From: Odoribacter sp. UBA944
GTDB lineage: Bacteria; Bacteroidota; Bacteroidia; Bacteroidales; Marinifilaceae
Assembly (NCBI GenBank): GCA_002293375.1
Contig: DBDA01000021.1
Location: 26,305-90,304 of the forward strand
Length of the DNA stretch: 64,000 bases
Reading direction: 5' to 3'
The notes beneath the pieces are model-generated. The model was not told the DNA's origin. It was given only the letters and a program-made list of their open reading frames with translations, and made no database searches. The translations under genes were made by a program, and so were the position numbers. Positions 1 through 64,000 of the stretch are shown here, piece after piece (the stretch's first letter is position 1; every line of letters begins with the position of its first letter).

Positions 1-832
1 TCCCCTTCTCCCGGTACGCCTCGTCGTTAAACCACAAGTGGTGTACGACCGCCTCCCCCGTGATCCTTTTCTCCGGCCGGAAGGAGCCGTCCAACAACCC
101 GGTCTCTTCTGCCGTACTTAGGTGTAACAGGTGCAGCCGGCTTCCGAATTTTCGCGCTAAGGAGACGGCTAAGGAAGAACTTTTCAAACACGCTTCGCGG
201 CTCCGGATCTCCGGATGGCAGGTGGGAGGGATATCTTCACCGTAGCGCTCCTTGAAACGGGCCAGGTTGGCTTCAATGGTCGGATTGTCTTCGGAATGAG
301 TGGCAATCAGCAACGGTGACTCCGCAAAGATCCGTTCCAGGACGGGGAGTTGGTCCACCAGCATGTTCCCGGTGGAGGAACCCATAAACACCTTGATCCC
401 GCAAACCGTAGCAGCGTCGGCTCGTTTTATTTCGTCTAAGTTTTCGGAGGTTGCCCCTAAGTAAAACGAGTAGTTGACCAGCGAATTCCGGGCTGCAATC
501 TCCTGCTTCTCCTCCAACAGCCGGCGGGTAGTAGTCGGTGGATTGACGTTCGGCATATCCATAAACGACGTGACCCCGCCGGCTGCCGCCGCCCGGCTCC
601 CTTCCGCCATATCTCCCTTGTGGGTAAGCCCGGGTTCCCGAAAATGCACTTGGTCGTCAATCACCCCCGGAAGCACGTAACGCCCGGCAGCGGAAACCAC
701 CTGGCACCCGGCTGTCTCTTCTGGGGAGAACCGCTCTTTGATCGCTTCGATCCGGTCGTTTTCAATCAATACATCCGCTTGGAATACCCTCCCTTCATTG
801 ATCAGCGTTCCCCCTTTAATCCATGTCCTCAT
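1..832 (-). CDS. pyrC: dihydroorotase, N-terminal ~277 codons (the 3' end lies beyond the window start)
   Basis: Absent from the ORF track because there is no stop inside the window. Manual reverse-strand translation from the ATG at 832-830 gives MRTWIKGGTLINEGRVFQADVLIENDRIEAIKERFSPEETAGCQVVSAAGRYVLPGVIDDQVHFREPGLTHKGD... I checked the frame codon by codon over nt 2-661 and found no stop; the remainder up to the ATG was read by direct translation. 'VIDDQVHFREPG' is the metal-binding start typical of class I dihydroorotase and other cyclic amidohydrolases. Confidence 0.85.
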   Translation of the reverse strand, partial: MRTWIKGGTLINEGRVFQADVLIENDRIEAIKERFSPEETAGCQVVSAAGRYVLPGVIDDQVHFREPGLTHKGDMAEGSRAAAAGGVTSFMDMPNVNPPTTTRRLLEEKQEIAARNSLVNYSFYLGATSENLDEIKRADAATVCGIKVFMGSSTGNMLVDQLPVLERIFAESPLLIATHSEDNPTIEANLARFKERYGEDIPPTCHPEIRSREACLKSSSLAVSLARKFGSRLHLLHLSTAEETGLLDGSFRPEKRITGEAVVHHLWFNDEAYREKG

Positions 833-866
833 AACATCCCAACAACTAAACGTTACTAACTACACG

Positions 867-1595
867 CTACTGTTTGTATTTCCGGGTAAAGATACTCCCC
901 AGTTTCATGGCGATGACCCCGAAGATCGCCTCCGTAAAGATCCCTCCGCTCATTTTGGAGGTGCCCCGGGTGCGGTCTGTAAAGATGATCGGCACCTCCT
1001 CAATGCGGAAACCGCGCTGCCGGGCCGAGAATTTCATTTCGATCTGAAAAGCGTACCCCTTGAAGCGGATCCGGTCCAGGTCGATGGTTTCCAATACCTC
1101 TCTCCGGTAACAGACAAACCCGGCCGTTGTATCGTGCACCTTCATACCCGTGATCATCCGAACGTATTTGGAGGCGAAATAGGACATCAACACCCGGCCC
1201 ATCGGCCAATTTACCACATTCACCCCCGTCACGTACCGGGAACCGATCACCACATCGGCGCCCTCCCGGCACCTTTCAAAAAGCCGCACCAGGTCGTCGG
1301 GGTTGTGGGAGAAGTCGGCGTCCATTTCAAAAATGTATTGGTACCCCTTTTCCAGCGCCCAGCGGAAACCGGCAATGTAAGCCGTTCCAAGCCCCTGTTT
1401 CCCGGGCCGTTCCAGCATGTGCAATTGGGAAAATTCCGCCTGGAGCCCTCGGACGATCTCTCCCGTACCGTCGGGTGAATTGTCTTCGACGATCAACAGG
1501 TCAAATCCGGGCTTCAGGCCGGCGACGTAGCGGATCATCTGTTCGATATTCTCCTTTTCGTTATAAGTGGGGATGATAACAACTCTTTCGTTCAC
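867..1595 (-). CDS. GT2 glycosyltransferase, polyprenol/dolichol-phosphate mannosyltransferase-like
   Basis: 242 aa. 'VVIIPTYNEKENI', 'IVEDNSPDGT' and 'FEMDADFSH' are classic GT-A/GT2 motifs. The size and the C-terminal 'TDRTRGTSKMS' match Dpm1/Ppm1-like enzymes. Confidence 0.85.
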   Translation of the reverse strand: MNERVVIIPTYNEKENIEQMIRYVAGLKPGFDLLIVEDNSPDGTGEIVRGLQAEFSQLHMLERPGKQGLGTAYIAGFRWALEKGYQYIFEMDADFSHNPDDLVRLFERCREGADVVIGSRYVTGVNVVNWPMGRVLMSYFASKYVRMITGMKVHDTTAGFVCYRREVLETIDLDRIRFKGYAFQIEMKFSARQRGFRIEEVPIIFTDRTRGTSKMSGGIFTEAIFGVIAMKLGSIFTRKYKQ

Positions 1596-1604
1596 AATTT
1601 CCGG

Positions 1605-2894
1605 TTATAAGTAGTTCATAATTTGTTCCAGACGGTTCCCCCGGGATCCTTTCACCAAAATGCAGGCGTTCTCCGGCGTGTGTGCGCTGAGATACTCCGT
1701 CAGGGCCTCCGTATGCTCAAAATAACGTATAAAGGTACAGGTATTGCGGCAATGTTCAAAAGGATGCCCGACCAAGAGCGCCTCGTCGAACTTTTTTTGG
1801 GATAGCAGTGCAACGATCTCAGAATGAGCGATTTCACTTTCAGCACCCAACTCCTTCATCTCCCCCAGAATGACCATTTTGTGCGGAGCATTCAGTTCCG
1901 CAAAACTCTCCAATGCCGCCCGCATGCTGGCGGGGTTGGCGTTATAGGCGTCCAGGATCACCGTATTCCGTTCGGTTCGGACCAATTGGGAACGCATGTT
2001 GGAGGGTTGGTACGCCTCAATAGCGTCGCGGATCTCCAACGGGTCCATCCCGAAAAAAAGCCCCACAGCCGCCGCTCCCAGGACATTGGCGAAATTGTAA
2101 CCGCCTGTCAGCCTGGTTTTGATATAGAGATCTCCCTTTCCTGTTTTCAGGGAACATACGAAATACGGAACACTTTGTTTGATCTCTCCTTTGACATCCC
2201 CCTCCTTTTGTCCGTAGAGCGTCCGTTCAATCCCTTCGGACAGCTCCGTCAACAGCGGATCATCGGCAAAAACAAACAGCCGTCCCTTCCGGGCTGCCAC
2301 ATGATCGTACAACTCTTTTTTGGTGCGGACGATCTGTTCGTAACTCCCGAACCCTTCCAAGTGAGCCCGGCCGATGTTGGTGATCAGTCCGTAGTTGGGA
2401 TCGGCTATGCGGCAGAGAAACCGGATCTCTTCCGGGTGATTGGCCCCCATCTCCACGATGCCGAACTCTGTCCCTTCATCCATATTGAGCAACGTCAGGG
2501 GCACCCCGATGTGGTTGTTGAAATTTCCGGCCGTTGCCACAGTGCGGAAACGGCGGGAGAGCACAGCATGACACAACTCTTTGGTAGTTGTTTTTCCGTT
2601 GGTTCCCGTAATGCCGAGGATGGGGATGCCCAACCGTTGGCGGTGCAGTCTCGCTGTCTCCTGCAAACAACCCAGGACATCCTCCACCAAGATCATCCGG
2701 TTGTCCGTACGGTAAGCAGCTTCGTCGATCACCGCACAGGAGGCGCCATCCTTCAACGCCTGTTCTGCAAAGCGGTTGCCATTAAAGTTTTCCCCTTTTA
2801 ACGCGAAAAACACATCTCCGGGCGCAACACTGCGGGAATCCGTCGTTACCCGCTGGCCCTTGACATACCGCTCATACAAATTGATCACATCCAT
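1605..2894 (-). CDS. murF: UDP-N-acetylmuramoyl-tripeptide--D-alanyl-D-alanine ligase
   Basis: 429 aa. N-terminal 'VTTDSRSVAPGDVFFALKGENFNGNRFAEQA', Mur ligase P-loop 'GITGTNGKTTTKE' and 'DAYNANPASM'. Confidence 0.9.
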   Translation of the reverse strand: MDVINLYERYVKGQRVTTDSRSVAPGDVFFALKGENFNGNRFAEQALKDGASCAVIDEAAYRTDNRMILVEDVLGCLQETARLHRQRLGIPILGITGTNGKTTTKELCHAVLSRRFRTVATAGNFNNHIGVPLTLLNMDEGTEFGIVEMGANHPEEIRFLCRIADPNYGLITNIGRAHLEGFGSYEQIVRTKKELYDHVAARKGRLFVFADDPLLTELSEGIERTLYGQKEGDVKGEIKQSVPYFVCSLKTGKGDLYIKTRLTGGYNFANVLGAAAVGLFFGMDPLEIRDAIEAYQPSNMRSQLVRTERNTVILDAYNANPASMRAALESFAELNAPHKMVILGEMKELGAESEIAHSEIVALLSQKKFDEALLVGHPFEHCRNTCTFIRYFEHTEALTEYLSAHTPENACILVKGSRGNRLEQIMNYL

Positions 2895-2916
2895 CCGATC
2901 TTACTATCTTACGCTC

Positions 2917-2956
2917 TCAAAAACAAATAGAGGCACCCGGCAGGTAACCTCTATTT
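2917..2956 (-). terminator. putative rho-independent terminator downstream of gldJ
   Basis: 9-bp stem aaatagagg (2925-2933) / cctctattt (2948-2956) with a 14-nt loop. On the minus strand it is followed by a T-run (A-run 2919-2923 on plus). It lies 24 nt after the gldJ stop. Confidence 0.5.
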
Positions 2957-2979
2957 ACACGATTCCAACATTATCTTTT

Positions 2980-4491
2980 TTATTTTCTGCCCGGATCCGG
3001 CCCGATGTGGCTCATGGCGCACCGGAACCCAATATCATTGGTGGATTTTTTCTGGTTCAGATACCTTCTGGCGCTCGGAGTGAGCCAGTAAGCCCGGTCT
3101 CTGAACGAACCGCCCTTGTACACCCGGGACTCGTCATCGATCAGCGTCGTGGTCTCCTCTTTGGTCTGGTAGTACATATCCGATGTCCCGGCATCCCCCT
3201 CTGTAGACTGCCAATTGATATCATTGGAGATACGGGATTGCAGGTCACCGTCGTTGAAGTTCCGGTTGTCTGCTGTCCGGTAGTTTTCGCGGGTGGCCAA
3301 TTCCGCATCGGTTTGCAGCCGGTTCCGCATACGTCCCAGGCTGTCTTTCTGGGCTAAATTTCCCTCTTCGTCCAGCAGCGGAGTGGTAAACATGTTTCCG
3401 CGAAACGGATTGTACGCCGCTATGTCCTGAAACGACAGCGGACGGTATACATCGGCCACCCATTCGTTGACATTCCCAGCCATATCATACAGCCCGTAAT
3501 CGTTGGGATAGAAAGACATGACCGGGGCGGTAAAGATATAGCCGTCGTTCGGATCTCCGGCCACACCGCTGAAATCCCCTTCGCCTCTGGCAAAGTTGGC
3601 CATCATGCGTCCCCGATTCTTCTTTTCCGCGTACCGCACCCAAGAACCGTCCCAAGGATAGATGCGGGAGTTTCCGATCCGTTCGTCCTCGGTATTCCCG
3701 ACCAGTGCGAAGGCTGCGTATTCCCACTCTGCTTCCGTAGGCAGGCGGTAGGCCGGCAGGAGGATCCCATCCTCTGCTCTTACAGGCCGCCTGTCTCCAC
3801 CCATTCCCTTGTAATTATTTTTAACACTTCCGGCATATTGCCCGGCCAAATATGCCTCCGTATTGAAGTTGTTTTCGTCGGCCTGATTCGTCGGATCGTG
3901 GGCCAACACATTTTTGTCGATCAGGATCTGTTCGTTCACCCGGTCCGTCCGCCAGATGCAATATTCGGTTGCCTGTTCCCAACTGACCCCGACAACGGGG
4001 TATTCGGCAAAATTCGGGTCGCGGAGGTAGTTGGTAACATACGGTTCGTTGTAAGCCATCTGGTTACGCCAAACCAAGGTATCCGGTAACGCCTTCTCGT
4101 AAACCTCCGGGAAACTGACAAAAACCCGTTTCAGGTAACCGAGGTATTCCAACCAGTCAATATTGCATACCTCGTGTTCGTCAATATAGAAAGAAGAGAG
4201 GCTAACCCTGCGGGGAATGTTGTTCCAATCCTTCATGACATCTTCCTGGGTCTGTCCTAAAATAAACGTTCCTCCCGGAATAAAAACAAGTCCCGGCCCT
4301 GCTTTCTGCCCCTTCACCTTTTTGTACTCAATCCCGCCGTTCTTCTTGTCGTTGTAAGCCCAGCCCGTAGTGGAAGATTTTTTGCCTCCTCCAAACACAC
4401 CTCCGAACAGGCTCTTCACTTTCTGGCACGACGTGGCTGAAAAAAGCAACATGCAACACAATCCCCAAGCAATGATCTGATGTTTTCTCAT
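2980..4491 (-). CDS. gldJ: gliding-motility/T9SS-associated lipoprotein GldJ (FGE-sulfatase fold)
   Basis: 503 aa. Lipoprotein signal 'LLFSATSC'. Uninterrupted FGE-sulfatase/SUMF1 motifs: 'GLVFIPGGTFILG', 'YRLPTEAEWEYAA', 'YGLYDMAGNVNEWV', 'KGGSFRD' and 'IGFRCA'. It is a stand-alone gene, not in a gldKLMN-like operon. The N-terminus 'TGWAYNDKKNGGIEY' is as in GldJ. Confidence 0.8.
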   Translation of the reverse strand: MRKHQIIAWGLCCMLLFSATSCQKVKSLFGGVFGGGKKSSTTGWAYNDKKNGGIEYKKVKGQKAGPGLVFIPGGTFILGQTQEDVMKDWNNIPRRVSLSSFYIDEHEVCNIDWLEYLGYLKRVFVSFPEVYEKALPDTLVWRNQMAYNEPYVTNYLRDPNFAEYPVVGVSWEQATEYCIWRTDRVNEQILIDKNVLAHDPTNQADENNFNTEAYLAGQYAGSVKNNYKGMGGDRRPVRAEDGILLPAYRLPTEAEWEYAAFALVGNTEDERIGNSRIYPWDGSWVRYAEKKNRGRMMANFARGEGDFSGVAGDPNDGYIFTAPVMSFYPNDYGLYDMAGNVNEWVADVYRPLSFQDIAAYNPFRGNMFTTPLLDEEGNLAQKDSLGRMRNRLQTDAELATRENYRTADNRNFNDGDLQSRISNDINWQSTEGDAGTSDMYYQTKEETTTLIDDESRVYKGGSFRDRAYWLTPSARRYLNQKKSTNDIGFRCAMSHIGPDPGRK

Positions 4492-4679
4492 GAGTATAGT
4501 TTTGTCATTTTATGATAACCGACCGATTTAAACGAACATAAATCTAATCCACAAATATACGCACTTTAATAGATTTCTGAAAAAAACTGCCACATTTTTT
4601 CAGAAAACCACCCGACAACCTTGATATTGACACTTTTGTTTTCTATTTTGTAACCCATAAAAAAACGCACACAGTTGAT

Positions 4680-5159
4680 ATGAAAATCAGAACAGGGATC
4701 GGATTTGATGTACACCGGCTGGCAGAAGGGCTGGAACTATGGATCGGAGGGATCCGGATCGAACACGAAAAAGGGAGTGTGGCGCACTCCGACGGGGACG
4801 TACTCATCCACGCCATTTGCGATGCATTGCTTGGTGCGGCCGGTCTCCGGGACATCGGCTACCACTTCCCGGACACTTCCGGGGAGTACAAGGGGATCGA
4901 CAGCAAGATTCTGCTCCGGAAGACAGCCGACCTGCTGCAGGCAGAAGGGTATGCGATCGGAAATGTGGACAGCGTGATCTCTATGGAGCGCCCCAAACTG
5001 AAAGCATACATTCCGGAGATACGACAATGCCTGTCGGCAATACTGGGCTTGGAACCCGGAGACCTATCCGTCAAAGCCACCACCACCGAAACCTTGGGAT
5101 TCGAAGGCCGGGAAGAAGGCGTGTCGGCCTATGCCACTGTTTTGATATACAAAGAATAG
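4680..5159 (+). CDS. ispF: 2-C-methyl-D-erythritol 2,4-cyclodiphosphate synthase
   Basis: 159 aa. 'IGFDVHRL', 'GHSDGDVLIHAICDALLGA' and 'DSVISMERPKL' are the IspF zinc and substrate motifs. Confidence 0.95.
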   Translation: MKIRTGIGFDVHRLAEGLELWIGGIRIEHEKGSVAHSDGDVLIHAICDALLGAAGLRDIGYHFPDTSGEYKGIDSKILLRKTADLLQAEGYAIGNVDSVISMERPKLKAYIPEIRQCLSAILGLEPGDLSVKATTTETLGFEGREEGVSAYATVLIYKE

Positions 5160-5160
5160 A

Positions 5161-5192
5161 GAGAGCCGGGAGTTGCATTGCTCCCGGCTCTC
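5161..5192. terminator. bidirectional hairpin terminator between convergent ispF and lpd
   Basis: Perfect 12-bp GC-rich stem gagagccgggag / ctcccggctctc with an 8-nt loop. It is followed by 'ggtttta' and sits between the two stop codons (5157-5159 and 5197-5199). Confidence 0.7.
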
Positions 5193-5196
5193 GGTT

Positions 5197-6588
5197 TTAT
5201 AAGTGTACTGCCTCCCCGTACGCTGCTGCCGCCGCTTCCACAACAGCTTCGTTCATGGTGGGGTGCGGGTGTATGGTTTTGATCAAGGCATGACCAGTTA
5301 CGCCTGCTTTCCGGGCCAACACCAACTCGGCGATCATCTCCGTCACATTAGCCCCGACCAAATGGGCGCCCAACAGCGTACCGGCTTTGGCATCAAAGAT
5401 CAGTTTAACAAACCCGTCCGTAGCGCCGGCAGCACTGGCTTTTCCGGAGGCAGTGAAAGGAAATTTGCCGACCTTCAACTCAAATCCTGCTTCTAGGGCT
5501 TTCTCTTCGGTCAGACCAACGGAGGCCACTTCCGGGGTCGTATAAGTACAGCCTGGAATATTGCCGTAATCGATCGGTTCCGGCTCCAGGCCCGCCATCT
5601 TCTCCACGCAGCAGAGAGCCTCCGCCGAAGCAACGTGCGCCAGCGCCTGTCCGTGTACAATGTCGCCGATGGCGTATACCCCGGCCACATTCGTGCGGTA
5701 AAAAGCATCCACTTTGATCCGGCCGTTCTCCACGGCGATCCCGGCCTCCTCCAGACCAATGTTTTCGATGTTGGGCATAATCCCTGCCGCGGAGAGGACG
5801 ATTTCCGCCTCCCGTGTCTCGATCTCCCCCTTTTTGTTGCGGATGTTGACCTTCAACAGATCGTCCGCTTCTTCTACGCTCTCTACGGAAGATTTGACCA
5901 ACACCTCGATCCCCGCCTTTTTAAAAGAGCGCCCCATCTGTTTGGAAACCTCCTCGTCCTCCACCGGCAATACATTGGGCATAAACTCCACCAGCGTCAC
6001 CTGCGTACCCACAGCATTATAGAACCAGGCCAATTCCGACCCGATAGCCCCGGAGCCCACCACCAGCATAGAGGCCGGTTTCCGCTCCAGCGTCAGCGCC
6101 TGCCGGTAGCCGATGATCCGCTTGCCGTCCTGCGGAATAGCGGGCAACTGCCGGGAACGGGCGCCGGTGGCCAAAATAATATGCGTCGCTTCGTATTGCG
6201 TCTTCGTTCCATCACCGGCAGTCACCTCCACCTGTTTGCCGGCAGTTACTTTGCCGTGCCCTTCGATGAGGGAGATGTTGTTCTTTTTGAAGAGGTATCG
6301 AATCCCTTTGCTCATCTTGTCGGCAACTCCCCGGCTCCGGGCGATGATCGCGCTGAAATCGGCTTCCGCGCCGGCAAGTTTGACGCCGTACTCCTCTGCG
6401 TGACGGGCGTATTCCAATACCTGTGCGGATTTCAGGAGGGATTTGGTGGGAATACAACCCCAATTCAGGCAGATCCCCCCCAGTTCTGCTTTTTCCACAA
6501 CGGCAACGTTCATGCCGAGTTGCGAAGCGCGAATGGCGGCTACATATCCGCCGGGCCCGCTTCCGATAACAATCAGGTCGTACTTCAT
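5197..6588 (-). CDS. lpdA: dihydrolipoyl dehydrogenase
   Basis: The ORF track gives 5197..6657. I place the start at 'MKYDLIVIGSGPGGY' (FAD GxGxxG). Redox-active 'GGICLNWGCIPTK' and C-terminal 'HPHPTMNE' interface motif. Confidence 0.9.
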   Translation of the reverse strand: MKYDLIVIGSGPGGYVAAIRASQLGMNVAVVEKAELGGICLNWGCIPTKSLLKSAQVLEYARHAEEYGVKLAGAEADFSAIIARSRGVADKMSKGIRYLFKKNNISLIEGHGKVTAGKQVEVTAGDGTKTQYEATHIILATGARSRQLPAIPQDGKRIIGYRQALTLERKPASMLVVGSGAIGSELAWFYNAVGTQVTLVEFMPNVLPVEDEEVSKQMGRSFKKAGIEVLVKSSVESVEEADDLLKVNIRNKKGEIETREAEIVLSAAGIMPNIENIGLEEAGIAVENGRIKVDAFYRTNVAGVYAIGDIVHGQALAHVASAEALCCVEKMAGLEPEPIDYGNIPGCTYTTPEVASVGLTEEKALEAGFELKVGKFPFTASGKASAAGATDGFVKLIFDAKAGTLLGAHLVGANVTEMIAELVLARKAGVTGHALIKTIHPHPTMNEAVVEAAAAAYGEAVHL

Positions 6589-6775
6589 AATCTTTTCTGT
6601 TTTTAATAGGTGCTCCGATGCGGAGACAAAACTAACAAAACAAAAAAGATAATCCAATCGAAGCGTCTGTTTAAAATATCCTGTTGCTGAAAAAGAAAAA
6701 AAAAGATACCTTTACGAACCTTGAGAAAGGTTAACAGACTCGGAATACATGACGTAATTTAAACCTGAATAAACG

Positions 6776-9700
6776 ATGAATCTATTGAAAATTTTAGGAA
6801 TGGTTGCAGTAGCGGCGGCGACGCTGTGCGCCACGGCACAGGAACATGCCTTGTGGATGCGGGATCCGGTCATCTCCCCGGACGGTAAAACCATCGCTTT
6901 TTCCTACAAAGGGGACATTTACACCGTTGGTCGCGAAGGAGGCCGGGCGGTCCAACTGACAACACACGCCGCATACGACGCCTACCCGGTCTGGGCGCCG
7001 GACGGTAAAACCCTCGCGTTCGCTTCCGACCGGGAGGGGAGTTTGGATGTGTACACCCTGCCCGTACAGGGCGGAGCGCCGTTCCGCTTGACAAACAACT
7101 CTGCGGGAGAGGTCCCGGAAACCTTTACGCCGGACGGTAAAACAGTACTGTTCCGGGCCGGATATATGCCGGACGTCAACTACTCCCGTTTCCCTTCGGG
7201 CGCACAAATATACAGCGTAGGCGTACAAGGCGGCCGGCCGGAACTCTTCCTGACCGTTTCGGCATTTGACATCCAATTCGACAAATCCGGAAACCGCATC
7301 ATATACCACGACAGGAAAGGGTACGAAGACAACTGGCGGAAACACCACACCTCTTCCGTCACCCGCGACATCTGGCTGTACGACCTGAAAACAAAAAACT
7401 TTACCAACCTGACGGCCAAAGAGGTAGAAGACCGGAACCCGGTATTCTCCGGCGACGAAAAGAGCCTCTATTTCCTGAGCGAACGTTTCGGAGATTTCAA
7501 CATCTGCAAATTGGAGTTGAGCAACCCCACAGCGGTGACGCAGATTACCAAACACACCAAACACCCGGTTCGTTTCCTGACCATCGCAACCGACGGCACA
7601 CTCTGTTACTCCTTTAACGGGGAGATCTACACCGTACAGGAGGGGCAGCAGCCCCGAAAAGTCGAAGTAACCGTTGTTTCCGACCGGATCGAGCAGCAGG
7701 TGCAGCAATTGACCACCAACGGAGGGGCCCGGGAAATGGCGCTCTCGCCCAACAACAAGGAGATTGCGTTTATCTACCGCGGGGACGTTTTCGTGACCTC
7801 CGTCGAATACGAAACCACCCGGCGCATCACCAATACGCCGGAACAGGAGCGTTCCGTGGAATTTTCTCCGGACGGGAAAACATTGGCCTATGCGTCCGAA
7901 CGCAACGGCGGTTGGAACATCTACACCACCAAACTGACAGACAGCACTGATAAACTGTTCGTATACGCTAAAGAGTTGAAAGAAGAGCAGATCACCGCGG
8001 AAAAAAGCGCTTGCTTTCAACCCGCCTTCTCTCCGGACGGCAAAGAGATTGCCTTCCTGCAAAACAGAACAGAATTGAAAGTAATCGAGCTGAAAAGCAA
8101 AAAGATCCGGACGGTTTTAGAAGGAAAATACAACTACTCCTACTCCGACGGCGACCAATGGTACGAGTGGTCGCCGGACGGTAAATGGTTTCTGGTCAGC
8201 TATTTTGAAAAAGGCGGTTGGCAGAACGAAGATGTCGGTTTGGTGAAAGCCGACGGAAGCGGGGAGATTCACAACCTGACCAACAGCGGCTATGTCGAAC
8301 GGACTCCCCGGTGGATGATGGACGGCAAAGCGATCATCTGGACGTCCGACCGGGCCGGATTCCGCAGCCACGGCAGTTGGGGATCCTACTACGATGTCTA
8401 CGCATTCTTCCTCGATCCGGAAGCGTGGGACGAATTCCGACTGAACAAAGAGGAGGCGGCCCTGGCCAAGGAGCAGAAAGAGTTGGAAAAAAAACAGGGT
8501 TCCTCCGGGAAAGCGGACAAAAAAGACGACAAGAAAAAAGAGGCGAGCAAATTGCCGGAGTTGAAAATGGACCTGGTCAATATAGAGGACCGTACCACCC
8601 GACTCACCATTAACTCCTCTAATCTGGGGGCCGCAGTCCTGACAAAAGATGCCTCCAAACTCTATTATCTGGCCCGCTTTGAAAGCGGTTTCGACCTGTG
8701 GGTACGTGACTTCAAAGAAGGTTCCACCAAAATACTCGCCAAGTTGAACAAGGGGGGAGGGGCGTTGGAGATGGACAAAGAGGGAAAAAACCTCTACTTG
8801 TTGTCCGGCGGCCAGATCTCCAAGATCGACGTCGGCAGTGGAAAAACCACCTCTGTTTCATACAGAGCCGAAATGGAACTAAAAAAACCGCAGGAGCGGG
8901 AGTATATTTTCAATCATACTTGGCAACAGGTGGCGGATAAATTTTATGATCCGACCTTGCACAGCGTAGACTGGGATTTCTACAAAAAAGAGTACGCACG
9001 TTTTTTACCCCACATCACCAACAACTACGATTTCGCCGATTTACTGGGTGAGTTATTGGGAGAGTTGAACGCTTCCCACACCGGGGCCCGGTACGGTGCG
9101 CCGAATTCGGCCCGACAGACGGCGGTATTGGGCGCTTTTTACGACGACACCCACAAAGAGGATGGATTGTTGATCAAGGAGGTGTTGGAAAAGGGGCCGC
9201 TGACAGCTTCCAAAACCAGGATCAAGGCCGGGGTCATCATCGAAAAGATCAACAACGAACCGATCCGGGCCGGTGAGAATTATTTTCCCTTGCTGGCCGG
9301 GCAGGCCGGAAAACGGGTCTATCTGTCGTTGTACGATCCGCAGACCAAAGAGCGCTGGAGTGAATACGTAAAACCAATTGCTTTGGGCGTGCAGAACAGC
9401 TTGCTGTACGAGAGATGGGTAAAAGAGAAGCGGGAGTTGACAGATCGCCTGTCCGGCGGGAAAATCGGCTACGTACACATCAGGGGCATGGACAGCGAAA
9501 GCTTCCGGAAAATCTACTCTGATATTTTCGGGCGGTTCCGGAACAAAGAAGCGATCATCCTGGATACCCGTTCCAACGGGGGAGGCTGGTTGCATGAAGA
9601 CCTGGCCATCCTGCTGAGCGGGAAAAAATTTGCCGAATTTGTCCCCCGTGGGCAGTACATCGGGCAGGATCCGTTCAATCAGTGGACCAAACCCTCCGCC

Positions 9701-10012
9701 GTGATCATGGGAGAGGACAATTACAGCAATGCGCACGGCTTCCCGTGGGTATACAAAGAGTTGGGGATCGGAAAATTAGTCGGCATGCCGGTTCCGGGCA
9801 CCATGACGGCTGTCTGGTGGGAAAGCCAGCAGGATCCCTCGTTGGTGTTTGGGATTCCCGAAGTGGGCATGAAGGACAACCAAGGGCGTTATCTGGAAAA
9901 TCTCCAACTGGAACCGGACGTGCGGGTAGAGAACGACCCGGCTTCCGAAATCCGCGGAGAGGACAAACAGATTGAGGAGACCGTGAAACTTTTATTGAAA
10001 GAGATCGAATAA
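6776..10012 (+). CDS. tricorn-like S41 family peptidase with TolB-like beta-propellers
   Basis: 1078 aa with a signal peptide. Repeated 'SPDGKTIAF...GDIY' TolB/WD40-like blades. The C-terminal 'LDTRSNGGGW' S41 catalytic region follows a PDZ-like segment. Confidence 0.85.
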   Translation: MNLLKILGMVAVAAATLCATAQEHALWMRDPVISPDGKTIAFSYKGDIYTVGREGGRAVQLTTHAAYDAYPVWAPDGKTLAFASDREGSLDVYTLPVQGGAPFRLTNNSAGEVPETFTPDGKTVLFRAGYMPDVNYSRFPSGAQIYSVGVQGGRPELFLTVSAFDIQFDKSGNRIIYHDRKGYEDNWRKHHTSSVTRDIWLYDLKTKNFTNLTAKEVEDRNPVFSGDEKSLYFLSERFGDFNICKLELSNPTAVTQITKHTKHPVRFLTIATDGTLCYSFNGEIYTVQEGQQPRKVEVTVVSDRIEQQVQQLTTNGGAREMALSPNNKEIAFIYRGDVFVTSVEYETTRRITNTPEQERSVEFSPDGKTLAYASERNGGWNIYTTKLTDSTDKLFVYAKELKEEQITAEKSACFQPAFSPDGKEIAFLQNRTELKVIELKSKKIRTVLEGKYNYSYSDGDQWYEWSPDGKWFLVSYFEKGGWQNEDVGLVKADGSGEIHNLTNSGYVERTPRWMMDGKAIIWTSDRAGFRSHGSWGSYYDVYAFFLDPEAWDEFRLNKEEAALAKEQKELEKKQGSSGKADKKDDKKKEASKLPELKMDLVNIEDRTTRLTINSSNLGAAVLTKDASKLYYLARFESGFDLWVRDFKEGSTKILAKLNKGGGALEMDKEGKNLYLLSGGQISKIDVGSGKTTSVSYRAEMELKKPQEREYIFNHTWQQVADKFYDPTLHSVDWDFYKKEYARFLPHITNNYDFADLLGELLGELNASHTGARYGAPNSARQTAVLGAFYDDTHKEDGLLIKEVLEKGPLTASKTRIKAGVIIEKINNEPIRAGENYFPLLAGQAGKRVYLSLYDPQTKERWSEYVKPIALGVQNSLLYERWVKEKRELTDRLSGGKIGYVHIRGMDSESFRKIYSDIFGRFRNKEAIILDTRSNGGGWLHEDLAILLSGKKFAEFVPRGQYIGQDPFNQWTKPSAVIMGEDNYSNAHGFPWVYKELGIGKLVGMPVPGTMTAVWWESQQDPSLVFGIPEVGMKDNQGRYLENLQLEPDVRVENDPASEIRGEDKQIEETVKLLLKEIE

Positions 10013-10038
10013 TCCGGAAGACAGATGATTTTAAATAG

Positions 10039-10878
10039 ATGAGGTATAGCAGATTTTCTATTCTCTTACTGCTCTTTTTTCTGCACGCTGGTTGTCGCCG
10101 GGGTATGGAAAAAGAGACGGTTTCCGTGACCATTCTGCCGCAGAAATACTTGGTGGAGCGTTTGGCCGGGGAGCTGTTGGAGGTCAATGTATTGGTGCCG
10201 CCGGGAATGAATCCGGCTACGTGCGATTTAACAACCGGCGTATTGAAGAAACTGCACGACAGCCGGATCTGTTTTACCATTGGAAACCTCCCTTTTGAAA
10301 CAGCACAACTCTATCCGGTATTGCAGGGGAAAGAGATCGAAACGGTCCGACAGGCGGACGGATTGAAGTTGCTGCCCGGCAGTTGCGGGCACGTTGCCGA
10401 CCCGCACGTCTGGTTTTCCCCCCGGAATGCCGCACTGATGGCCGAGGAGATTTGCCGGGTGTTGGGAAAAAACTATCCCGTACACCGGGAGCGTTTCGCT
10501 GCCAATTTGGAACAACTGCGCCGGGAGTTTGCCGAGGTGGATTCTTTAGCGTTGGCGGCGCTGGATGGTAAAATGCAGCGTATGTTCCTCATTTACCATC
10601 CGGCGTTGACCTATTTTGCCGGAGCTTACGGTCTGGAGCAACTCTCCATCGAGGAAGAGGGAAAGGAGCCCTCTCCTGTTCACCTGAAAAAGGTTGTGGA
10701 CCGGGTACGGGAAAGAGAGATACCCCTGGTTTTTGTACAGAGCCAGTTCGATACGCAGAACGCGGAGGCGATTGCTCGGGAGACCGGCATCCGGGTCGTA
10801 TCGATCGATCCCCTTTCCCCGGATTTGAAAGCGGAGTTGCTTCACGTCGTTCGAATACTCTCCGAAAATCTTCGTTGA
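10039..10878 (+). CDS. metal (Zn/Mn-type) ABC transporter substrate-binding protein, ZnuA/TroA family
   Basis: 279 aa with a signal peptide. 'DPHVWFSP' and 'YHPALTYFA' are cluster A-I SBP motifs. It is followed by the cognate ATPase and permease. Confidence 0.8.
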   Translation: MRYSRFSILLLLFFLHAGCRRGMEKETVSVTILPQKYLVERLAGELLEVNVLVPPGMNPATCDLTTGVLKKLHDSRICFTIGNLPFETAQLYPVLQGKEIETVRQADGLKLLPGSCGHVADPHVWFSPRNAALMAEEICRVLGKNYPVHRERFAANLEQLRREFAEVDSLALAALDGKMQRMFLIYHPALTYFAGAYGLEQLSIEEEGKEPSPVHLKKVVDRVREREIPLVFVQSQFDTQNAEAIARETGIRVVSIDPLSPDLKAELLHVVRILSENLR

Positions 10879-10881
10879 GCC

Positions 10882-11526
10882 GTGGGGACCCTCTTTGAAT
10901 TGAAACAAGTCACAGCCGGCTACGACGGAAACCCGGTATTGGAAAACGTAGATTTCCGCGTGGAGGAGTTCGATTTTATTGGGATTACCGGCCCGAACGG
11001 GGGAGGAAAAACCACCTTGCTGAAAGTGATACTGGGCTTGTTGAAACCGTCGGGCGGTACGGTTGCTTTTTCGGTCCCGCTCCGCAACCTGTTCGGTTAC
11101 CTGCCGCAACAAAACGTTTTCGATAAACAGTTTCCGCTGACGGTGGAAGATGTAGCACTCTCCGGGTTGTTGTCGGAGAAAGGGATTTGGAAAAGATACA
11201 CACGCGACGACCGGGAGCGGGCCGCCGCCTTGTTGGAACAATACGGATTGGAAAGTTACCGCCGCGCGCCGGTGGGCGAACTCTCCGGCGGGCAGGCGCA
11301 ACGAGCTTTTCTTTGCCGGGCGCTGATCGCTTCCCCCCGCGTGTTGGTATTGGACGAACCGACCACCTATGTGGATGCCGGTTTTGAGCAGGAGTTTTAC
11401 GATCTTTTGAAAGAGTTGAACCGGCGACACACCATTCTGTTGGTTTCCCACGACAGGGATGCCGTCCGTTCGTATTGTAAAACTGCTCTCCGGATAGATC
11501 GGAGTGTACAGACGGTACATACCTAA
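10882..11526 (+). CDS. metal ABC transporter ATP-binding protein
   Basis: 214 aa with a GTG start 4 nt after the SBP stop. Walker A 'GPNGGGKTT', signature 'LSGGQAQR' and Walker B 'LVLDEP'. Confidence 0.85.
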   Translation: MGTLFELKQVTAGYDGNPVLENVDFRVEEFDFIGITGPNGGGKTTLLKVILGLLKPSGGTVAFSVPLRNLFGYLPQQNVFDKQFPLTVEDVALSGLLSEKGIWKRYTRDDRERAAALLEQYGLESYRRAPVGELSGGQAQRAFLCRALIASPRVLVLDEPTTYVDAGFEQEFYDLLKELNRRHTILLVSHDRDAVRSYCKTALRIDRSVQTVHT

Positions 11527-11536
11527 GGAACTGCTT

Positions 11537-12346
11537 ATGGCGGAACTGTTGCACTATACCTTTTTTCAGCATGCCTTGATTGCTACCATTCTGGTAGGGA
11601 TTGTATGCGGGGTGGTCGGTACTTACATCGTCGCCCGGCGGATGGTCTTTATCAGCGGAGGGATTACCCACGCCTCTTTTGGGGGATTGGGAATTGCCTG
11701 GTACCTGGGTTTTCCGCCCCTCGCCGGCGCGGCGCTCTTTTCGGTGGCATCGGCTTTGGGGATCCATTGGCTCTCCCGCCGGCAACGCATCCGGGAGGAC
11801 TCTCTCATCGGTATTTTCTGGTCGGCGGGGATGGCTATCGGCATCCTGTTTATTTACCTCACGCCGGGCTATGCGCCGGATCTCATCACCTACCTGTTTG
11901 GCAATGTATTGACGGTAACCCGCCCGCAGATTTGGGTGATACTCGGTTTTGCGGGCGTGACGCTGCTCTTCTTCGCCCTCTTCTCCCGTCCGCTGTTCTA
12001 CATGGCTTTTGACCGGGAGTACGCCCGCACCCACACCTTTCCGGCTTCTGTTCCGGAGATCGGGGTGACATTGCTGATCGCCCTGACCATTGTTCTCAGC
12101 ATGAAACTGGCCGGCATCATCCTGATCATCTCGTACCTAACTATTCCCCAGGCTATCGCCTCTCTCTTCAGCAAGGATTTCAAACGGCAGCTCCGGATCG
12201 CCCCGTTGGTCTGTGTACTCGTTTCCGTAGCCGGCCTTTTCCTCTCCGCCCTTCTGAACATCCCCTCCGGCGCCGTCATCGTCGCCTGCCTGCTGTTCGT
12301 ATACATATTCTTATGGCTCCTTCGTCGCCTGGGCTTTTTCGTGTGA
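11537..12346 (+). CDS. metal ABC transporter permease (ZnuB/TroC-like)
   Basis: The track ORF is 11504..12346. The likely start is 'MAELLHYTFFQHALIA' at 11537. Polytopic and hydrophobic, with the ABC-3 family pattern. Confidence 0.85.
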   Translation: MAELLHYTFFQHALIATILVGIVCGVVGTYIVARRMVFISGGITHASFGGLGIAWYLGFPPLAGAALFSVASALGIHWLSRRQRIREDSLIGIFWSAGMAIGILFIYLTPGYAPDLITYLFGNVLTVTRPQIWVILGFAGVTLLFFALFSRPLFYMAFDREYARTHTFPASVPEIGVTLLIALTIVLSMKLAGIILIISYLTIPQAIASLFSKDFKRQLRIAPLVCVLVSVAGLFLSALLNIPSGAVIVACLLFVYIFLWLLRRLGFFV

Positions 12347-12410
12347 TATCCCCCTTCTGTTTCTCGTTCGGTTTCCATGATTGGCCAATAGAACATAACT
12401 ACCCAATACG

Positions 12411-12533
12411 ATGGAAACAGTGAAATTCAGTGATGTGGAAGATAAGATCCTCCTCATCCGCAACGAAAAAGTGATCCTTGACAGCGACGTTGCCGTACTC
12501 AAATTCAAGCACACTATCAAACGGAAGGAATAA
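12411..12533 (+). pseudogene. 40-codon remnant resembling the N-terminus of an ORF6N/KilA-N-like DNA-binding protein
   Basis: Manual translation gives METVKFSDVEDKILLIRNEKVILDSDVAVLKFKHTIKRKE*. 'IRNEKVILDSDVAVL' matches the ORF6N core 'IRGxKVMLDxDLAxLY', but the ORF stops where the domain should continue. Confidence 0.35.
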
Positions 12534-12551
12534 TCCATCCAAAGCCCTTAC

Positions 12552-12584
12552 AAAAAAAAGCTGCGGGAAACCGCAGCTTTTTTT
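12552..12584. terminator. bidirectional rho-independent terminator
   Basis: A7-agctgcgg-gaaa-ccgcagct-T7: an 8-bp stem and GNRA-like loop flanked by an A-run and a T-run. It lies 17 nt from the acyl-CoA dehydrogenase stop and after the plus-strand ABC operon. Confidence 0.75.
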
Positions 12585-12600
12585 ACAGATATGTTCGCTT

Positions 12601-14307
12601 CTATTTTTGGAAGAACCCCAATTGATCGGGATTGAAGTTCCGGATGTAAGCGGCATAAGAGGCGACTTTCGCCTGTCCGTACTGGATAAAGATCCCGGCG
12701 GATTTGGCAAAGCGGGCTTCCCGTTGCGCATCCGCCAACAGCAGGTAACCGATGATGGTGTACCCGGCGATCTCCACCAACCGGCGGGCGTGGAAATCCA
12801 CGTATTCGGGACACTCGGCTTCCGCCACCAACTGCGTACAGGCCTCCAACTCACCGGTCATCTCCTTCAACGTGTAACGCAACGGCTCGTACTCCGGAGC
12901 GATGTGTGCCTGTTCGTACACTTCGCGGATGTACTTGGCGTACTGCCCCGTGGTTACCCCGCGGATGGCGGCTACCACCTGCAACTGCGACGTCCCCTCG
13001 TAAATGTTGGTGATCCGGGCATCCCGCACATAGCGCTGAATGGGATAATCCTTCATGTAGCCGGAACCGCCGTGGATTTGCAGCGAATCGTAGGCAATCT
13101 CGTTCGCATACTCGCTGGCAAACAACTTCTGCAACGGCGTAAAAATATCGGCCAACCGCTGGTACTCCTTCATCTCGTTGCGCTCCTCTTTTTCCAGCGC
13201 CCGCTCGTGCGAGAGGTGGTAATAGGTCTTGTAAATATCCACAAACCGGGCTGTTTCGTACAGCACGGAACGCATCCCGTGCAGTTTCGCCTCCATGTTG
13301 GACAACATCTCGTACACCGCCGGGAACTCGATGATCGGCTTGCCGAACTGCTTCCGTTCCTGTGCATACTTCAACCCTTCCCGGTAAGCCGCTTCGGCGA
13401 TACCGGTGGACTGGGCGCCAATCCCCAACCGGGCGGCGTTCATCAGGGACATCACATACTTGATCAACCCCATTTTGCGTTCGCCCACCAATTCGGCCGG
13501 TGCGTTCTTAAACACCAACTCGCATGTCGGCGAGCCTTTGATCCCCAACTTGTTCTCAATACGGCGCACTGTGACGGCGTTGCTGTTCCGGTCGTAAATA
13601 AACATGGAGAGGCCGCGGGCGTCTTGTGTGCCTTCTTCGGAGCGGGCCAACACGAGGGAGATGTGCCCGTCGCCATTGGTGATGAACCGCTTCACCCCGT
13701 TCAGGTACCATTGGTTCTCTTTTTCGTTAAAGGTTGCCTTCAACTGTACGGCTTGCAGGTCGGAACCGGCGTCCGGTTCGGTCAGGTCCATGGCGCAGGT
13801 CTCCCCGGCTGATACGCGGGGCAGGTATTTCGCCTTCTGCTCCTCGTTGGCAAATTCGTTGATGGTTTCGGCGCAATCCTGCAATCCCCAGATGTTCTGC
13901 AATCCGGCGTCTGCCCGAGCCACAATCTCGGCTGCCATGATAAAGGGAGTGATCGGGAAGTTCAGCCCGTTGTACTCCCTCGGCAGGGAGATGCCGTTCA
14001 GGCCGGCCTGGTTGATAACGTCCAGGTTTTGTTGGGTGCCCCGGGCATATTCTACGTGCCCGTCCACCACTTTCGGCCCCTCCTCGTCCACCGATTCGGC
14101 GTTTTCAGCCACTACGTCGCCGCAAATCTCCCCGACGATTTCCAACACCTTGTCATAATTGTCAAAAGCGTCCTCGTAATCCTTCGGGGCCTCTTCGAAC
14201 TGTTCCTTTTGGGTGTAGTTGCGCTCTTTCAGCTCCACGATCTTTTTCATCAGCGGGTGCGCCAGATGAAATTTTATATCTTCGTTGTCTGTGTAAAAAT
14301 TAGCCAT
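12601..14307 (-). CDS. acyl-CoA dehydrogenase (long form)
   Basis: 568 aa. 'CAMDLTEPDAGSDL', 'GVKRFITNG' and 'IHGGSGYMKDYPIQRYVRDARITNIYEGTSQLQ' are ACAD middle and C-terminal motifs. It is directly followed by etfA and etfB. Confidence 0.9.
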   Translation of the reverse strand: MANFYTDNEDIKFHLAHPLMKKIVELKERNYTQKEQFEEAPKDYEDAFDNYDKVLEIVGEICGDVVAENAESVDEEGPKVVDGHVEYARGTQQNLDVINQAGLNGISLPREYNGLNFPITPFIMAAEIVARADAGLQNIWGLQDCAETINEFANEEQKAKYLPRVSAGETCAMDLTEPDAGSDLQAVQLKATFNEKENQWYLNGVKRFITNGDGHISLVLARSEEGTQDARGLSMFIYDRNSNAVTVRRIENKLGIKGSPTCELVFKNAPAELVGERKMGLIKYVMSLMNAARLGIGAQSTGIAEAAYREGLKYAQERKQFGKPIIEFPAVYEMLSNMEAKLHGMRSVLYETARFVDIYKTYYHLSHERALEKEERNEMKEYQRLADIFTPLQKLFASEYANEIAYDSLQIHGGSGYMKDYPIQRYVRDARITNIYEGTSQLQVVAAIRGVTTGQYAKYIREVYEQAHIAPEYEPLRYTLKEMTGELEACTQLVAEAECPEYVDFHARRLVEIAGYTIIGYLLLADAQREARFAKSAGIFIQYGQAKVASYAAYIRNFNPDQLGFFQK

Positions 14308-14315
14308 ATCTCTCC

Positions 14316-15335
14316 TTATTTACTGTTCTTTTTGTAATACTGGATCATTTTCGGGATCACCACATTCAGGTCGCCGGTAATCACGTAGTCGGCAAACTTG
14401 TTGATGGGGGCATTGGCGTCGTTGTTGATGGCGATGACTAAGGAGGACTCCTCCATGCCGGCCGTGTGCTGGATTTGTCCGGAGATACCGCAGGCGATGT
14501 ACAGCTTCGGCCGCACCGTTGTGCCGGTCTGGCCGATCTGGCGCTCGTGTTCCGTAAAACCGGCGTCTACGGCCGCCCGGGAGGCGCCGACCTCTCCGCC
14601 CAACACCTCCGCCAACTCAAACAGCAGTTTGAAGTTCTCTTTGGAGCCTACGCCGTACCCGCCGGATACAATGATAGGGGCCGCTTTGAGGTTCACTTTC
14701 GATTTTTCAATGTGGCGTTCAATTACCCGGATGACAAAATCGGCCTCGTTGAGGTATTTTGCCACGTTGATCTTCTTTACCTCCCCTTTGTGGTTCGGGT
14801 TGAACACCTCTTTCTTCATCACCCCTTCCCGCACGGTAGCCATTTGCGGACGGCACACCGGATTGACGATCGTAGCCACAATGTTCCCTCCGAAAGCAGG
14901 GCGGATCTGGTAGAGCAGGTTGTCGTACACCTGTTTCGTCTTCGGGTCTTCAAACGAACCGATCTCCAAACTGGTGCAGTCGGCGGTCAAACCGCTGTGC
15001 AGCGCCGAAGAGACCCGCGGGCCGAGGTCGCGGCCGATGCTAGTGGCGCCCATAAAGGCAATCTGGGGCTGCTCCTCCTTGAAAAGGCCGGTCAGGATGG
15101 CGGTGTGCGGCAGGGTGGTGTAGGGATACAACCGCTTGTCGTCGCCCGTCCACAACACGTCCACACCGAACGGAAAGATCTGTTCGCCGATCTTCTCCAA
15201 CCCGGAACCCAGTACGACGGCTTCCAGTTTTACGCCCAATTTATCGGCCAGTGTGCGCCCTTTGGTCAGCAACTCCAGGCTGACGTCGGCCACCACACCC
15301 TCTTCTATTTCGCAATATACAAATACACTGTTCAT
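14316..15335 (-). CDS. etfA: electron transfer flavoprotein subunit alpha
   Basis: 339 aa. 'PKLYIACGISGQIQHTAGM' is the FAD-binding signature of EtfA/FixB. Confidence 0.9.
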   Translation of the reverse strand: MNSVFVYCEIEEGVVADVSLELLTKGRTLADKLGVKLEAVVLGSGLEKIGEQIFPFGVDVLWTGDDKRLYPYTTLPHTAILTGLFKEEQPQIAFMGATSIGRDLGPRVSSALHSGLTADCTSLEIGSFEDPKTKQVYDNLLYQIRPAFGGNIVATIVNPVCRPQMATVREGVMKKEVFNPNHKGEVKKINVAKYLNEADFVIRVIERHIEKSKVNLKAAPIIVSGGYGVGSKENFKLLFELAEVLGGEVGASRAAVDAGFTEHERQIGQTGTTVRPKLYIACGISGQIQHTAGMEESSLVIAINNDANAPINKFADYVITGDLNVVIPKMIQYYKKNSK

Positions 15336-15357
15336 ACGAATCTGTTTTTATGTGTTA

Positions 15358-16230
15358 TCAACCAATGGTGTGGTTGGCAATCAATTCTTTCATCATCTCC
15401 TCGATCCCGGCGTCGGAAGTGTCCAGTACTTTGGCTTCCTTGGCTTGGAATACCACGCTTTCGATGTGTTTCACTTTGGTGGGCGAACCGCTCAACCCGA
15501 GGTCTTCCGGATTGCTTTGGATGTCGTTCACGCTCCACTCCGTGATCTTCAGGTAGGGGCGTTGGGAGGCCATGGTCACATAGTCTTCGTCTGCCTCCTG
15601 CATTTCGGAGGTTGCTTTGGCGTGTTTGTACTTCATCACCAACCGGGCGTTGCGGGGGCGGCAGGGGGCGGCAGAGCCGTTCACCGTTACCACGCAGGGG
15701 ATCGGCCCTTCCACCACTTCGCTTCCCCGCTCCAAACGGCGCCGGATCTTCAGTCCTTTTTCGTTGCACGCCAGGATCTCTTCAGCATAGGTGATCTGGG
15801 GCAGGCCGGACTTTTCGGCCACCTGTGGGCCCACCTGTGCGGTATCTCCGTCAATCGCCTGACGGCCGCAGATGATCAGGTCGGGCGAGAGGTTTTTCAG
15901 GGCGCAGGTCAGCGCGTAGGAGGTCGCCAGCGTATCCGAGCCGGCAAATGCCCGGTCGCTCAGCAGGTAACCGCCGTCCGCTCCCCGGAACATCGCTTCG
16001 CGGATGATCTCCGCCGCCCGTCCCGGGCCCATGGTGAGGATGTGCACGGTGGTGCCTGCTATCGTATCTTTTAGTCGCAATGCCTGTTCCAGGGCATTCA
16101 GATCTTCCGGGTTAAAAATAGCGGGCAGAGCCGCCCTGTTTACGGTTCCGTCGGCTTTCATCGCATCTTTCCCGACATTTCTGGTATCGGGCACTTGCTT
16201 GGCCAGAACAACGATTTTTAGTCCTTTCAT
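15358..16230 (-). CDS. etfB: electron transfer flavoprotein subunit beta
   Basis: The track ORF is 15358..16260. I place the start at 'MKGLKIVVLAKQVPD'. 'DLIICGRQAIDGDTAQVGP' is the EtfB signature. Confidence 0.9.
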   Translation of the reverse strand: MKGLKIVVLAKQVPDTRNVGKDAMKADGTVNRAALPAIFNPEDLNALEQALRLKDTIAGTTVHILTMGPGRAAEIIREAMFRGADGGYLLSDRAFAGSDTLATSYALTCALKNLSPDLIICGRQAIDGDTAQVGPQVAEKSGLPQITYAEEILACNEKGLKIRRRLERGSEVVEGPIPCVVTVNGSAAPCRPRNARLVMKYKHAKATSEMQEADEDYVTMASQRPYLKITEWSVNDIQSNPEDLGLSGSPTKVKHIESVVFQAKEAKVLDTSDAGIEEMMKELIANHTIG

Positions 16231-16300
16231 ACGTTTATATTGTTTTTCATTAAAAATCACGCAAAGATAATACTTTCATCGAATTAATTCTAAATTGCCT

Positions 16301-16885
16301 TTACTTCCGGGCGAGGGCAAATGCCCGGCCGGCGTGGAGGGCTTTCAGGTTCATCTCAATGACTGCCTCTCCCTTGCGGGCGAAAATGTCCCGTACGCCC
16401 GCTTCCAGATAATCGAAAGGGATCTCGATGAACGGGGAGGCGGCGCCCAGCATCACAAAGTTGCCGGCCCGGATGTTGCCCGCTGCCTCTTTGGCAACGG
16501 AGTCGGCGTCGATGACGATGCGGTGGGGCAGGTCCTCTAATGTCTGCATCAGCGTTTCTGTTTCGGGGTAGTCCGGGATGTTCACGAATGGGGTGGAGCT
16601 GGTTACCACATAGCCGCCTTTTTTGAGGTAGGGTAGGTAGCGCAACGCCTCCATCGGTTCTACGGAGAGAATGATGTCTGCTTTTCCTTTGGCGATCAAA
16701 TCCGAAAAGATGGGTTGGTCGGATATCCGCATAAACGACTGTACGTCGCCTCCGCGCTGGCTCATGCCGTGCGTTTCGGCCTGTTTCATGTAAAGGTCGT
16801 TGGTCAGGGCGGCGGAGCCTAAGGCGGCGGCGATGGAGAGGATCCCCTGTCCTCCTACGCCGGCTATAATCATATTGGTGTTCAT
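16301..16885 (-). CDS. iorB: indolepyruvate:ferredoxin oxidoreductase subunit beta
   Basis: 194 aa. 'IAGVGGQGILS' and 'ETHGMSQRGG' are pyruvate/ketoisovalerate oxidoreductase gamma-type motifs. It lies immediately downstream of iorA. Confidence 0.85.
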   Translation of the reverse strand: MNTNMIIAGVGGQGILSIAAALGSAALTNDLYMKQAETHGMSQRGGDVQSFMRISDQPIFSDLIAKGKADIILSVEPMEALRYLPYLKKGGYVVTSSTPFVNIPDYPETETLMQTLEDLPHRIVIDADSVAKEAAGNIRAGNFVMLGAASPFIEIPFDYLEAGVRDIFARKGEAVIEMNLKALHAGRAFALARK

Positions 16886-16912
16886 GGCATGTTGCTTTTA
16901 AAATGGTACGGT

Positions 16913-18496
16913 TTAGGCTTTTTTGTCCCGGCGTGCTTTTTGGATGCAGACCCGGCGTGGGATGATCACGGATACTCCCCGGTATTCGATCTCTTCGCGG
17001 AGGATCCGGCACAGTTCTTCGTGGTTTTTGGGTACGGGGTTCAGCACCCGGATGTGTGCGGGGTCAACGCCGATGCCTGCGCAAATGTTCTCTATCCGCC
17101 CGAACGCTGCAGAGTCTTGCCCGCCGGTCATGGAGGTGGATTCGTTGTCTGAGATGATGATGGTGAGGGGTGTTTTTTCGTTCACGGCGTCCAACAGGCC
17201 TGTCATGCCGGAGTGGGTGAATGTAGAGTCTCCGATCACGGCGACGGCCGGGAAGAGCCCGGCGTCCGAAGCGCCTTTCGCCATGGTGATGGAGGCGCCC
17301 ATGTCTACACAGGTGTGGATGGCCCGGAAGGGGGGCAGGGCCCCGAGGGTGTAGCAACCGATGTCGGAAAAGACCCGTCCTGTGTTGTACAGGCGGATGA
17401 CTTCGTTCAGGGCGTTGTAAACATCCCGGTGGCTGCACCCTGTGCAGAGGGCTGGTGGGCGGGGCGCTACAATGTCGGGTACCGGGGCGCCTTCTTCTAC
17501 CGGTAAACCGAATGCTTTTGCCAGCAGATCGGGGTTTAGTTCTCCGTCGCGGGGCAGTGTGCCGTCTAACCGGCCGGTGATGCGTTTGTCGCCGGGGTAG
17601 CCTTTCAGTAACTCTTCTATGATGGGGTATCCTTCTTCTACCACGAGAATGCGTTCACACTCGCCCAGGATCTGTTTCATTTGTTTGCGGGGCAGGGGGT
17701 ATTGGCTGATCTTTAATACGGGGTAGGGGGGATGGCCGCCGAAGCATTCCATGACGTAGTTGTACCCGATGCCGCAGGCGATTATGCCGAGTGATTTGTC
17801 GTTTCCTTCTTTGTACCCGTTGTACGGGGAGTTTGCGGAGGCTTCTTTGAAGTCGGCTTGTTTGGCTAACAGCAGTTTGTATAGTTTGCGGGCGATGCCG
17901 GGTAATAGGATGAATTGTTGCGGGTTTTCCGGCAGTTTTAGTTTGTTTTCCGGCAGCACATCGCCGGTTTTTACCCCTGAGCGGGAGTGCGCCAGGCGGG
18001 TGGTGATCCGCAGGATGACGGGGCTGCCGACTGTTTCCGACAGGGCGAATCCGTAGCGTGTCATGTCGTATGCTTCTTGTTGGCTGGAGGGTTCTAATAC
18101 CGGGATTTGCGCGAATTTGCCGTACATGCGGGAGTCCTGTTCGTTTTGGGAGGAGTGCATGGAGGGGTCGTCGGCCGCTACGATTACCAATCCTCCGTTG
18201 GCGCCTGTTACTGCGGCGTTCATGAAGCAGTCGGCCGCTACGTTCATGCCTACATGTTTCATGCAGACTAATGCCCGTTTTCCGGCGTACGACATGCCTA
18301 ATGCCGTTTCCATGGCGGTTTTTTCGTTGGATGACCACTCCCGGTGGATGTTCCGGTCGATCGCTTGTTTTGACAGTTGGATATACTCGGTGATTTCTGT
18401 GGAGGGGGTGCCGGGGTAGGCGTATACACCGGATAATCCGCTGTCAATGGCTCCCTGGGCGATTGCTTCCACGCCTAATAATAATCTTTTTTCCAT
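16913..18496 (-). CDS. iorA: indolepyruvate:ferredoxin oxidoreductase subunit alpha
   Basis: The track ORF is 16913..18550. The likely start is 'MEKRLLLGVEAIAQGA'. TPP-binding 'GDSTFTHSGMTGL' and 4Fe-4S-type Cys 'CTGCSHRD'. Confidence 0.9.
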   Translation of the reverse strand: MEKRLLLGVEAIAQGAIDSGLSGVYAYPGTPSTEITEYIQLSKQAIDRNIHREWSSNEKTAMETALGMSYAGKRALVCMKHVGMNVAADCFMNAAVTGANGGLVIVAADDPSMHSSQNEQDSRMYGKFAQIPVLEPSSQQEAYDMTRYGFALSETVGSPVILRITTRLAHSRSGVKTGDVLPENKLKLPENPQQFILLPGIARKLYKLLLAKQADFKEASANSPYNGYKEGNDKSLGIIACGIGYNYVMECFGGHPPYPVLKISQYPLPRKQMKQILGECERILVVEEGYPIIEELLKGYPGDKRITGRLDGTLPRDGELNPDLLAKAFGLPVEEGAPVPDIVAPRPPALCTGCSHRDVYNALNEVIRLYNTGRVFSDIGCYTLGALPPFRAIHTCVDMGASITMAKGASDAGLFPAVAVIGDSTFTHSGMTGLLDAVNEKTPLTIIISDNESTSMTGGQDSAAFGRIENICAGIGVDPAHIRVLNPVPKNHEELCRILREEIEYRGVSVIIPRRVCIQKARRDKKA

Positions 18497-18668
18497 AGTT
18501 CGGACACTGATTACATACACAATTTGGCTAACGTTTGCGAAGGTAATCAAATTTTCCGGAACCTCTTTTCCTTCCGGAGAAATTCATCGGGTTTTGTGGG
18601 GAGAGGATGAAGAGTCCGGCTAAATTTGTTGATGCTTTAAATGTTAAATTTTGTGTGTTTGCTCGAAC

Positions 18669-18701
18669 ATGGTACGACTATGGTACGACTATGGTACGAC
18701 T
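18669..18701. repeat. perfect 3 x 11-bp tandem repeat (atggtacgact) spanning the aroE stop codon
   Basis: Read directly: copies at 18669-18679, 18680-18690 and 18691-18701. The last 7 aroE codons (SRTIVVP) and the TAG stop (18678-18680) are built from it. Confidence 0.9.
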
Positions 18702-19454
18702 AAAACAGGATGTCCAGATGGTCCAGGCGGCTTCGGCTTGGTTGTGGAGCATTTCCAGGCCATTTTGGGTGTGGGCGCCTTGTTTTTTGCCCGATGCCAG
18801 GAAGCGGGTTTTTTCCGGGTTGTATGCCAGGTCGAAGAGGTAGTGGTTGGCGGTAAGTTGTTCGTAGGGGAGGTCCGGGCATGTGTTGATATCGGGCCAG
18901 GTTCCCAAGGGGGTGGTGTTGATGATCAGAGGGGTGTCGGGAAGCAGGGCGCCGGCCTGGAGGTAACTGATGCATTTGGTTCCGGAAGGAGTGCGGGAAA
19001 CGGTTGTCCATTCGATGCCGAGGGTGTCTAATATGTAGCAGACGGCTTTGGCGGCCCCGCCGTTTCCGAGTACCAGCGCTTTTTTTACCTGTTTCGGCAC
19101 GAAGTTTTCCAATGACTGCCGGAATCCGGTTGCATCTGTGTTGTACCCGCATAGTTTTGTGCGGTTGCCCTGCCGCTCTATTTTGACGCAGTTGACGGCG
19201 CCGATGGTTTCGGCTTCCGGGCTGAGGTGGTGGAGGAGCGGGAGGATGGCCTGTTTGTGGGGGATCGTTACGTTGAAGCCTTGCAGGTCCGGGTGTTGCC
19301 GGATCAGTTCCGGCAAGAGGGTGATCTCCGGCAGTTCGAAGTTGCGGTATTCCGCTGCGATCCCTTCCCGTTCGAACTTTTCGGTGAAGTATTTCCGGGA
19401 GAAGGAGTGGCCCAGCGGGCAACCGATCAATCCGTATAGCGGGCGAACGGGCAC
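18678..19454 (-). CDS. aroE: shikimate dehydrogenase
   Basis: 258 aa. 'YGLIGCPLGHSFS', 'GFNVTIPHK' and 'VLGNGGAAKAV' (NADP Rossmann) are AroE motifs. Confidence 0.85.
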   Translation of the reverse strand: MPVRPLYGLIGCPLGHSFSRKYFTEKFEREGIAAEYRNFELPEITLLPELIRQHPDLQGFNVTIPHKQAILPLLHHLSPEAETIGAVNCVKIERQGNRTKLCGYNTDATGFRQSLENFVPKQVKKALVLGNGGAAKAVCYILDTLGIEWTTVSRTPSGTKCISYLQAGALLPDTPLIINTTPLGTWPDINTCPDLPYEQLTANHYLFDLAYNPEKTRFLASGKKQGAHTQNGLEMLHNQAEAAWTIWTSCFSRTIVVP

Positions 19455-19457
19455 GGC

Positions 19458-20375
19458 TCAGGCGTTTTTTTTGATCCGTCCGGCGGCGTATTCGATGCCC
19501 CAGATCAGGAGGAATCCGCACAGGCACATGAGCAGGGCGGTCCAGACGCCGGTGTCGAATGTGTCCGGCAGGATGTTCCTTTCGGTAATCGCTTTTTCTA
19601 CGCCGTGCCGGTCGATGTAGGTTTCTAACGGCTCTTTCCACGGCCACACTTTGTTGAGCGACCCGATCATAAAGCCGGTCAGGGTGGCGACTGTTACGGC
19701 GTGGAAATTTTTCAACAACCAGGAGAGCAGGTGTGAGAAAGAGATGATCCCGGCGATGGCGCCGACCGCAAATAGGCCGATGACCGGAATGTTTAGTTCT
19801 CCGACTGCTCTCATGAGGTATTCATACTGTCCCAGCAGCAGCAGGATGAAGGCGCCGGAGATGCCCGGCAGGATCATGGCGCAGATGGCGATGGCGCCGG
19901 AAAGCAACACGAACCATCCTGTTTGCGGGGTGTTTGCGGGGCTTAATATGGTGATCAGAAAGGCGGCGGCGGCCCCGGCTGCCAAGGCGATGATTGTTGC
20001 GGTGTTCCAGCGGGCCACTTCTTTGGATACCAGTAGGGAGGAGGCGATGATCAGCCCGAAAAAGAGTGACCAGATCTCGGTGGGGTGGTGGGCCAGCAGG
20101 TAGGTCATTAACCGGGCCAGGGAGAAGATGGAGAGGCCGATGCCGCAGACGACGGCGAACAGGAAGTTGCCGTTCACCTTTTTCCAGAAAGCGCCGAATT
20201 TGCCGGTGAAGAGTAATTTAACCGCTTGCAGGTTGATGCTTTTGATGGAGTCCAGCAATTCTCCGTAGATGCCGGTAATGAAAGCGATGGTGCCGCCGGA
20301 GACGCCCGGCACTACATCGGCTGCTCCCATGGCGACTCCTTTTAGCACTACGAGCAGGTAGTTCTTTTTTTGCAT
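19458..20375 (-). CDS. DUF368-family polytopic membrane protein (candidate polyprenyl-phosphate translocase family)
   Basis: 305 aa, about 8 hydrophobic helices. 'GAADVVPGVSGGTIAFITGIY' and the duplicated 'ILPGISGAFILLLLG' are the DUF368 repeat motifs. Confidence 0.8.
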   Translation of the reverse strand: MQKKNYLLVVLKGVAMGAADVVPGVSGGTIAFITGIYGELLDSIKSINLQAVKLLFTGKFGAFWKKVNGNFLFAVVCGIGLSIFSLARLMTYLLAHHPTEIWSLFFGLIIASSLLVSKEVARWNTATIIALAAGAAAAFLITILSPANTPQTGWFVLLSGAIAICAMILPGISGAFILLLLGQYEYLMRAVGELNIPVIGLFAVGAIAGIISFSHLLSWLLKNFHAVTVATLTGFMIGSLNKVWPWKEPLETYIDRHGVEKAITERNILPDTFDTGVWTALLMCLCGFLLIWGIEYAAGRIKKNA

Positions 20376-20386
20376 CTGGTTATATG

Positions 20387-21946
20387 CTATTTAAAGAAGA
20401 CATTCCGGTGTTCTGTCCTGCGCAGGTCGAATACTGTTTTTACCGGGGAGAAGGTGCTTAACGGGACCTCTACGAAGAGGGTGATCCAGTTGGCCATCGC
20501 CCCGTTCCAGAGACCGGGCAGTTCTTGTACCCGGATCTCTTTCCCGTGGTAGGATTTTTCGGTAATGAACCCTTGAGAGTGGTCGATAAAGTCCAGCAGG
20601 TCGAACCGTTTTCCCCGGTAATTTTTTGTTCCGCATACTAAATCTACCGGGTTGAAGTGGGTGGAGCGGTCGAAGATCTTTTTTTGTTCTTTGTCTTTGG
20701 GGTCGATCTGGGCCGATTCGATGATCATGAGGCGCCGGCTTCCGTCGGCCGCTTTTACCCAGAACGGTCCGCCTCCCGGTTCTCCTTCGTTGCGTACCAT
20801 GCCGCATACCCGCACGGGCCGGTTGAGCAGGTCGAACAGGAAGCGGATGTGTTTCCGCCGGTCGGTAAATGTCAGGCCTTCGGGCTTTTTGTAGCCGAGT
20901 TGTGATTCGAGGAAGTGTTCGATTTCGTCTACCTGTTCGTCGGTGATGTTCCGTTTTATCAGCAGGTCTAATCGTTCGAATATTTTGCTTTGCATCTCCA
21001 GCAGGGTGCCGGCCAGCAGTTTTTTGTATTTGACGGTGTCTCCTTTGCTGCGGTCGGGCAGGACGTTGTCGATGTTTTTGATGAAGATGATGTCGGCTTT
21101 GATGTCGTTGAGGTTGTGGATGAGGGCTCCGTGGCCGCCCGGGCGGAACAGGATGTGCCCTTTTTCGTCCCGTACGGGTGCTCCTTTTTCGTCGATGCTG
21201 ACGGTGTCGGTGGCCGGTTTTTGTATGGAGAATGATACGTCGTATTTTACGTCGTATTTTTTCTCAAATACTTTGCATATTTTTTTCAGGCGCGCTTTGA
21301 AATGGGGCAGGTGTTCTTCGGATACGGTGAAGTGGAGGCGGGCTTCTTTTTCTACTTTGCCGTACAGGGCGCCTTCTACCAGGTGTTCGTCCAGGGGCGT
21401 CCGCACGAAGTCCCGGTATATGTGGAAGTCTATGAGTCCTTTGGGGGTGTTTCCGTAGTTCAGGCCTTTTTCGGTTAAGAGGAATTCCAGTATTTCCCGG
21501 TATTCTCTTTTTTCGAGCATTTTATCTATTTTTTTGCCGGTTTTCCACAGTTCGTTTTTGAGGTGTTCGTAGAAGGGGTATTCGTTGAGGCTGAGGAAGA
21601 AGTCCCGCATTCCGTCCCACTGTTTGTTTTGTATGAGGGTGAGGAAGCTTTCGTTGTCGTCCCGGTAGGTTTCTATGAAGTGGAAGAGGGCTTTGAACAT
21701 GCGGGTGGCGGAGCCGGAGGCGGGTACCATTTTGATTACGTCGGCGTTGCGGCTGCCGTTTTCGTAGAGGTCGATCAGGTATTCTTCTTCTTCGGCCGGT
21801 ATGGTTTTGATGCCGTTTTCCGGGGTGGCGGGCTCGCAGAGCTGTACGAAGCCGAATCCTTTTTGAAAGTTTTCCAACTGGTTGTCGATCGCCTCTTTTT
21901 TTATCCCGCGTTTTTTGAAATCCGCGATGTCCGCTTTTGTGTACAT
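20387..21946 (-). CDS. DUF4301-family protein (nucleotidyltransferase-like)
   Basis: The track ORF is 20387..22006. The likely start is 'MYTKADIADFKKRGI'. The layout 'VPASGSATRMFK ... RPGGHGAL ... NIDN' recalls UDP-sugar pyrophosphorylase-like folds and is typical of DUF4301. Confidence 0.7.
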   Translation of the reverse strand: MYTKADIADFKKRGIKKEAIDNQLENFQKGFGFVQLCEPATPENGIKTIPAEEEEYLIDLYENGSRNADVIKMVPASGSATRMFKALFHFIETYRDDNESFLTLIQNKQWDGMRDFFLSLNEYPFYEHLKNELWKTGKKIDKMLEKREYREILEFLLTEKGLNYGNTPKGLIDFHIYRDFVRTPLDEHLVEGALYGKVEKEARLHFTVSEEHLPHFKARLKKICKVFEKKYDVKYDVSFSIQKPATDTVSIDEKGAPVRDEKGHILFRPGGHGALIHNLNDIKADIIFIKNIDNVLPDRSKGDTVKYKKLLAGTLLEMQSKIFERLDLLIKRNITDEQVDEIEHFLESQLGYKKPEGLTFTDRRKHIRFLFDLLNRPVRVCGMVRNEGEPGGGPFWVKAADGSRRLMIIESAQIDPKDKEQKKIFDRSTHFNPVDLVCGTKNYRGKRFDLLDFIDHSQGFITEKSYHGKEIRVQELPGLWNGAMANWITLFVEVPLSTFSPVKTVFDLRRTEHRNVFFK

Positions 21947-22063
21947 GGTCCGAAGTTTAGGTAAACAATTCTTCTGCAAAGTAGGGTAATTATTCCCATT
22001 TTTCAAACAGATGGGCTCTTTATTCCAGGGTAACGGCCTGAAAAAATTCTTTTTCCACTGTCG

Positions 22064-22249
22064 CTTCGGTCTGTTGTTTCCGAAAGCGGGGCTCCGCTGC
22101 GGTTTACTATGCTCCGGCTTTTGCTGGAATCCGCAACCTCCTCAGTCGCGTTGCTCCTTCGTTGAGCAGGGCGGATTCCGGACGCTCAGCCGGAGCGAGT
22201 AAACCATTCGCAGCTCTCGCCCATGCTTTCGGAAATCAACAGGCCGAAG
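22064..22249. repeat. 186-nt near-perfect nested inverted repeat (long hairpin element: MITE/REP-like or structured RNA)
   Basis: Paired by hand. The outer arms are cttcggTctgttg-tttccgaaagc (22064-) and gctttcggaaaTcaacagGccgaag (-22249). Then come gctgcg..gtttact..gctccggct / agccggagc..agtaaac..cgcagc, then ggaatccgc / gcggattcc, then the apical cctCctca / tgagCagg. Confidence 0.8.
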
Positions 22250-22454
22250 CTTGGCGCGTTTCGGAAAATGATGTTGTTCCGGGAAATGTTTGGTGGATGT
22301 AAGTTTAAAGAACAGTAAATGAAATAAGCATTTTTGTGTTATTTTTAACGGGAAAGTGGACGGATGTAAGGAAATTTGGGTTACCTTAGCGCAGTGTAAA
22401 TCTGTATACTGGCAAAATAATGGAAAGAGATGCGTTTTTACGGATTTTTTTTCA

Positions 22455-22462
22455 TAATTTTG
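22455..22462 (+). promoter_or_regulatory. candidate Bacteroidota -7 promoter box (TAATTTTG) for the porP/sprF-like gene
   Basis: Exact TAnnTTTG match 55 nt upstream of the ATG at 22517, in an AT-rich stretch. I found no clean -33 TTTG at the expected spacing. Confidence 0.3.
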
Positions 22463-22516
22463 TATGTGGACGTTTTTTGAATAGCAGAGGTGGGACGTTT
22501 TAACTTGGTGGGGTGT

Positions 22517-23497
22517 ATGATGAAAAAGATTTTAACCATTGGCTTGTTGTTGTTGGGGGGTATCTGCACAGCGCAAAATGAGTTGTTTTCCCGGCAATAT
22601 TTTTTGAATAATTATTTGATGAACCCGGCTGTGGGGGGGATCAATGATTATATGGATCTGCGGGCGTCGTATAGCCGGCAATGGACGGCGATTGAGCACT
22701 CTCCTACATCCATGTTGTTGACTTTTAATGCGAACCTGGCCAAGGAGAAGGACCAGGTGTTGCGCTATTCGCCTTTTGAGAAACGGTATGCGGTGAGCAA
22801 GGGCGGCCTGGACCATTATGACCGCCGGATTAAGCACGGTGTCGGGGCGAAAGTTGTTTACGATAAGATCAACGGGTTTACGTATACGGATGCAACGGTG
22901 AGTTATGCCGCTCATATTCCGTTGACCGGGGCGTGGACGTTTTCCGCGGGGGTAGGGGGTGGTTTGTCGCTGTCGGCGATGGATCTTACCGGCCGGTATT
23001 TGGGGGAGGACTTGTCCGATCCGTTGCTGAACAACGGGAAGCGGAATGAGATGGTGCCGCTGGTGGAGGCGGGGGTTTGGCTTTACTCTACCGGGCCGTA
23101 TGTTGGCGCTTCTTTGACCCGTTATATGGAGGATCCGTACGATGAGGACCAGAAGGCGCGGTACATGAATATTTATGCGACGGCCGGTTGGCAGTTGCAG
23201 GCTTCCGAGCAGTTTGTGATCGTTCCTTCCGTGATGTACAAGCATGACGGTTATTCCGGGCACAATATCAATGTGAATGCGATGCTTTGGTTTACGGATA
23301 TTGCCTGGGCGGGTGTTTCGCTGCGCAATTTGGAGCATCCTTCGGTGCATGTCGGGGTGCTTTGGCGGAATACGCTGGAGTTGAATTATACGTATGACAT
23401 TAATAAGAGCGAATGGGGCGGCTCGCACGAGATCGGTATTGCTTACCGCATCTGGAACAAGGCCGATGATTGTAAGAATAAATGGTATTTTAAATAA
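22517..23497 (+). CDS. PorP/SprF-family type IX secretion system outer-membrane protein
   Basis: The track ORF is 22490..23497. The likely start is 'MMKKILTIGLLLLGG'. Signal peptide, then 'FSRQYFLNNYLMNPAVGG' (the PorP/SprF N-terminal signature). Beta-barrel-like alternating pattern and C-terminal 'GGSHEIGIAYRIW'. Confidence 0.85.
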   Translation: MMKKILTIGLLLLGGICTAQNELFSRQYFLNNYLMNPAVGGINDYMDLRASYSRQWTAIEHSPTSMLLTFNANLAKEKDQVLRYSPFEKRYAVSKGGLDHYDRRIKHGVGAKVVYDKINGFTYTDATVSYAAHIPLTGAWTFSAGVGGGLSLSAMDLTGRYLGEDLSDPLLNNGKRNEMVPLVEAGVWLYSTGPYVGASLTRYMEDPYDEDQKARYMNIYATAGWQLQASEQFVIVPSVMYKHDGYSGHNINVNAMLWFTDIAWAGVSLRNLEHPSVHVGVLWRNTLELNYTYDINKSEWGGSHEIGIAYRIWNKADDCKNKWYFK

Positions 23498-23505
23498 GCA
23501 GGGGG

Positions 23506-24726
23506 ATGGTACGAGCAGGTTTTCGGATCGGGTTGCCGGGCCTTTTGTTGGCTGTGTGGCTGGGGTTTTGTTTTCCGGCTTTTTCACAGGTGTATTATGT
23601 ATCCGTGAATGGCAATGATGGTAATAACGGCCAGAGTAAGGAGATGCCTTTTAAGACCATTTACAAAGCGCTGGCACAGCCCGGAGTGACGGAGGTGCTG
23701 GTTGCCGTAGGGGTTTATCCTGTTTCGGGGAAGATGGGGCAGCCGGGGGAGTTGGTGGTGCCTACGGGCGTCACGGTAAGGGGCGGTTACCTGGTTGTTG
23801 ACGGGACGATGACAGATACCCAGACGGACCATCCGGAAAGTATTGAAAACCAGACTATTTTACAAGGGGACTCCTCCTGCCGGATCGCGGTAGTGGGGGG
23901 TATTTTGGAGAACGTAACGGTTGCGGGGGGGCGCACCAAGGGGCAGAACGGAGGCGGCGTCTATGTGGAGCCCGACGGGGTTGTGCGGAATTGCATTGTT
24001 CGCAACAATTCGGCGACCGGTGGGAAGGTGAAGGTGGGTGATCTGTTTATGGAAAATTCGGCGGGTTTTTACTTTTTAAGCATGCAAAATTTCCAGATAG
24101 AGTTAAAGGAGCAGTTGGTGGGGGTTGTATTTTGGGTGAATCCGAACGACAATGTTCCGGACGAGGAGAAGGGAAAAGTGATTGCCTTTGCAACACAGAG
24201 TGCTAAATTTGCGGACAAGAACCCGGAAGAATACCCATTTTCAACCCCTTCTCCGCTGTATTATCCGACTTCCCGACTCGCTATGAGGGATCTGGATGGT
24301 GAACGAAATACGATTGATCTGCTTACTTACGATCCGACTATATTCCCGTTGACGAAGTCGTGTCGTGACTACAGAAGCGGTGAGGCGGACGCTGGCCGGT
24401 GGTATATGCCTGCTTGTGGAGAAGTTATGCAAATGTACGCAGAGTGGCTTGCGGTCAACAACACGTTTAAAATGGTGTGGGACAAAATGACACCGGAGGA
24501 GAGGATGCCCTGTTTTAATTTTCCGACGCGTGCTCTTGCTAATCGACCTTGGGAGGTCGCCGCCTATTGGTACGGCACATCCTTGTACACTTCCACGTTA
24601 TTTAGTGACCAAGGTATTTGGGTATATCAGAGTCCCCGTACAGTGGGTGTTCTGTTTAAAGAACAGACCGGAAGAAGTTTGTGGAATAGTGCCGGAGTAA
24701 TGACATATCCGATCCGAAAATTTTAA
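23506..24726 (+). CDS. secreted protein, small paralogue 1 of 4 (long form): beta-helix start fragment plus DUF1566/Lcl-C-like module
   Basis: 406 aa with a signal peptide '...CFPAFSQ'. 'YYVSVNGNDGNNGQSKEMPFKTIYKAL...VGVYPV' is a pectate-lyase-type beta-helix opening. 'GGGVYVEPDGVVRNCIVRNN' is a helix rung. 'VGVVFWVNPND' and 'GRWYMPACGEVMQMY' resemble the DUF1566 'WYLPSxxEL' core. Confidence 0.7.
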   Translation: MVRAGFRIGLPGLLLAVWLGFCFPAFSQVYYVSVNGNDGNNGQSKEMPFKTIYKALAQPGVTEVLVAVGVYPVSGKMGQPGELVVPTGVTVRGGYLVVDGTMTDTQTDHPESIENQTILQGDSSCRIAVVGGILENVTVAGGRTKGQNGGGVYVEPDGVVRNCIVRNNSATGGKVKVGDLFMENSAGFYFLSMQNFQIELKEQLVGVVFWVNPNDNVPDEEKGKVIAFATQSAKFADKNPEEYPFSTPSPLYYPTSRLAMRDLDGERNTIDLLTYDPTIFPLTKSCRDYRSGEADAGRWYMPACGEVMQMYAEWLAVNNTFKMVWDKMTPEERMPCFNFPTRALANRPWEVAAYWYGTSLYTSTLFSDQGIWVYQSPRTVGVLFKEQTGRSLWNSAGVMTYPIRKF

Positions 24727-24730
24727 TACG

Positions 24731-25654
24731 ATGAGAGCGGTAGTGATCAGTATATTGTTGTTTGCTTGTCTGACGGAATCTCGGGGACAGGGGATCGGAG
24801 GAGGGGTTTATTTGGAGGATAACGCCCTCTGTATCGGCTCTGTGGTCCGGAACAATCAGGCCCTGGATGGATTCGGGGTTGCGGGAGCTGCCGGGCACCT
24901 GATCAATTCGACGGTTGTGCAGAACGAGGTGCTCCCTGTGGACACGGTTGATTTCCAACCGGGCGATATCTATTGCGGAGACGGAAAGATACGGGATACG
25001 GCGGCGTACAGAAAACGGGACACCATGGATGCCATTGGCATTGTTTACTGGTGCCGCTTTGATTCGGATGTTCCTTACCCCCGGGGGGCTGTTGTGTCGT
25101 TGGAGGAGTTTCAGGGCCAGTGGGGGGCAGATATATATGTAGGGCAAGATCCGGAGATAGGTTATTCGACAAGAGGGTTAGATTATTCAATGGTGATGGT
25201 TATGGATACGGCCTGTTATACCATTACCCGGCATATTTACGAAGCGGCCAAAGCGTGGGGTGGAGGGGCAGAGTCGTACGCCGCTTACACCTGTTACCGG
25301 TATCATCATCCGGCCGAACAATCGACTCTGGAGCATCCGGATAGCAGGGAGGTGCAGTGGTGTTTGCCGACCTTCCTGTATTTTGTACGCATTTGGGCCG
25401 CCCTTCCGGAGGTGGAAGCGACCCTCTCTTTTTTGCAGGGGATGCGGGAATACGGGGGAGCGCAGTTGTTTTTGGCGGGAAAGGATTCCAGTAAGCCGTG
25501 TTGGTATTGGACTGCAAATGATGGAATGGGGCCACAAGGAAGGAATAGCGTGTTTCTCTTTGGTATATTTGGCGGCGTGCAGGCGGATTTTACACAGACT
25601 CTTGAATCCGATAAAAATCAACTTAATTACTACCGTCCGATTTTTATTTTTTGA
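24731..25654 (+). CDS. secreted or lipoprotein, small paralogue 2 of 4 (short form)
   Basis: 307 aa. Possible lipobox 'LLFAC'. 'GGGVYLEDNALCIGSVVRNN', 'IGIVYWCRFDSD' and 'VQWCLPTFLYFVRIW' align by eye with paralogues 1, 3 and 4. Confidence 0.65.
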   Translation: MRAVVISILLFACLTESRGQGIGGGVYLEDNALCIGSVVRNNQALDGFGVAGAAGHLINSTVVQNEVLPVDTVDFQPGDIYCGDGKIRDTAAYRKRDTMDAIGIVYWCRFDSDVPYPRGAVVSLEEFQGQWGADIYVGQDPEIGYSTRGLDYSMVMVMDTACYTITRHIYEAAKAWGGGAESYAAYTCYRYHHPAEQSTLEHPDSREVQWCLPTFLYFVRIWAALPEVEATLSFLQGMREYGGAQLFLAGKDSSKPCWYWTANDGMGPQGRNSVFLFGIFGGVQADFTQTLESDKNQLNYYRPIFIF

Positions 25655-25672
25655 CGGAGACGGGTACGTTTT

Positions 25673-26785
25673 ATGACGAGAAAAGTGAACATAGTGCTTC
25701 TGCTGCTGTTTGCAGGTTGTTTCCTCCCTCTTTCGGGGGGGGCGCAGGTCCGGTATGTCTCCTCTCCTTCTCGGGGAAACGGGAACGGAGAGAGTTGGGA
25801 AAATGCCTCAAGCAACATTGGAGAGATGCTTGCCCAGGGGAGTGAGGTGCGGGTGGCTTTGGGAACCTATGTGCTAAATGAAGAGTTGTTTGTTCCGGCG
25901 GGGAAACGGTTGACAGGGGGGTGGTTTGACGGCGAGCGGGTGGAGAGTGGAACAGAGAACACGGTCCTGGAAGCCCGGGGCGAACACCGGGTGGCAACAG
26001 TGGCCGGCTTGCTGGAAGGGGTGACGGTCACGAAGGGGTTGGCTGTGCGGGAGGATGGAGGCGGGTTGTTGGTCGAATCTACCGGGGAGGTGCGCAATTG
26101 CATTGTCCGGAACAACCGTTCGGCCCGTTATTATCCGCAGGTGGGGGATTATTTGGACAAAGACGGCAACCTGATACCGCAGGCGGGGTTAACCCCGTCC
26201 AATATGCCCGATGTGCGGGCCGTTGTTTTTTGGGTCAATCCGGATACGCTGGCGTCTAAAGGGAATAGAGGCTGGGCTGTAGCGGTGCCGGACGGGCCAG
26301 ACGGGGAGTTGTACAGTGGTCCGATGGATTTTGTTACCACTTGGGCTGAGACGGACGGTATATTGACCGATCATGCGTGTGCCACCCTGCGCGAAGCGTT
26401 GGCGGATACGGCCGGATGGGCGAATACGCAACGTATTGTGGCGAATTCCGACCCGGAAACGACGAGTGTGGCGCAAGCCTGTTTGGATTACGGGCGGGCA
26501 GGCGAAGAGATCCGGTGGTATTTGCCGGCGTTGGGACAGTTGCGTCATTTGGTCAGTGAGCTGTTGCCTGTGTATGCGTCTTATGCGCGCCTGATCCAGA
26601 ATGATGCGTATCAGAGTTTAATCATGTATAAGCCTTCTTACAGTTCAACCGAAGTAGGAGACAATGCTGTATGGAGTATACAATTTGATAGTGACTATTA
26701 CAATGAGAGTGGATACAACGGAGTAAATAAAACACGTAGAACTATCCCTAGTAATTTTCAATTAATACCGATAACCTCTTTTTGA
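25673..26785 (+). CDS. secreted or lipoprotein, small paralogue 3 of 4 (long form)
   Basis: 370 aa. Possible lipobox 'LFAGC'. 'VRYVSSPSRGNGNGESWENASSNIGEML...ALGTYVL', 'GGGLLVESTGEVRNCIVRNN', 'RAVVFWVNPDT', 'DTAGWANTQRIV' and 'IRWYLPALGQLRHLV'. Confidence 0.7.
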   Translation: MTRKVNIVLLLLFAGCFLPLSGGAQVRYVSSPSRGNGNGESWENASSNIGEMLAQGSEVRVALGTYVLNEELFVPAGKRLTGGWFDGERVESGTENTVLEARGEHRVATVAGLLEGVTVTKGLAVREDGGGLLVESTGEVRNCIVRNNRSARYYPQVGDYLDKDGNLIPQAGLTPSNMPDVRAVVFWVNPDTLASKGNRGWAVAVPDGPDGELYSGPMDFVTTWAETDGILTDHACATLREALADTAGWANTQRIVANSDPETTSVAQACLDYGRAGEEIRWYLPALGQLRHLVSELLPVYASYARLIQNDAYQSLIMYKPSYSSTEVGDNAVWSIQFDSDYYNESGYNGVNKTRRTIPSNFQLIPITSF

Positions 26786-26788
26786 GAG

Positions 26789-27610
26789 ATGAAGGGTGTG
26801 ATCTATACATGCATGGTGCTGTTTGCCGCCGTAAACGGGTGGGCTCAAACCGGGGGGGGGATCTATGTAAGGTCCGGCGGGAAGGTTGTCGGTACGGTTG
26901 TGCACGGGAATCTGGCGGAAGACGGGTACGGGCTTGCCGGAGGGGATGCGGAGGTGATCAATTCGACCGTTTGCACGAACGGGCCGATGGGCAACATCAT
27001 GGACGGCATACAACCCGGAGACATTTATTGCGCGGACGACACCATCCGTTCCCGGGCCGATTACGAGAAGAGAGCGGAAAAAGATGCCATCGGGGTGGTG
27101 TTTTGGGTAAACAGCAACTATTATGCCGCCTACCCGCGCGGGTATGTGGTGGCGTTGGAACAGTCCCTGCAACAGTGGACGGCAGGTATCCCCCGGTATG
27201 CAAACGCCCCCCTGAGCGATACGGCCTGTTACCAAAAGACACAGGAGCTGGCGGCGGCCGGCAATGAAGCGGCGATGTATTGCGCCGGATATGCCGCAGG
27301 CGGAGAGGTTGCAGGGAGATGGTGTATGCCGGCCGGGAGGCAGTTGTCGTTGCTGTATACGAATCAGGCGATTGTCAGCGAAACGTTGGATTTTCTCTCT
27401 AAGCCTGAGGAAGGGGCTGTTACAGGAAGTATAGCGGGCCTGGAGGAGACGTTGTATTGGAGTGTGAGCATTCGGGATGCGATGTATGTCTGGATGCAGG
27501 AGTTTCGGGCGCCGGAGGATATGGAGACGATATATTCAGGATCTTTTATCCGCCTTGATCCGAGTGCGGACCCTGCAGCTTATGCCGTACGTCCGATTTT
27601 TGTTTATTGA
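26789..27610 (+). CDS. secreted protein, small paralogue 4 of 4 (short form)
   Basis: 273 aa with a signal peptide '...VNGWAQ'. 'TGGGIYVRSGGKVVGTVVHGN', 'IGVVFWVNSNY' and 'GRWCMPAGRQLSLLY'. Confidence 0.7.
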   Translation: MKGVIYTCMVLFAAVNGWAQTGGGIYVRSGGKVVGTVVHGNLAEDGYGLAGGDAEVINSTVCTNGPMGNIMDGIQPGDIYCADDTIRSRADYEKRAEKDAIGVVFWVNSNYYAAYPRGYVVALEQSLQQWTAGIPRYANAPLSDTACYQKTQELAAAGNEAAMYCAGYAAGGEVAGRWCMPAGRQLSLLYTNQAIVSETLDFLSKPEEGAVTGSIAGLEETLYWSVSIRDAMYVWMQEFRAPEDMETIYSGSFIRLDPSADPAAYAVRPIFVY

Positions 27611-27625
27611 TTAAGCGTTTTGGCC

Positions 27626-30600
27626 ATGATAAAAAGAGTACATTGGGTGATGTTGTTGCTGTTGCTGGCGTGGGGAGCGCAAGCGCAGGAGGAAGGAGCT
27701 GCCGTTAAGCTGGGAACCGGAGCGAAGGTGAAAAATACGATTATCTGGGGAAACAAAGGCATTCAGTTGAATCCGGAAGTTACTCCGGAAACTTCTCATA
27801 TTTTTGCACCGGGGGTGGCATCTCCCCTTTTCCTGGATTCGCTGAACGGAGATTTCCGTTTGAGAAAGGGGTCGCCCCTGATCGATTCTGCCGATGTGGA
27901 TACCGATGCCGGGATGGGCCTTTATTTTGATGAAAACGCCCTTGATTTATGGGGAAATCCCCGCCTGAGCGGTACGAAATTCGATATCGGGGCGCACGAA
28001 TACCGGCTTTATAAGATTAGGTTCATCAAGGCACCCGAGGTCGTTATTGAGCAGGTGGCGGTGGATGGGCATGCCAGTGACTCCAATGGAGTGCATCTGG
28101 GGGAGACCTATAAATTCAGGCCCGTGTACGACGGTATAACGGGAATAGAGACGGACCTGGTTATTGTGCGGGACCTTACTTCGAATGAACTGATACCGGA
28201 TGAGGACGGGTATTATTATATCAGGGACGTTCAAACAGATAAAGAGGTCGAGATCATTGTGACGCCTCCTATTTTTGTCCGGGCCATGAAGAGTGCGAAC
28301 GGAATAATAGCGGTGACCAGAGAGGATAACACTACTGTCTCGACGCTTGTTAAGGATACGGTTATGGTGGTGGAGGAGAACGAGGAGGTGCGTTTGGATA
28401 CGACGGCGGACGAGGGGTACTACTGTTACGATGTGTATGTGGCAGCAGATGCAACCGGGCCTTGGTCATCCATTAAAAGCAAGGTCGGTGCAGGAAAATC
28501 TTATGCCGTTACGGGGGATGTTTGGTTTAGAGCGGAGTTCCGGCCCCGGTCCATCTCTATTGAATTGGAGGTAAACGACAGAAGTCGCGGAACGATCACT
28601 GTGACCGACAATGATTCTCCTCCCAATACTTACACGTTGGATGCCGGGAATACCGGATCGGGGAGTTTTACCTATGCGCCCGACAGGAGTTTTTCCGTAA
28701 CAGTCGCCCCGGAAACCGGCTATGAGTTGTCCTCGTTGACGGTATACGACGCGGACGGGAGTTCAAATGCCGAAGTCATCACCGCCGCCAAAACAACGAA
28801 TATGAGGTTGAACGGGTTGGTGATCAAAGCCGTTTTTGTACCGCTTACATATACGGTAACCTGGGATCCGCTCTATGCGACGCTTGTTGTTACACCGGGA
28901 ACAATGGAAGTGAACCCGTCCGGCGGGTTTATGATCGAAGAGGTAGAATACAATACCACCCTAACCGTTACTGCAACACCAGAGGAGGGGTATAACGTTA
29001 CCGGACTGACGGCGAACGGATTGACTACGGGTGTCTCTGCGACCGGAACTCCTTATCAGTGGAGCTATGTTGTGAAGGGCAATACCGAATTGGATGTGAC
29101 AACCGACTTGCAAAAGCAGACGGTAACCATTACTTCCAATACGCCTTTGGTCTTAGCGAATACGTGGTCGACGGCCCCTGTTTTGACGGGCGCCGGGGGC
29201 GATGAAATAGCGTATGGGAGTACGTTGGAGATCACGGTGTCTCCGGCAACCGGCTATGAGTGCATCCGTGCGGTGGTGAACGGGGCGGCGCCTCAGGCGG
29301 TGACCGGAAATAAACTCACGCTGCCGGCAATTACTTCGGCCCAGACGGTGGAATTGCAGTTTACCCGCATCCCATACGAAGTAACCTATATCAATGCGAC
29401 CCCCACCATGGGGAGCCTGACGGTGAGTAAACAGGAGCCTGACGCCAGCGCCTGGACGGCTTTTGTGAGCAGTCCGGGCAGTGCGGCGTACGGGGATAAG
29501 ATCAAGGCGGAAGTTTCTCCGAATACCGGTTATAAGCTTAAATCCCTGACGCTGACCCCTGACGGGGAGGGCCCTGTGGATTATACGTCGGCAGGAACCT
29601 TTGCAGTGGACCTGGAGAAGGACCTCGCTATTGCGGCGGAGTTTGAGCCGATCCTGTATACTGTTACGTTGAGGAAGGTATATGATCCTGCGTATGCAGG
29701 GCCGGAAGTGACAGGTACGGCCCCGACTGAGGGGAAGGTGGAGCTGAAGGTGGGGGGAACTACCCGGTTGACGGTGGATTATTCGGATGCGGACCATACC
29801 GGGACGGTCCAGTTGCCTTACGGAACGGTGGTGCAGGTGGTCCCGACGACTAATGTGGACTATGTTACCGACAAAATAGAGGCGGACGGGACAGACATTA
29901 CAACTCTCCGGCAATTTACGGTGACGGGGGATGCGGAGGCCGATGTATGGATTGTATACCACAAGACCGATTTTGCGGTAACCTGGGAGACGGTTTACAC
30001 CGGTTTTACCAGTACGATCGATGTACAAAAATCAGGTGGGGGCACTGTTCTTAACGGCAGCAGTTATCCGACCGGTACTGCTTTGGAGGTGATTGTGGAC
30101 CAGCAGGCGGGGGAATTTTGTACGGGGGTTTTTGCCAACGGGGTCGATATTACCGGAACAGATCCAGTGGCGAATCCTCCCACGGCAAGTATTAGCGGGG
30201 AGGCGATCCACTTTACCGCCGAGTTTGTTAAAATGTGTCGTGTTAAAATTACACCTCCGACGGGGGGCACCATTACTGTGAAGGACGATAAGGGTACCGT
30301 TTATAACGACGGTGACCCGGTTCCGGCCGGTACGACGCTTAAGGCGACCCTGGTGACTACGCTTCCCGGTTATTATTGCACCGGGTTGACCGCCGAGGGA
30401 AATTCGTTGTATGCGTGGAGCGGAACCTCCACGACCTCTCCGCCCACGACCACCGGGGAGCAAACGTATACGATCCCTGTGAACCATGCAGGCGGTGATA
30501 TTTTGTTTACAGGGACCGCGGCAGAATACTACTGTGTCAGGTTTACCACACCGATTAACGGAACGCTGGCGGTTGAAGCCGACGGGACTGCCTTGTCTGC

Positions 30601-33600
30601 CGGAACGCAGTATTGGTATCCGAAGAATGCAGCGATCGGCATTACGGCGGAGAATACGACTACAGGGTATACATTGAATGCATCCCGTGTTGTAAACAAC
30701 GCGGCCGATGCTTCGACGATAGTGTTGGACGAGATCAGCGCCGACCACTACGGGTTGGCAGCTCCTTTGGGGTTGGTGAAAGAGTTGGACCTCTCTGCCA
30801 CGTTTGTAAAGAAGGAGTACGCTGTTACGTTGAATTTGACAGGCCTTGGAGCAGCAAGCCGGACTGATGCCCTGGCGGCTATCGGGTTTACGGGGACCGG
30901 AGCGCCCGATTTAGATGTATTGTGGGAAGATGCAACTGATATAAGTGTCACTGTGCAGGTGGCCCACGGGGATAAATTGACCTTGCGTGCGGAACCTAAG
31001 CCCGGTTTTGCTGCCAAGCTGCAATTCAACTCTGTGGACGAACTGTCTCTTACCATGAATGTGATCAATCGGACAACGCCTGCCATTACGGGGCCGATGG
31101 TGATAGATCTAATCTTTGAACAGACTTATCAGGTTGATTACGATCCGACAGATATTTTGAAAGTGACCAAGGGGGGGAATGCAGTAGTCCGAAATGCGTA
31201 TGTGTTTGCCGGCGATGTGTTGCGGGGCTATACGGTGACCCCGGCCGTTTCTGACAAGTACAACAAGCTGGTCGTTTACAACAGTAGCGGCATGTCGGAG
31301 TATGTCAGCGGTATGGCTACGCAAAGCGACGGCACCATTGAATTGGACTTTACGATGCCGGCTTATAACGTGTATCTGGATGCGGAAAAAGGGTTGAAAA
31401 CTTTTGATCTGTCCACTGACCTCACAGATCCTTCCCTTGCAGCTACCCTGACGGTAAATAACCTGAAGGGCGGCCCTCCGGTGGAAGTTGTGGCGGGCAG
31501 TGATGTCTTGGCGTACGGGGATGAATTGCGGGTGGATATTACTTTACCTGCCAATGACGACCCGGCGCTGGGCGCTTTGACGGAGTCGTTGTATGAGGTA
31601 AAAGCCGTTCGGGTAACGATGGGTGGAACCAATCTCTCCGGTTCTTTGTCCGGTTCCGGTCTGGCATATAGTTATGCGGTTCCGCTACCGGTTTCGGGAG
31701 ATGTGGCCGTTACCGTTACCCTTGCGCGTAAAAGGCAGCATCTTATTTTACGGGTTGTCCCGTCCGGCAGGGATTTTGGGATTGAATGGAGTTGCGATAC
31801 CCTTCCCGGAGGCGCGTGGACGACTCCGGTTGTCTACAAAGGTCCTGCAGCCCAAACAAGTATTTCGTTGCCGGTGGGCACGAAGGTCAAAGCACGGGCT
31901 GTCGGAAGCGAGGAGGGGTATGAGTTGGAGTTTTTCCCGACCAGCGGTCAACAAATAACGACAGAGATTGACCGACAGTTGCAACTTGGTGGGAGCCTGA
32001 ATTTGTCGGTTCGCTTCAGACAACAAACATTCCCGTTACAGGTTACGGTAAAACCGGCAGGAGGCGGAGTGTTGAAATGGAGTGGCAGCGAATTGGTCAC
32101 GCAACGGGTTGTGTACGGCACATCGCTTTCTTCCATTGTTCCCGAACCGCTGAATACCTATTTCCGGTTGGATTCGGTAACGGCCTATATGGGTGGGGTC
32201 AATTTGTTCAAGAATCAGGTGTCTCCTTATGAAATAAGCAAGGTAACCGATTCGGTGGGTATTGAGATGCGTATGACCCGCCTGTATAAGATCCAGAAGG
32301 ATGTAGTGGGTGCCGGAGATATCGAGATACGCGAATTTGGGCAATCGGTTTCTGCCGTAGACGGTTTGTTTCCGGCGAATACCATTTTTCAGATAACGGT
32401 TTCCCCTCAGGACGACAGTTATGAATGTGTTTCCTTGCAGGCAATGCACTCGATGGGGGGTAATGCATTTATTCCGTCCGCCGGGGGATTGTATAGTATT
32501 AACCCGAGTTTAACTCAATACGATATTGTTATCCGGGCGGAATTTGCTTTAAAGACGCACGAAGTTTTCGTTCAGCGCGAACCTGTCGGAGGAGGGAATG
32601 CCGTTTTGTACCAAGGGGATAAAAGTAGCGGGGGAATTTTGTTGCTGGAGTTGGCGAACGATGATCCGCAGACGGCGACCATGCCGGTGTTGGTGGAGCA
32701 CGGGACTACTCTGCATTTTTATGCGGAACCTAATGGAGCGGATTATGAGGTTGCTTCCCTTGTGACAGGCGCAAACACGCTTTATACCCAGGGACAGCTG
32801 GTGGTGGTTACTTCGGATACCGTTTTCTCTGTGTCGTTCGGACGATTGTACCGGTTGCAAATTTTAGATGATAGCGTACAGGTGTATACATCCGGCGGGA
32901 TTAAACTTCCTGCGGACACGATGCTTGCGGAGGGTACGCCGTTGTATTTTGCAGCCAGCCGGTTTGGGAAGGCGTATACGGAGGTGACCCTCCGGGAGAC
33001 GGGAGCGGACCCGGCGGATCCAGCCCTGGAAGCGTGGACGACGGCGACCGACGGGGTGATCGAAGACCATTTTGAGATGCCGGGAGTCGATGCCGAAGTG
33101 AACGGCGCCAGCGATTGGAAGCGGTATACTGTACGGTATTCCGTTGCTCCCGATCCCCACGATGTACCGTCCGGAGATGGACAGTCTGCTATTACTGTAC
33201 GCTCCTTTACCGGTGTGTCGCCGGGAGTGCCTGTCGCCAATGGCGGTTCGGTGCAGCACGGAGATTCTTTGGAGGTGGTGCTGACCCCCCATGCCTGGTA
33301 CGATGTTGTGTCTATGACGGCGACTGTGGACCGTGTGCCGGCCGGTGTAAAATCGGGGGCGGATACGTTGCGGATCGCGGAGGCGCTGGGCGATGTGGAG
33401 ATAGCGGGTGTGGTGCTACGGAAGCAGCAAAAACTTTACATTTACCTGGAGGAGGAGGCGCTGGCTGATGGAGATACTGTCCGGGTGATCACGGAAGATG
33501 GAATACGGCATGACTATTTGGTATCAGACAGTTTGCCGGTAGATGTTGGTTCGAAAGTGGTTGTACAGGCTTTGTCCGGCTCCGCTTGTGTTATGGATTC

Positions 33601-35824
33601 GTTGATCACCGATCTGGGTGGGCGAGTCGTTGCTAAACCTTTTGAAACGACATTTGATATGCCGGTTGACAAAACGGCTTCGGTGACTGCTTATTTTTCT
33701 CTAAAAGAGTATCCGGTGCTGTTTGCGACTACTGAGGGAGGTACGATCATGGTTACGCCGACCTTTGACGGGGCGGTCGGTTCCCCGATAGACTCCGGAG
33801 ATTTGGTCAAACATTATACCGAATTGGCGATTTCCCTGACTGCGACGAGTGCTTCGTATATTTACCGGCCAGGCAATTTTATTACCCGGGTGGGAGCGAA
33901 TGTGGCTGCAAATCCCGCTGTGGTGCCTTCCGTGACGGATACGGTGCGGATTGAGGCGACGTTTGAACGGGTGTACGAGGTACGGGTGGTTCAACCGGAT
34001 GTGAAGCAGGGAACGCTGACTATTGCTTATGCGGGTAACAGTGCGGTGGGGAAACGGTATCTGGCCGGTACGGAGTTGGATGTAGCGCTTGTTCCACAGA
34101 CGGGGTATGAAGTAACCGGGCTTTTCATGAACGGGGTTTCGCAGGCGATCCTCCCGGCAGGCGGTGTTATTGTGTGTGAAGTTCCGGACAATCCGGCGGT
34201 GGATAGCGTAGAGTTTACGGTTACGTTGGCGGTGAAGCAGTATGATATTAAATATTTTGTATCCGGGAACGGTTCTTTGGCGGTGGAAGGGATGGCCGGC
34301 GGCCGGGTACTTTATAGCGATGTGAGCGGGGTGAGTCGCGCTGTTTCTCATTTCGATACGCTCTACCTGGAGGTGTCTCCGGGCTCTCCGGCTTACCGGG
34401 CGGTGAGGTATATTGTGAACCTGCCCGACGGAACTCCCCTTCCGGTGACGGCGACGGATACTGCGATCGTGGTGACGGGAAACCTGACTGTGGAGGTGGA
34501 ATTCGAGAAACAGTACGTAGTCATGTTTGAACAACCGCAGCAATTGCCGCGCCCGGAGGGCACTCTTACTGTTACACAGGACGGGCGGAACATCACTTCC
34601 GGGGAGTATGTGTGGGTGCCGCAACTTCAGAGTACCGGTTCGTTGTCTATAGACCTGGTTGAAGGGGAGGGGTATGATGTGGAGTTCCTGACGGTAAACG
34701 GTGTGGCGGTCAGCCAGCCTTTCGGGTTTGGATTTGCGAAAGAGGAGTTGTTCGATACCATTGTGATCGATGCGCAGTTGAAAGTCCGGGAACTTACCGT
34801 GGCGGTTGTTCAGCCCGCTTATGGAAAGATTGATTTGGTGGAACGGTCCGTTGATGATGGGGCGACCTGGCAGCCTTTGCCGGTGTTGACGCCTGTTACG
34901 GTGGATTATTGGGATCAGATCCGCGCTTTTGTTACTGTGGATGATCCCGCCCAGTTCCGGACGGATCACCTGTCGGTTGTGTCGGCGAGCGGTACGGGTT
35001 CGTTGCAGGAAGGGGTGGCGTGGACGATGAAGGAGGATGTGGTGTTGGAGGCGGTGATCATTCCCAACACGTATACTGTTTATTACGAGCAGCCGGACAA
35101 CGGGGCGTTGTGGGTGGAAACGTTGAACGGGGATACGGTTCGGGATGGCGAAGCGGTTTATTACCTGACGAAATTGATCGTCCGGGTGCAATTGGACGAC
35201 GAGGTCGGGTATGAATTGGCGGAGTTGACTGTTGATAATGTGGGGGTGGATGACCAGGATACCGTTACGGTGGAAGCAGATATGTATGTGTTTGCCCGGA
35301 TCGCCCTGCGTACCTGGGAGGTAACGACTTCGGCTACAGGACAGGGAGTTATACATGTTTACGATGAGCATGGATATGAGATATCTTCCCGGGCCGATCC
35401 CGGGTTGGTGAACCATTATGAGCGATTGCAGATCTCGTTCCGGCCGGCTGCGGGTTGGATGCTTTATGCACACGATTTGACCGGAACAGCTATGCAGCTC
35501 GACTCTACTTTTGTGGTGGAGGGGCATGTGGCGATCTTTGCGGATTTCCGGCAGATGGAGGAGTATCAGTTCCCGGCTGTTTTTACGCCGAACGGAGATG
35601 GTCAAAACGATACCTGGCAGGTGAAAGGTCTGTGGCAGGATCCGGAGAATACGTTGGAGATCTACAACCGGATGCAGCAACGGGTGTATAAGGTTTCGCC
35701 TTACCTGAATGAGTGGAACGGAACGACGGATGACGGAACGATCCTTCCGGCCGGGCATTACATCTATAAGTTGACGACCGGGAAAAAGGTGCATACGGGG
35801 ATCGTCTCTATTGTGAGAAATTGA
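27626..35824 (+). CDS. giant T9SS type B CTD surface repeat protein (SprB-like cargo)
   Basis: The track ORF is 27620..35824 (2734 aa, TTG). An ATG at 27626 gives 'MIKRVHWVMLLLLLAWGAQAQ'. After the signal peptide there is a beta-helix closing cap ('GDFRLRKGSPLIDSAD...DLWGNPR...FDIGAHEY'). About 25 divergent ~90-100-aa beta-sandwich repeats follow, each with a 'P..GY.(V/L)..L..NG'-type signature that resembles divergent InlB B-repeats. The C-terminus is a T9SS type B sorting domain. Confidence 0.85.
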   Translation: MIKRVHWVMLLLLLAWGAQAQEEGAAVKLGTGAKVKNTIIWGNKGIQLNPEVTPETSHIFAPGVASPLFLDSLNGDFRLRKGSPLIDSADVDTDAGMGLYFDENALDLWGNPRLSGTKFDIGAHEYRLYKIRFIKAPEVVIEQVAVDGHASDSNGVHLGETYKFRPVYDGITGIETDLVIVRDLTSNELIPDEDGYYYIRDVQTDKEVEIIVTPPIFVRAMKSANGIIAVTREDNTTVSTLVKDTVMVVEENEEVRLDTTADEGYYCYDVYVAADATGPWSSIKSKVGAGKSYAVTGDVWFRAEFRPRSISIELEVNDRSRGTITVTDNDSPPNTYTLDAGNTGSGSFTYAPDRSFSVTVAPETGYELSSLTVYDADGSSNAEVITAAKTTNMRLNGLVIKAVFVPLTYTVTWDPLYATLVVTPGTMEVNPSGGFMIEEVEYNTTLTVTATPEEGYNVTGLTANGLTTGVSATGTPYQWSYVVKGNTELDVTTDLQKQTVTITSNTPLVLANTWSTAPVLTGAGGDEIAYGSTLEITVSPATGYECIRAVVNGAAPQAVTGNKLTLPAITSAQTVELQFTRIPYEVTYINATPTMGSLTVSKQEPDASAWTAFVSSPGSAAYGDKIKAEVSPNTGYKLKSLTLTPDGEGPVDYTSAGTFAVDLEKDLAIAAEFEPILYTVTLRKVYDPAYAGPEVTGTAPTEGKVELKVGGTTRLTVDYSDADHTGTVQLPYGTVVQVVPTTNVDYVTDKIEADGTDITTLRQFTVTGDAEADVWIVYHKTDFAVTWETVYTGFTSTIDVQKSGGGTVLNGSSYPTGTALEVIVDQQAGEFCTGVFANGVDITGTDPVANPPTASISGEAIHFTAEFVKMCRVKITPPTGGTITVKDDKGTVYNDGDPVPAGTTLKATLVTTLPGYYCTGLTAEGNSLYAWSGTSTTSPPTTTGEQTYTIPVNHAGGDILFTGTAAEYYCVRFTTPINGTLAVEADGTALSAGTQYWYPKNAAIGITAENTTTGYTLNASRVVNNAADASTIVLDEISADHYGLAAPLGLVKELDLSATFVKKEYAVTLNLTGLGAASRTDALAAIGFTGTGAPDLDVLWEDATDISVTVQVAHGDKLTLRAEPKPGFAAKLQFNSVDELSLTMNVINRTTPAITGPMVIDLIFEQTYQVDYDPTDILKVTKGGNAVVRNAYVFAGDVLRGYTVTPAVSDKYNKLVVYNSSGMSEYVSGMATQSDGTIELDFTMPAYNVYLDAEKGLKTFDLSTDLTDPSLAATLTVNNLKGGPPVEVVAGSDVLAYGDELRVDITLPANDDPALGALTESLYEVKAVRVTMGGTNLSGSLSGSGLAYSYAVPLPVSGDVAVTVTLARKRQHLILRVVPSGRDFGIEWSCDTLPGGAWTTPVVYKGPAAQTSISLPVGTKVKARAVGSEEGYELEFFPTSGQQITTEIDRQLQLGGSLNLSVRFRQQTFPLQVTVKPAGGGVLKWSGSELVTQRVVYGTSLSSIVPEPLNTYFRLDSVTAYMGGVNLFKNQVSPYEISKVTDSVGIEMRMTRLYKIQKDVVGAGDIEIREFGQSVSAVDGLFPANTIFQITVSPQDDSYECVSLQAMHSMGGNAFIPSAGGLYSINPSLTQYDIVIRAEFALKTHEVFVQREPVGGGNAVLYQGDKSSGGILLLELANDDPQTATMPVLVEHGTTLHFYAEPNGADYEVASLVTGANTLYTQGQLVVVTSDTVFSVSFGRLYRLQILDDSVQVYTSGGIKLPADTMLAEGTPLYFAASRFGKAYTEVTLRETGADPADPALEAWTTATDGVIEDHFEMPGVDAEVNGASDWKRYTVRYSVAPDPHDVPSGDGQSAITVRSFTGVSPGVPVANGGSVQHGDSLEVVLTPHAWYDVVSMTATVDRVPAGVKSGADTLRIAEALGDVEIAGVVLRKQQKLYIYLEEEALADGDTVRVITEDGIRHDYLVSDSLPVDVGSKVVVQALSGSACVMDSLITDLGGRVVAKPFETTFDMPVDKTASVTAYFSLKEYPVLFATTEGGTIMVTPTFDGAVGSPIDSGDLVKHYTELAISLTATSASYIYRPGNFITRVGANVAANPAVVPSVTDTVRIEATFERVYEVRVVQPDVKQGTLTIAYAGNSAVGKRYLAGTELDVALVPQTGYEVTGLFMNGVSQAILPAGGVIVCEVPDNPAVDSVEFTVTLAVKQYDIKYFVSGNGSLAVEGMAGGRVLYSDVSGVSRAVSHFDTLYLEVSPGSPAYRAVRYIVNLPDGTPLPVTATDTAIVVTGNLTVEVEFEKQYVVMFEQPQQLPRPEGTLTVTQDGRNITSGEYVWVPQLQSTGSLSIDLVEGEGYDVEFLTVNGVAVSQPFGFGFAKEELFDTIVIDAQLKVRELTVAVVQPAYGKIDLVERSVDDGATWQPLPVLTPVTVDYWDQIRAFVTVDDPAQFRTDHLSVVSASGTGSLQEGVAWTMKEDVVLEAVIIPNTYTVYYEQPDNGALWVETLNGDTVRDGEAVYYLTKLIVRVQLDDEVGYELAELTVDNVGVDDQDTVTVEADMYVFARIALRTWEVTTSATGQGVIHVYDEHGYEISSRADPGLVNHYERLQISFRPAAGWMLYAHDLTGTAMQLDSTFVVEGHVAIFADFRQMEEYQFPAVFTPNGDGQNDTWQVKGLWQDPENTLEIYNRMQQRVYKVSPYLNEWNGTTDDGTILPAGHYIYKLTTGKKVHTGIVSIVRN
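35564..35821 (+). other. T9SS type B C-terminal sorting domain (gliding-motility-associated CTD / CHU_C type) of the giant protein
   Basis: 'YQFPAVFTPNGDGQNDTWQVKGLWQDPENTLEIYNRMQQRVYKVSPYLNEWNGTTDDGTILPAGHYIYKL' matches the hallmark 'F(T/S)PNGDGxND.W.I.G......(I/V).NRWG..V......W(D/N)G......(L/V)P.G.Y.Y'. Confidence 0.9.
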
Positions 35825-35868
35825 CGGGAGGCATGAGTCAGTGAGTTATAATTTAAAATCAGCATGTG

Positions 35869-38800
35869 ATGGGAACCATTCGACAGTATTTGTTGTTTTT
35901 GTTGCTTTTTGTTCCTTTTTGGGCAGATGGCAATAATGTTCGTGTGGTGGGTGTTGTTCGAGCCCCTGCGGATTTGCTTTCCGGCGGTGTAGCGACGATC
36001 CAGCTTACTTTGGAATGGGAGAATTCGTGGCGCGATGATTATAATCACGATGCGATCTATCTTTCTCTTCGCTACAAGGTATTGAGTGAATCGACGGTAG
36101 AGTGGCGTCCTGTTTATTTGCAGGACGGCGGTCACAGTGCTACGAACGGTTATGTCTATACGCTTTCTCCGGGCAGTGTATCCGGGCGTAACGCGGGTAT
36201 TTTCATTTATGCGGGGAGCGCCCGAACGGGAACCGCCCGAACCGCCGTTTCTTTGAAGTGGGATTATGGTACGACGACCGATCTGGAGGCGTTTCAGTTC
36301 GCTTCCTCCGATGTCGTGATCGCCTGTACGGGGATCGAGATGGTCTATATTCCCCGTGGCGCCTATTCTTTGGGCGATTATGCGAATACGCAGGACTCTT
36401 CTCAGTGGAATTTCCGCCAACGTGATTTTTACATTCCGGATTCTCTGAATTTGGTCAGTACGCAGTATGTGATCATGTCTCCGGAGTCTGTGGCGAGCAA
36501 TCCTCCCCATCTTGCGGCCAACCGTATCAACGATATCTCCGGTGTCGGCAGTGACGGGAGTATTACGAATGCCTGGATCGCCAACTCTACGGAGGCGACC
36601 CTTTTGTGGACGATCGATTTTGGCCGGCTGATCGGTCCCTCCGGCGACACGACAGAACTTCCTCCCGCCTCCTCTATTCGTCGGGTGGAGTACATCTCTT
36701 TGGAATCCCTTCCCGGTTACGCTCCTGCTGAATGGAGCTTTTGGGGTAATCGGGACAATCCCCTCACGGGCAGTTCCCCCTGGGAGGAGCTTTATCGCGG
36801 AACTTCTTCGGATTGGAATACGAGCCTTGAGCGTGTCTATCCCGGTCAGAAGCTGGTCCGTCTTCCGGCTCCCCGTAACTTTCGGGCGTACCGTATCATC
36901 GTCAATCGGGATCAAATGCCTGCGGGGCGCTCTCCTGTCCTGAAGACGGTCGCGATGGCTGACACTGCGCTCAGCCGGATTTTTGACCATACTTTTGTTG
37001 TAGATACAGTGGTTACCCGCATCGGTGGCGTTTACGGCCTTTTTTCCAATGACGGCGAGGTTAGCTGGAATACTTCCAGCACCCTTCCTTCGACCTATCC
37101 GAACGGTTACAACGCTTTCTATGTTATGAAGTACGAAATGTCCCAGGATCAGTATCGTGGTTTTTTGGGTATGCTTACCCCTTCGCAACAGCAACAGCGT
37201 ACTCTTGGCGCCTCTCTCGACGCCCTGGATCCTTTGGATAACCGGTATGTTTTCGGCAGCGACCCTACGCAGCCCAATTTCCGCAACGGTATCGTTGTGT
37301 CTTCCCGCAGTGATCAGGGCGATACCGTGGCTTTTGCCTGTGATCTTAATCGTGAGAACGGTGTTGCCGCGGATGGTGACGGCCAGGCTCTCGCTTGCAA
37401 TTACCTCACCCCGTTAGACATGCTTTCTTACGCAGCTTGGGTGGGTCTTCGTCCTTTGAGCGAATTGGAATACGAACGGATCTCCCGTGCGCCTTATCCT
37501 TACGTTCCTTCTGTGCGCGAGTGCGCCTGGGGAGGTGTTGACGCCATTCCTCCTTCGGGGTTGATGGACGGCGGTAAGATCAACGAACGCTTTTCGACGG
37601 GTAACATCAATTTTAACAAACGTCTTCCGGGCCCTTCCCGGGTGGGGATCTTTGCTTTGGAGGGTAATAGCCAATCGGCTTCCGGATCAAGTTTCTGGGG
37701 TGTGCATGATCTCAGCGGTAACCTGAGTGAACTGTATTACAACGTTAGTTCCACAGGGCGTACCTTCAATGCCACACGTCATGGCAACAGCGTTCACGAG
37801 TCCCTCAGTACGCTTGATGTTTGGGGGTGGGACACAACCTCCTCCTCTTTCGGTCTTCGGGGAGGTAACTTCCTGAGTACGATGGATATTGAGTTGGCAG
37901 TATCCGACCGCCGGAATGCTGTTCGGCACATCCGCAAGAACGACTTCCGGGATTCTACGGTGAGTTTCCGTCTTGGACGCAGTGTTCCGGAAGGCCCCAA
38001 ACTTTCGAGTATTCTTACGCTTGAGAATGGTCGTACAACCTCTTCCGGCAGCGTATCCGACACGGTATGTGACGGTTCCGATTACCACATCGTCGGTAAC
38101 AGCCCTCCCGGCACTTATGCGCTTTATTTCCTTTGGTACCGCAGCGAGAATTTGGGTAAGACCTGGGATTTGGTACGGGGTGAAAACGGCAGCGACCTTT
38201 TCTTGGAGGGGTTGACGAACCGCGGTATGCGGGCAGGTGTTTTGCATGAATACTGGTTTAAGCGTAAGGCTATTCGCGACAACAGCGATGGGGTGAGTTC
38301 TGTCGTAAAGATCGTTGTCGCAAATCCGTCTTATACCGTGAGCCGTCTTCGGGATACGATCGACGGTTACGGGAAGGGTGCGGGTATAACGGTAATAACG
38401 CGTTACCCGACTCAGTTTGAGTGGCGTTATTTGGCTACCGGGGCTGTTCTTCCGTCGACGAACAGCAGCACGCAGAGTTATTACCTTCCGGATCGGGCTC
38501 ACCTTTCCGATGGAACGGGTAAGCCCATGCACGGGAAGCGTACGGTGATGGTTACGATGCGGATCGCAGATGCTTGTGAGCGCAGTGAGATTATCGAGGT
38601 GGATGTGATCAATACGATGGACAAGGATATCATGAAGGTGAAGGATTATGGCGGTTACCGCGGTTGGGGCGAGGGTACGTATGCCCCGAGTTGTGAGGGT
38701 TACCGGCGGCCAACGGGTGGTTATGAGTACCGGGGGGATATCGGCAGCGGGATCTACCGGATCGATCCGGACGGAAGGCACGGTCCTTTACGACCGTTCG

Positions 38801-39246
38801 ACATTGAGTGTGACATGACTACAGACGGCGGAGGATGGTCGATTCTTCGTACGAATACGCCGAGAACACGACGTAGGGGATATGAAGGAGGCGGTCATGT
38901 GATTTTCTCGCATCTGCCTTACTCTGCAGTCGGGGTTGTCACAACGGAAGCACAGATTGTCGGTTTACGAGCGGTTTCGACATCTGGTTACCAATATGTA
39001 AAAAAAGAGTGTTTACACTGTGCAATGAGTTCCAGTTTGTGGTATACATACGGTTCTGGAGGTAGTATCTCTTATACGAATTGGCCGAATTATGCGAATT
39101 GCAGTCCCAATGACCAAGTTTGGCGGGAAGCATCCGGGAATATAACGAATGTAAACTATATCCCGGTCAGACAATTTACAGGGGATGATACGGGTGACAG
39201 TGTCGAAGATGCATATTATACTTTTGGAGACGTGTATTTCCGGTGA
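35869..39246 (+). CDS. GldJ-fold scaffold paralogue A, fibrinogen-like C-terminal head
   Basis: 1125-1126 aa (GTG at 35866 or ATG at 35869) with an SPI-type signal peptide. N-module 'NNVRVVGVVRA...LEWENSWRDDYNHDAIYLSLRYKV'. The FGE-sulfatase fold opens with 'GIEMVYIPRGAYSLGD' and resumes at 'FYVMKYEMSQDQY' ... 'LRPLSELEYERISR' ... 'FWGVHDLSGNLSELY' ... 'VSFRLGR'. The nested insert is 'NAWIAN...LWTIDFG...VEYISLES...EWSFWGN...FRAYRIIV'. The head carries 'SGIYRIDPDG...PFDIECDMTTDGGGWSILR'. Confidence 0.8.
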   Translation: MGTIRQYLLFLLLFVPFWADGNNVRVVGVVRAPADLLSGGVATIQLTLEWENSWRDDYNHDAIYLSLRYKVLSESTVEWRPVYLQDGGHSATNGYVYTLSPGSVSGRNAGIFIYAGSARTGTARTAVSLKWDYGTTTDLEAFQFASSDVVIACTGIEMVYIPRGAYSLGDYANTQDSSQWNFRQRDFYIPDSLNLVSTQYVIMSPESVASNPPHLAANRINDISGVGSDGSITNAWIANSTEATLLWTIDFGRLIGPSGDTTELPPASSIRRVEYISLESLPGYAPAEWSFWGNRDNPLTGSSPWEELYRGTSSDWNTSLERVYPGQKLVRLPAPRNFRAYRIIVNRDQMPAGRSPVLKTVAMADTALSRIFDHTFVVDTVVTRIGGVYGLFSNDGEVSWNTSSTLPSTYPNGYNAFYVMKYEMSQDQYRGFLGMLTPSQQQQRTLGASLDALDPLDNRYVFGSDPTQPNFRNGIVVSSRSDQGDTVAFACDLNRENGVAADGDGQALACNYLTPLDMLSYAAWVGLRPLSELEYERISRAPYPYVPSVRECAWGGVDAIPPSGLMDGGKINERFSTGNINFNKRLPGPSRVGIFALEGNSQSASGSSFWGVHDLSGNLSELYYNVSSTGRTFNATRHGNSVHESLSTLDVWGWDTTSSSFGLRGGNFLSTMDIELAVSDRRNAVRHIRKNDFRDSTVSFRLGRSVPEGPKLSSILTLENGRTTSSGSVSDTVCDGSDYHIVGNSPPGTYALYFLWYRSENLGKTWDLVRGENGSDLFLEGLTNRGMRAGVLHEYWFKRKAIRDNSDGVSSVVKIVVANPSYTVSRLRDTIDGYGKGAGITVITRYPTQFEWRYLATGAVLPSTNSSTQSYYLPDRAHLSDGTGKPMHGKRTVMVTMRIADACERSEIIEVDVINTMDKDIMKVKDYGGYRGWGEGTYAPSCEGYRRPTGGYEYRGDIGSGIYRIDPDGRHGPLRPFDIECDMTTDGGGWSILRTNTPRTRRRGYEGGGHVIFSHLPYSAVGVVTTEAQIVGLRAVSTSGYQYVKKECLHCAMSSSLWYTYGSGGSISYTNWPNYANCSPNDQVWREASGNITNVNYIPVRQFTGDDTGDSVEDAYYTFGDVYFR

Positions 39247-39310
39247 TCGTACCTGTACGGATGATTTGGTCGCCGTGATATAAAGGAATGTTGGACAGTC
39301 CCGTAAAGAT

Positions 39311-42300
39311 ATGAACCGTTTTTTATTAGTTGTTTTGTTATCTGTTTCGGGAAAGGTACTTTTTGGCGACAATTTGCATTTCTCGGAGGTCCGTGTAGTT
39401 TCCGCGTCGGATACGGAGGCTGCGTTGGAGTTTGTTGTTTCCTGGAACAACTCCTGGCGAACGGCTTCCAATTTGGATGCGGTTTATCTGTTCGGGAAGT
39501 ACAAGTTCTCCGACTCTTCGGATTGGCACCATCTTTATTTTACAACAATTGCTGCCGACCACACTTCGGATGCCGCTACGGAACAGCTTCCTGTTAACGG
39601 TGGTCGTGGTCTTTTTGTTCGCCGTTCTGCCAGTGGCCGCGGTTCTGTACAGGCAACTCTTCAATTGAAGGTGAACCTGCTGGGGAATGTTTTGCTTCCG
39701 CTTACGGCCTCTGCCATCACTTCCGGCGATCTCCTTTTTTCGATTCAGGGGATTGAAATGGTGCTGATCCCTGCGGCTTCTTTTTACGCGGGCGATCAAG
39801 AGGCCTCCGGCGCTTTTTCCAATGCTGCCTTTGGAACGATCCTGCCGGAATATGATCTGATCCGTATAGATTCGGGTTATGTTTACTCTTCCAACGGCTC
39901 TGAGAGTATGAATGCTTCTCGTGTTGCCAACCGCCACAAACAGGGAGTCTACGACGCCTCCGCCCGTTTAGATTGGTGTGGGACGGCCATTCCGGCTATG
40001 TGGCAGGTGGATTTTAAGACGGCTAAAAAGATCCTTTATTTTGGTGTTTCCGGTGTTTCGGGTTTGAGTTGGGGCGGTTTTCCTCCGGCACCTGCGGGGG
40101 ATTGGTTTCTGGAGGGTTCCAATGATAACTCCGTTTGGATGGAGTTGTGGCGAGGTGATCCAACGTATTGGGGGCAGTCGGCGGTATCTTATCCGGTTCA
40201 GGCGATTCGAGTGAGTACCCCGGGCAGTTACCGGTATTACCGGATCCGCGTTACAGACAACCAGTGTTCTGCTTTGTGGAATAACATCCGCATCAATAAT
40301 GTGGGGATGACGGAGAACGATCTTTCGAAAATCTCCGGCGATGCTTTCCCTGTCCGGATCGCGAATGAAAATACCATTCTTCCCACATACTACCCGTCCG
40401 GTTTTCACGGTTTTTATGCGATGAAATACGAGTTGAGCCAAGAACAGTATGTCAATTTTCTGAATATGCTTCCGCGTTCGGCACAATACGAGCGTACGAT
40501 GGGCGGTTTGCTGGACGGTTTGGAAGAAGGAGAGTATATTTTCGGCGACCGGCGGGATGCACCCTCTTTCCGCAACGGGATCATTTTGAAACAGAAATAT
40601 CCGAATACCGGATTGCCGTATGTTTTTGCCCATGACCTTACCGGGACGGATTTAGATAATTCCGGGACGGACGGTCAGACGGTGGCCTGCAATTACCTTT
40701 CTCCGTCCGATATGTTGGCTTATGCGGAGTGGAGCGGGCTGCGGCCTTTGAGTGAATTGGAGTACGAAAAGATGTGCCGGGGAGCTTTTCCGGAGGTGCC
40801 GAAGGGCGGATCCTTTGCTTGGGAGTGGAGTGAAGTAGAACCGTTAACGGATGTGGTCCGTTTGGGTGAACCGGAAGAGGCGCTTTTACCCGGTAGCACG
40901 GCAAATGCTAATCTTGACGGCGGATCCAACACCGTCGGCGCTCCTGTTCGTGTGGGGCTTTTTACCCGTCCGGGGGAGCGAAAACAGGCGGGGCTTTCTT
41001 ATTGGGGCGTTTCTGACCTGACGGGCAATTTGAGCGAGATATACTGCAATACCGGCGTGTATGGACGGCAGCAGAATCGTGCGGTACACGGCGGCGGGCG
41101 ATTGGATGCAGACGGCAGACACGTTGTTCCCGGTACCGATTGGCCCCGTGAAAAAGATGCATACGGTGTTCGCGGAAGCGACTATGCGACTCCGGTAAGC
41201 GAGGCCTCTGCTTTTGAGCGCCGCCGTGCCGAAGGTTATTTTACAGGTATGGCCGAACGCTTGCCCATAACCGGTGTCCGTTTGGGTTTTTCGACAGAAC
41301 CGGTTCGTATGGTTGCGCACTTAACGTTGGAGAATGGTTTGCGTTCTTCTTCCGCTTTGGTATACGATACGGTTTGCGCTTCGCTTGCCTACTGCATAAA
41401 GGGAGAGAGGATCGGTGCTCCGGAGGCTTCTGTCAAGTACCTTTGGTATGAGAGCACGGACGACGGCGTTTCCTGGCAATTATTGACGGAAGCAGGGTGT
41501 GATCTCATCCTCCGGAACCTGACGGATCGTGTTCCGGAGAATACAGTTCGCTGTTTCCGGTACAAACGGATCGGTGTGGCGTTTGAAGAGATGTCTGAAA
41601 CGGGAACGGTTTGTTTGGTTGTGGCGCATGGTTATACTGTTAATCGTTTTTCCGACACCATTCGCCCTTGCATGCTTTCTAACGAATTTCAAATTACGAC
41701 GCCCCTGCTCTCTACATTTGAATGGCGGTGCGTGGAGAGTGGAAAACGATTGGCTTCTTCTACGTCCCTTGTTTCTTCGTACGCGATTCAGATGGACGAT
41801 TTGAAAACCGATCCGACGGAATTTCCCAGCGGTAATTATAGTGTTCATGTTAACATCCTCATGGCCGATAAGTGTGTCAGCGACCTTTCTTTGCGGATTG
41901 ATGTTATTCCTGAGACTGTTTCTCCTTTTAAAAGTTCGGCTGATGTATCCTATGTGTATGGAACCAATACATTGGAACTGAATGATAATTGGGGTGGTCC
42001 GGATCGGCAGCAATGGAGTATTGTGGGCGGGAATTATGGAGATCTGTCTGTGAGTGCAGTTGGTGTTTTAAGCGGGATTGCTACTACTTTTCTGCGGGTG
42101 GAAGTAGAAGCTGTTTGCCGGGATTTTCCGGATCGGGTATACCGGAAAAGATGGTTAGAGACGCTCCGAAGCCTTTCTTATACGGGAGGTGTACAGCAGA
42201 TGGCGCTTCCCGGCGGCACTTTCCAACTGGAGTGTTGGGGGGCGCAAGGAGGAACTATGGAATCCGGCTGGACCGGCATAGGCGGATACGGGGGATATAC

Positions 42301-42931
42301 TAAGGGAAAATTGACGTTGGAAGCATGGCGGATGTTTTATGTGTATGTAGGCGGATCGGGACAGGGCTACAATTCAGGGCGCTCCACGCATGCGGGTGGT
42401 TGGAACGGTGGAGCTGCCTGTTATGGCGGCGCTTCCGGCGGGGGTGGCGCTACGGATATTCGAGTGACGGGCGGGGCGTGGAATGATGTTGCCTCGCTTC
42501 GCAGCCGGATCATGGTGGCTGGTGGCGGGGGCGGTTCCAATGACAATCAAAACGGTGGAGCGGGTGGTGGTTTAACCGGCGGTATCGGCGCCTGTTCCAG
42601 CGGATCCGCTGCTTCCGGTGGCACTCAGACCAGCGGTGGAACCGGGTGGGTAAACGGATCGTTTGGAACCGGCGGTGGTTCTCCCAACAATTACAGCGAT
42701 GGCGGGGCTGGCGGCGGTGGGTATTACGGCGGCGGAAAATCCAGCGGGAGCTCTTGTGCAGGAGCAGGCGGTTCCTCTTTTGTCAGCAATTATGCAGGGT
42801 GTAATGCGGTAAATGCTTCCGGAGTACACACCGGACAATCCGGGCATTTCAGCGGGTTGCTCTTTTCCGAAACGGGTATAACGGCCGGGCAGCGAACCGG
42901 CAACGGAATGATGAGAATAACATATCAGTAA
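39311..42931 (+). CDS. GldJ-fold scaffold paralogue B, glycine-rich C-terminal head
   Basis: 1206 aa with a signal peptide. N-module 'DNLHFSEVRVVSASD...VSWNNSWRTASNLDAVYLFGKYKF'. Split FGE fold ('GIEMVLIPAASFYAGD' ... 'FYAMKYELSQEQY' ... 'GLRPLSELEYEKM' ... 'YWGVSDLTGNLSEIY' ... 'GVRLGFS') with the insert 'WQVDFKTAKKILYFGVSGV...WFLEGSNDNSVW...YRYYRIRV'. The C-terminus is 'CWGAQGG...GGYGGYTKG...VYVGGSGQGY...GGGGATDIRV...RIMVAGGGGGS...'. Confidence 0.8.
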   Translation: MNRFLLVVLLSVSGKVLFGDNLHFSEVRVVSASDTEAALEFVVSWNNSWRTASNLDAVYLFGKYKFSDSSDWHHLYFTTIAADHTSDAATEQLPVNGGRGLFVRRSASGRGSVQATLQLKVNLLGNVLLPLTASAITSGDLLFSIQGIEMVLIPAASFYAGDQEASGAFSNAAFGTILPEYDLIRIDSGYVYSSNGSESMNASRVANRHKQGVYDASARLDWCGTAIPAMWQVDFKTAKKILYFGVSGVSGLSWGGFPPAPAGDWFLEGSNDNSVWMELWRGDPTYWGQSAVSYPVQAIRVSTPGSYRYYRIRVTDNQCSALWNNIRINNVGMTENDLSKISGDAFPVRIANENTILPTYYPSGFHGFYAMKYELSQEQYVNFLNMLPRSAQYERTMGGLLDGLEEGEYIFGDRRDAPSFRNGIILKQKYPNTGLPYVFAHDLTGTDLDNSGTDGQTVACNYLSPSDMLAYAEWSGLRPLSELEYEKMCRGAFPEVPKGGSFAWEWSEVEPLTDVVRLGEPEEALLPGSTANANLDGGSNTVGAPVRVGLFTRPGERKQAGLSYWGVSDLTGNLSEIYCNTGVYGRQQNRAVHGGGRLDADGRHVVPGTDWPREKDAYGVRGSDYATPVSEASAFERRRAEGYFTGMAERLPITGVRLGFSTEPVRMVAHLTLENGLRSSSALVYDTVCASLAYCIKGERIGAPEASVKYLWYESTDDGVSWQLLTEAGCDLILRNLTDRVPENTVRCFRYKRIGVAFEEMSETGTVCLVVAHGYTVNRFSDTIRPCMLSNEFQITTPLLSTFEWRCVESGKRLASSTSLVSSYAIQMDDLKTDPTEFPSGNYSVHVNILMADKCVSDLSLRIDVIPETVSPFKSSADVSYVYGTNTLELNDNWGGPDRQQWSIVGGNYGDLSVSAVGVLSGIATTFLRVEVEAVCRDFPDRVYRKRWLETLRSLSYTGGVQQMALPGGTFQLECWGAQGGTMESGWTGIGGYGGYTKGKLTLEAWRMFYVYVGGSGQGYNSGRSTHAGGWNGGAACYGGASGGGGATDIRVTGGAWNDVASLRSRIMVAGGGGGSNDNQNGGAGGGLTGGIGACSSGSAASGGTQTSGGTGWVNGSFGTGGGSPNNYSDGGAGGGGYYGGGKSSGSSCAGAGGSSFVSNYAGCNAVNASGVHTGQSGHFSGLLFSETGITAGQRTGNGMMRITYQ

Positions 42932-42937
42932 TGTGTA

Positions 42938-45900
42938 ATGAGTTGGATTAAACGTTTGTTTGTTTGGGGTGTCAGTCTCTGTGTATTTCCATTATATGGC
43001 GACAATTTGCATTTCTCGGAGGTCCGTGTAGTTTCCGTATCGGATACGGGAGCTGCTTTGGAGGTTACTGTTTTCTGGAGCAATTCCTGGTGCCACTCTT
43101 ACAATCACGATGCGGTATATCTGTTTGGCAAGTACAGCGAGGATGAGATTTCGGGTTGGCGTCATGCTTTCTTTTCTTCGGATGTTTCCTCTTATAGTGT
43201 TTCTGAAGGTTATAGTGTAACGCCGACCTCTGATGGTCGTGGTTTGTTGCTTCGTCGTACCTCTTTTGGGAGCGGAACTTCTGAGGCGACGCTCCGTTTG
43301 ACCTGGTCTCTTTCGGGCAATGAGCTTTCTGTGGTGTCTGCCTCTTCCGTTCTTTCGGGTGCTGTCCGTTTTTCTCTTCAGGGCCTTGAAGTGGTTTATC
43401 TTCCTCCCGGCCCCTTTTATGCGGGCGACGGGGTTTCGGAATCCTCCTTTTCGACCTCTTTTTTCGGCGGTATACCTTCGGAGAGCGATCTTATCGGCAC
43501 GGATGCGAGCTATGTTTACAGCGCGAACGGTAGCGAATCTTCGGGCGTGCATGCCGGCCGTGCTGCGGACCGGTACAACCAGGGAGTTTACGATGCCTCT
43601 TCCCGTCACGACTGGTGCGGTACGGTTCTTCCGGCAACCTGGCAGGTAGATTTCGGCCGCGCGAAGAAGATCCTGTATTTTGGTGTTTCGGGGGTCTATC
43701 CCGACAACATCCCTCCGGCTCCTTCGGGTACGTGGTACTTCGAGGGTTCTACGGATGGTTCTTCCTGGTCCCCTCTTTGGAGCGGCGGTCCTGAGTATTG
43801 GGGTCAGTCCCGCATCTCTTATCCTGTTCAGCAGGCGCTCCGTGTTGTTTCCCCGGGTTTGTACCGTTATTACCGTATCCGTGTGGATGGGAGCCAGCAG
43901 GCCGGTTACTGGAACACGATCCGGATCTCCAATGTGGCGATGACGGAGGATGATCTGTCTCTTCGTCCGACGGACCAAGCTGTTTTGATGGACGGTTTCC
44001 ACCCGGAACTTCCCTCTTCTTATCCATTGGGTACGGAAGGCTTCTATGCGATGAAATATGAGTTGACCCAGGAGCAGTATGTGACCTTTTTGAACCAGCT
44101 TCCCCGTTCAGCTCAATATGCGCGCACTATCGGCGGTGTGTTGGACCGTTTGGAAGAGGGTGATTATGTTTTCGGTGGCCTTCCGGGTTCTTCTTCCCAC
44201 CGCAACGGTATCGTTGTTCACGATCGGCGTTTGAACAGCGGTCTTCCGATTGTTTTTGCGTGTGACCTGGATCGTTCCAATCCCGCTAACGGTTCCTCCG
44301 ACGGTCAGTCGGTTGCCTGCAACTACCTGAGCCCCGCGGATCTGCTTTCCTATGCAGAGTGGACCGGTTTGCGCCCTATGAGCGAATTGGAATACGAGAA
44401 GATGGGCCGCTCCTTTTCCCCTGTTTCCGAGATTGGTGCTTTCCCTGCCTGGGGGAGCGCGCTTTACGTTCCGGGTACGGATCTCTCCTCTGCGGGAACT
44501 TCGCTTGAAACGGCTGTTCCTTCCGATGCCAATGTGAATGCGGAGGGTCATCTTCCCGGCCCTCTTCGTTCTGGTTCTTTTACTCGGGGTGGCAGTCGTT
44601 TTGAGTCCGGTATCTCTTTTTGGGGTTTGTCGGATCTGAGCGGTAACCTGAGTGAGATTTACTGCAATACGAACTCCTGGGGCATTCAGTTGTCGCGTTT
44701 TGAGCATGGCGGGGGTGAGGTTACTTCAGATGGGAAGCATCAGATTTCCGGCCTGTATTGGCCTTCCCATCCTCTTGCTTACGGCTGGCGTGGCGGGGAT
44801 TACGGTTCCGATCCTGTCGCTCTTTCTCTTTCCTATCGGGGTCGGTCTTCCTCCGGTGTTTATGACGATCTGTCGCTTCGTTTTCCTGTGGCGGGTATTC
44901 GTTTGGGTCTTTCATGGTCTGATCCTGTTGGTCGTTCGGAGTTGTTGCTTGGTAACGGTCTTTTGACGGGTGTTTCAGAGGTATGTGATACGGTTTGCGA
45001 CGGTACGGCGTATGAACTTCGGGGTGTTGATGTTCCGGGTTCCGATCCTGCCGTTTACATTTGGTACGGCAGTGACGATGGGGGTATTAGTTGGCAGAAC
45101 CTGCATGTGAACAGTGCTGTTTTGCGTCTTCCGGATCTTGTTTCCCGTGTATCTCCGGGTAGAGTGGTTTCTTTCCGGTACCGGCGTGTTGTTTATACGT
45201 CTTCGGGTCTTTTGGAGAGTGGGGTTGCTGTTTTGGTTGTCGGCCGGGGGTATACGACGGATCGTTTGTCGGATACGATTCGTCCCTGTATGGTTTCGGA
45301 GGGTTTTCATATTACGACGCCGCTGCCGGCAACGTTTGAGTGGAGATATATAGAGAGCGGCAAACAGGCAGCAGCAGTTTCTACCCCTTTTACGTCTGCC
45401 TGTTTTGTTCAGGTGGCGGATTTAAAGGAACGGCCTGAGGAGTTTCCGAGTGGCAACTACAGACTTGATTTGAAAATAAACACAGCGGGAAGATGTATTG
45501 ATAACCTTTCTTTGCAAGTGCATGTTACGTCGAATACGGTTTCTCCGTTTACGAAATCGGAAGAGCCGTATGTTTATGAATCCAATACGTGTATCCTGAA
45601 TGAAAAATGGGGTGGGCCGGACCGGCAACATTGGAGTATTGTCGGCGGCGGATATGGAAATCTGTCTATTGATGAAGCTACGGGAGTGTTAAGCGGTATC
45701 ACCACTACTTTTCTGCACGATGTTGTGGTAGAGGCTGTTTGCCGGGATTATCCGGACAGGACCTATCGGAAAACAGTAACAGAAACGGCCCGGATCATCT
45801 CTTATGTGGCGGCGGCGCAGCCCCTCGTTCTTCCTGCAGGAACATACAATATAGCGTGTTGGGGAGCGGATGGGGGGATGGGTAACGGAGGTTCGAATCC

Positions 45901-46618
45901 GGCCGGTTATGGAGGATATACGGAAGGAGAGATCTTTTTCCCGTCTGTGCAAACCTGTTATGTGTATACGGGAGAGTACGGTAATGGGGTGAATACTGTC
46001 CGGGGGTTCAACGGCGGTGGCCAGGCTCCTGCTGCCGGCGGGCATAATGGGGGCCGTGGAGGTGGGGCTACCGATATCCGGCTCACGGGAGGTGCCTGGG
46101 ACAATGTCACCTCGCTTCGCAGCCGGATCATGGTGGCCGGAGGAGGAGGGGGCGCCCAACCCAATTGCGGGGGAACTCAGACTTCGGCCGGCCATGCGGG
46201 GGGATTGGTGGGAGCCACTTCTCTGAATCAGGGTGGTTCTTATGTTAATAACCGCTCGTTCGGAGGATCGCAGACGAGCGGCGGGGCTTTCCAGTTGGGG
46301 AGTAATGCCACCAACAATGGGGTTGTAGGAGGTTTCGGTATGGGCGCTTATGCGAATACCTGTGCTGCGGGTGGCGGGAGCGGTTATTATGGCGGCGGTT
46401 CCCAGTATACTTCCGGCGGCGGGGGTGGCTCTTCGTTTATCAGCGGGTATGCTGGGTGTAATGCTGTAAACAATGCCGGTACCCATACGGGACAACCGGT
46501 GCATTTCAGCGGAATGACATTTACGAAAACCGTTATGCAGGGGGGGAGTGAAAATACCCACGGGCGGGCGCCGGGGGGGTATGGGAAGGCACTTATAACA
46601 TTTGTAACCGGTTTGTAG
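42938..46618 (+). CDS. GldJ-fold scaffold paralogue C, glycine-rich C-terminal head
   Basis: 1226 aa with the same architecture as B: 'DNLHFSEVRVVSVSD...VFWSNSWCHSYNHDAVYLFGKY', 'GLEVVYLPPGPFYAGD', 'WQVDFGRAKKILYFGVSGV', 'FYAMKYELTQEQY', 'GLRPMSELEYEKM', 'GIRLGLS', 'CWGADGG...GGYGGYTEG...GGGATDIRL...RIMVAGGGGGA'. Confidence 0.8.
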   Translation: MSWIKRLFVWGVSLCVFPLYGDNLHFSEVRVVSVSDTGAALEVTVFWSNSWCHSYNHDAVYLFGKYSEDEISGWRHAFFSSDVSSYSVSEGYSVTPTSDGRGLLLRRTSFGSGTSEATLRLTWSLSGNELSVVSASSVLSGAVRFSLQGLEVVYLPPGPFYAGDGVSESSFSTSFFGGIPSESDLIGTDASYVYSANGSESSGVHAGRAADRYNQGVYDASSRHDWCGTVLPATWQVDFGRAKKILYFGVSGVYPDNIPPAPSGTWYFEGSTDGSSWSPLWSGGPEYWGQSRISYPVQQALRVVSPGLYRYYRIRVDGSQQAGYWNTIRISNVAMTEDDLSLRPTDQAVLMDGFHPELPSSYPLGTEGFYAMKYELTQEQYVTFLNQLPRSAQYARTIGGVLDRLEEGDYVFGGLPGSSSHRNGIVVHDRRLNSGLPIVFACDLDRSNPANGSSDGQSVACNYLSPADLLSYAEWTGLRPMSELEYEKMGRSFSPVSEIGAFPAWGSALYVPGTDLSSAGTSLETAVPSDANVNAEGHLPGPLRSGSFTRGGSRFESGISFWGLSDLSGNLSEIYCNTNSWGIQLSRFEHGGGEVTSDGKHQISGLYWPSHPLAYGWRGGDYGSDPVALSLSYRGRSSSGVYDDLSLRFPVAGIRLGLSWSDPVGRSELLLGNGLLTGVSEVCDTVCDGTAYELRGVDVPGSDPAVYIWYGSDDGGISWQNLHVNSAVLRLPDLVSRVSPGRVVSFRYRRVVYTSSGLLESGVAVLVVGRGYTTDRLSDTIRPCMVSEGFHITTPLPATFEWRYIESGKQAAAVSTPFTSACFVQVADLKERPEEFPSGNYRLDLKINTAGRCIDNLSLQVHVTSNTVSPFTKSEEPYVYESNTCILNEKWGGPDRQHWSIVGGGYGNLSIDEATGVLSGITTTFLHDVVVEAVCRDYPDRTYRKTVTETARIISYVAAAQPLVLPAGTYNIACWGADGGMGNGGSNPAGYGGYTEGEIFFPSVQTCYVYTGEYGNGVNTVRGFNGGGQAPAAGGHNGGRGGGATDIRLTGGAWDNVTSLRSRIMVAGGGGGAQPNCGGTQTSAGHAGGLVGATSLNQGGSYVNNRSFGGSQTSGGAFQLGSNATNNGVVGGFGMGAYANTCAAGGGSGYYGGGSQYTSGGGGGSSFISGYAGCNAVNNAGTHTGQPVHFSGMTFTKTVMQGGSENTHGRAPGGYGKALITFVTGL

Positions 46619-47013
46619 CATGTAATGGCCTTTTTTTGAAACACCGGACTGATCGATCATCTCCGTGCAGTATGGATTTATATAACTATAAAATAGAATA
46701 GATGCTTTGTGAATAACAATATGTTTTATTATTATTTGAACGTATGTAATCATAAGATGGGATGATAAGTCGGATTTTTATAGAAAAATACGCAAAAATA
46801 AGGTGCGAATCGTTAAATAAATCCACCAAACAACAGTCCATTCGCATAACAATTCAAAAAACCAACCACCATTCGCCCCCAAATAACTAAGAAACAATTA
46901 TTTAGGCAGCGTAAAAATGTAGTTTTTTCAAAAATATACATACCTGACATTCAGCTTGTTGCAATTTTTTTAGAAAAATATATTCGGTGATTCTTGAAAT
47001 TCAATATTTTTTT

Positions 47014-47045
47014 TTTGGGATTGCGATTAATTCTATTTAATTTTG
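47014..47045 (+). promoter_or_regulatory. candidate Bacteroidota sigma-A promoter (-33 TTTG / -7 TAATTTTG) for the D-E-F-giant unit
   Basis: TTTG at 47014-47017 and TAATTTTG (TAnnTTTG) at 47038-47045 are separated by 20 bp. They sit at the 3' end of a 472-nt strongly AT-rich gap, about 46 nt upstream of the ATG at 47091. Confidence 0.45.
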
Positions 47046-47090
47046 GTGGTAAGATTGAGGAGTATGTGTATCGATAGTGGAAAGAGACAA

Positions 47091-50000
47091 ATGGGAAGGA
47101 AGTTACCATTGTTGCTATTGCTGTTTTTTACAGTGACCGGGTGGGCGAATAATGTTCGCATTGTCGGTGATGTACGGGTGGCAGTGGAGAACATTGTCCG
47201 TGAGCAGGGGCAACCAATGGTGGCGACGTTCTCTTTTACCGTTGAGTGGGACAACTCCTGGCGAGATGAGTTCAATTACGATGCTGTGTATGTTTTCCTG
47301 AAGCACAAAGTGCGGGGATCTGGAGAGAAATGGTACAATGTTTATCTTCAGGATGCCGGTAATACTGCTTCTTCGTCGGGAGATGAATATGTTCTGGAAT
47401 TGAAAAACACGACCGGGACGGCCAACCGTAACGAAGGATTTTTTCTTTATCGGAAAGAGAACGGTTGTTGCATTTCGTCCGTGGAGGTTACGCTCAAGTG
47501 GGACATTGAATCCACCGACCGGCCCGACGGTTTGACTCTTGCTCATTTTGACCAAAGGCAAGTGTTGATGTCGGCGATGGCGATTGAAATGGTTTACGTT
47601 CCCCGAGGGGCTTTCCGAATGGGCGATACCTATTCGGCGAACCATTTCCGGAAAAGATACCTTTCCCTGCCGGAAAAATACGATATTGTACCTCACGCTG
47701 TCCGCTACGGTACGACTTCTACCCTGGGGAGTGTGCTCTATTGTGATCCTCAGATAGCTGCCAACCAGATGAATGATCTCTCTGCTGATCCGGATCCGGT
47801 TACCGGTTTTCCGAATAACAGTTGGTATGGGGACGGATACGGTTACGGAGGCTACCAAGGGTGGTCCTGTGTGTTTGCAGAGCCCCGTGCAGTCCGCTAT
47901 GTGGCTATAGAGAGCGTGCCGGGATATGTGCCGTCCAGGTGGACGTTGGAGGGGCAATCCGAGGGGATTGAGTGGAAGACTATTTATACCGGTACGGGTG
48001 CGGATTGGGAAACTTCCCTGATACGGACCTATCCGCCCACCCGGGCGATACGGGTGGCGGATCTGCCTGAATTGTTTACCACTTACCGGATCCGGGTGGA
48101 GAATAGTGATATGGCCGGAAGCAATCCGCCGCTGATAAAAAATGTCGCCATGTCGGAGGTGGACCTGCGGGCAGAGGTGGACAACAGTGTGCTGATCAAC
48201 GAACCGGTCACGACCCTTGGCACCTGGATGGGACTGGAAGCCGGGGACGGGGACGAATGGATGGGAAAAACCGATGAGAATTACCCCAACGGTTATCCTG
48301 CTTTTTACGCCATGAAGTACGAGATCAGCCAGGAACAATATGTTGCTTTCCTGAATAAACTGACCATTGGACAGCAACGGACACGGACTATCGGAGGGGA
48401 GTTGGAGCACCTGGAGGAGGGAGAGTATGTTTTCGGAAGCGACCGGAAAAATCCTTCGAACAGAAACGGGATTATTCTGTTGCAGCAAACCGCAGGCGGT
48501 GAGCCGGCAGTGTTTGAAGCAAAGATAGAACCGGGAAGGAGCGACGGGACGTTGGCCTGTAATTATCTGAGCCCCGAAGATATGTTGGCTTATGCGGATT
48601 GGAGCGGTCTGCGTCCCATGACTGAAATGGAGTACGAAAAGATGAACCGCCCCTTCTTCCCGACCGAAAGTGTTCGGGGCGGATATCCGTGGGGCGGATA
48701 TCCGGGAGGCCCTCCGGCTTTGGATATCAGAGAGGTCACTGTTTTGTATGATCCGGCCACGCGCCGGGAACGTCCGTCTAATCCGAGCGCTAATGTGAAT
48801 TTCAACCAAACAGTGACAGGTCCTGTCCGTAGCGGCGCTTTCCTGACCGGAACAAGCAGACGGGAACAGACGGGCGCCGGTTTTTGGGGAGCGATGGAAG
48901 GCGCCGGTAATTTACAGGAGATATGTTACAATGTAAACAGTGAGGGACGTCTGTACAGAGGGTTGGCGACAACTCTGCACGGGAACGGCTATTTAGATGC
49001 CAATGGAAATACCGATATAACCATCCGCAACTGGCCCCTGCACCACAACGCTTTTATTTTGAAAGGCGGCCATTGGGCCGATACGGAGGAGAAATATTTG
49101 GCGGTTTCCGATCGTTCCCGGCATCAGAATTACTACACCTCTATGAAGACCGCCCGCCGGGACAGCACGGTGTCGTTCCGCCTGGCTCACACGGCTCCGA
49201 AGAGGAGTCTGGTTACCCACATCTCTTTGGAAAACGGATTGTCTACGGCCAATACGGGCGGCGTAAGTACGGCGGCAGATACGGTTTGCCACCGGGATAT
49301 TTATACTATTCGGGGAACGTTGCCGCCGGAAATGGCCGATAAGCTTTATACGGTTGTCTGGTATAAAAGCGAGAACGGCGGGGTCAGTTGGGAATCGGTC
49401 GAAGGCGCCGGCGATCAGAATCTGACTGTGCGGAAACTCTGGAACATGCATACTGGGGAAGACCGGGTGATAGAATATTGGTTCCGCAAAGAGATTTACG
49501 GAGAAACCACCGATGCCAAATCGGATGTTGTTGTATTGAGGATCCTGAATACCCATACCTCTTTGAGCAGGAAAACAGATACGTTGGATGTGTACGATCG
49601 TTCATTGGGCGTAAAAGTGAACGTAGAGATGAAAGCCTCTTTTGCCTGGCTTTTTGACGGGAAAGCTGTTGATGTGGCTTACGACGTTTTGCCGGGAAAG
49701 CCGGGCAAGGCTGTAGTGGGCGCTCCTCTTTACAGTTCTTTGAGCGGGGCGGATACGGAGTATGTTATTCGTTCCCGTTTTATGAATCACTGTACGGTTT
49801 ACGATACGGTTTCCGTATATCGCAGGCCCACTCCCCCGATCTTACTGTCTGATGCAGCGAATTGGAATGAGGGGTGCGGAAGTTTTATGCAGGATGCCAG
49901 GGACAATAAAATCTATCGGACGGTGAAGATAGGCATGCAGTGTTGGATGGCCGATAACCTGAATTATGTGGAGATCGGCAGCCGGTGTTATGAAAATAAG

Positions 50001-50630
50001 GCTGAAAATTGTGAGAAATACGGAAGGTTGTACAATTGGAAGCAGGCGATTGGAGAGTGGTATGATGTGATGTGGGTGCGCGGCGTTTGTCCGGCCGGTT
50101 GGCACGTCCCGAACCACAACGAATGGTTGTTGCTGGGCCAGGACGTACCCTCCGGGAGAGCCTGGAGAAGTCAGTTGAATCTGTGGAACGCGCCGACACA
50201 ATTGGTGAACGGCTCGTTTGAACCCAATCTGGCTACCAACAGCAGCGGCTTTTCGGCTTTGCCGGGGGGAGGATACTTTTTTTCTTACAGTACGTCCACT
50301 GCGACCAGCAGTGATCAATTGAAGCGGTTGACCGGCTTCTATGATCTTCGCGACAGGGCTTGGTGGTGGAGTTCAACCGGAACCTCCTCTTCGTTCGTAA
50401 CCGGTAATTCTACAGCCAATGCCATAACGACCATACCGATGCTTGCTACGGTGAATTCCGAGAACACGATCACGCTCCAAAATCCGGCTTCTTCTGCCAT
50501 ATCGACTCCGTTTTACGGACCGGTGGACTATTTGGGAAATGCAACTTCCCTGAATGAAGATGCCCGCTACCATGCTTCTGTGGCCATACAGAACAATTTT
50601 TATTTCAGTGTGCGTTGTTTAAAGGATTGA
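47091..50630 (+). CDS. GldJ-fold scaffold paralogue D, FISUMP (Fibrobacter succinogenes major paralogous domain) C-terminal head
   Basis: The track ORF is 47043..50630. The likely start is 'MGRKLPLLLLLFFTVTGWA'. 'NNVRIVGDVRV...VEWDNSWRDEFNYDAVYVFLKHKV', 'AIEMVYVPRGAFRMGD', 'FYAMKYEISQEQY', 'GLRPMTEMEYEKM' and 'VSFRLAH'. Head: 'DARDNKIYRTVKIGMQCWMADNLNY...CEKYGRLYNW...CPAGWHVPNHNEWLLL...FYFSVRCLKD'. Confidence 0.8.
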   Translation: MGRKLPLLLLLFFTVTGWANNVRIVGDVRVAVENIVREQGQPMVATFSFTVEWDNSWRDEFNYDAVYVFLKHKVRGSGEKWYNVYLQDAGNTASSSGDEYVLELKNTTGTANRNEGFFLYRKENGCCISSVEVTLKWDIESTDRPDGLTLAHFDQRQVLMSAMAIEMVYVPRGAFRMGDTYSANHFRKRYLSLPEKYDIVPHAVRYGTTSTLGSVLYCDPQIAANQMNDLSADPDPVTGFPNNSWYGDGYGYGGYQGWSCVFAEPRAVRYVAIESVPGYVPSRWTLEGQSEGIEWKTIYTGTGADWETSLIRTYPPTRAIRVADLPELFTTYRIRVENSDMAGSNPPLIKNVAMSEVDLRAEVDNSVLINEPVTTLGTWMGLEAGDGDEWMGKTDENYPNGYPAFYAMKYEISQEQYVAFLNKLTIGQQRTRTIGGELEHLEEGEYVFGSDRKNPSNRNGIILLQQTAGGEPAVFEAKIEPGRSDGTLACNYLSPEDMLAYADWSGLRPMTEMEYEKMNRPFFPTESVRGGYPWGGYPGGPPALDIREVTVLYDPATRRERPSNPSANVNFNQTVTGPVRSGAFLTGTSRREQTGAGFWGAMEGAGNLQEICYNVNSEGRLYRGLATTLHGNGYLDANGNTDITIRNWPLHHNAFILKGGHWADTEEKYLAVSDRSRHQNYYTSMKTARRDSTVSFRLAHTAPKRSLVTHISLENGLSTANTGGVSTAADTVCHRDIYTIRGTLPPEMADKLYTVVWYKSENGGVSWESVEGAGDQNLTVRKLWNMHTGEDRVIEYWFRKEIYGETTDAKSDVVVLRILNTHTSLSRKTDTLDVYDRSLGVKVNVEMKASFAWLFDGKAVDVAYDVLPGKPGKAVVGAPLYSSLSGADTEYVIRSRFMNHCTVYDTVSVYRRPTPPILLSDAANWNEGCGSFMQDARDNKIYRTVKIGMQCWMADNLNYVEIGSRCYENKAENCEKYGRLYNWKQAIGEWYDVMWVRGVCPAGWHVPNHNEWLLLGQDVPSGRAWRSQLNLWNAPTQLVNGSFEPNLATNSSGFSALPGGGYFFSYSTSTATSSDQLKRLTGFYDLRDRAWWWSSTGTSSSFVTGNSTANAITTIPMLATVNSENTITLQNPASSAISTPFYGPVDYLGNATSLNEDARYHASVAIQNNFYFSVRCLKD

Positions 50631-50665
50631 TAAAATAGGAATTAGTGAAAAAATAGATAGATAGT

Positions 50666-53600
50666 ATGAAGAGGTTTGCGATACTGTGCCTGTTTGCGGC
50701 GTTTGCGGGGAATATCTGTCGGGCAAACAACATCCGGGTAGACGGAGATGTCCGGGTGACGGGCAATGATGTCAGCGGAAACATAGCCACGGTCAACATT
50801 AAATTGCAGTGGGACAATTCGTGGAGGGATGCTTTTAATTATGATGCTGCGTATGTTTTTGTGAAATACAAAGTGGACGGAGAGGGGGAACTTTGGCATC
50901 ATGCCACGCTGATGAGCGACGGACATACGGTAACCCCCGGATATGAAACTCTGCTTTCCAACACGACCGGAGAGACAGATAAAAACCAGGGAATTTTTGT
51001 GTACCGCTCCGGAAAAGGGGTCGGTTCTTCCGTGGTGGAATTGAAATTGAGGTGGAATATCACGGGAAATCCGAACAAGGTATTGAATACCGACCTGTTT
51101 ATTTCCAACCGGGTGTTTATCACGGCTATGGGTATAGAGATGGTCTATATTCCGCGGGGAGGATTCCGGGCCGGCGATACCAGGTCTGTGAAAAAATTTG
51201 AGTACAAAGATGTAACCTTTCCGGCTAAATACGATCTGTTGACAACGGATCTTGTCAGGGAGTATTACTCTTCCAAATCCAGAGAATTGGTATCCGATCC
51301 CAATCCGCCCGCTTTTGCCATCAATGGCATCAACGATGTTAATCCGGAAAAGAGCAATGCCTGGGTAGGGCGTACGGATACTCCCGAAGGTGTAGACTAT
51401 GATGATTTCTGGCAGGTGTCTTTTACCCAGCCGGTGGTGTTGAGGAGTATTGCGATCGAGAGTATTGCGGGCGGTGTGCCGGCCGAGTGGAAACTGGAGG
51501 CCTCAACGACGAGTGGGTGGAGGGCTATCTATCCGGTCAATTATCAGGATGACATTTACGCTCTCGGGAGTGAGTGGGCGACAGGATCGCACCGGACCTA
51601 TCCCTGTACGCGAACCCTGCGTATACCGGACGATCCGGAAAATGAACAGGGATACTCTACTTACCGTATTACTATTAAGGGGATTCCTGCCGGGGGAACT
51701 GTCATTAAAAATGTTTCCATGGGGGTTGCCAATGTATTGGATTCTGTGGATAACTCTGTTGTGATAGACGGCCCGCAGAGCCGGATGCACAACCGGTACG
51801 GCCTGTATGCCGAAGACGGCGATACGTGGTCGGGTTTGACGGATGTGAATTATCCGAACGGATACGGGGCCTTCTTTGCCATGAAATACGAGATCACTCA
51901 GGAACAGTATGTTACTTTTCTGAATAAACTGACTGCGGCTCAACAGCGGAACCGTACCATCGGAGCGGTAAAATTGGAATCGTTGCTGGAGGGACAATAC
52001 GTGTTTGGGGACGATAAGAATAACCCGACTGCCCGTAACGGCATCAAATTAGCCTCCATTGGTGTGAACGACGCACCTTATGTATTTGCCAATGATTTAA
52101 ATCCCCTGAACGAATATGCGCAGGACGGCGACGGACAAACCATTGCCTGTAATTTCCTGAACGGAGGGGATATGCTGGCTTATGCCGACTGGGTGGGTCT
52201 GCGTCCGCTGACGGAGCTGGAATATGAAAAAATGGCCCGCCGCCCCTTCCCCGAACACGCTATCCGGGGAGAGTATGCCTGGAACCAGGCTGTCGATGCA
52301 ACAAAGGCTACCGGCTTTTTCGGGACAACAGTCGGTAAGAAGACCGAGCGTCCGGCATCCGGGAACGTAAACATGGAGAACGGCCAGGAGGGACCGTTGC
52401 GGGTAGGCTCTTTTGCTGCCTCTTCCGGCGGTCAGGTTGCTGCGGGCGCCAGTTTCTGGGGATTGATGGAGTTGAGCGGAAACCTGGGTGAACTGTACTA
52501 CAACGCCAACACGGTGGGCCGGGGATTTCGCGGTATGCAGAATATTCACCACGGAAACGGCCAGTTGGCTGCGGACGGGAATACGGATGTATTGACGGAT
52601 TACTGGCCCTGGGCGGAACAGGCATTTTCCCTGCGGGGCGGCAGTTATCAGGATGTGAAGGAACGGGTGCGGATTTCCGACCGGGAACGGAACCTGAATG
52701 TGTTCGGCAGCATCAGCGAAGTGACTGGGATGAAGAGCCCCACCATGACTTTTCGCTTGGGGCGGACAGCTCCGGTGCTTACACTAATATCCGAGTTGGT
52801 GTTGGAAAACGGGCAGAGTACGGCCATGAATGCGATCGACTCCGTCTGTTCGGGTGTGGATTACATTATCAAGGGAACGATACCCAAGGAGATCACCGGT
52901 TCGTTCCGGATCGCCTGGTTTATGAGCAGTGATAAGGGAACAACTTGGGATTTGATGGAGGGAGAAGAGCAACCCTCCCTGAATATCAAGAATTTGCGTA
53001 ACATCAACCTGACGCAGGATCTCTTTATGAATTTCCGCTTCCGGAGACGCATTTTCAGCGATCGGTACGATGTGGTTACCACGAACGATGTGGAGATCAA
53101 TGTGATCAACAACTCTTTGATCGTAAGCAACAACCGGGATACCTTGGATGTGTACGACCGCTCTAAAGGGTTCCGGGTGGAGACCCCGCAGGCGGCTACA
53201 TTTGCCTGGACCTGGTTGCGGTCAGGCGTAAATAATAACCGGCCGATCACTCCGGAGTACCCTGCGATCGTTGCGGGCAAAGTGCAACGCCATTTCTTTG
53301 CCTATACGGACTTTGAGGACGGGGCTATGTTTCTGGGAACAAATAAGATCCTGTTGGAGGTAACTGTTATGAAAAAGTGTCCGTTGCAGGATACACTCTA
53401 TGTTTTTGTGGAAGAGTCTCCCTCGCCGCAGGATAACGGAGAGACTTTTGTCTGCGGGAATATATTACAGTTCGAAGAGGAAAGGTACCGCACCATTGAG
53501 ATCGGCGGCCGTTGTTGGTTTGCAGACAACCTGAGGCGCACACCGTCTACCGGCAGTTACAAGTGTTATGACGAATCGTTGGAAAACTGCAAGAAATACG

Positions 53601-54331
53601 GGTATCTGTATAACTATCAAGCTGTGGCCGGGCAGGTTTACTCGGATTTAACGGGGAGTGCAAAATTTCAGGGAATTTGCCCGCCGGGGTGGCATGTACC
53701 CAGTAATCCGGAGTGGTTAGACCTTCTGACAGCTATTGGTCAGAACCCCAATACGCGAAACAATGCATTGAAATTGCAAAGCCCGTTAAATGACTGGGGG
53801 TGGAACAGTTCTACTGCTGCTGCCATGACCGACGAAGCCAAGATCGGAACCAACGAAAGCGGTTTTAGCGCTTTGCCGGCCGGAGGCCGTTTTTTTGCAA
53901 GCAACACCGGTTATAATCCGAGGATGTGGACAGCTCGCAACGGTTTTGGTGATTTGCATTCGAGGGGGTGGTGGTGGACCTCTTCCGTAGCACTTTCCAC
54001 TTGGGGTGGAAATAGAACCAATGACAGGAATGTTGCGATGATACCCTATCATGTTACATTAAATTTTCATGAAGAGACAAAGCTGGGTGGGGGAGCGATA
54101 AGCACCGCGCCTTCGAATATGACTTATTTGGGCAACACATTGTACACGAATACCCTGGCAGGGGGGAGCACTTACGGATATTTGACCAATAGTGTATTGA
54201 ATGCATACTCCTATGCCTATTTGTATACCGGTGAAAACCAAGCAGGTTGGAATTCGCTGTATAATACGGCTGCGGGAAATAACATTTGGCAACAGTTTTA
54301 TTTTTCGGTTCGTTGCATTAGAAATTATTGA
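50666..54331 (+). CDS. GldJ-fold scaffold paralogue E, FISUMP C-terminal head
   Basis: 1221 aa. 'NNIRVDGDVRV...LQWDNSWRDAFNYDAAYVFVKYKV', 'GIEMVYIPRGGFRAGD', 'WQVSFTQPVVLRSIAIES...EWKLEAS', 'FFAMKYEITQEQY', 'GLRPLTELEYEKM' and 'MTFRLGR'. Head: 'YRTIEIGGRCWFADNL...CKKYGYLYNY...CPPGWHVPSNPEWLDL...FYFSVRCIRNY'. Confidence 0.8.
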   Translation: MKRFAILCLFAAFAGNICRANNIRVDGDVRVTGNDVSGNIATVNIKLQWDNSWRDAFNYDAAYVFVKYKVDGEGELWHHATLMSDGHTVTPGYETLLSNTTGETDKNQGIFVYRSGKGVGSSVVELKLRWNITGNPNKVLNTDLFISNRVFITAMGIEMVYIPRGGFRAGDTRSVKKFEYKDVTFPAKYDLLTTDLVREYYSSKSRELVSDPNPPAFAINGINDVNPEKSNAWVGRTDTPEGVDYDDFWQVSFTQPVVLRSIAIESIAGGVPAEWKLEASTTSGWRAIYPVNYQDDIYALGSEWATGSHRTYPCTRTLRIPDDPENEQGYSTYRITIKGIPAGGTVIKNVSMGVANVLDSVDNSVVIDGPQSRMHNRYGLYAEDGDTWSGLTDVNYPNGYGAFFAMKYEITQEQYVTFLNKLTAAQQRNRTIGAVKLESLLEGQYVFGDDKNNPTARNGIKLASIGVNDAPYVFANDLNPLNEYAQDGDGQTIACNFLNGGDMLAYADWVGLRPLTELEYEKMARRPFPEHAIRGEYAWNQAVDATKATGFFGTTVGKKTERPASGNVNMENGQEGPLRVGSFAASSGGQVAAGASFWGLMELSGNLGELYYNANTVGRGFRGMQNIHHGNGQLAADGNTDVLTDYWPWAEQAFSLRGGSYQDVKERVRISDRERNLNVFGSISEVTGMKSPTMTFRLGRTAPVLTLISELVLENGQSTAMNAIDSVCSGVDYIIKGTIPKEITGSFRIAWFMSSDKGTTWDLMEGEEQPSLNIKNLRNINLTQDLFMNFRFRRRIFSDRYDVVTTNDVEINVINNSLIVSNNRDTLDVYDRSKGFRVETPQAATFAWTWLRSGVNNNRPITPEYPAIVAGKVQRHFFAYTDFEDGAMFLGTNKILLEVTVMKKCPLQDTLYVFVEESPSPQDNGETFVCGNILQFEEERYRTIEIGGRCWFADNLRRTPSTGSYKCYDESLENCKKYGYLYNYQAVAGQVYSDLTGSAKFQGICPPGWHVPSNPEWLDLLTAIGQNPNTRNNALKLQSPLNDWGWNSSTAAAMTDEAKIGTNESGFSALPAGGRFFASNTGYNPRMWTARNGFGDLHSRGWWWTSSVALSTWGGNRTNDRNVAMIPYHVTLNFHEETKLGGGAISTAPSNMTYLGNTLYTNTLAGGSTYGYLTNSVLNAYSYAYLYTGENQAGWNSLYNTAAGNNIWQQFYFSVRCIRNY

Positions 54332-54361
54332 TGTAAAATAACAAGAGAAGATATCACAGAG

Positions 54362-57300
54362 ATGGCTGTAATAAGATATTTGGTGACGGTAATCGCGGCG
54401 GTGTTGTTGACGGCGCCGGGGGTTTGGGGAAACAACATCCGCATCGAAGGGGATGTGCGTGTGGCGCGGGAGGATGTGGTCGAAAACATTGCCACGGTAC
54501 GAATTACCGTGAAGTGGGAGAACTCTTGGCGGGACGCATTTAATTACGATGCGGCCTACATTTTTCTGAAATACAAGGTGGACGGAACCGGCGAGGTGTG
54601 GCACCACCTGCCCCTGATGAATTCGGGACACTCCGTCAAACCTGCCGGTGATTTCGGGTATGTCCTTGCCAATTCCAACGGCAGTGGCGGGACGCAGCAT
54701 CGAAATGAGGGGATCTTTATATACCGTTCCGGAATAGGACGGGGGGATGCGACTGCCCAGTTGGAGTTGAAGTGGAACATTACCGTCAATCCGGACAGGG
54801 TGTTGAACGAAGACCTGTTTACCAACAACTCGGTGTTTGTGTCTGCGATGGCCATTGAAATGGTCTACATTCCCCGCGGAGGTTTCCGGGCGGGCGATAC
54901 GCAGTCGGACAAGAAGTTTGAATATGGGGACGTAACGTTGCCGGCATCCTACGATATTTTGGGCACTTCTGCTGTAAAAAGGTGTTTTTCTTCCCGGGAA
55001 ACGGCGACGAATCCCCCCTCTTTTGCCATAAACCGGATGAATGATGTGACCGAAGATGAGACCAATGCCTGGGTGGGCCGCGTGGATGCACCCGTTGAAG
55101 AGGTAGATTATTTCGATTATTGGCAGGTGGAGTTTAACAATCCGGTGCGGATCCGTAATTTTGCCATTGAGAGTATTGCGGGCAGGGTTCCGGATGAGTG
55201 GCAATTGCAAGGATTGTCCAGTGGCGGAACGTGGCAGACCCTCTATCCCGGCAGCAATGAAAATGTTTACGCTCCCGGGACGGATTGGGCTGTAGGTTCC
55301 CACCAGACCTATCCTTGTACCCGCACATTGGCGATACCGAACTACGAAAGCAACTACAGTACATACCGCATCCGGATCAAGTCGATGCCGGCCGGTGTCT
55401 CTCCGGTGATTAAGAACATCGCCATGACGACAGAGAACTATTTGTCCTTTGTGGACAACTCTGTGGTTATTTCGGAGCCGACGACCAAGCTGGATGCCCG
55501 GAACGGTCTCTTTGCCCGTGACGAGGATACCTGGTCGGGTGTGACGGACGCCAATTATCCCAACGGATATGCAGCTTTTTTTACCATGAAGTACGAGGTG
55601 AGCCAGGAACAGTACGTGGCATTTCTGAACAAGTTGACAGCGGCCCAGCAACGCAGCCGTACCATTGGCGGTGATTTGGAACATTTAGCGGAAGGAGACT
55701 ATGTTTTCGGCAGCAGCCGGACAGAACCCAATTACCGCAACGGGATCAAAATATCCCGGGTGGGGGCGAGCGGCGCTCCGTACGTTTTTGCCAACGACCT
55801 GAACAGTGCAGACGGGGCCTATTCTCAGGAGAGCGATGGGCAGACCATTGCCTGTAACTTCCTGAATGCCGGTGATATGTTGGCGTATGCCGACTGGGCC
55901 GGATTGCGTCCCCTGACGGAATTGGAGTACGAAAAGATGGCTCGTCGCCCCTTCCTGGATACGGTGGTGCGGGGCGAGTATCCCTGGAACCGGAATACGG
56001 ATTATCTCTCTGCTCCGGCCATAGTGTCCGACGGGACTGTCGGGACAAAAGACGAAAGCGTGACGGCCGGTAACATCAATGCCGCCAGATTGGAAAACGG
56101 GCAGGCTCAACTGCCGGGACCGGTCCGGGTAGGCGCTTTTGCCAAGTCGGCGGAACAGAGTTCTCAGACGGCTGCCGGCGCCGGCTTTTGGGGTGTGATG
56201 GAGTTGGGGGGAAATCTGAGTGAGATTTACTACAATGCCAATACGGAGGGGCGTGCCTTCCGGGGAATTCGGGACATCTACCACGGAAACGGGAAATTGG
56301 CCTCTAATGGACAGGCCGATGTCTCTTCCGCACTTTGGGTTTTGTCGGAGAACGCCTTTGCTGTCCGGGGTGGGAACTTTGGGGATTTGGCCGCCAGAAC
56401 CCGTACGTCCGACCGCTTTTGGAACAAGGGGGTGTTTGCCAACATGAACCAGGTAAACGGCTTGCGCGACAGTACGCTTACTTTCCGGTTGGGGTACACG
56501 GCGCCCGTACAGACCCTTGCCTCTCCGTTGCAGTTGGAAAACGGGCAGACAACGGATCTGGCCCTTGCTGTCGATTCGATCTGTTCCGGTTCCGATTACC
56601 TGATCCGGGGGACCCTCCCGTCGGCCATCACCGGTATTTACCGCATAGCCTGGTTTATGAGCAGCGATAAGGGGGCAACCTGGGTACTGATGAAGAACGA
56701 GGAGTCGCCCTCCCTGCATTTGGAAAATCTGCGGAACATCAACTCCAAAGAGGACAGTTTTATCGAATACCGCTACCGCAGGCGGATATATAGCAACGGA
56801 CCTGATGATACCACAAACGATGTGCGGTTGTTGGTTATCAATACGTCGCTGAATATTGACCGGTTGGTGGATACGGTGGATGTGTATGACTATTCGCAGG
56901 GGATCCGGGTGCAAGCTCCACAGGCGGCCACCTTCTCCTGGACATGGATCCGTGAAAGCAGCGGCAACAAGGCCATCACTCCGCAGTATCCTGCCATCAA
57001 AGCGAACAAAATACAGCGCCATTATTTTAAGTATGCCGATTTTTTTGACGGTTCTCAGTATACGGGCGATCAGAAAATACTTCTCAAAGTGACTGTTTTG
57101 GGCCAGTGTTCCAGTTATGATACGGTTCGGCTCTATGTCCGCGAGCGGCCGGTGGAGACCAATGCGGTCAACAACGATGCGGCTAAGACAGCCAATGCCG
57201 ATTTCCGGTGCGGAGATATTTTGGTGGACAACGAAGAGAACGTTACCGTGTTCAAGAAGTACCGGACGGTTGACATCGGTGGGATGTGCTGGTTTGCAGA

Positions 57301-58054
57301 CAACCTGAACCGTACTGCTACAAACGATATCGGTGCTTCGTACTGCTACGGCGGGGACACAGGCGATTGCAACGCGTTGTACGGCCGGCTCTACAACTAC
57401 AGAGCTGCTACTCAAAATGCTGCTGCAGCCCTGTTAACAGGAACCATTAAAGGCATCTGCCCTACGGGGTGGCACCTGCCTTCCAATGCGGAGTGGTTGG
57501 ATTTGCTGCGTGCGATCGGGGTAAATCAAAATGCGGCCGGAAATGCGGTAGCCCTCCAAAGCCCGCTGAATTCCTGGACAAACACCACCGATGAGAACCG
57601 GATCGGTACCAACAGTTCCCGTTTCAGTGCGCAGCCCTCCGGAGGACAATTTTGGTACTATACGGGTAGTGTCTCTGCGAGCTACGGACCATACGAATGG
57701 GAATACCGCACCGGTTATGCCGATCAGGGAAATCGAGCATGGTGGTGGACCTCGACAGTCGGATCACTTAATTGGCATCCCCATGATACAAGAAGTTATG
57801 CCGCGATGCCTTACCACGTTGTATTGAATAATCAGAGCGGAACACCGGTGGCGACAGAACTCTATGCCCGAACGATTTATACAAGTACTTCAGCGACCGC
57901 AGCAGCAGGGAGTTATTCGGTATTGACGGGACGGCATCATTATTATCTTGCCAGGAATTATACTAATGGAGCTTGGAATTTAACTTATAATATGGAGGCT
58001 ACGGATGCTATGTGGAGCAACTTTTATTTTGCAGTCCGTTGCGTTAAAAATTAA
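54362..58054 (+). CDS. GldJ-fold scaffold paralogue F, FISUMP C-terminal head
   Basis: 1230 aa and, by eye, the closest relative of E. 'NNIRIEGDVRV...VKWENSWRDAFNYDAAYIFLKYKV', 'AIEMVYIPRGGFRAGD', 'WQVEFNNPVRIRNFAIES', 'FFTMKYEVSQEQY', 'GLRPLTELEYEKM' and 'LTFRLGY'. Head: 'YRTVDIGGMCWFADNL...YGRLYNY...CPTGWHLPSNAEWLDL...FYFAVRCVKN'. Confidence 0.8.
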   Translation: MAVIRYLVTVIAAVLLTAPGVWGNNIRIEGDVRVAREDVVENIATVRITVKWENSWRDAFNYDAAYIFLKYKVDGTGEVWHHLPLMNSGHSVKPAGDFGYVLANSNGSGGTQHRNEGIFIYRSGIGRGDATAQLELKWNITVNPDRVLNEDLFTNNSVFVSAMAIEMVYIPRGGFRAGDTQSDKKFEYGDVTLPASYDILGTSAVKRCFSSRETATNPPSFAINRMNDVTEDETNAWVGRVDAPVEEVDYFDYWQVEFNNPVRIRNFAIESIAGRVPDEWQLQGLSSGGTWQTLYPGSNENVYAPGTDWAVGSHQTYPCTRTLAIPNYESNYSTYRIRIKSMPAGVSPVIKNIAMTTENYLSFVDNSVVISEPTTKLDARNGLFARDEDTWSGVTDANYPNGYAAFFTMKYEVSQEQYVAFLNKLTAAQQRSRTIGGDLEHLAEGDYVFGSSRTEPNYRNGIKISRVGASGAPYVFANDLNSADGAYSQESDGQTIACNFLNAGDMLAYADWAGLRPLTELEYEKMARRPFLDTVVRGEYPWNRNTDYLSAPAIVSDGTVGTKDESVTAGNINAARLENGQAQLPGPVRVGAFAKSAEQSSQTAAGAGFWGVMELGGNLSEIYYNANTEGRAFRGIRDIYHGNGKLASNGQADVSSALWVLSENAFAVRGGNFGDLAARTRTSDRFWNKGVFANMNQVNGLRDSTLTFRLGYTAPVQTLASPLQLENGQTTDLALAVDSICSGSDYLIRGTLPSAITGIYRIAWFMSSDKGATWVLMKNEESPSLHLENLRNINSKEDSFIEYRYRRRIYSNGPDDTTNDVRLLVINTSLNIDRLVDTVDVYDYSQGIRVQAPQAATFSWTWIRESSGNKAITPQYPAIKANKIQRHYFKYADFFDGSQYTGDQKILLKVTVLGQCSSYDTVRLYVRERPVETNAVNNDAAKTANADFRCGDILVDNEENVTVFKKYRTVDIGGMCWFADNLNRTATNDIGASYCYGGDTGDCNALYGRLYNYRAATQNAAAALLTGTIKGICPTGWHLPSNAEWLDLLRAIGVNQNAAGNAVALQSPLNSWTNTTDENRIGTNSSRFSAQPSGGQFWYYTGSVSASYGPYEWEYRTGYADQGNRAWWWTSTVGSLNWHPHDTRSYAAMPYHVVLNNQSGTPVATELYARTIYTSTSATAAAGSYSVLTGRHHYYLARNYTNGAWNLTYNMEATDAMWSNFYFAVRCVKN

Positions 58055-58091
58055 AGAGTACAAAAACATTGGTTAGACCAAATGCTTTAAC

Positions 58092-61000
58092 ATGAAGGCG
58101 TTTCTATATAGCATACTTTGTTTACTGTTCTGCTTGCAGACCGGCATGCTCCGGGCGCAGGAGGAGGGCGATCCGACGCCTGAACCGGGCATCTCCAAGG
58201 TTCAGTTGGTACAATCTCCTGCCGAACGGTCGGTTTTTGCTTTGGGAGAAACGCTCATTTTTACATTGGCGATCACGGAGGAGGGAGATAATACCAAAAC
58301 GTATTCGTGGAGGAAGGTCAAGGCAGACGGCAATGACGAAGAGATCAGTAATGAGCGGGAGTTGGAGATGATCCTCGGTTCACTGGCTGACTCCGGCCGG
58401 TATTACTGTATAGTGACGGATGTAACCAACTCTTCGGCGGAGCACTATTCGGATACCGCGGCGATTTTTGTGGAGGGCATTGTTTCGGTGCGTTTGAAAA
58501 ATCCTCCGGCCGGCGCTTTGGCCATCGGAGGGGCGTTTACACTTGAATTAGATATTGAAGAGGGAGGGGATCATACAAAATCGTATTCGTGGAGAAGAGT
58601 AAACGATGAAGGGGAAGATGAGTTTTTGGAAACTGATGGGGAGCGTTTGATTTTCCCGACACTGTCGCTTGCCGATACGGGACGTTACTATTGTGTTGTA
58701 ACCGACCGGACAGATTCGTATAAAACGTACCGTTCGGATACGGCGACGATCCGGGTGACGGGGATCGCTTCTATTCAGGTACAGTGTGATCCGGACCGGT
58801 CGGATTTTGTGGTGGGGGAATCGGTGACTTTTACCTTGGGGATTACCGAAGGAGGGAATAATGCCAAGACCTATTCCTGGAAGAAGGTGGGAGATGACAC
58901 CCCCATCGGAAACGAAGCGACTCTAACACTCTCTAATCTGTCGTTGAGCCATACGGGCAGCTACTATTGTATTGTAACCGACCAAACCAATCCGGAGAAT
59001 CCTTACCATTCCGATCAGCGAGCGATCCTTGTGGAAGGGATCGGGTCCGTACAGGTGGAACAGCTTGCCGGACGAACCACTTTTGTGTTGGGAGAATCGA
59101 TCGCTTTTACGGTGAAGGTCACGCAGGTGGGGGTAGCAGATCTTAGCTATGCGTGGAAAAAAGCGGGCGATGAAGGATCGGTGTTAAGTACGGAGGCGAA
59201 TTTGGTGTTGAATGACGTCTCGCTTGCCGATGCGGGGCGCTACTATTGTGAAGTTACGGATGATACCCATCCGTCGGCTTCCGGAAATCCCTATAAATCG
59301 AATGAGTATACCATAAATGTGCTGACTACTTCCGCGAGGGTATTTGGTGTTAGCCGGTTGTGCGTGGGAGATTCGGTCCGTTTGGCCCTTGCATTGAGCA
59401 ACGAAGGAGAGTACTCTTACCGGTGGTTTAAAGTGGGAGGCTCCTCAACGCCGCTGACAACAGCTACCTGGTTAATTGAAGACCTGACCCCGGCCCACTC
59501 CGGAAAATATTATTGTTTGGTGCAGGATGTGGCCAACGGTTTTGAAATAACCTCCGATACGTTGGATGTATTGGTATCGGAATATCCGGTTGTCGGTTTG
59601 ACTGTGAACGGGCTCGCTCCGGAAGATCACACTGCGACGTTTTGTTACGATTCGGAAATTACCTTGACTGTTTTCAATCAGGCTTCGGGACAGCCGGAGG
59701 CCATTGCTTTCTGGACAGGTAACTCCCTGCAAGGCGATCTGGAAGATACGGAGGTTAACTTTCGGCTGAAATATACATCGCTTTACCGGGCGGTGATCAC
59801 CAACAACGGGTGCGTGCGGGAAGATTCCGTACGGATCGTGATGAAACAGCCGCAGGTGTTGTTACCGGAAAACCGTTACGCAATTGCCGGGGAGACCGTG
59901 ACGTTGGCTTCGTTGGCGCCGGAAAATTCGGATTACCGTTTTTATTGGAACAACGGAGATCAATTGAATGTATTTTCCGGCGATGCCTATACCTTTCCGG
60001 TCGAAGAGGGAACGACACCTGTTTCTGTGCGGGTGCAGACCGCTTCCCTGCCGGTGTGTACAAATTACGATACCTGTTATGTGACCGGTTTGCCGGCGAT
60101 GAATTACACGACTTCTGTCAATGACGGGTATGTGGTGAGCCGCAGCCCGCTCCGGATCATTCAGAACGATACGACACTTTGCGCCCGTATGGACCTGCAA
60201 TTGGAGGTCGCTTATACCGGATACGACGGATATACCTACGAGTGGCTGAAAGCGGGGGCGGAAGAGGTGCTTGCCACGGGCAGGATACTGACCTTGAAAT
60301 CTTTGGAGGAGACCGTTCGGACAGACTATTTCTGCCGGGCGTACGACCTGGAAAAGGGAGCGTATGTTTATTCGGATACGGTGACGGTAGTAGTGAAGTA
60401 CCGTCCGGTAGCCAGTATTACGGGGGCTGATGATGTGACACCGCTGTGCGGCGGTTATCCGTTGACTTTGACCGGGGGAAGCGGATTGGCAAGTGATCCT
60501 CCGGCAATAACGTATCATTGGCAGGGGTCGGGCATGATGAGTGGTACGAACAGTAAAGTGCTGAATGTAAAGGTAAGCACCAACGGGACCTACTCTTTGA
60601 TCGTGAGTGCAAATGGCTGTGCCGATACGGCAGAATTGCACATTCCGACCGTTGTGCATTACGTGGATATTCCTGCACAGTTGATCTTGCCGTTGCCCAC
60701 CGATGGAGTTCATTTTACGGCGGAAAAACCCGAAGACGGTTATTTGACCTGGTTTATACAGGGAGTAGGCGGAGAGCGAAAGGTGCTGGAAACGGGAATG
60801 ACGGCTGGGGCGAGTTTAGATATTCGTGGGGGTGATAAATTGGTGATCGCCCAGATGCGCAAAGATGGTTGTGATTTCAGGGATACTTGCCGCGTGCTGA
60901 TCCGGGAGTTTGCAGAACCGGTAGGCAATGAGAATGATTATGACGACGGTTTTGCCATTTCCTATCCGGATTTGCGGGTGACCAACCCGACTCCCAGAGT

Positions 61001-64000
61001 GTGTCGCGGGCAGGATGTGACCCTCTCTGTGTACAATGAGGGGTACGACAACTACAAATACAAGTGGTACAAAGAGGGAATAGCGGAAGCATTACCCGGC
61101 AGCGAAGGGAGTTCTTATACCATTTACAGGGCAGAAGCGGGAGCCGGAGGAGATGGCGGAAGGTATTATTGCGTTGCAACGGACCCGGCCGGCCGGGAGT
61201 TGGTTTCGAATATGGCAACCCTGACGGTGCAAGACGGGCCATTGGCGGAGATCACCTTCCTGAATGACGAAACAATAAACCGGTTGGAAAGCCCGATACC
61301 GGTGTGTTACGGTTCAACGATCACCATCGGTACGGGATTGAGTTATGTTACGTCCGGAGGAGGCAGCCATTCAAATCCCGAAGTAGCGGACAGGTTGCTG
61401 TGGACGGGCGAAGGGATCGTTTCCGGACAGGGTACCGACAAAATTGTGGTAAGGGTGGGGAATACCGCCCGCTTTACGTTGACGGCTTCGAAAAATGCCG
61501 GGTGTTCGTCGCAGGATACCATTACGTTCCGGGTGGTTAAGCCGGAGGTATCACTTGATTCCAAAGTGTTGGTACGGGAAGAGGACGCTGAAATTACTTT
61601 CAAAGCTTCCAGCCTCCAGTCTGTTTTTGCCTGGTCTAAGAACGATGAGCCGACACCGGACGAAAGCGCTACTGCCACCATGTTGTTTGATGCGGATGGG
61701 TATGTTGTGGTAACGGTGAGTGAAGAGGGTTGTTTGGCCAGCGATACGGCTAAGGTATTTATCCGGAAGAGAGCTTCTTTTGCGGGGGGAACGAACGATG
61801 GTTTCTCACTATCCCGCCCGGCGCTGGTGATCCCGGGTACGCTGAAGCAGATCATTGCCTGCCCGGATGAGCAGATAACTCTCCGTACACAGCATGCGGA
61901 GTATGCCAATTATAAGTACGAGTGGTGGAGGGAAGCGAACGGCTACGATCCGGAACTTGTCCATGCGGGAGCCGTGTATACCTTTACAATGGATCAGAAT
62001 GGCTTTCTGGCGGGCAGGTATTACTGTACGGTGATCGATCCTGATTTCGGGGAAGACGATCCGCGCCATTACCTTTATTCCGATACGTTGGAGATTATAC
62101 ACAGGGTCGGTCCTTTGGCACAGATCGCCTCGAACAAAACGGAGTTGTGTGCCGGAGAGTTGTTGGAATTGAATGCTACGGCTTCCGCCAGTGGAGTCGG
62201 GCAGGTCTCTTATACGTGGAGTGGAGAAGGGGTGACGGAGGAGAACCAGTCTTTGGGTATTTTGTCGATTTACCCGCAACAGAGTGGAGTTTATACGGTG
62301 GAGGTTCGTAATCAGAACTGTTCCGATACGGTCAGTGTGGCGATTACGGTGTCTCGTCCGCAGATAACGTTGCCCGCCCTGATCAAATTGCCGGCTCCGG
62401 TGTTCAATTACAATATGTCTGCTTTTCAACCGGAGGGTGCGGCGACTGTTACCTGGAGTTTTCGGAACGATGCAGGCCATACAAACCCCGGAAGTGTGAA
62501 CCTGTTGAATATAGATGGTGACGGTTGGATCATTGCAAGTTTACAGGATACCGAAAGCGGTTGTGCGGCATTAGATTCCTGCCGGGTATTTGTGAAAGAT
62601 ATTTACTCCTTCGGAGGCGGGGCGGATGATGGTTTCAGTGTGTTGGAGGTCAATACGCGTGTATGGATGGAACCCCGCCAGGAGGAGATAACGTTGTGTT
62701 TAGATCAGGAACTTGTGTTGAGGGCGGCGGTAAGCGGTGTGGGACGCTATACGTATAGTTGGCATCGCGTGGAGGATGATGTGGAAGGAAAGCCCGGAAA
62801 AGTACTGGGGACGGGGGAGCAATGGGTGATTGACTATGTTACAACTGCAGATGAAGGGAGTTATTATTGTGTTGTTACGGACCAGGAAGAGAATGATCCG
62901 GAAGGGGGAGGCAAAAAGCAATACAGGACAGAAAATATACGGTTGATCGTAACAGCCGGGCCGATCGCTCAGATTGCGCAGCGGCTGGGAGGTACCAACT
63001 GGAGCGCCTGTGTGGGAGAAACAATAGATTTGCTGGGAAGCCTGGCCCCGGAATCTCCTGTCCAGGGGGGGATTGGTGTGGTACAGTACACTTGGAGCGG
63101 AGATTATTTTGAAGAGTCCGAAACGCCGGAGATCATTTACGCCAGGCCTCAGAGGGACGGATTGTACATATTGACAATCAGCCACAGCGAAACAGGGTGT
63201 GCTGATACGGTACACGCGCGTTTTGTGATGCGTTCTCCCCAGGTGTCTTTGCCCAGCACCATCACCATGCTGAAGCCGGGGATGCTTCAATTGGAGGCGG
63301 AAGCGGACGAAGAGGGACGTTTCCAATGGTACAGGGATGTTTATCCGTCCAATATATTGAGTTATGTAAATCCGGCAAATCTGGATATAAAACAGGATGC
63401 AGCGGTGATCGTACGTTTTGACCAGGAAGGGTGTTATGGCTTTGATACCACACAGGTATTTGTCAGAATGGATGCCGCTTTCAGGGGGGGGGACGACGAT
63501 GGTTTCATGGCATCGGATATTCATCTGGTCGCCCAGGTAGGCAGAAAACGGCAAGAGGTGTGCCGGGGTGCCTTGATTGAAATACCGCTCCGGGTGGCGG
63601 AAGTTGGCAGGGTATTGCGTTACAATTGGTTTAAAGTCGGTGATTATACGGTGCTTGGCCGGGAGAAGAATTTGGTGTTGTCGGCCAATGAGGTTAGCGA
63701 TGGCGGGCAGTATTATTGTGTGGTGAGTGATCCTTCCATAGAGAATCTGGCAAAGGGGTCGGTGTGGTCGGATACCGCAACGGTTGTGGTTCTGAACGGG
63801 CCGCAGGCCAAAATTTCCGAACCGAACGAGATAAGATTGGCCAATATTTTCTGTAAGGGAGCCGAAGTGCTGATCAGCGCTCAGGCGACGGAGAGTCGCA
63901 AGACCAACAACACGGATGTCTATACATACGAGTGGTTTGGGGAAAACATCTCTTACGTTGCCCGTGATTATGAGATCAACGCCAAAATGGGGAACAGCGG
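58092..64000 (+). CDS. giant Ig-like repeat surface protein, N-terminal >=1969 codons (continues beyond the window end)
   Basis: Absent from the ORF track (no stop in the window). Manual translation from the ATG at 58092 gives 'MKAFLYSILCLLFCLQTGMLRAQEEG...' (signal peptide). The '(G)(R/S/K/Q)YYC.V.D' codons at 58405, 58685, 58960, 59240, 59508, 61160, 62015, 62865 and 63705 are all in this frame (start mod 3 = 0), and no competing frame-0 ORF is listed. Confidence 0.8.
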   Translation, partial: MKAFLYSILCLLFCLQTGMLRAQEEGDPTPEPGISKVQLVQSPAERSVFALGETLIFTLAITEEGDNTKTYSWRKVKADGNDEEISNERELEMILGSLADSGRYYCIVTDVTNSSAEHYSDTAAIFVEGIVSVRLKNPPAGALAIGGAFTLELDIEEGGDHTKSYSWRRVNDEGEDEFLETDGERLIFPTLSLADTGRYYCVVTDRTDSYKTYRSDTATIRVTGIASIQVQCDPDRSDFVVGESVTFTLGITEGGNNAKTYSWKKVGDDTPIGNEATLTLSNLSLSHTGSYYCIVTDQTNPENPYHSDQRAILVEGIGSVQVEQLAGRTTFVLGESIAFTVKVTQVGVADLSYAWKKAGDEGSVLSTEANLVLNDVSLADAGRYYCEVTDDTHPSASGNPYKSNEYTINVLTTSARVFGVSRLCVGDSVRLALALSNEGEYSYRWFKVGGSSTPLTTATWLIEDLTPAHSGKYYCLVQDVANGFEITSDTLDVLVSEYPVVGLTVNGLAPEDHTATFCYDSEITLTVFNQASGQPEAIAFWTGNSLQGDLEDTEVNFRLKYTSLYRAVITNNGCVREDSVRIVMKQPQVLLPENRYAIAGETVTLASLAPENSDYRFYWNNGDQLNVFSGDAYTFPVEEGTTPVSVRVQTASLPVCTNYDTCYVTGLPAMNYTTSVNDGYVVSRSPLRIIQNDTTLCARMDLQLEVAYTGYDGYTYEWLKAGAEEVLATGRILTLKSLEETVRTDYFCRAYDLEKGAYVYSDTVTVVVKYRPVASITGADDVTPLCGGYPLTLTGGSGLASDPPAITYHWQGSGMMSGTNSKVLNVKVSTNGTYSLIVSANGCADTAELHIPTVVHYVDIPAQLILPLPTDGVHFTAEKPEDGYLTWFIQGVGGERKVLETGMTAGASLDIRGGDKLVIAQMRKDGCDFRDTCRVLIREFAEPVGNENDYDDGFAISYPDLRVTNPTPRVCRGQDVTLSVYNEGYDNYKYKWYKEGIAEALPGSEGSSYTIYRAEAGAGGDGGRYYCVATDPAGRELVSNMATLTVQDGPLAEITFLNDETINRLESPIPVCYGSTITIGTGLSYVTSGGGSHSNPEVADRLLWTGEGIVSGQGTDKIVVRVGNTARFTLTASKNAGCSSQDTITFRVVKPEVSLDSKVLVREEDAEITFKASSLQSVFAWSKNDEPTPDESATATMLFDADGYVVVTVSEEGCLASDTAKVFIRKRASFAGGTNDGFSLSRPALVIPGTLKQIIACPDEQITLRTQHAEYANYKYEWWREANGYDPELVHAGAVYTFTMDQNGFLAGRYYCTVIDPDFGEDDPRHYLYSDTLEIIHRVGPLAQIASNKTELCAGELLELNATASASGVGQVSYTWSGEGVTEENQSLGILSIYPQQSGVYTVEVRNQNCSDTVSVAITVSRPQITLPALIKLPAPVFNYNMSAFQPEGAATVTWSFRNDAGHTNPGSVNLLNIDGDGWIIASLQDTESGCAALDSCRVFVKDIYSFGGGADDGFSVLEVNTRVWMEPRQEEITLCLDQELVLRAAVSGVGRYTYSWHRVEDDVEGKPGKVLGTGEQWVIDYVTTADEGSYYCVVTDQEENDPEGGGKKQYRTENIRLIVTAGPIAQIAQRLGGTNWSACVGETIDLLGSLAPESPVQGGIGVVQYTWSGDYFEESETPEIIYARPQRDGLYILTISHSETGCADTVHARFVMRSPQVSLPSTITMLKPGMLQLEAEADEEGRFQWYRDVYPSNILSYVNPANLDIKQDAAVIVRFDQEGCYGFDTTQVFVRMDAAFRGGDDDGFMASDIHLVAQVGRKRQEVCRGALIEIPLRVAEVGRVLRYNWFKVGDYTVLGREKNLVLSANEVSDGGQYYCVVSDPSIENLAKGSVWSDTATVVVLNGPQAKISEPNEIRLANIFCKGAEVLISAQATESRKTNNTDVYTYEWFGENISYVARDYEINAKMGNS

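Follow-up and report, generated by a model that had tools for sequence, protein, structure and literature searches.

Six tandem genes of Odoribacter sp. UBA944 very probably encode proteins in which a non-catalytic FGE-like (C-type-lectin-like) fold carries a discoidin domain nested after its second strand, b2, an arrangement that goes back to a single insertion in Odoribacter and would serve a scaffolding and two-site binding role. The nesting is real, but it is restricted to one lineage and varies a scaffold for which inserted domains were already known. The finding is architectural and rests on a predicted structure. The genes lie in a 64,000-nucleotide stretch of contig DBDA01000021.1 (positions 26,305 to 90,304), referred to here as the window.

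The six paralogues, designated A to F, span 35866-58054 on the + strand and are found in the following surroundings:

22490..23497, + strand: PorP/SprF-family T9SS outer-membrane carrier, the first gene of a co-directional block
27620..35824, + strand: 2734-aa protein with a CHU_C (type B) T9SS C-terminal domain, directly upstream of A
35866..39246, + strand: ORF of paralogue A, 1126 codons, likely start the ATG at 35869
39311..42931, + strand: ORF of paralogue B, with an ALK/LTK glycine-rich C-terminus
42938..46618, + strand: ORF of paralogue C, with an ALK/LTK glycine-rich C-terminus
47043..50630, + strand: ORF of paralogue D, true start probably an internal ATG near 47091, with a FISUMP C-terminus
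50666..54331, + strand: ORF of paralogue E, with a FISUMP C-terminus
54362..58054, + strand: ORF of paralogue F, with a FISUMP C-terminus
58092..64000, + strand: start of a giant Ig-repeat protein downstream of F, its frame open to the window end

The Ig-repeat protein has 6611 aa in locus L085, and the position of a CHU_C protein directly upstream of a paralogue is kept in locus L081. Paralogue A consists, in order, of a signal peptide, an N-terminal beta-sandwich, the FGE-like fold with its nested discoidin, two Ig-like domains and a fibrinogen/procollagen-C-propeptide-like C-terminus. Recent gene conversion or cassette arrays were sought among the six genes, but their resemblance is only that of old paralogues, with no more than 83% identity between aligned DNA repeats. 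A megablast search of 36331-37980 against plasmids returned no match.

The divided FGE-like fold

In canonical FGE (SUMF1; PDB 6muj, 2q17, 5nxl), the overall fold is the one predicted for the paralogues (Foldseek E ~4e-6), and its motifs MVxIPGGxFxMG, FxxxxYEVT/S, WaGxRLPTEaEWE and GNvxEw are present in them. The b2-b3 loop, in contrast, measures ~20 aa in canonical FGE and 195-237 aa in the paralogues. The insert occupies this loop, between the b1-b2 hairpin and the strand entering the first helix, as follows (all + strand; the last figure on each line is the distance from the start of the hairpin to the start of the FYxMKYE motif):

A: hairpin 36331..36378 (aa 156-171, GIEMVYIPRGAYSLGD); nested insert 36379..37089 (aa 172-408, 237 aa; discoidin core ~36418-36915); FGE-like remainder 37090..37977 (aa 409-704); FYxMKYE from 37117, 261 aa
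B: hairpin 39749-39796; insert 39797-40384 (196 aa, core 39869-40357); remainder 40385-41287; FYxMKYE from 40412, 220 aa
C: hairpin 43382-43429; insert 43430-44014 (195 aa, core 43487-43963); remainder 44015-44908; FYxMKYE from 44042, 219 aa
D: hairpin 47580-47627; insert 47628-48275 (216 aa, core 47730-48191); remainder 48276-49187; FYxMKYE from 48303, 240 aa
E: hairpin 51131-51178; insert 51179-51844 (222 aa, core 51188-51745); remainder 51845-52762; FYxMKYE from 51872, 246 aa
F: hairpin 54851-54898; insert 54899-55549 (217 aa, core 54977-55465); remainder 55550-56494; FYxMKYE from 55577, 241 aa

The preliminary description of this DNA had reported that the opening motif is parted from FYxMKYE in all six paralogues, and GIEMVYIPRGxFxxGD does lie 219-261 residues before FYxMKYExSQEQY in each of them. 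Both motifs are where that description placed them, and its fold ends differ by a few bases from ours, which are set by the (F/V/I)RL(G/A) strand that closes the FGE-like region (37977, 41287, 44908, 49187, 52762 and 56494 in A-F).

That the IEMVYIPRG hairpin is homologous to the strands that open the FGE fold, as also proposed there, is supported by the behavior of the FGE-sulfatase profile PF03781 (gathering score 23.3 bits). In their native form, the paralogues score 22.7 (A), 22.4 (B), 20.4 (D), 22.0 (E) and 24.3 bits (F), with no match in C. In-silico deletion of the insert lifts the score by 7.5-8.5 bits (from 22.9 to 30.4 in A and from 30.3 to 38.8 in F) and shifts the start of the match from profile position 35 to position 4, the hairpin itself matching positions 4-25. 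Relatives with a short loop score 42.7-56.4 bits, and in one of them (P0078, 42-aa loop) the match runs unbroken over positions 4-255. In an alignment, MVAIPGGTFRMG of the T. curvata FGE is collinear with the hairpin of the paralogues. The hairpin is also the most conserved segment among the six (60% identity vs 45% in the FGE body and 33% in the insert), and its residues are at least 90% conserved across 108 long and short relatives. The domain-in-domain arrangement is borne out in all six paralogues.

A different order of modules, in which the hairpin joined the N-terminal beta-sandwich and was followed by the discoidin and an N-terminally truncated FGE-like domain, appears very unlikely. 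It draws on the AlphaFold2 model of A (aa 22-720; pLDDT 93.3, pTM 0.92), where a single 13-residue strand (model residues 129-141) leads without a break from the last part of the N-domain into b1, and on the Foldseek alignments of this model to FGEs (6xtq, 2q17, 6muj and 5nyy; E 4e-6 to 4e-5, probability 1.0, TMt ~0.5), which are local, span ~350 columns that all lie beyond the insert and leave the hairpin outside. Against it stand the fit of the hairpin to the beginning of the FGE profile, with ~8 bits gained once the two parts of the fold are brought side by side, its inclusion in the continuous FGE match of short-loop relatives, its conservation, and the pTM value, which indicates one rigid assembly; the hairpin is modeled with pLDDT ~96. 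Profile collinearity, conservation and pTM together suggest that the two FGE pieces of the nested fold would pack together across the insert.

In FGE, the Cu-binding cysteine pair sits after an RGG motif. No cysteine was found within 30 residues after RGG/KGG in A-F, and the catalytic pair of canonical FGE is absent from the paralogues. This speaks strongly against A-F being active formylglycine-generating or other SUMF1/EgtB/PvdO-type enzymes, CBM-targeted to their substrate; since the FGE matches are moreover weak and limited to scaffold motifs, we regard that reading as almost certainly wrong, even though short relatives bear automatic names such as 'formylglycine-generating enzyme' and 'SUMF1/EgtB/PvdO family nonheme iron enzyme'. 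Automatic annotation probably mislabels the family with an N-domain and an FGE-like domain as enzymes.

The nested discoidin domain

According to profile searches and the predicted fold, the insert is a complete discoidin (F5/8 type C, CBM32-like) domain with short linker strands, in accordance with what had been proposed from its residue pattern. In the model of A, it takes up a jelly-roll, for which Foldseek returned 4lqr, 4lks, 2xqx, 4zxe, 7d29, 5y4m and 4oyu (TMt 0.6-0.8, probability 1.0), the kinds of protein matched being CBM32, muskelin, APC10, CASPR2 and BIRC6. A profile of the insert matched the PDB sequences of 7nsn (E 1.3e-9), factor VIII C2 (~2e-3) and CASPR2 (0.025), and among 1.84 billion representatives it found non-nested multi-repeat proteins with E down to 4e-37. 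All eight of the non-nested proteins scanned match PF00754 (F5_F8_type_C), seven of them above threshold. With an HMM built solely from discoidin segments that are not nested (181 of them), A-F score 37.7-85.8 bits and shuffled controls no more than 5.4; the HMM is not fully independent, because its segments were first picked with the insert profile.

The direct PF00754 match that the preliminary description had proposed to look for did not materialize at the gathering score of 28.2 bits: the isolated inserts of B and C reach 22.5 and 22.4 bits, and those of A, D, E and F give none. A precomputed PF00754 match exists for two relatives in the database, P0060 and P0061.

The insert has the jelly-roll and core motifs in common with discoidin/CBM32 domains such as those of factor VIII C2, CASPR2, C. 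perfringens CBM32 and GH92 (7nsn); these are usually tandem or terminal, whereas that of the paralogues is nested. Domain insertions are common in proteins, and the N- and C-termini of the discoidin fold are close together, which suits it to insertion into a loop.

Relatives of the paralogues and origin of the insertion

The spacing between the hairpin and FYxMKYE is bimodal, both in 120 database homologues (212-261 vs 42-97) and in 84 genomic loci (193-256 vs 58-96). Long spacing (193-261 residues) occurs in ~75 proteins, all of them from Odoribacter, while every other relative has 42-97. This bimodality points to one discrete insertion, which very probably arose once, in an Odoribacter lineage, and before the duplications that made the six-gene array. 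Every module of A-F gives the same paralogue tree, in keeping with a single origin. By the time of the insertion, the host protein would already have combined the FGE-like domain with its N-terminal beta-sandwich, a pair of Ig-like domains and a lectin-like tip at the C-terminus. Some loci (L022, L026, L035 and others) have match spans of unusual length and were considered as candidates for other large inserts; they proved to be tandem short genes.

The parent family of the nested paralogues is clearly that of the short forms, proteins of ~500 aa composed of an N-terminal beta-sandwich and an FGE-like domain and annotated 'SUMF1/EgtB/PvdO family'. They are widespread in Bacteroidota, Ignavibacteria, Omnitrophota and Verrucomicrobiota. 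With the paralogues they have in common the N-domain (NNxxV...WxNSWRD...NxDAxW), the hairpin and the FGE-like body, at 30-40% identity; unlike them, they have a loop of 42-97 aa and lack discoidin, Ig-like domains and tip. In all three loci checked, the short-form gene is followed by a gene for a small T9SS type A CTD protein.

The host fold had been described as GldJ/GldK-type, an assignment that we do not retain. The window encodes a GldJ of its own (ORF 2980-4491, - strand; TIGR03524 462 bits vs a cutoff of 458), whose spacing is short, as had been observed: LVFIPGGTFILG (residues 68-79) precedes SFYIDEHEV (residue 100) by ~33 residues. Models TIGR03524, TIGR03530 and TIGR03525 found no match in A, B or D at E 1e-3, and BLASTP of A against the window's GldJ gave nothing better than E 0.28; as these were tiny motif matches only, the label was dropped. 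A profile of the paralogue family matches true FGEs (E 1e-7) no less closely than PorK (E 2e-4). The host domain falls into a clade apart, which is non-catalytic and non-lipoprotein and has an N-terminal beta-sandwich of its own.

A-F are Sec-exported, non-lipoprotein, multi-domain proteins. No canonical lipobox was seen by eye in their N-termini (...FWADGNNVRV, ...LFGDNLHF, ...VWGNNIRI and similar), and Pfam searches with E up to 1 found neither a type A (Por_Secre_tail) nor a type B (CHU_C) T9SS C-terminal domain in them, so that A-F could be periplasmic instead of surface-exposed. It is nevertheless highly improbable that they serve the gliding/T9SS machinery in the periplasm as GldJ/GldK-like track or hub paralogues. 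The GldJ gene in the same window, the PorP/SprF carrier and type B CTD adhesin at the locus, and signal peptides without a surface-sorting signal would fit such a function, but the lack of GldJ/GldK model matches, of similarity to the window's GldJ and of a lipobox does not; in addition, such features as lectin-like tips and Ig-like stalks typify extracellular proteins, and some family members, e.g., P0103, are themselves T9SS type A cargo.

The preliminary description was also not aware of such nesting in GldJ/GldK relatives. For PorK, GldK and GldJ, domains inserted into the FGE-like fold are already on record from recent work (PMC12421860), so the general principle is not new; those sit at other sites. 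These proteins (PMC12421860; PDB 9mzu) resemble the paralogues in being non-catalytic FGE-like folds without the catalytic cysteines, acting there as a docking hub, in tolerating large inserted modules, and in their occurrence in Bacteroidota and ties to T9SS/gliding. They differ in that their insertions are located in the H-helix, V-helix and B-loop and are not discoidin, while the paralogues carry discoidin after b2, upstream of the H-helix, are not lipoproteins, and possess an N-terminal beta-sandwich, Ig-like domains and lectin-like tips. By position, the insertion loop would correspond to VR1 of PorK.

Proposed role and significance

The role that we consider likely for A-F is multivalent ligand binding beside a giant T9SS adhesin. 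The FGE-like fold would act as a rigid scaffold or docking hub, as in PorK, and the nested discoidin together with an interchangeable C-terminal tip (fibrinogen-like, FISUMP or ALK-type glycine-rich) would give each paralogue two ligand- or glycan-binding sites in fixed geometry. Sugar may be bound by the FGE-like fold or by the discoidin. The array could thereby provide a repertoire of binding specificities, acting with the neighboring giant T9SS adhesins.

A no-insert relative from O. lunatus, P0075, bears on the tips. Behind its FISUMP tip come TR-like cassettes, bAvd and a reverse transcriptase, and the tip appears to be the target of a diversity-generating retroelement (DGR), which argues for ligand binding by such tips. 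No DGR was found between F and the next gene of the window. In DGR variable proteins, too, C-type-lectin or FGE-type folds are used; the diversity of the paralogues comes instead from six old gene copies.

The insert might, alternatively, be a protein-protein bridge like the InsH of PorK and not a sugar binder, so that the paralogues oligomerize or dock onto partners via discoidin and the FGE-like fold serves assembly alone, as a hub. We consider this rather unlikely. In its favor, the 150-aa InsH and variable regions of PorK mediate PorK-PorK and PorK-PorN contacts (PMC12421860), protein-binding modules (muskelin, APC10 and BIRC6) are among the Foldseek discoidin matches, and the C-terminus of A resembles the trimerizing procollagen C-propeptide. 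The nearest sequence relatives of the insert, however, are F5/8 type C repeats of the galactose-binding CBM32/NedA kind, and its insertion site differs from that of PorK InsH, which is in the H-helix.

Within the ligand-binding reading, a bolder version to which we assign little probability would have A-F as exchangeable adaptor heads that serve the giant T9SS adhesins on either side. The scaffold would dock onto the adhesin or the PorP/SprF carrier in a way similar to the docking of PorN by PorK, discoidin and the swappable tip would form a two-site recognition unit, and the array would have replaced DGR-driven tip variation of the kind seen in O. lunatus. If this were true, the hard-wired paralogue array would amount to a germline substitute for a diversity-generating retroelement.

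A literature search found no paper joining FGE-sulfatase or formylglycine-generating enzyme with a discoidin domain, and none on FISUMP. The architecture described here adds a further insertion port to the FGE-like scaffold, with a complete, independently folding domain predicted in the loop after b2. The nested form belongs to a widespread, uncharacterized family with an N-domain and an FGE-like domain, of which one lineage, in gut or termite-gut Odoribacter, appears to have built from the scaffold a modular series of putative binding proteins, encoded between two giant adhesins.

Six paralogues with a split FGE-like fold

Six co-directional, tightly packed ORFs (A to F, plus strand) lie within 35866-58054 and encode proteins of 1126-1230 residues with 31-34% identity to A. 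In all six, the motif G/A-(I/L)E(M/V)V(Y/L)(I/V/L)P...GD, which forms the opening hairpin, is followed by F(Y/F)xMKYE(M/L/I/V)(S/T)Q(D/E)QY only 219-261 residues later, with an inserted segment (the insert) in between. The nucleotide positions tabulated for both motifs in the preliminary description agree with ours within a few bases, and its contrast with GldJ holds, as about 33 residues separate the equivalent motifs in that protein:

2980-4491, minus strand, GldJ (TIGR03524, 462.1 bits against a cutoff of 458.2)

This ORF passes the equivalog cutoff only narrowly and encodes 503 aa against a 559-position model. The six genes share only old DNA repeats, whose aligned stretches are at most 83% identical. 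The listed TTG start of D (47043-47091) places 16 extra residues ahead of MGRKLPLLLLL..., which has the look of a typical signal peptide. Translation of D therefore probably begins at an internal ATG near 47091, in which case C and D are separated by about 470 nt, the sole sizeable intergenic gap in the array.

PF03781 (FGE-sulfatase) matches on the native sequences are sub-threshold or borderline, absent in C, and begin at profile positions 19-36, past the insert. Pfam also gives a weak signal for the insert: the F5_F8_type_C model (PF00754) stays below its threshold of 28.2 bits on the isolated inserts of B (22.5) and C (22.4) and is absent from those of A, D, E and F. Profile methods clearly identify the insert as a discoidin (F5/8 type C) domain, as first proposed. 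A profile built from 24 insert sequences matches GH92 7nsn in its F5/8 type C domains (E 1.3e-9), and factor VIII C2, CASPR2 discoidin and neuropilin b-domains are matched too. When run on 1.84 billion representative proteins, the profile retrieves the nested family first; after it come numerous unrelated proteins in which 2-12 copies stand in tandem (E down to 4e-37). Eight of eight non-nested examples scanned match PF00754, seven above threshold. In the reverse direction, an HMM trained only on 181 non-nested discoidin segments scores 37.7-85.8 bits on A to F over residues ~175-383, against at most 5.4 bits for shuffled controls. Foldseek on the predicted model of A is consistent with this, returning two classes, FGE structures and discoidin-type structures (CBM32, muskelin-discoidin, APC10 and CASPR2 discoidin; TMt 0.6-0.8). 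The insert, 195-237 residues long, comprises the discoidin core and short flanking strands, those on the C-terminal side being missing in B and C.

The hairpin and its host domain

Fusing the hairpin in silico directly to the post-insert part lifted the PF03781 score of A (22.9 to 30.4 bits) and of F (30.3 to 38.8 bits) and moved the start of the match to profile position 4. A natural relative with a 42-residue loop (P0078) matches PF03781 positions 4-255 in one stretch. In the family profile and the F chimera, MVYIPRGxFxxGD is collinear with MVAIPGGTFRMG of Thermomonospora curvata FGE. Mean identity among A to F is highest in the hairpin (60%), followed by the FGE body (45%), N-domain (37%), insert (33%) and Ig-like region (30%), and over 108 long and short relatives the hairpin positions E, M, V, Y, P and G show conservation of 90% or more. 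These profile scores, alignments and conservation make it secure that the hairpin is homologous to FGE b1-b2. In forms carrying the insert, the hairpin probably also repacks physically onto the FGE body, as suggested by the sequence evidence and an AlphaFold2 model of A residues 22-720 (pLDDT 93.3, pTM 0.92; hairpin pLDDT ~96); the Foldseek alignments of this model are local and end short of bridging the insert.

The preliminary assignment of the host fold to the GldJ/GldK type is not borne out: A, B and D have no GldJ or GldK NCBIfam match, A lacks similarity to the GldJ encoded in the window, no canonical lipobox is seen by eye in A to F, and the family profile hits true FGEs (E 1e-7) as well as PorK (E 2e-4). 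None of the six has a cysteine in the stretch after RGG, the established site of the copper-binding cysteine pair in FGE. The FGE-like fold of A to F is accordingly a non-catalytic scaffold.

Relatives, C-terminal tips and genomic context

A search over 5.8 billion proteins yielded about 75 full-length relatives (1079-1258 aa), three near 900 aa and numerous ones near 500 aa, all sharing the N-terminal domain, hairpin and FGE-like body. The hairpin-to-FYxMKYE distance in database relatives is strictly bimodal, 212-261 residues for long proteins against 42-97 for all other relatives, and is again bimodal in 84 genomic loci (193-256 and 58-96). Genes of the long class come only from Odoribacter, both genomes and metagenome bins, and stand there in tandem, two to four per array; one assembly carrying paralogue F is a termite-gut metagenome. 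The insert is absent from forms of ~850-980 aa, which do possess the Ig-like region and C-terminal tip and which come from Culturomica, O. lunatus and some Odoribacter bins. Every module of the six paralogues gives the same tree (B with C, E with F, D nearer E and F), which indicates that the insertion arose once, before the array duplications. Three loci of uncultured Odoribacter (L006-L008; MGBC162966 / MGBC152178) form a long-form subgroup with a shorter spacing of 193-201 residues and a hairpin, IEMV(L/Y)(I/V)PY(G/N)(A/S)YYLG, like that of the medium forms without insert; this subgroup may be nearest to the ancestral insertion event.

The C-terminal tips differ. The model of A residues 701-1126 (pLDDT 89.5) shows a pair of Ig-like domains followed by a C-terminal domain like procollagen C-propeptides, in agreement with a match at 38650-39243 to the bacterial fibrinogen-like YCDxxxxGGGW model. 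The structures nearest to this C-terminal domain are trimerising procollagen C-propeptides (5k31, E 1e-8), a hint that A may be trimeric. FISUMP domains form the C-termini of D, E and F, and B and C carry a glycine-rich domain best known in animal receptor kinases:

42200-42931, plus strand, ALK/LTK-type glycine-rich C-terminus of B (PF12810, 130-140 bits)
45830-46618, plus strand, ALK/LTK-type glycine-rich C-terminus of C (PF12810, 130-140 bits)

Since Pfam detects no T9SS C-terminal domain in A to F, their export beyond the periplasm is only putative. The array is flanked by the following genes:

22490-23497, plus strand, PorP/SprF-family gene upstream of the array
upstream, block ending at 35824, plus strand, 2734-aa protein whose T9SS domain is of type B (CHU_C)
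58092-64000, plus strand, giant Ig-repeat ORF downstream of the array, open to the window end (>1969 aa; 6611 aa for the same gene in locus L085)

Four genes with little annotation lie between the first two; a weak DUF1565 match is seen in one of them, and the other three have no match. The block 22490-35824 (plus strand) is similar to an SprB/SprF-type adhesin operon, and the order of CHU_C giant and paralogue array is kept in another genome (L081). Short-form genes encode the N-domain plus the FGE-like domain (about 500 aa). At all three loci checked for them (L083, L087, L088), the next gene encodes a small protein ending in Por_Secre_tail, the T9SS C-terminal domain of type A, as two consecutive pairs in L083 and with a faint tail match in L088, which points to a conserved two-gene module.

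Proposed role and relation to known insertions

In Odoribacter lunatus, the 3' end of a no-insert relative with a FISUMP tip (P0075) is followed by about ten related cassettes with a period of ~280 nt:

2684-7607 of locus L089 (CALPCZ010000035.1), P0075 3' end and the region downstream of it

The cassette at 5085-5270 is 94% identical to the P0075 3' end, with mismatches at adenines within the 49-nt core displayed. Beyond the cassettes lie genes for bAvd, for a reverse transcriptase (RVT_1) and for a giant Ig protein, and the locus resembles a DGR whose TR/VR-like cassettes form an unusual array. The presence of cassettes, bAvd and reverse transcriptase by a FISUMP tip supports the tips as ligand binders.

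A to F combine a nested two-module architecture and a non-catalytic scaffold with variable tips in a conserved adhesin-locus context. The FGE-like fold could serve as a rigid hub whose post-b2 loop, by position the probable counterpart of PorK VR1, displays the discoidin domain, and discoidin and C-terminal tip together may allow multivalent ligand binding. VR1 is among the regions lining the substrate groove in FGE and contacting PorN in PorK (PMC12421860). The main functional rival to ligand binding is that the insert mediates protein-protein contacts, like InsH of PorK. Insertion domains of FGE-like folds are already on record: PorK carries InsH, located in the H-helix, as well as InsV, and further ones are predicted in GldK and GldJ (V-helix, B-loop) (PMC12421860). 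In contrast to these, the insertion site in A to F lies upstream of the H-helix, the insert is a complete discoidin domain, and the proteins belong to a different family. An FGE-sulfatase-discoidin link of this type was not found in the literature searched. The nested insertion is a solid observation; inserted domains in FGE-like folds were already known, and what is new is the site, the discoidin nature of the insert and the protein family.

Follow-up and report, generated by a model that had tools for sequence, protein, structure and literature searches.

The window, by which we mean the whole stretch of 64,000 nucleotides from Odoribacter sp. UBA944 that was analysed, contains six tandem paralogues which share one scaffold and carry swapped heads: one is similar to the C-propeptide domain of fibrillar procollagens (COLFI), two are glycine-rich and three are FISUMP heads. 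Table 1 gives the features of this array, of its neighbourhood and of gene A, which carries the COLFI-like head. In a MAFFT alignment the six paralogues can be aligned until '...CERSEIIEVDVINT' (residue ~917 of A) and are unrelated beyond it, and the junction between scaffold and head lies at this residue in all six of them. According to the paralogue alignment, the sequence just before the head is the end of a beta-sandwich domain of the scaffold. The glycine-rich domain (GRD) and FISUMP-headed paralogues resemble gene A in their scaffold and differ from it in their C-terminal tips. The gene order CHU_C giant, GGGW head, two GRD heads and FISUMP is repeated in two other metagenomic contigs.

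Table 1. Positions in the window of gene A, its parts and the surrounding genes
Feature	Position	Strand	Description and evidence
PorP/SprF-type T9SS outer-membrane partner	22490..23497	+	PF11751, E 7.3e-42
Upstream T9SS cargo, 2734 aa, CHU_C type B CTD	27620..35824	+	PF13585, E 2.4e-19, residues 2651-2728
Gene A, 1126-aa ORF	35866..39246	+	Secreted scaffold protein carrying the head at its C-terminus
Scaffold, residues 1-917	35866..38616	+	Common to paralogues B-F; MAFFT of the six paralogues
Complete head, residues 918-1126	38617..39243	+	COLFI-fold domain predicted by AF2, Foldseek and profile A1
Opening subdomain, C943...W991	38692..38838	+	Common to FReD, COLFI and every bacterial GGGW head; corresponds to the C-propeptide 'base' region
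Core motif CDMTTDGGGW	38809..38838	+	Codons TGT GAC ATG ACT ACA GAC GGC GGA GGA TGG
Tail, 135 aa	38839..39243	+	Corresponds to the C-propeptide 'petal' region; low-GC3 cassette
Cysteine pair C1049 (39010-39012) and C1079 (39100-39102)	39010..39102	+	Aligned with Cys152-Cys197 of the collagen C-propeptide
Paralogues B and C, ALK/LTK-type glycine-rich heads	39311..46618	+	PF12810, E 1.6e-40 and 1.6e-37, residues 963-1205 and 964-1222
Paralogues D, E and F, Fib_succ_major (FISUMP) heads	47043..58054	+	PF09603, E 1.7e-25, 8.2e-21 and 3.3e-17

The gene A protein has a signal-like sequence at its N-terminus and a weak match to the FGE-sulfatase-like Pfam family PF03781 at residues 399-702, and its full-length homologues are P0003-P0011 and P0039. 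In gene A we found no T9SS C-terminal domain, no lipobox and no anchor of another kind, and the protein of 1126 residues contains no collagen repeats. A preliminary description of the locus, made from the letters alone, had proposed that the head is the tip of a Bacteroidota surface protein, and it is indeed the C-terminal tip of a secreted one. The peptide quoted there is the exact translation of 38641-39243 on the forward strand, and the codons confirm the position of its core motif (38809-38838).

The head had also been related to a bacterial YCDxxxxGGGW family. NCBIfam NF040941 (GGGWT_bact), a YCDxxxxGGGW model of 46 positions with a curated cut-off of 30 bits, matches residues 958-992 with its positions 11-44 and thus bears out this membership (the whole protein scores 45.9 bits and the head alone 47.4 bits, E 4e-12; 50 bits in the genome search). 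Gene A has the only match in the 2.48-Mb genome, and none of 14 control genomes has one. The protein qualifies for the name 'fibrinogen-like YCDxxxxGGGW domain-containing protein', which PGAP would assign. However, the model covers the opening only, behind which the bacterial members bear at least three unrelated-looking tails, gene A being of the COLFI-like type. The residues D967, G970, C982, D983, M984, G988-990 and W991 of the opening are invariant in an alignment of 23 sequences.

The opening is also homologous to the start of the fibrinogen-related domains (FReDs, Pfam: PF00147; fibrinogen beta and gamma chains, ficolins, FIBCD1, tenascin, angiopoietin, tachylectin-5A), as the preliminary description had recognised: they have in common the first ~50 residues, the putative first disulfide and the CDM-T-GGGWT strand. 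From this similarity the head was taken for a truncated or remodelled FReD, a lectin domain binding acetylated sugars of host glycans. The score of PF00147 is at the cut-off for the protein (22.0 bits) and above it for the head (25.3 bits), chains of FIBCD1, tachylectin-5A, ficolin and tenascin match the opening, and the NCBI family itself is named 'fibrinogen-like', all of which speaks for a FReD. Yet the Pfam match is confined to a stretch of 38 positions (11-48 of 221), so that of the two profiles suggested for checking the head the bacterial one passed and PF00147 did so for the opening alone; positions 49-221 of the full A/B/P domain of ~220 residues are unmatched. For FIBCD1, tenascin and fibrinogen beta, the alignment of their PDB chains is confined to head residues ~30-72. 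FReDs have their Ca2+ site and their acetyl-binding pocket in the P subdomain. The B and P subdomains are absent from the head, and with them both sites whose conservation the preliminary description had proposed to check. The binding of acetylated host glycans is unsupported.

Single-sequence Pfam and phmmer searches detect the opening alone, and therefore profiles were needed for the rest of the head. The full-head profile A1 aligns with the procollagen C-propeptides of PDB entries 5k31 and 4ae2 across its positions 21-194 (~170 positions, E 2e-7); FReDs, including tachylectin-5A and ficolin, align only with positions 23-74. For the tail-only profile A3, which was built from prokaryotes only, the best PDB match is again the 5k31 chain (143-252, E 0.0023), with recovery of the blocks 'LS-TE--Q----C', 'C' and 'LP----- D-G---E'. 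No FReD matches A3 at E ≤ 10, which agrees with the earlier remark that the remaining ~135 residues are unlike animal FReDs. By both profiles, the co-linear homology with COLFI continues past the opening shared with FReDs.

The predicted structure points the same way. An AF2 model of residues 926-1126, made from an input alignment of only 23 sequences, has a pLDDT of 82.3 and a pTM of 0.81, and the model has the base-plus-petal fold of the C-propeptides according to Foldseek. The top 17 PDB matches, from the entries 5k31, 4ae2, 4aej, 4ak3, 6fzv and 6fzw, are all procollagen I/III C-propeptides; their E-values lie between 2e-9 and 2e-7 and their TMq is 0.55-0.66 over ~225 columns, whereas the superposition on FReDs suggested earlier gave at best E 2.6e-4 and TMq 0.28-0.30 over ~122 columns. 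Together with the A3 profile, the Foldseek comparison largely refutes the lectin reading, which we consider very improbable. A convergent similarity of a short motif, the fallback given in the preliminary description, does not describe the head either: the FReD similarity of the opening is superfamily homology, but the head goes with the COLFI branch. Among viral structures there was no Foldseek match at E ≤ 0.001. As a side observation, some of the weaker viral matches are proteins of cyanophages whose labels read 'fibrillar collagen NC1' and 'fibrinogen'.

The profiles and the model thus indicate that the complete head has the fold and the co-linear motifs of the fibrillar procollagen C-propeptide (NC1; Pfam: PF01410; PDB 5K31, 4AE2, 6FZV) along its whole length. 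The likeness concerns the fold of the whole domain, with a TMq of up to 0.66, and the co-linear blocks are 'Y-IDP-- ...V-C-M' in the base, followed by 'LS-E--Q---- C', 'C', 'LP-', 'D-G---E' and a C-terminal 'G----'. There are also clear differences. The head is not preceded by a collagen triple helix or a coiled-coil stalk, it has GGGW where collagen has 'ETGETC', it is shorter by ~45 residues and its chain-recognition region is reduced, and it belongs to a bacterial protein which is not a collagen. It lies below the Pfam threshold (gathering score 26.2 bits), and PF01410 does not match this head even at E ≤ 10, although seven of eight related heads match the COLFI family at that level (best E 9.6e-12). 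In the literature, our search for COLFI or FReD domains of bacteria gave no relevant result.

In the CPI disulfide map the intra-chain pairs are Cys41-Cys73 and Cys152-Cys197, and Cys47-Cys64 is the inter-chain pair (PMC5353611). The head has cysteines at the positions aligned with both intra-chain pairs, namely C943/C982 and C1049/C1079. The latter two are invariant in 23 of 23 sequences and align to 5k31 'YHC...DGC', and from this alignment they would be expected to form a disulfide. The alignment gives no equivalent in the head for the Cys81-Cys244 pair. Asp59 (Asp1277) and Ca2+ have described roles in the C-propeptide (PMC6181919, PMC5353611), and in the 'IDPDG' of the head the invariant D967 and D969 (21 of 23 sequences) correspond to Asp59 and Asn61 of the Ca2+ loop. 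The position of the third ligand, Asp67, is occupied by R976 in gene A and by D in nine of the 23 sequences. The base of the head may bind Ca2+.

These residues and the COLFI fold would also suit a Ca2+-dependent module for trimerisation and chain selection, through which three scaffold chains, or chains of different paralogues, would assemble as a single fibre; with six paralogues encoded together, such sorting could be required. The apparatus of trimerisation is missing from the head, however, with no coiled-coil stalk ahead of it and no cysteines aligned with Cys47 or Cys64, and an arginine stands at the Asp67 position. Moreover, the domain is found at the end of pilin-like proteins as well, and these do not form trimeric stalks; the COLFI-like head is found in paralogue A alone and therefore cannot sort the other five. 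We regard this explanation as unlikely, though it is the stronger of the two set out so far. To our knowledge, COLFI is not known to do anything but select and trimerise collagen chains, which does not include ligand binding, and this counts against a ligand-binding role of the head.

The tail differs from the rest of the gene in composition. Its GC3 is 38.5%; the scaffold has 56.6% and the opening 63.5%, and the drop from 63.5% occurs at the W codon of the core motif. Three relatives also have a low GC3 in the tail, which is milder, and therefore the low value may partly reflect constraint and not recent transfer. In a blastn comparison with the gene of the closest relative (L170), the homology runs from nucleotide 127 to nucleotide 2973 of gene A and stops at the same W codon, beyond which L170 has a different tail. 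Between P0007 and gene A the identity is 71% for the scaffold and 79% for the opening, and it is 21% for the tail. The W codon, the last one of the core motif ending at 38838, is a recombination breakpoint. The alternative tails are of two types, 2 and 3, and occur in P0007/8/10 and P0016/21/22. A mixed alignment (A5) of type 2 and 3 tails had ficolin-3 as its sole PDB match (E 0.6), and this match was due to a single canonical FReD among the sequences. We suspect the type 2 and 3 tails to be intelectin-like candidates. A metagenome scan added just ~4 more full-length heads of type 1, the COLFI-like type.

Tail-only phmmer found 65 relatives at E ≤ 1e-3 among 1.84e9 representatives. These matches bear on the possibility that the GGGW stretch is a chance motif or a decaying fragment without a folded domain, which the aberrant GC3 of the tail and the poor AF2 prediction of the head from a single sequence (pLDDT 34.7) might suggest. 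The 65 tail homologues, the confident alignment-based model and the invariant Cys, Asp, Gly and Pro columns, which span phyla in the alignment of 23 sequences, refute it, and the E-value of NF040941, the intact ORF and the conservation of orthologues at 47% tail identity also speak against it. We give it practically no credence.

Besides the Odoribacter proteins, relatives of the head form the C-terminus of type IV pilin-like proteins in archaea, of pseudopilin-like proteins in CPR bacteria and of MopE-repeat proteins, and they also occur in metazoan-like proteins with SRCR, CUB, Xlink, Sushi, discoidin and SUEL-lectin domains. All of these carriers are extracellular recognition contexts. The relatives from the tail-only phmmer search include multidomain proteins of a metazoan-like type, in which COLFI-like modules stand in tandem (P0040, P0041, P0055, P0062 and P0066). 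Their modules share '...C-Q----- C--S ... ND--WR-D-G--T----LP------GDTG---E-----G-L' with the head and, unlike it, have an extra Cys-rich insert 'C-CG...C...C-CD-ND' and are set amid SRCR, CUB, Xlink, Sushi and discoidin domains. We presume that the 'fibrinogen-like' domain of the contactin-associated proteins (CNTNAP/Caspr) resembles the head and these modules. In the tree, the Odoribacter clade (98/99 support) lies among prokaryotic sequences, and a 99/97 branch separates all metazoan-like rows. A recent transfer from animals is rejected on these grounds. The tree was rooted at the midpoint only, and we therefore claim no direction of transfer.

The explanation we favour, with reasonable if not high confidence, is that residues 918-1126 are a stalk-less prokaryotic homologue of the COLFI fold which serves as a distal tip for recognition or adhesion, with tails exchanged within the GGGW-coding sequence. 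The first third of the head (C943...CDMTTDGGGW991) is a module common to COLFI, FReDs and all the bacterial 'GGGWT' heads. It matches the Ca2+-binding 'base' of the C-propeptide, with D967 and D969 conserved and R976 in place of the third ligand, and the last 135 residues match the 'petal', in which C1049-C1079 align with Cys152-Cys197. The head is the distal tip of an exported scaffold of ~920 residues with an FGE-like fold and beta-sandwich domains. This scaffold is duplicated six times in tandem with three kinds of tips, adjoining a giant SprB-like T9SS adhesin. The analysis establishes the fold, the homology, the modular architecture and the breakpoint. We infer that the head acts outside the cell in recognition or adhesion by binding a ligand, that its specificity would be determined by the tail and that lineages may swap tails by recombination inside the conserved GGGW-coding sequence. 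The head is thus probably one among several interchangeable binding tips of a surface-protein family, and a swappable extracellular recognition tip is its most likely role.

On a wider scale, we tentatively propose, as a possibility with more doubt than confidence attached, that a diverse family of stalk-less COLFI-fold recognition heads exists in prokaryotes, namely in Bacteroidota, Myxococcota, CPR bacteria and, on pilin-like carriers, in archaea. The C-propeptide of metazoan collagens and the 'fibrinogen-like' domains of Caspr type might be the sister group of this family and possibly derive from it, and the GGGW-coding opening might act as a recombination socket for swapping specificity tails, COLFI-like ones against at least two other types.

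The C-propeptide of fibrillar collagens is usually viewed as an animal invention which serves only chain selection and trimerisation. Here, a confident match in fold and profile shows this domain free-standing, at the tip of a secreted protein of a gut commensal and without the apparatus for trimerisation. Relatives of the tip sit on pilin-like proteins and on repeat proteins of several phyla of prokaryotes. The finding is a domain assignment, and the ligand-binding role is predicted. The database label 'fibrinogen-like' misleads on function, because the lectin P domain is absent. The bacterial COLFI-like family would be a tractable outgroup for studying what the COLFI fold did before collagen, and the array of six paralogues with its mapped tail breakpoint is a natural system in which to study variation in the specificity of Bacteroidales surface proteins.

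The peptide quoted in the preliminary description for positions 38641-39243 is the exact translation of the window, the CDMTTDGGGW codons included. The head of gene A, its C-terminal domain (residues 918-1126), scores 47.4 bits against the NCBIfam model NF040941 (GGGWT_bact, 'fibrinogen-like YCDxxxxGGGW domain-containing protein') and the whole protein 45.9 bits, at a cut-off of 30 bits. The site is unique in the 2.48-Mb genome and absent from all 14 control genomes searched with NF040941. The GGGW motif is far above chance, and we regard a chance motif or remnant as practically out of the question. The match to the fibrinogen-related domain (FReD; Fibrinogen_C, Pfam: PF00147) covers only positions 11-48 of the 221 in the profile; the protein scores 22.0 bits, equal to the cut-off, and the head alone 25.3 bits. 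Alignments to PDB chains of FIBCD1, tenascin, fibrinogen beta and ficolin are confined to head residues ~30-72. Also upheld was the remark on the divergence of the final ~135 residues from animal FReDs.

Homologues of the head have a common opening of ~70 residues, which ends at the GGGW tryptophan (W991), followed by differing continuations that define several classes. The gene A head belongs to the class we call type 1, ending in ...YYTFGDVYFR, which is found in four Odoribacter-like proteins (P0003-P0006, ~54% identity across the head) and, at 22-36% identity, in Myxococcota, Bradymonadia, one Peregrinibacteria (CPR) genome and others. Three independent lines of evidence identify type-1 heads as homologues of the fibrillar procollagen C-propeptide (COLFI, Pfam: PF01410) and not as complete FReDs. 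Built from eight full heads, a first profile aligns with the C-propeptides of collagen alpha1(I) and alpha1(III) (PDB: 5k31, 4ae2) over positions 21-194 with an E-value of ~2e-7, and FReD chains over positions 23-74 only. A second profile, for which 19 prokaryotic sequences were used from behind the GGGW onwards and which thereby leaves out the opening motif common to FReDs, has 5k31 as its top PDB match (E 0.0023; tail positions 36-134 to chain residues 143-252). This alignment recovers 'LRLMSTEASQQITYHCKNS', the 'DGC' cysteine, 'LPI-DV', 'D-G---E' and the C-terminal 'GPV', and there is no FReD among the PDB matches at E<=10. Lastly, an AlphaFold2 model of the head (pLDDT 82.3, pTM 0.81), predicted from a 23-sequence alignment from the fetched loci, was searched against the PDB with Foldseek. 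The first 17 matches are procollagen I/III C-propeptides (E 2e-9 to 2e-7, TMq 0.55-0.66, ~225 columns), and FReDs rank behind them with E>=2.6e-4 and TMq 0.28-0.30 over ~122 columns. The earlier proposal of a truncated or remodelled FReD is contradicted by the PF00147 coverage, the tail profile and this superposition, and a remodelled FReD lectin is accordingly a very improbable identity for the head. Pfam COLFI itself has no match to the gene A protein at E<=10, while seven of eight aligned relatives are matched (best 9.6e-12), and we therefore class the head as distantly homologous, with the COLFI fold but outside the Pfam threshold.

A metagenome contig (Ga0307425_1011020, L091:286-1002) encodes a GGGW head that continues with the canonical FReD P-subdomain motifs 'GRGFTTYDADHDAS...NCS...WWYGNCW' and, in contrast to the gene A head, looks like a complete FReD. 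In BFVD, two proteins of a cyanophage and an uncultured phage (E3SJT6 and A0A6J5KYC4, 'Fibrillar collagen NC1' / 'Fibrinogen C-terminal') resemble the head weakly in structure (E 0.02-0.03, TMq ~0.3), so phage versions of the COLFI/fibrinogen superfamily may exist.

Coordinates of the paralogue array and of gene A, and collagen I C-propeptide residues with their counterparts in the head (conservation counted over 23 aligned sequences)
Feature	Position	Strand	Observation	Basis
Tandem paralogues A-F	35866-58054		Gene A first	
Gene A ORF, 1126 aa	35866-39246	+		Translation
Codons of CDMTTDGGGW	38809-38838	+		Sequence
Paralogues B and C			C-terminal ALK/LTK-type glycine-rich domains	PF12810, 1e-40 and 1e-37
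Paralogues D, E and F			C-terminal Fib_succ_major domains	PF09603
Cys41	C943		Cys 31-39 residues upstream of the CDM Cys in nearly all relatives	Alignment
Cys73	C982		Invariant	Alignment
Cys152	C1049		Invariant, 23/23	Alignment
Cys197	C1079		Invariant, 23/23	Alignment
Asp59	D967		Invariant	Alignment
Asn61	D969		21/23	Alignment
Asp67	R976		Asp in 9/23	Alignment

The six paralogues have a scaffold of ~917 residues in common and diverge completely past '...EVDVINT', so that the head is one of several alternative C-terminal tips on a duplicated scaffold. The N-terminus of gene A is signal-peptide-like, no recognised CTD and no lipobox were found in the protein, and Pfam matches to PF03781 on the scaffold are weak only. 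The array is preceded by genes for PorP/SprF and DUF1565 proteins, three small genes and the gene of a CHU_C protein of 2734 aa (T9SS type B CTD), and an Ig-repeat giant is encoded downstream of it. This locus beside T9SS cargo is conserved: the order DUF1565, three small genes, CHU_C giant, GGGW head, two glycine-rich heads and Fib_succ_major head is kept on two metagenomic contigs (L160:1-23357 and L162:1-14622, with P0005 and P0006), whose GGGW-head proteins are merely ~50% identical to that of gene A. In the metagenomic protein P0016 (623 aa), an ALK/LTK-type glycine-rich domain precedes a GGGW-type head with a third kind of tail, so a single chain can carry, one behind the other, tip types that are found apart on paralogues A and B/C.

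Scaffold, opening and tail differ in their conservation. Compared with gene A, P0003-P0006 show identities of ~50%, 73% and 47%, respectively, and P0007, which has the closest scaffold, 71%, 79% and 21%, the last at noise level. DNA homology between the genes of A and P0007 (68.7% over 2891 nt) ends at gene A nucleotide 2973, window position 38838, exactly where the W codon ends; beyond this point the P0007 gene (L170:4798-8331) encodes a tail of 183 aa that is unrelated and finishes in ...FRIWIK. At 38838/38839 GC3 drops as well, from 63.5% in the opening (scaffold 56.6%) to 38.5% in the tail (38839-39243), with a total GC of 45.2% in the tail versus 53.3% in the scaffold. Type-1 tails on the fetched loci L001, L160 and L162 are low (33-39% versus 42-50% in the scaffold) regardless of the GC3 of the host gene, whereas the type-2 tail of P0007 is close to its scaffold (68% versus 70%). 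The stop in homology and the coinciding GC3 drop indicate that the head is a mosaic, in which the GGGW-coding stretch joins a conserved opening to a tail that can be exchanged.

Of 81 genomes sampled within the family, from 23 genera, nine have the opening and two the full type-1 head, namely that of the window and G025 (on L164); the other seven carry other tails, and no GGGW head was found in the same-genus genome G016. Searching 1.84e9 representatives with the tail only (phmmer) returned 65 proteins at E<=1e-3. In the archaeal-like P0051 and P0054 (Pilin_N-like), a type-1 COLFI-like head is joined directly to a type IV pilin-like N-terminal segment, and in the pseudopilin-like P0075 (L008:5980-6555) of the Peregrinibacteria to a prepilin-like N-terminus. 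Other matches include MopE-repeat and pentraxin/LamG proteins and metazoan-like proteins with one to three copies amid SRCR, CUB, Xlink, Sushi, discoidin and SUEL-lectin domains; each of these contexts is one of extracellular recognition. In five of the metazoan-like proteins (P0040, P0041, P0055, P0062 and P0066) the copies are in tandem with an extra Cys-rich insert, and Pfam recognises the first ~40 residues of the domain or nothing; it presumably resembles the 'fibrinogen-like' domain of CNTNAP/Caspr. In a maximum likelihood tree, rooted at midpoint only, the window's head forms a clade (support 98/99) with the same-scaffold heads of P0039, P0003-P0006 and Odoribacter sp. Z80. It lies within a prokaryotic assemblage, divided by a 99/97 branch from the clade that contains all metazoan-like sequences, so the tree gives no sign of recent acquisition from an animal host.

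The collagen I C-propeptide consists of a stalk (8-29), a base (30-76) with one Ca2+, an intra-chain Cys41-Cys73 and an inter-chain Cys47-Cys64 disulfide, and a petal (77-246) with Cys81-Cys244 and Cys152-Cys197 (PMC5353611). Asp59 (Asp1277) is a Ca2+ ligand required for trimerisation (PMC6181919). Judged from the aligned residues, the gene A head would form the Cys41-Cys73 and Cys152-Cys197 disulfides and may bind Ca2+. Unlike the collagen domain, it has neither the coiled-coil stalk nor either of the inter-chain cysteines nor the Cys81-Cys244 pair, and the protein has no collagen repeat, so that what remains is a base and petal lacking the apparatus for trimerisation. A Ca2+-dependent role in trimerisation, as in collagen, would fit the COLFI fold and the conserved 'IDPDG' loop, but is unlikely given the missing stalk and inter-chain cysteines, Arg976 and the presence of the domain on pilin-like proteins.

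PGAP would already name the gene A protein via NF040941, and Pfam COLFI matches on bacterial proteins exist in precomputed annotations; our literature search found no publication on prokaryotic COLFI-like domains. New here are the full-length evidence on this Bacteroidales protein from fold and profiles, the feature-by-feature comparison with the collagen domain, the mapped recombination junction, and the finding that the COLFI-like domain is one of three kinds of tip carried by a single scaffold family. We give close to an even chance to the head being an extracellular recognition or adhesion module, in which two disulfides, and possibly a Ca2+ ion, would stabilise the domain and the tail may determine specificity.
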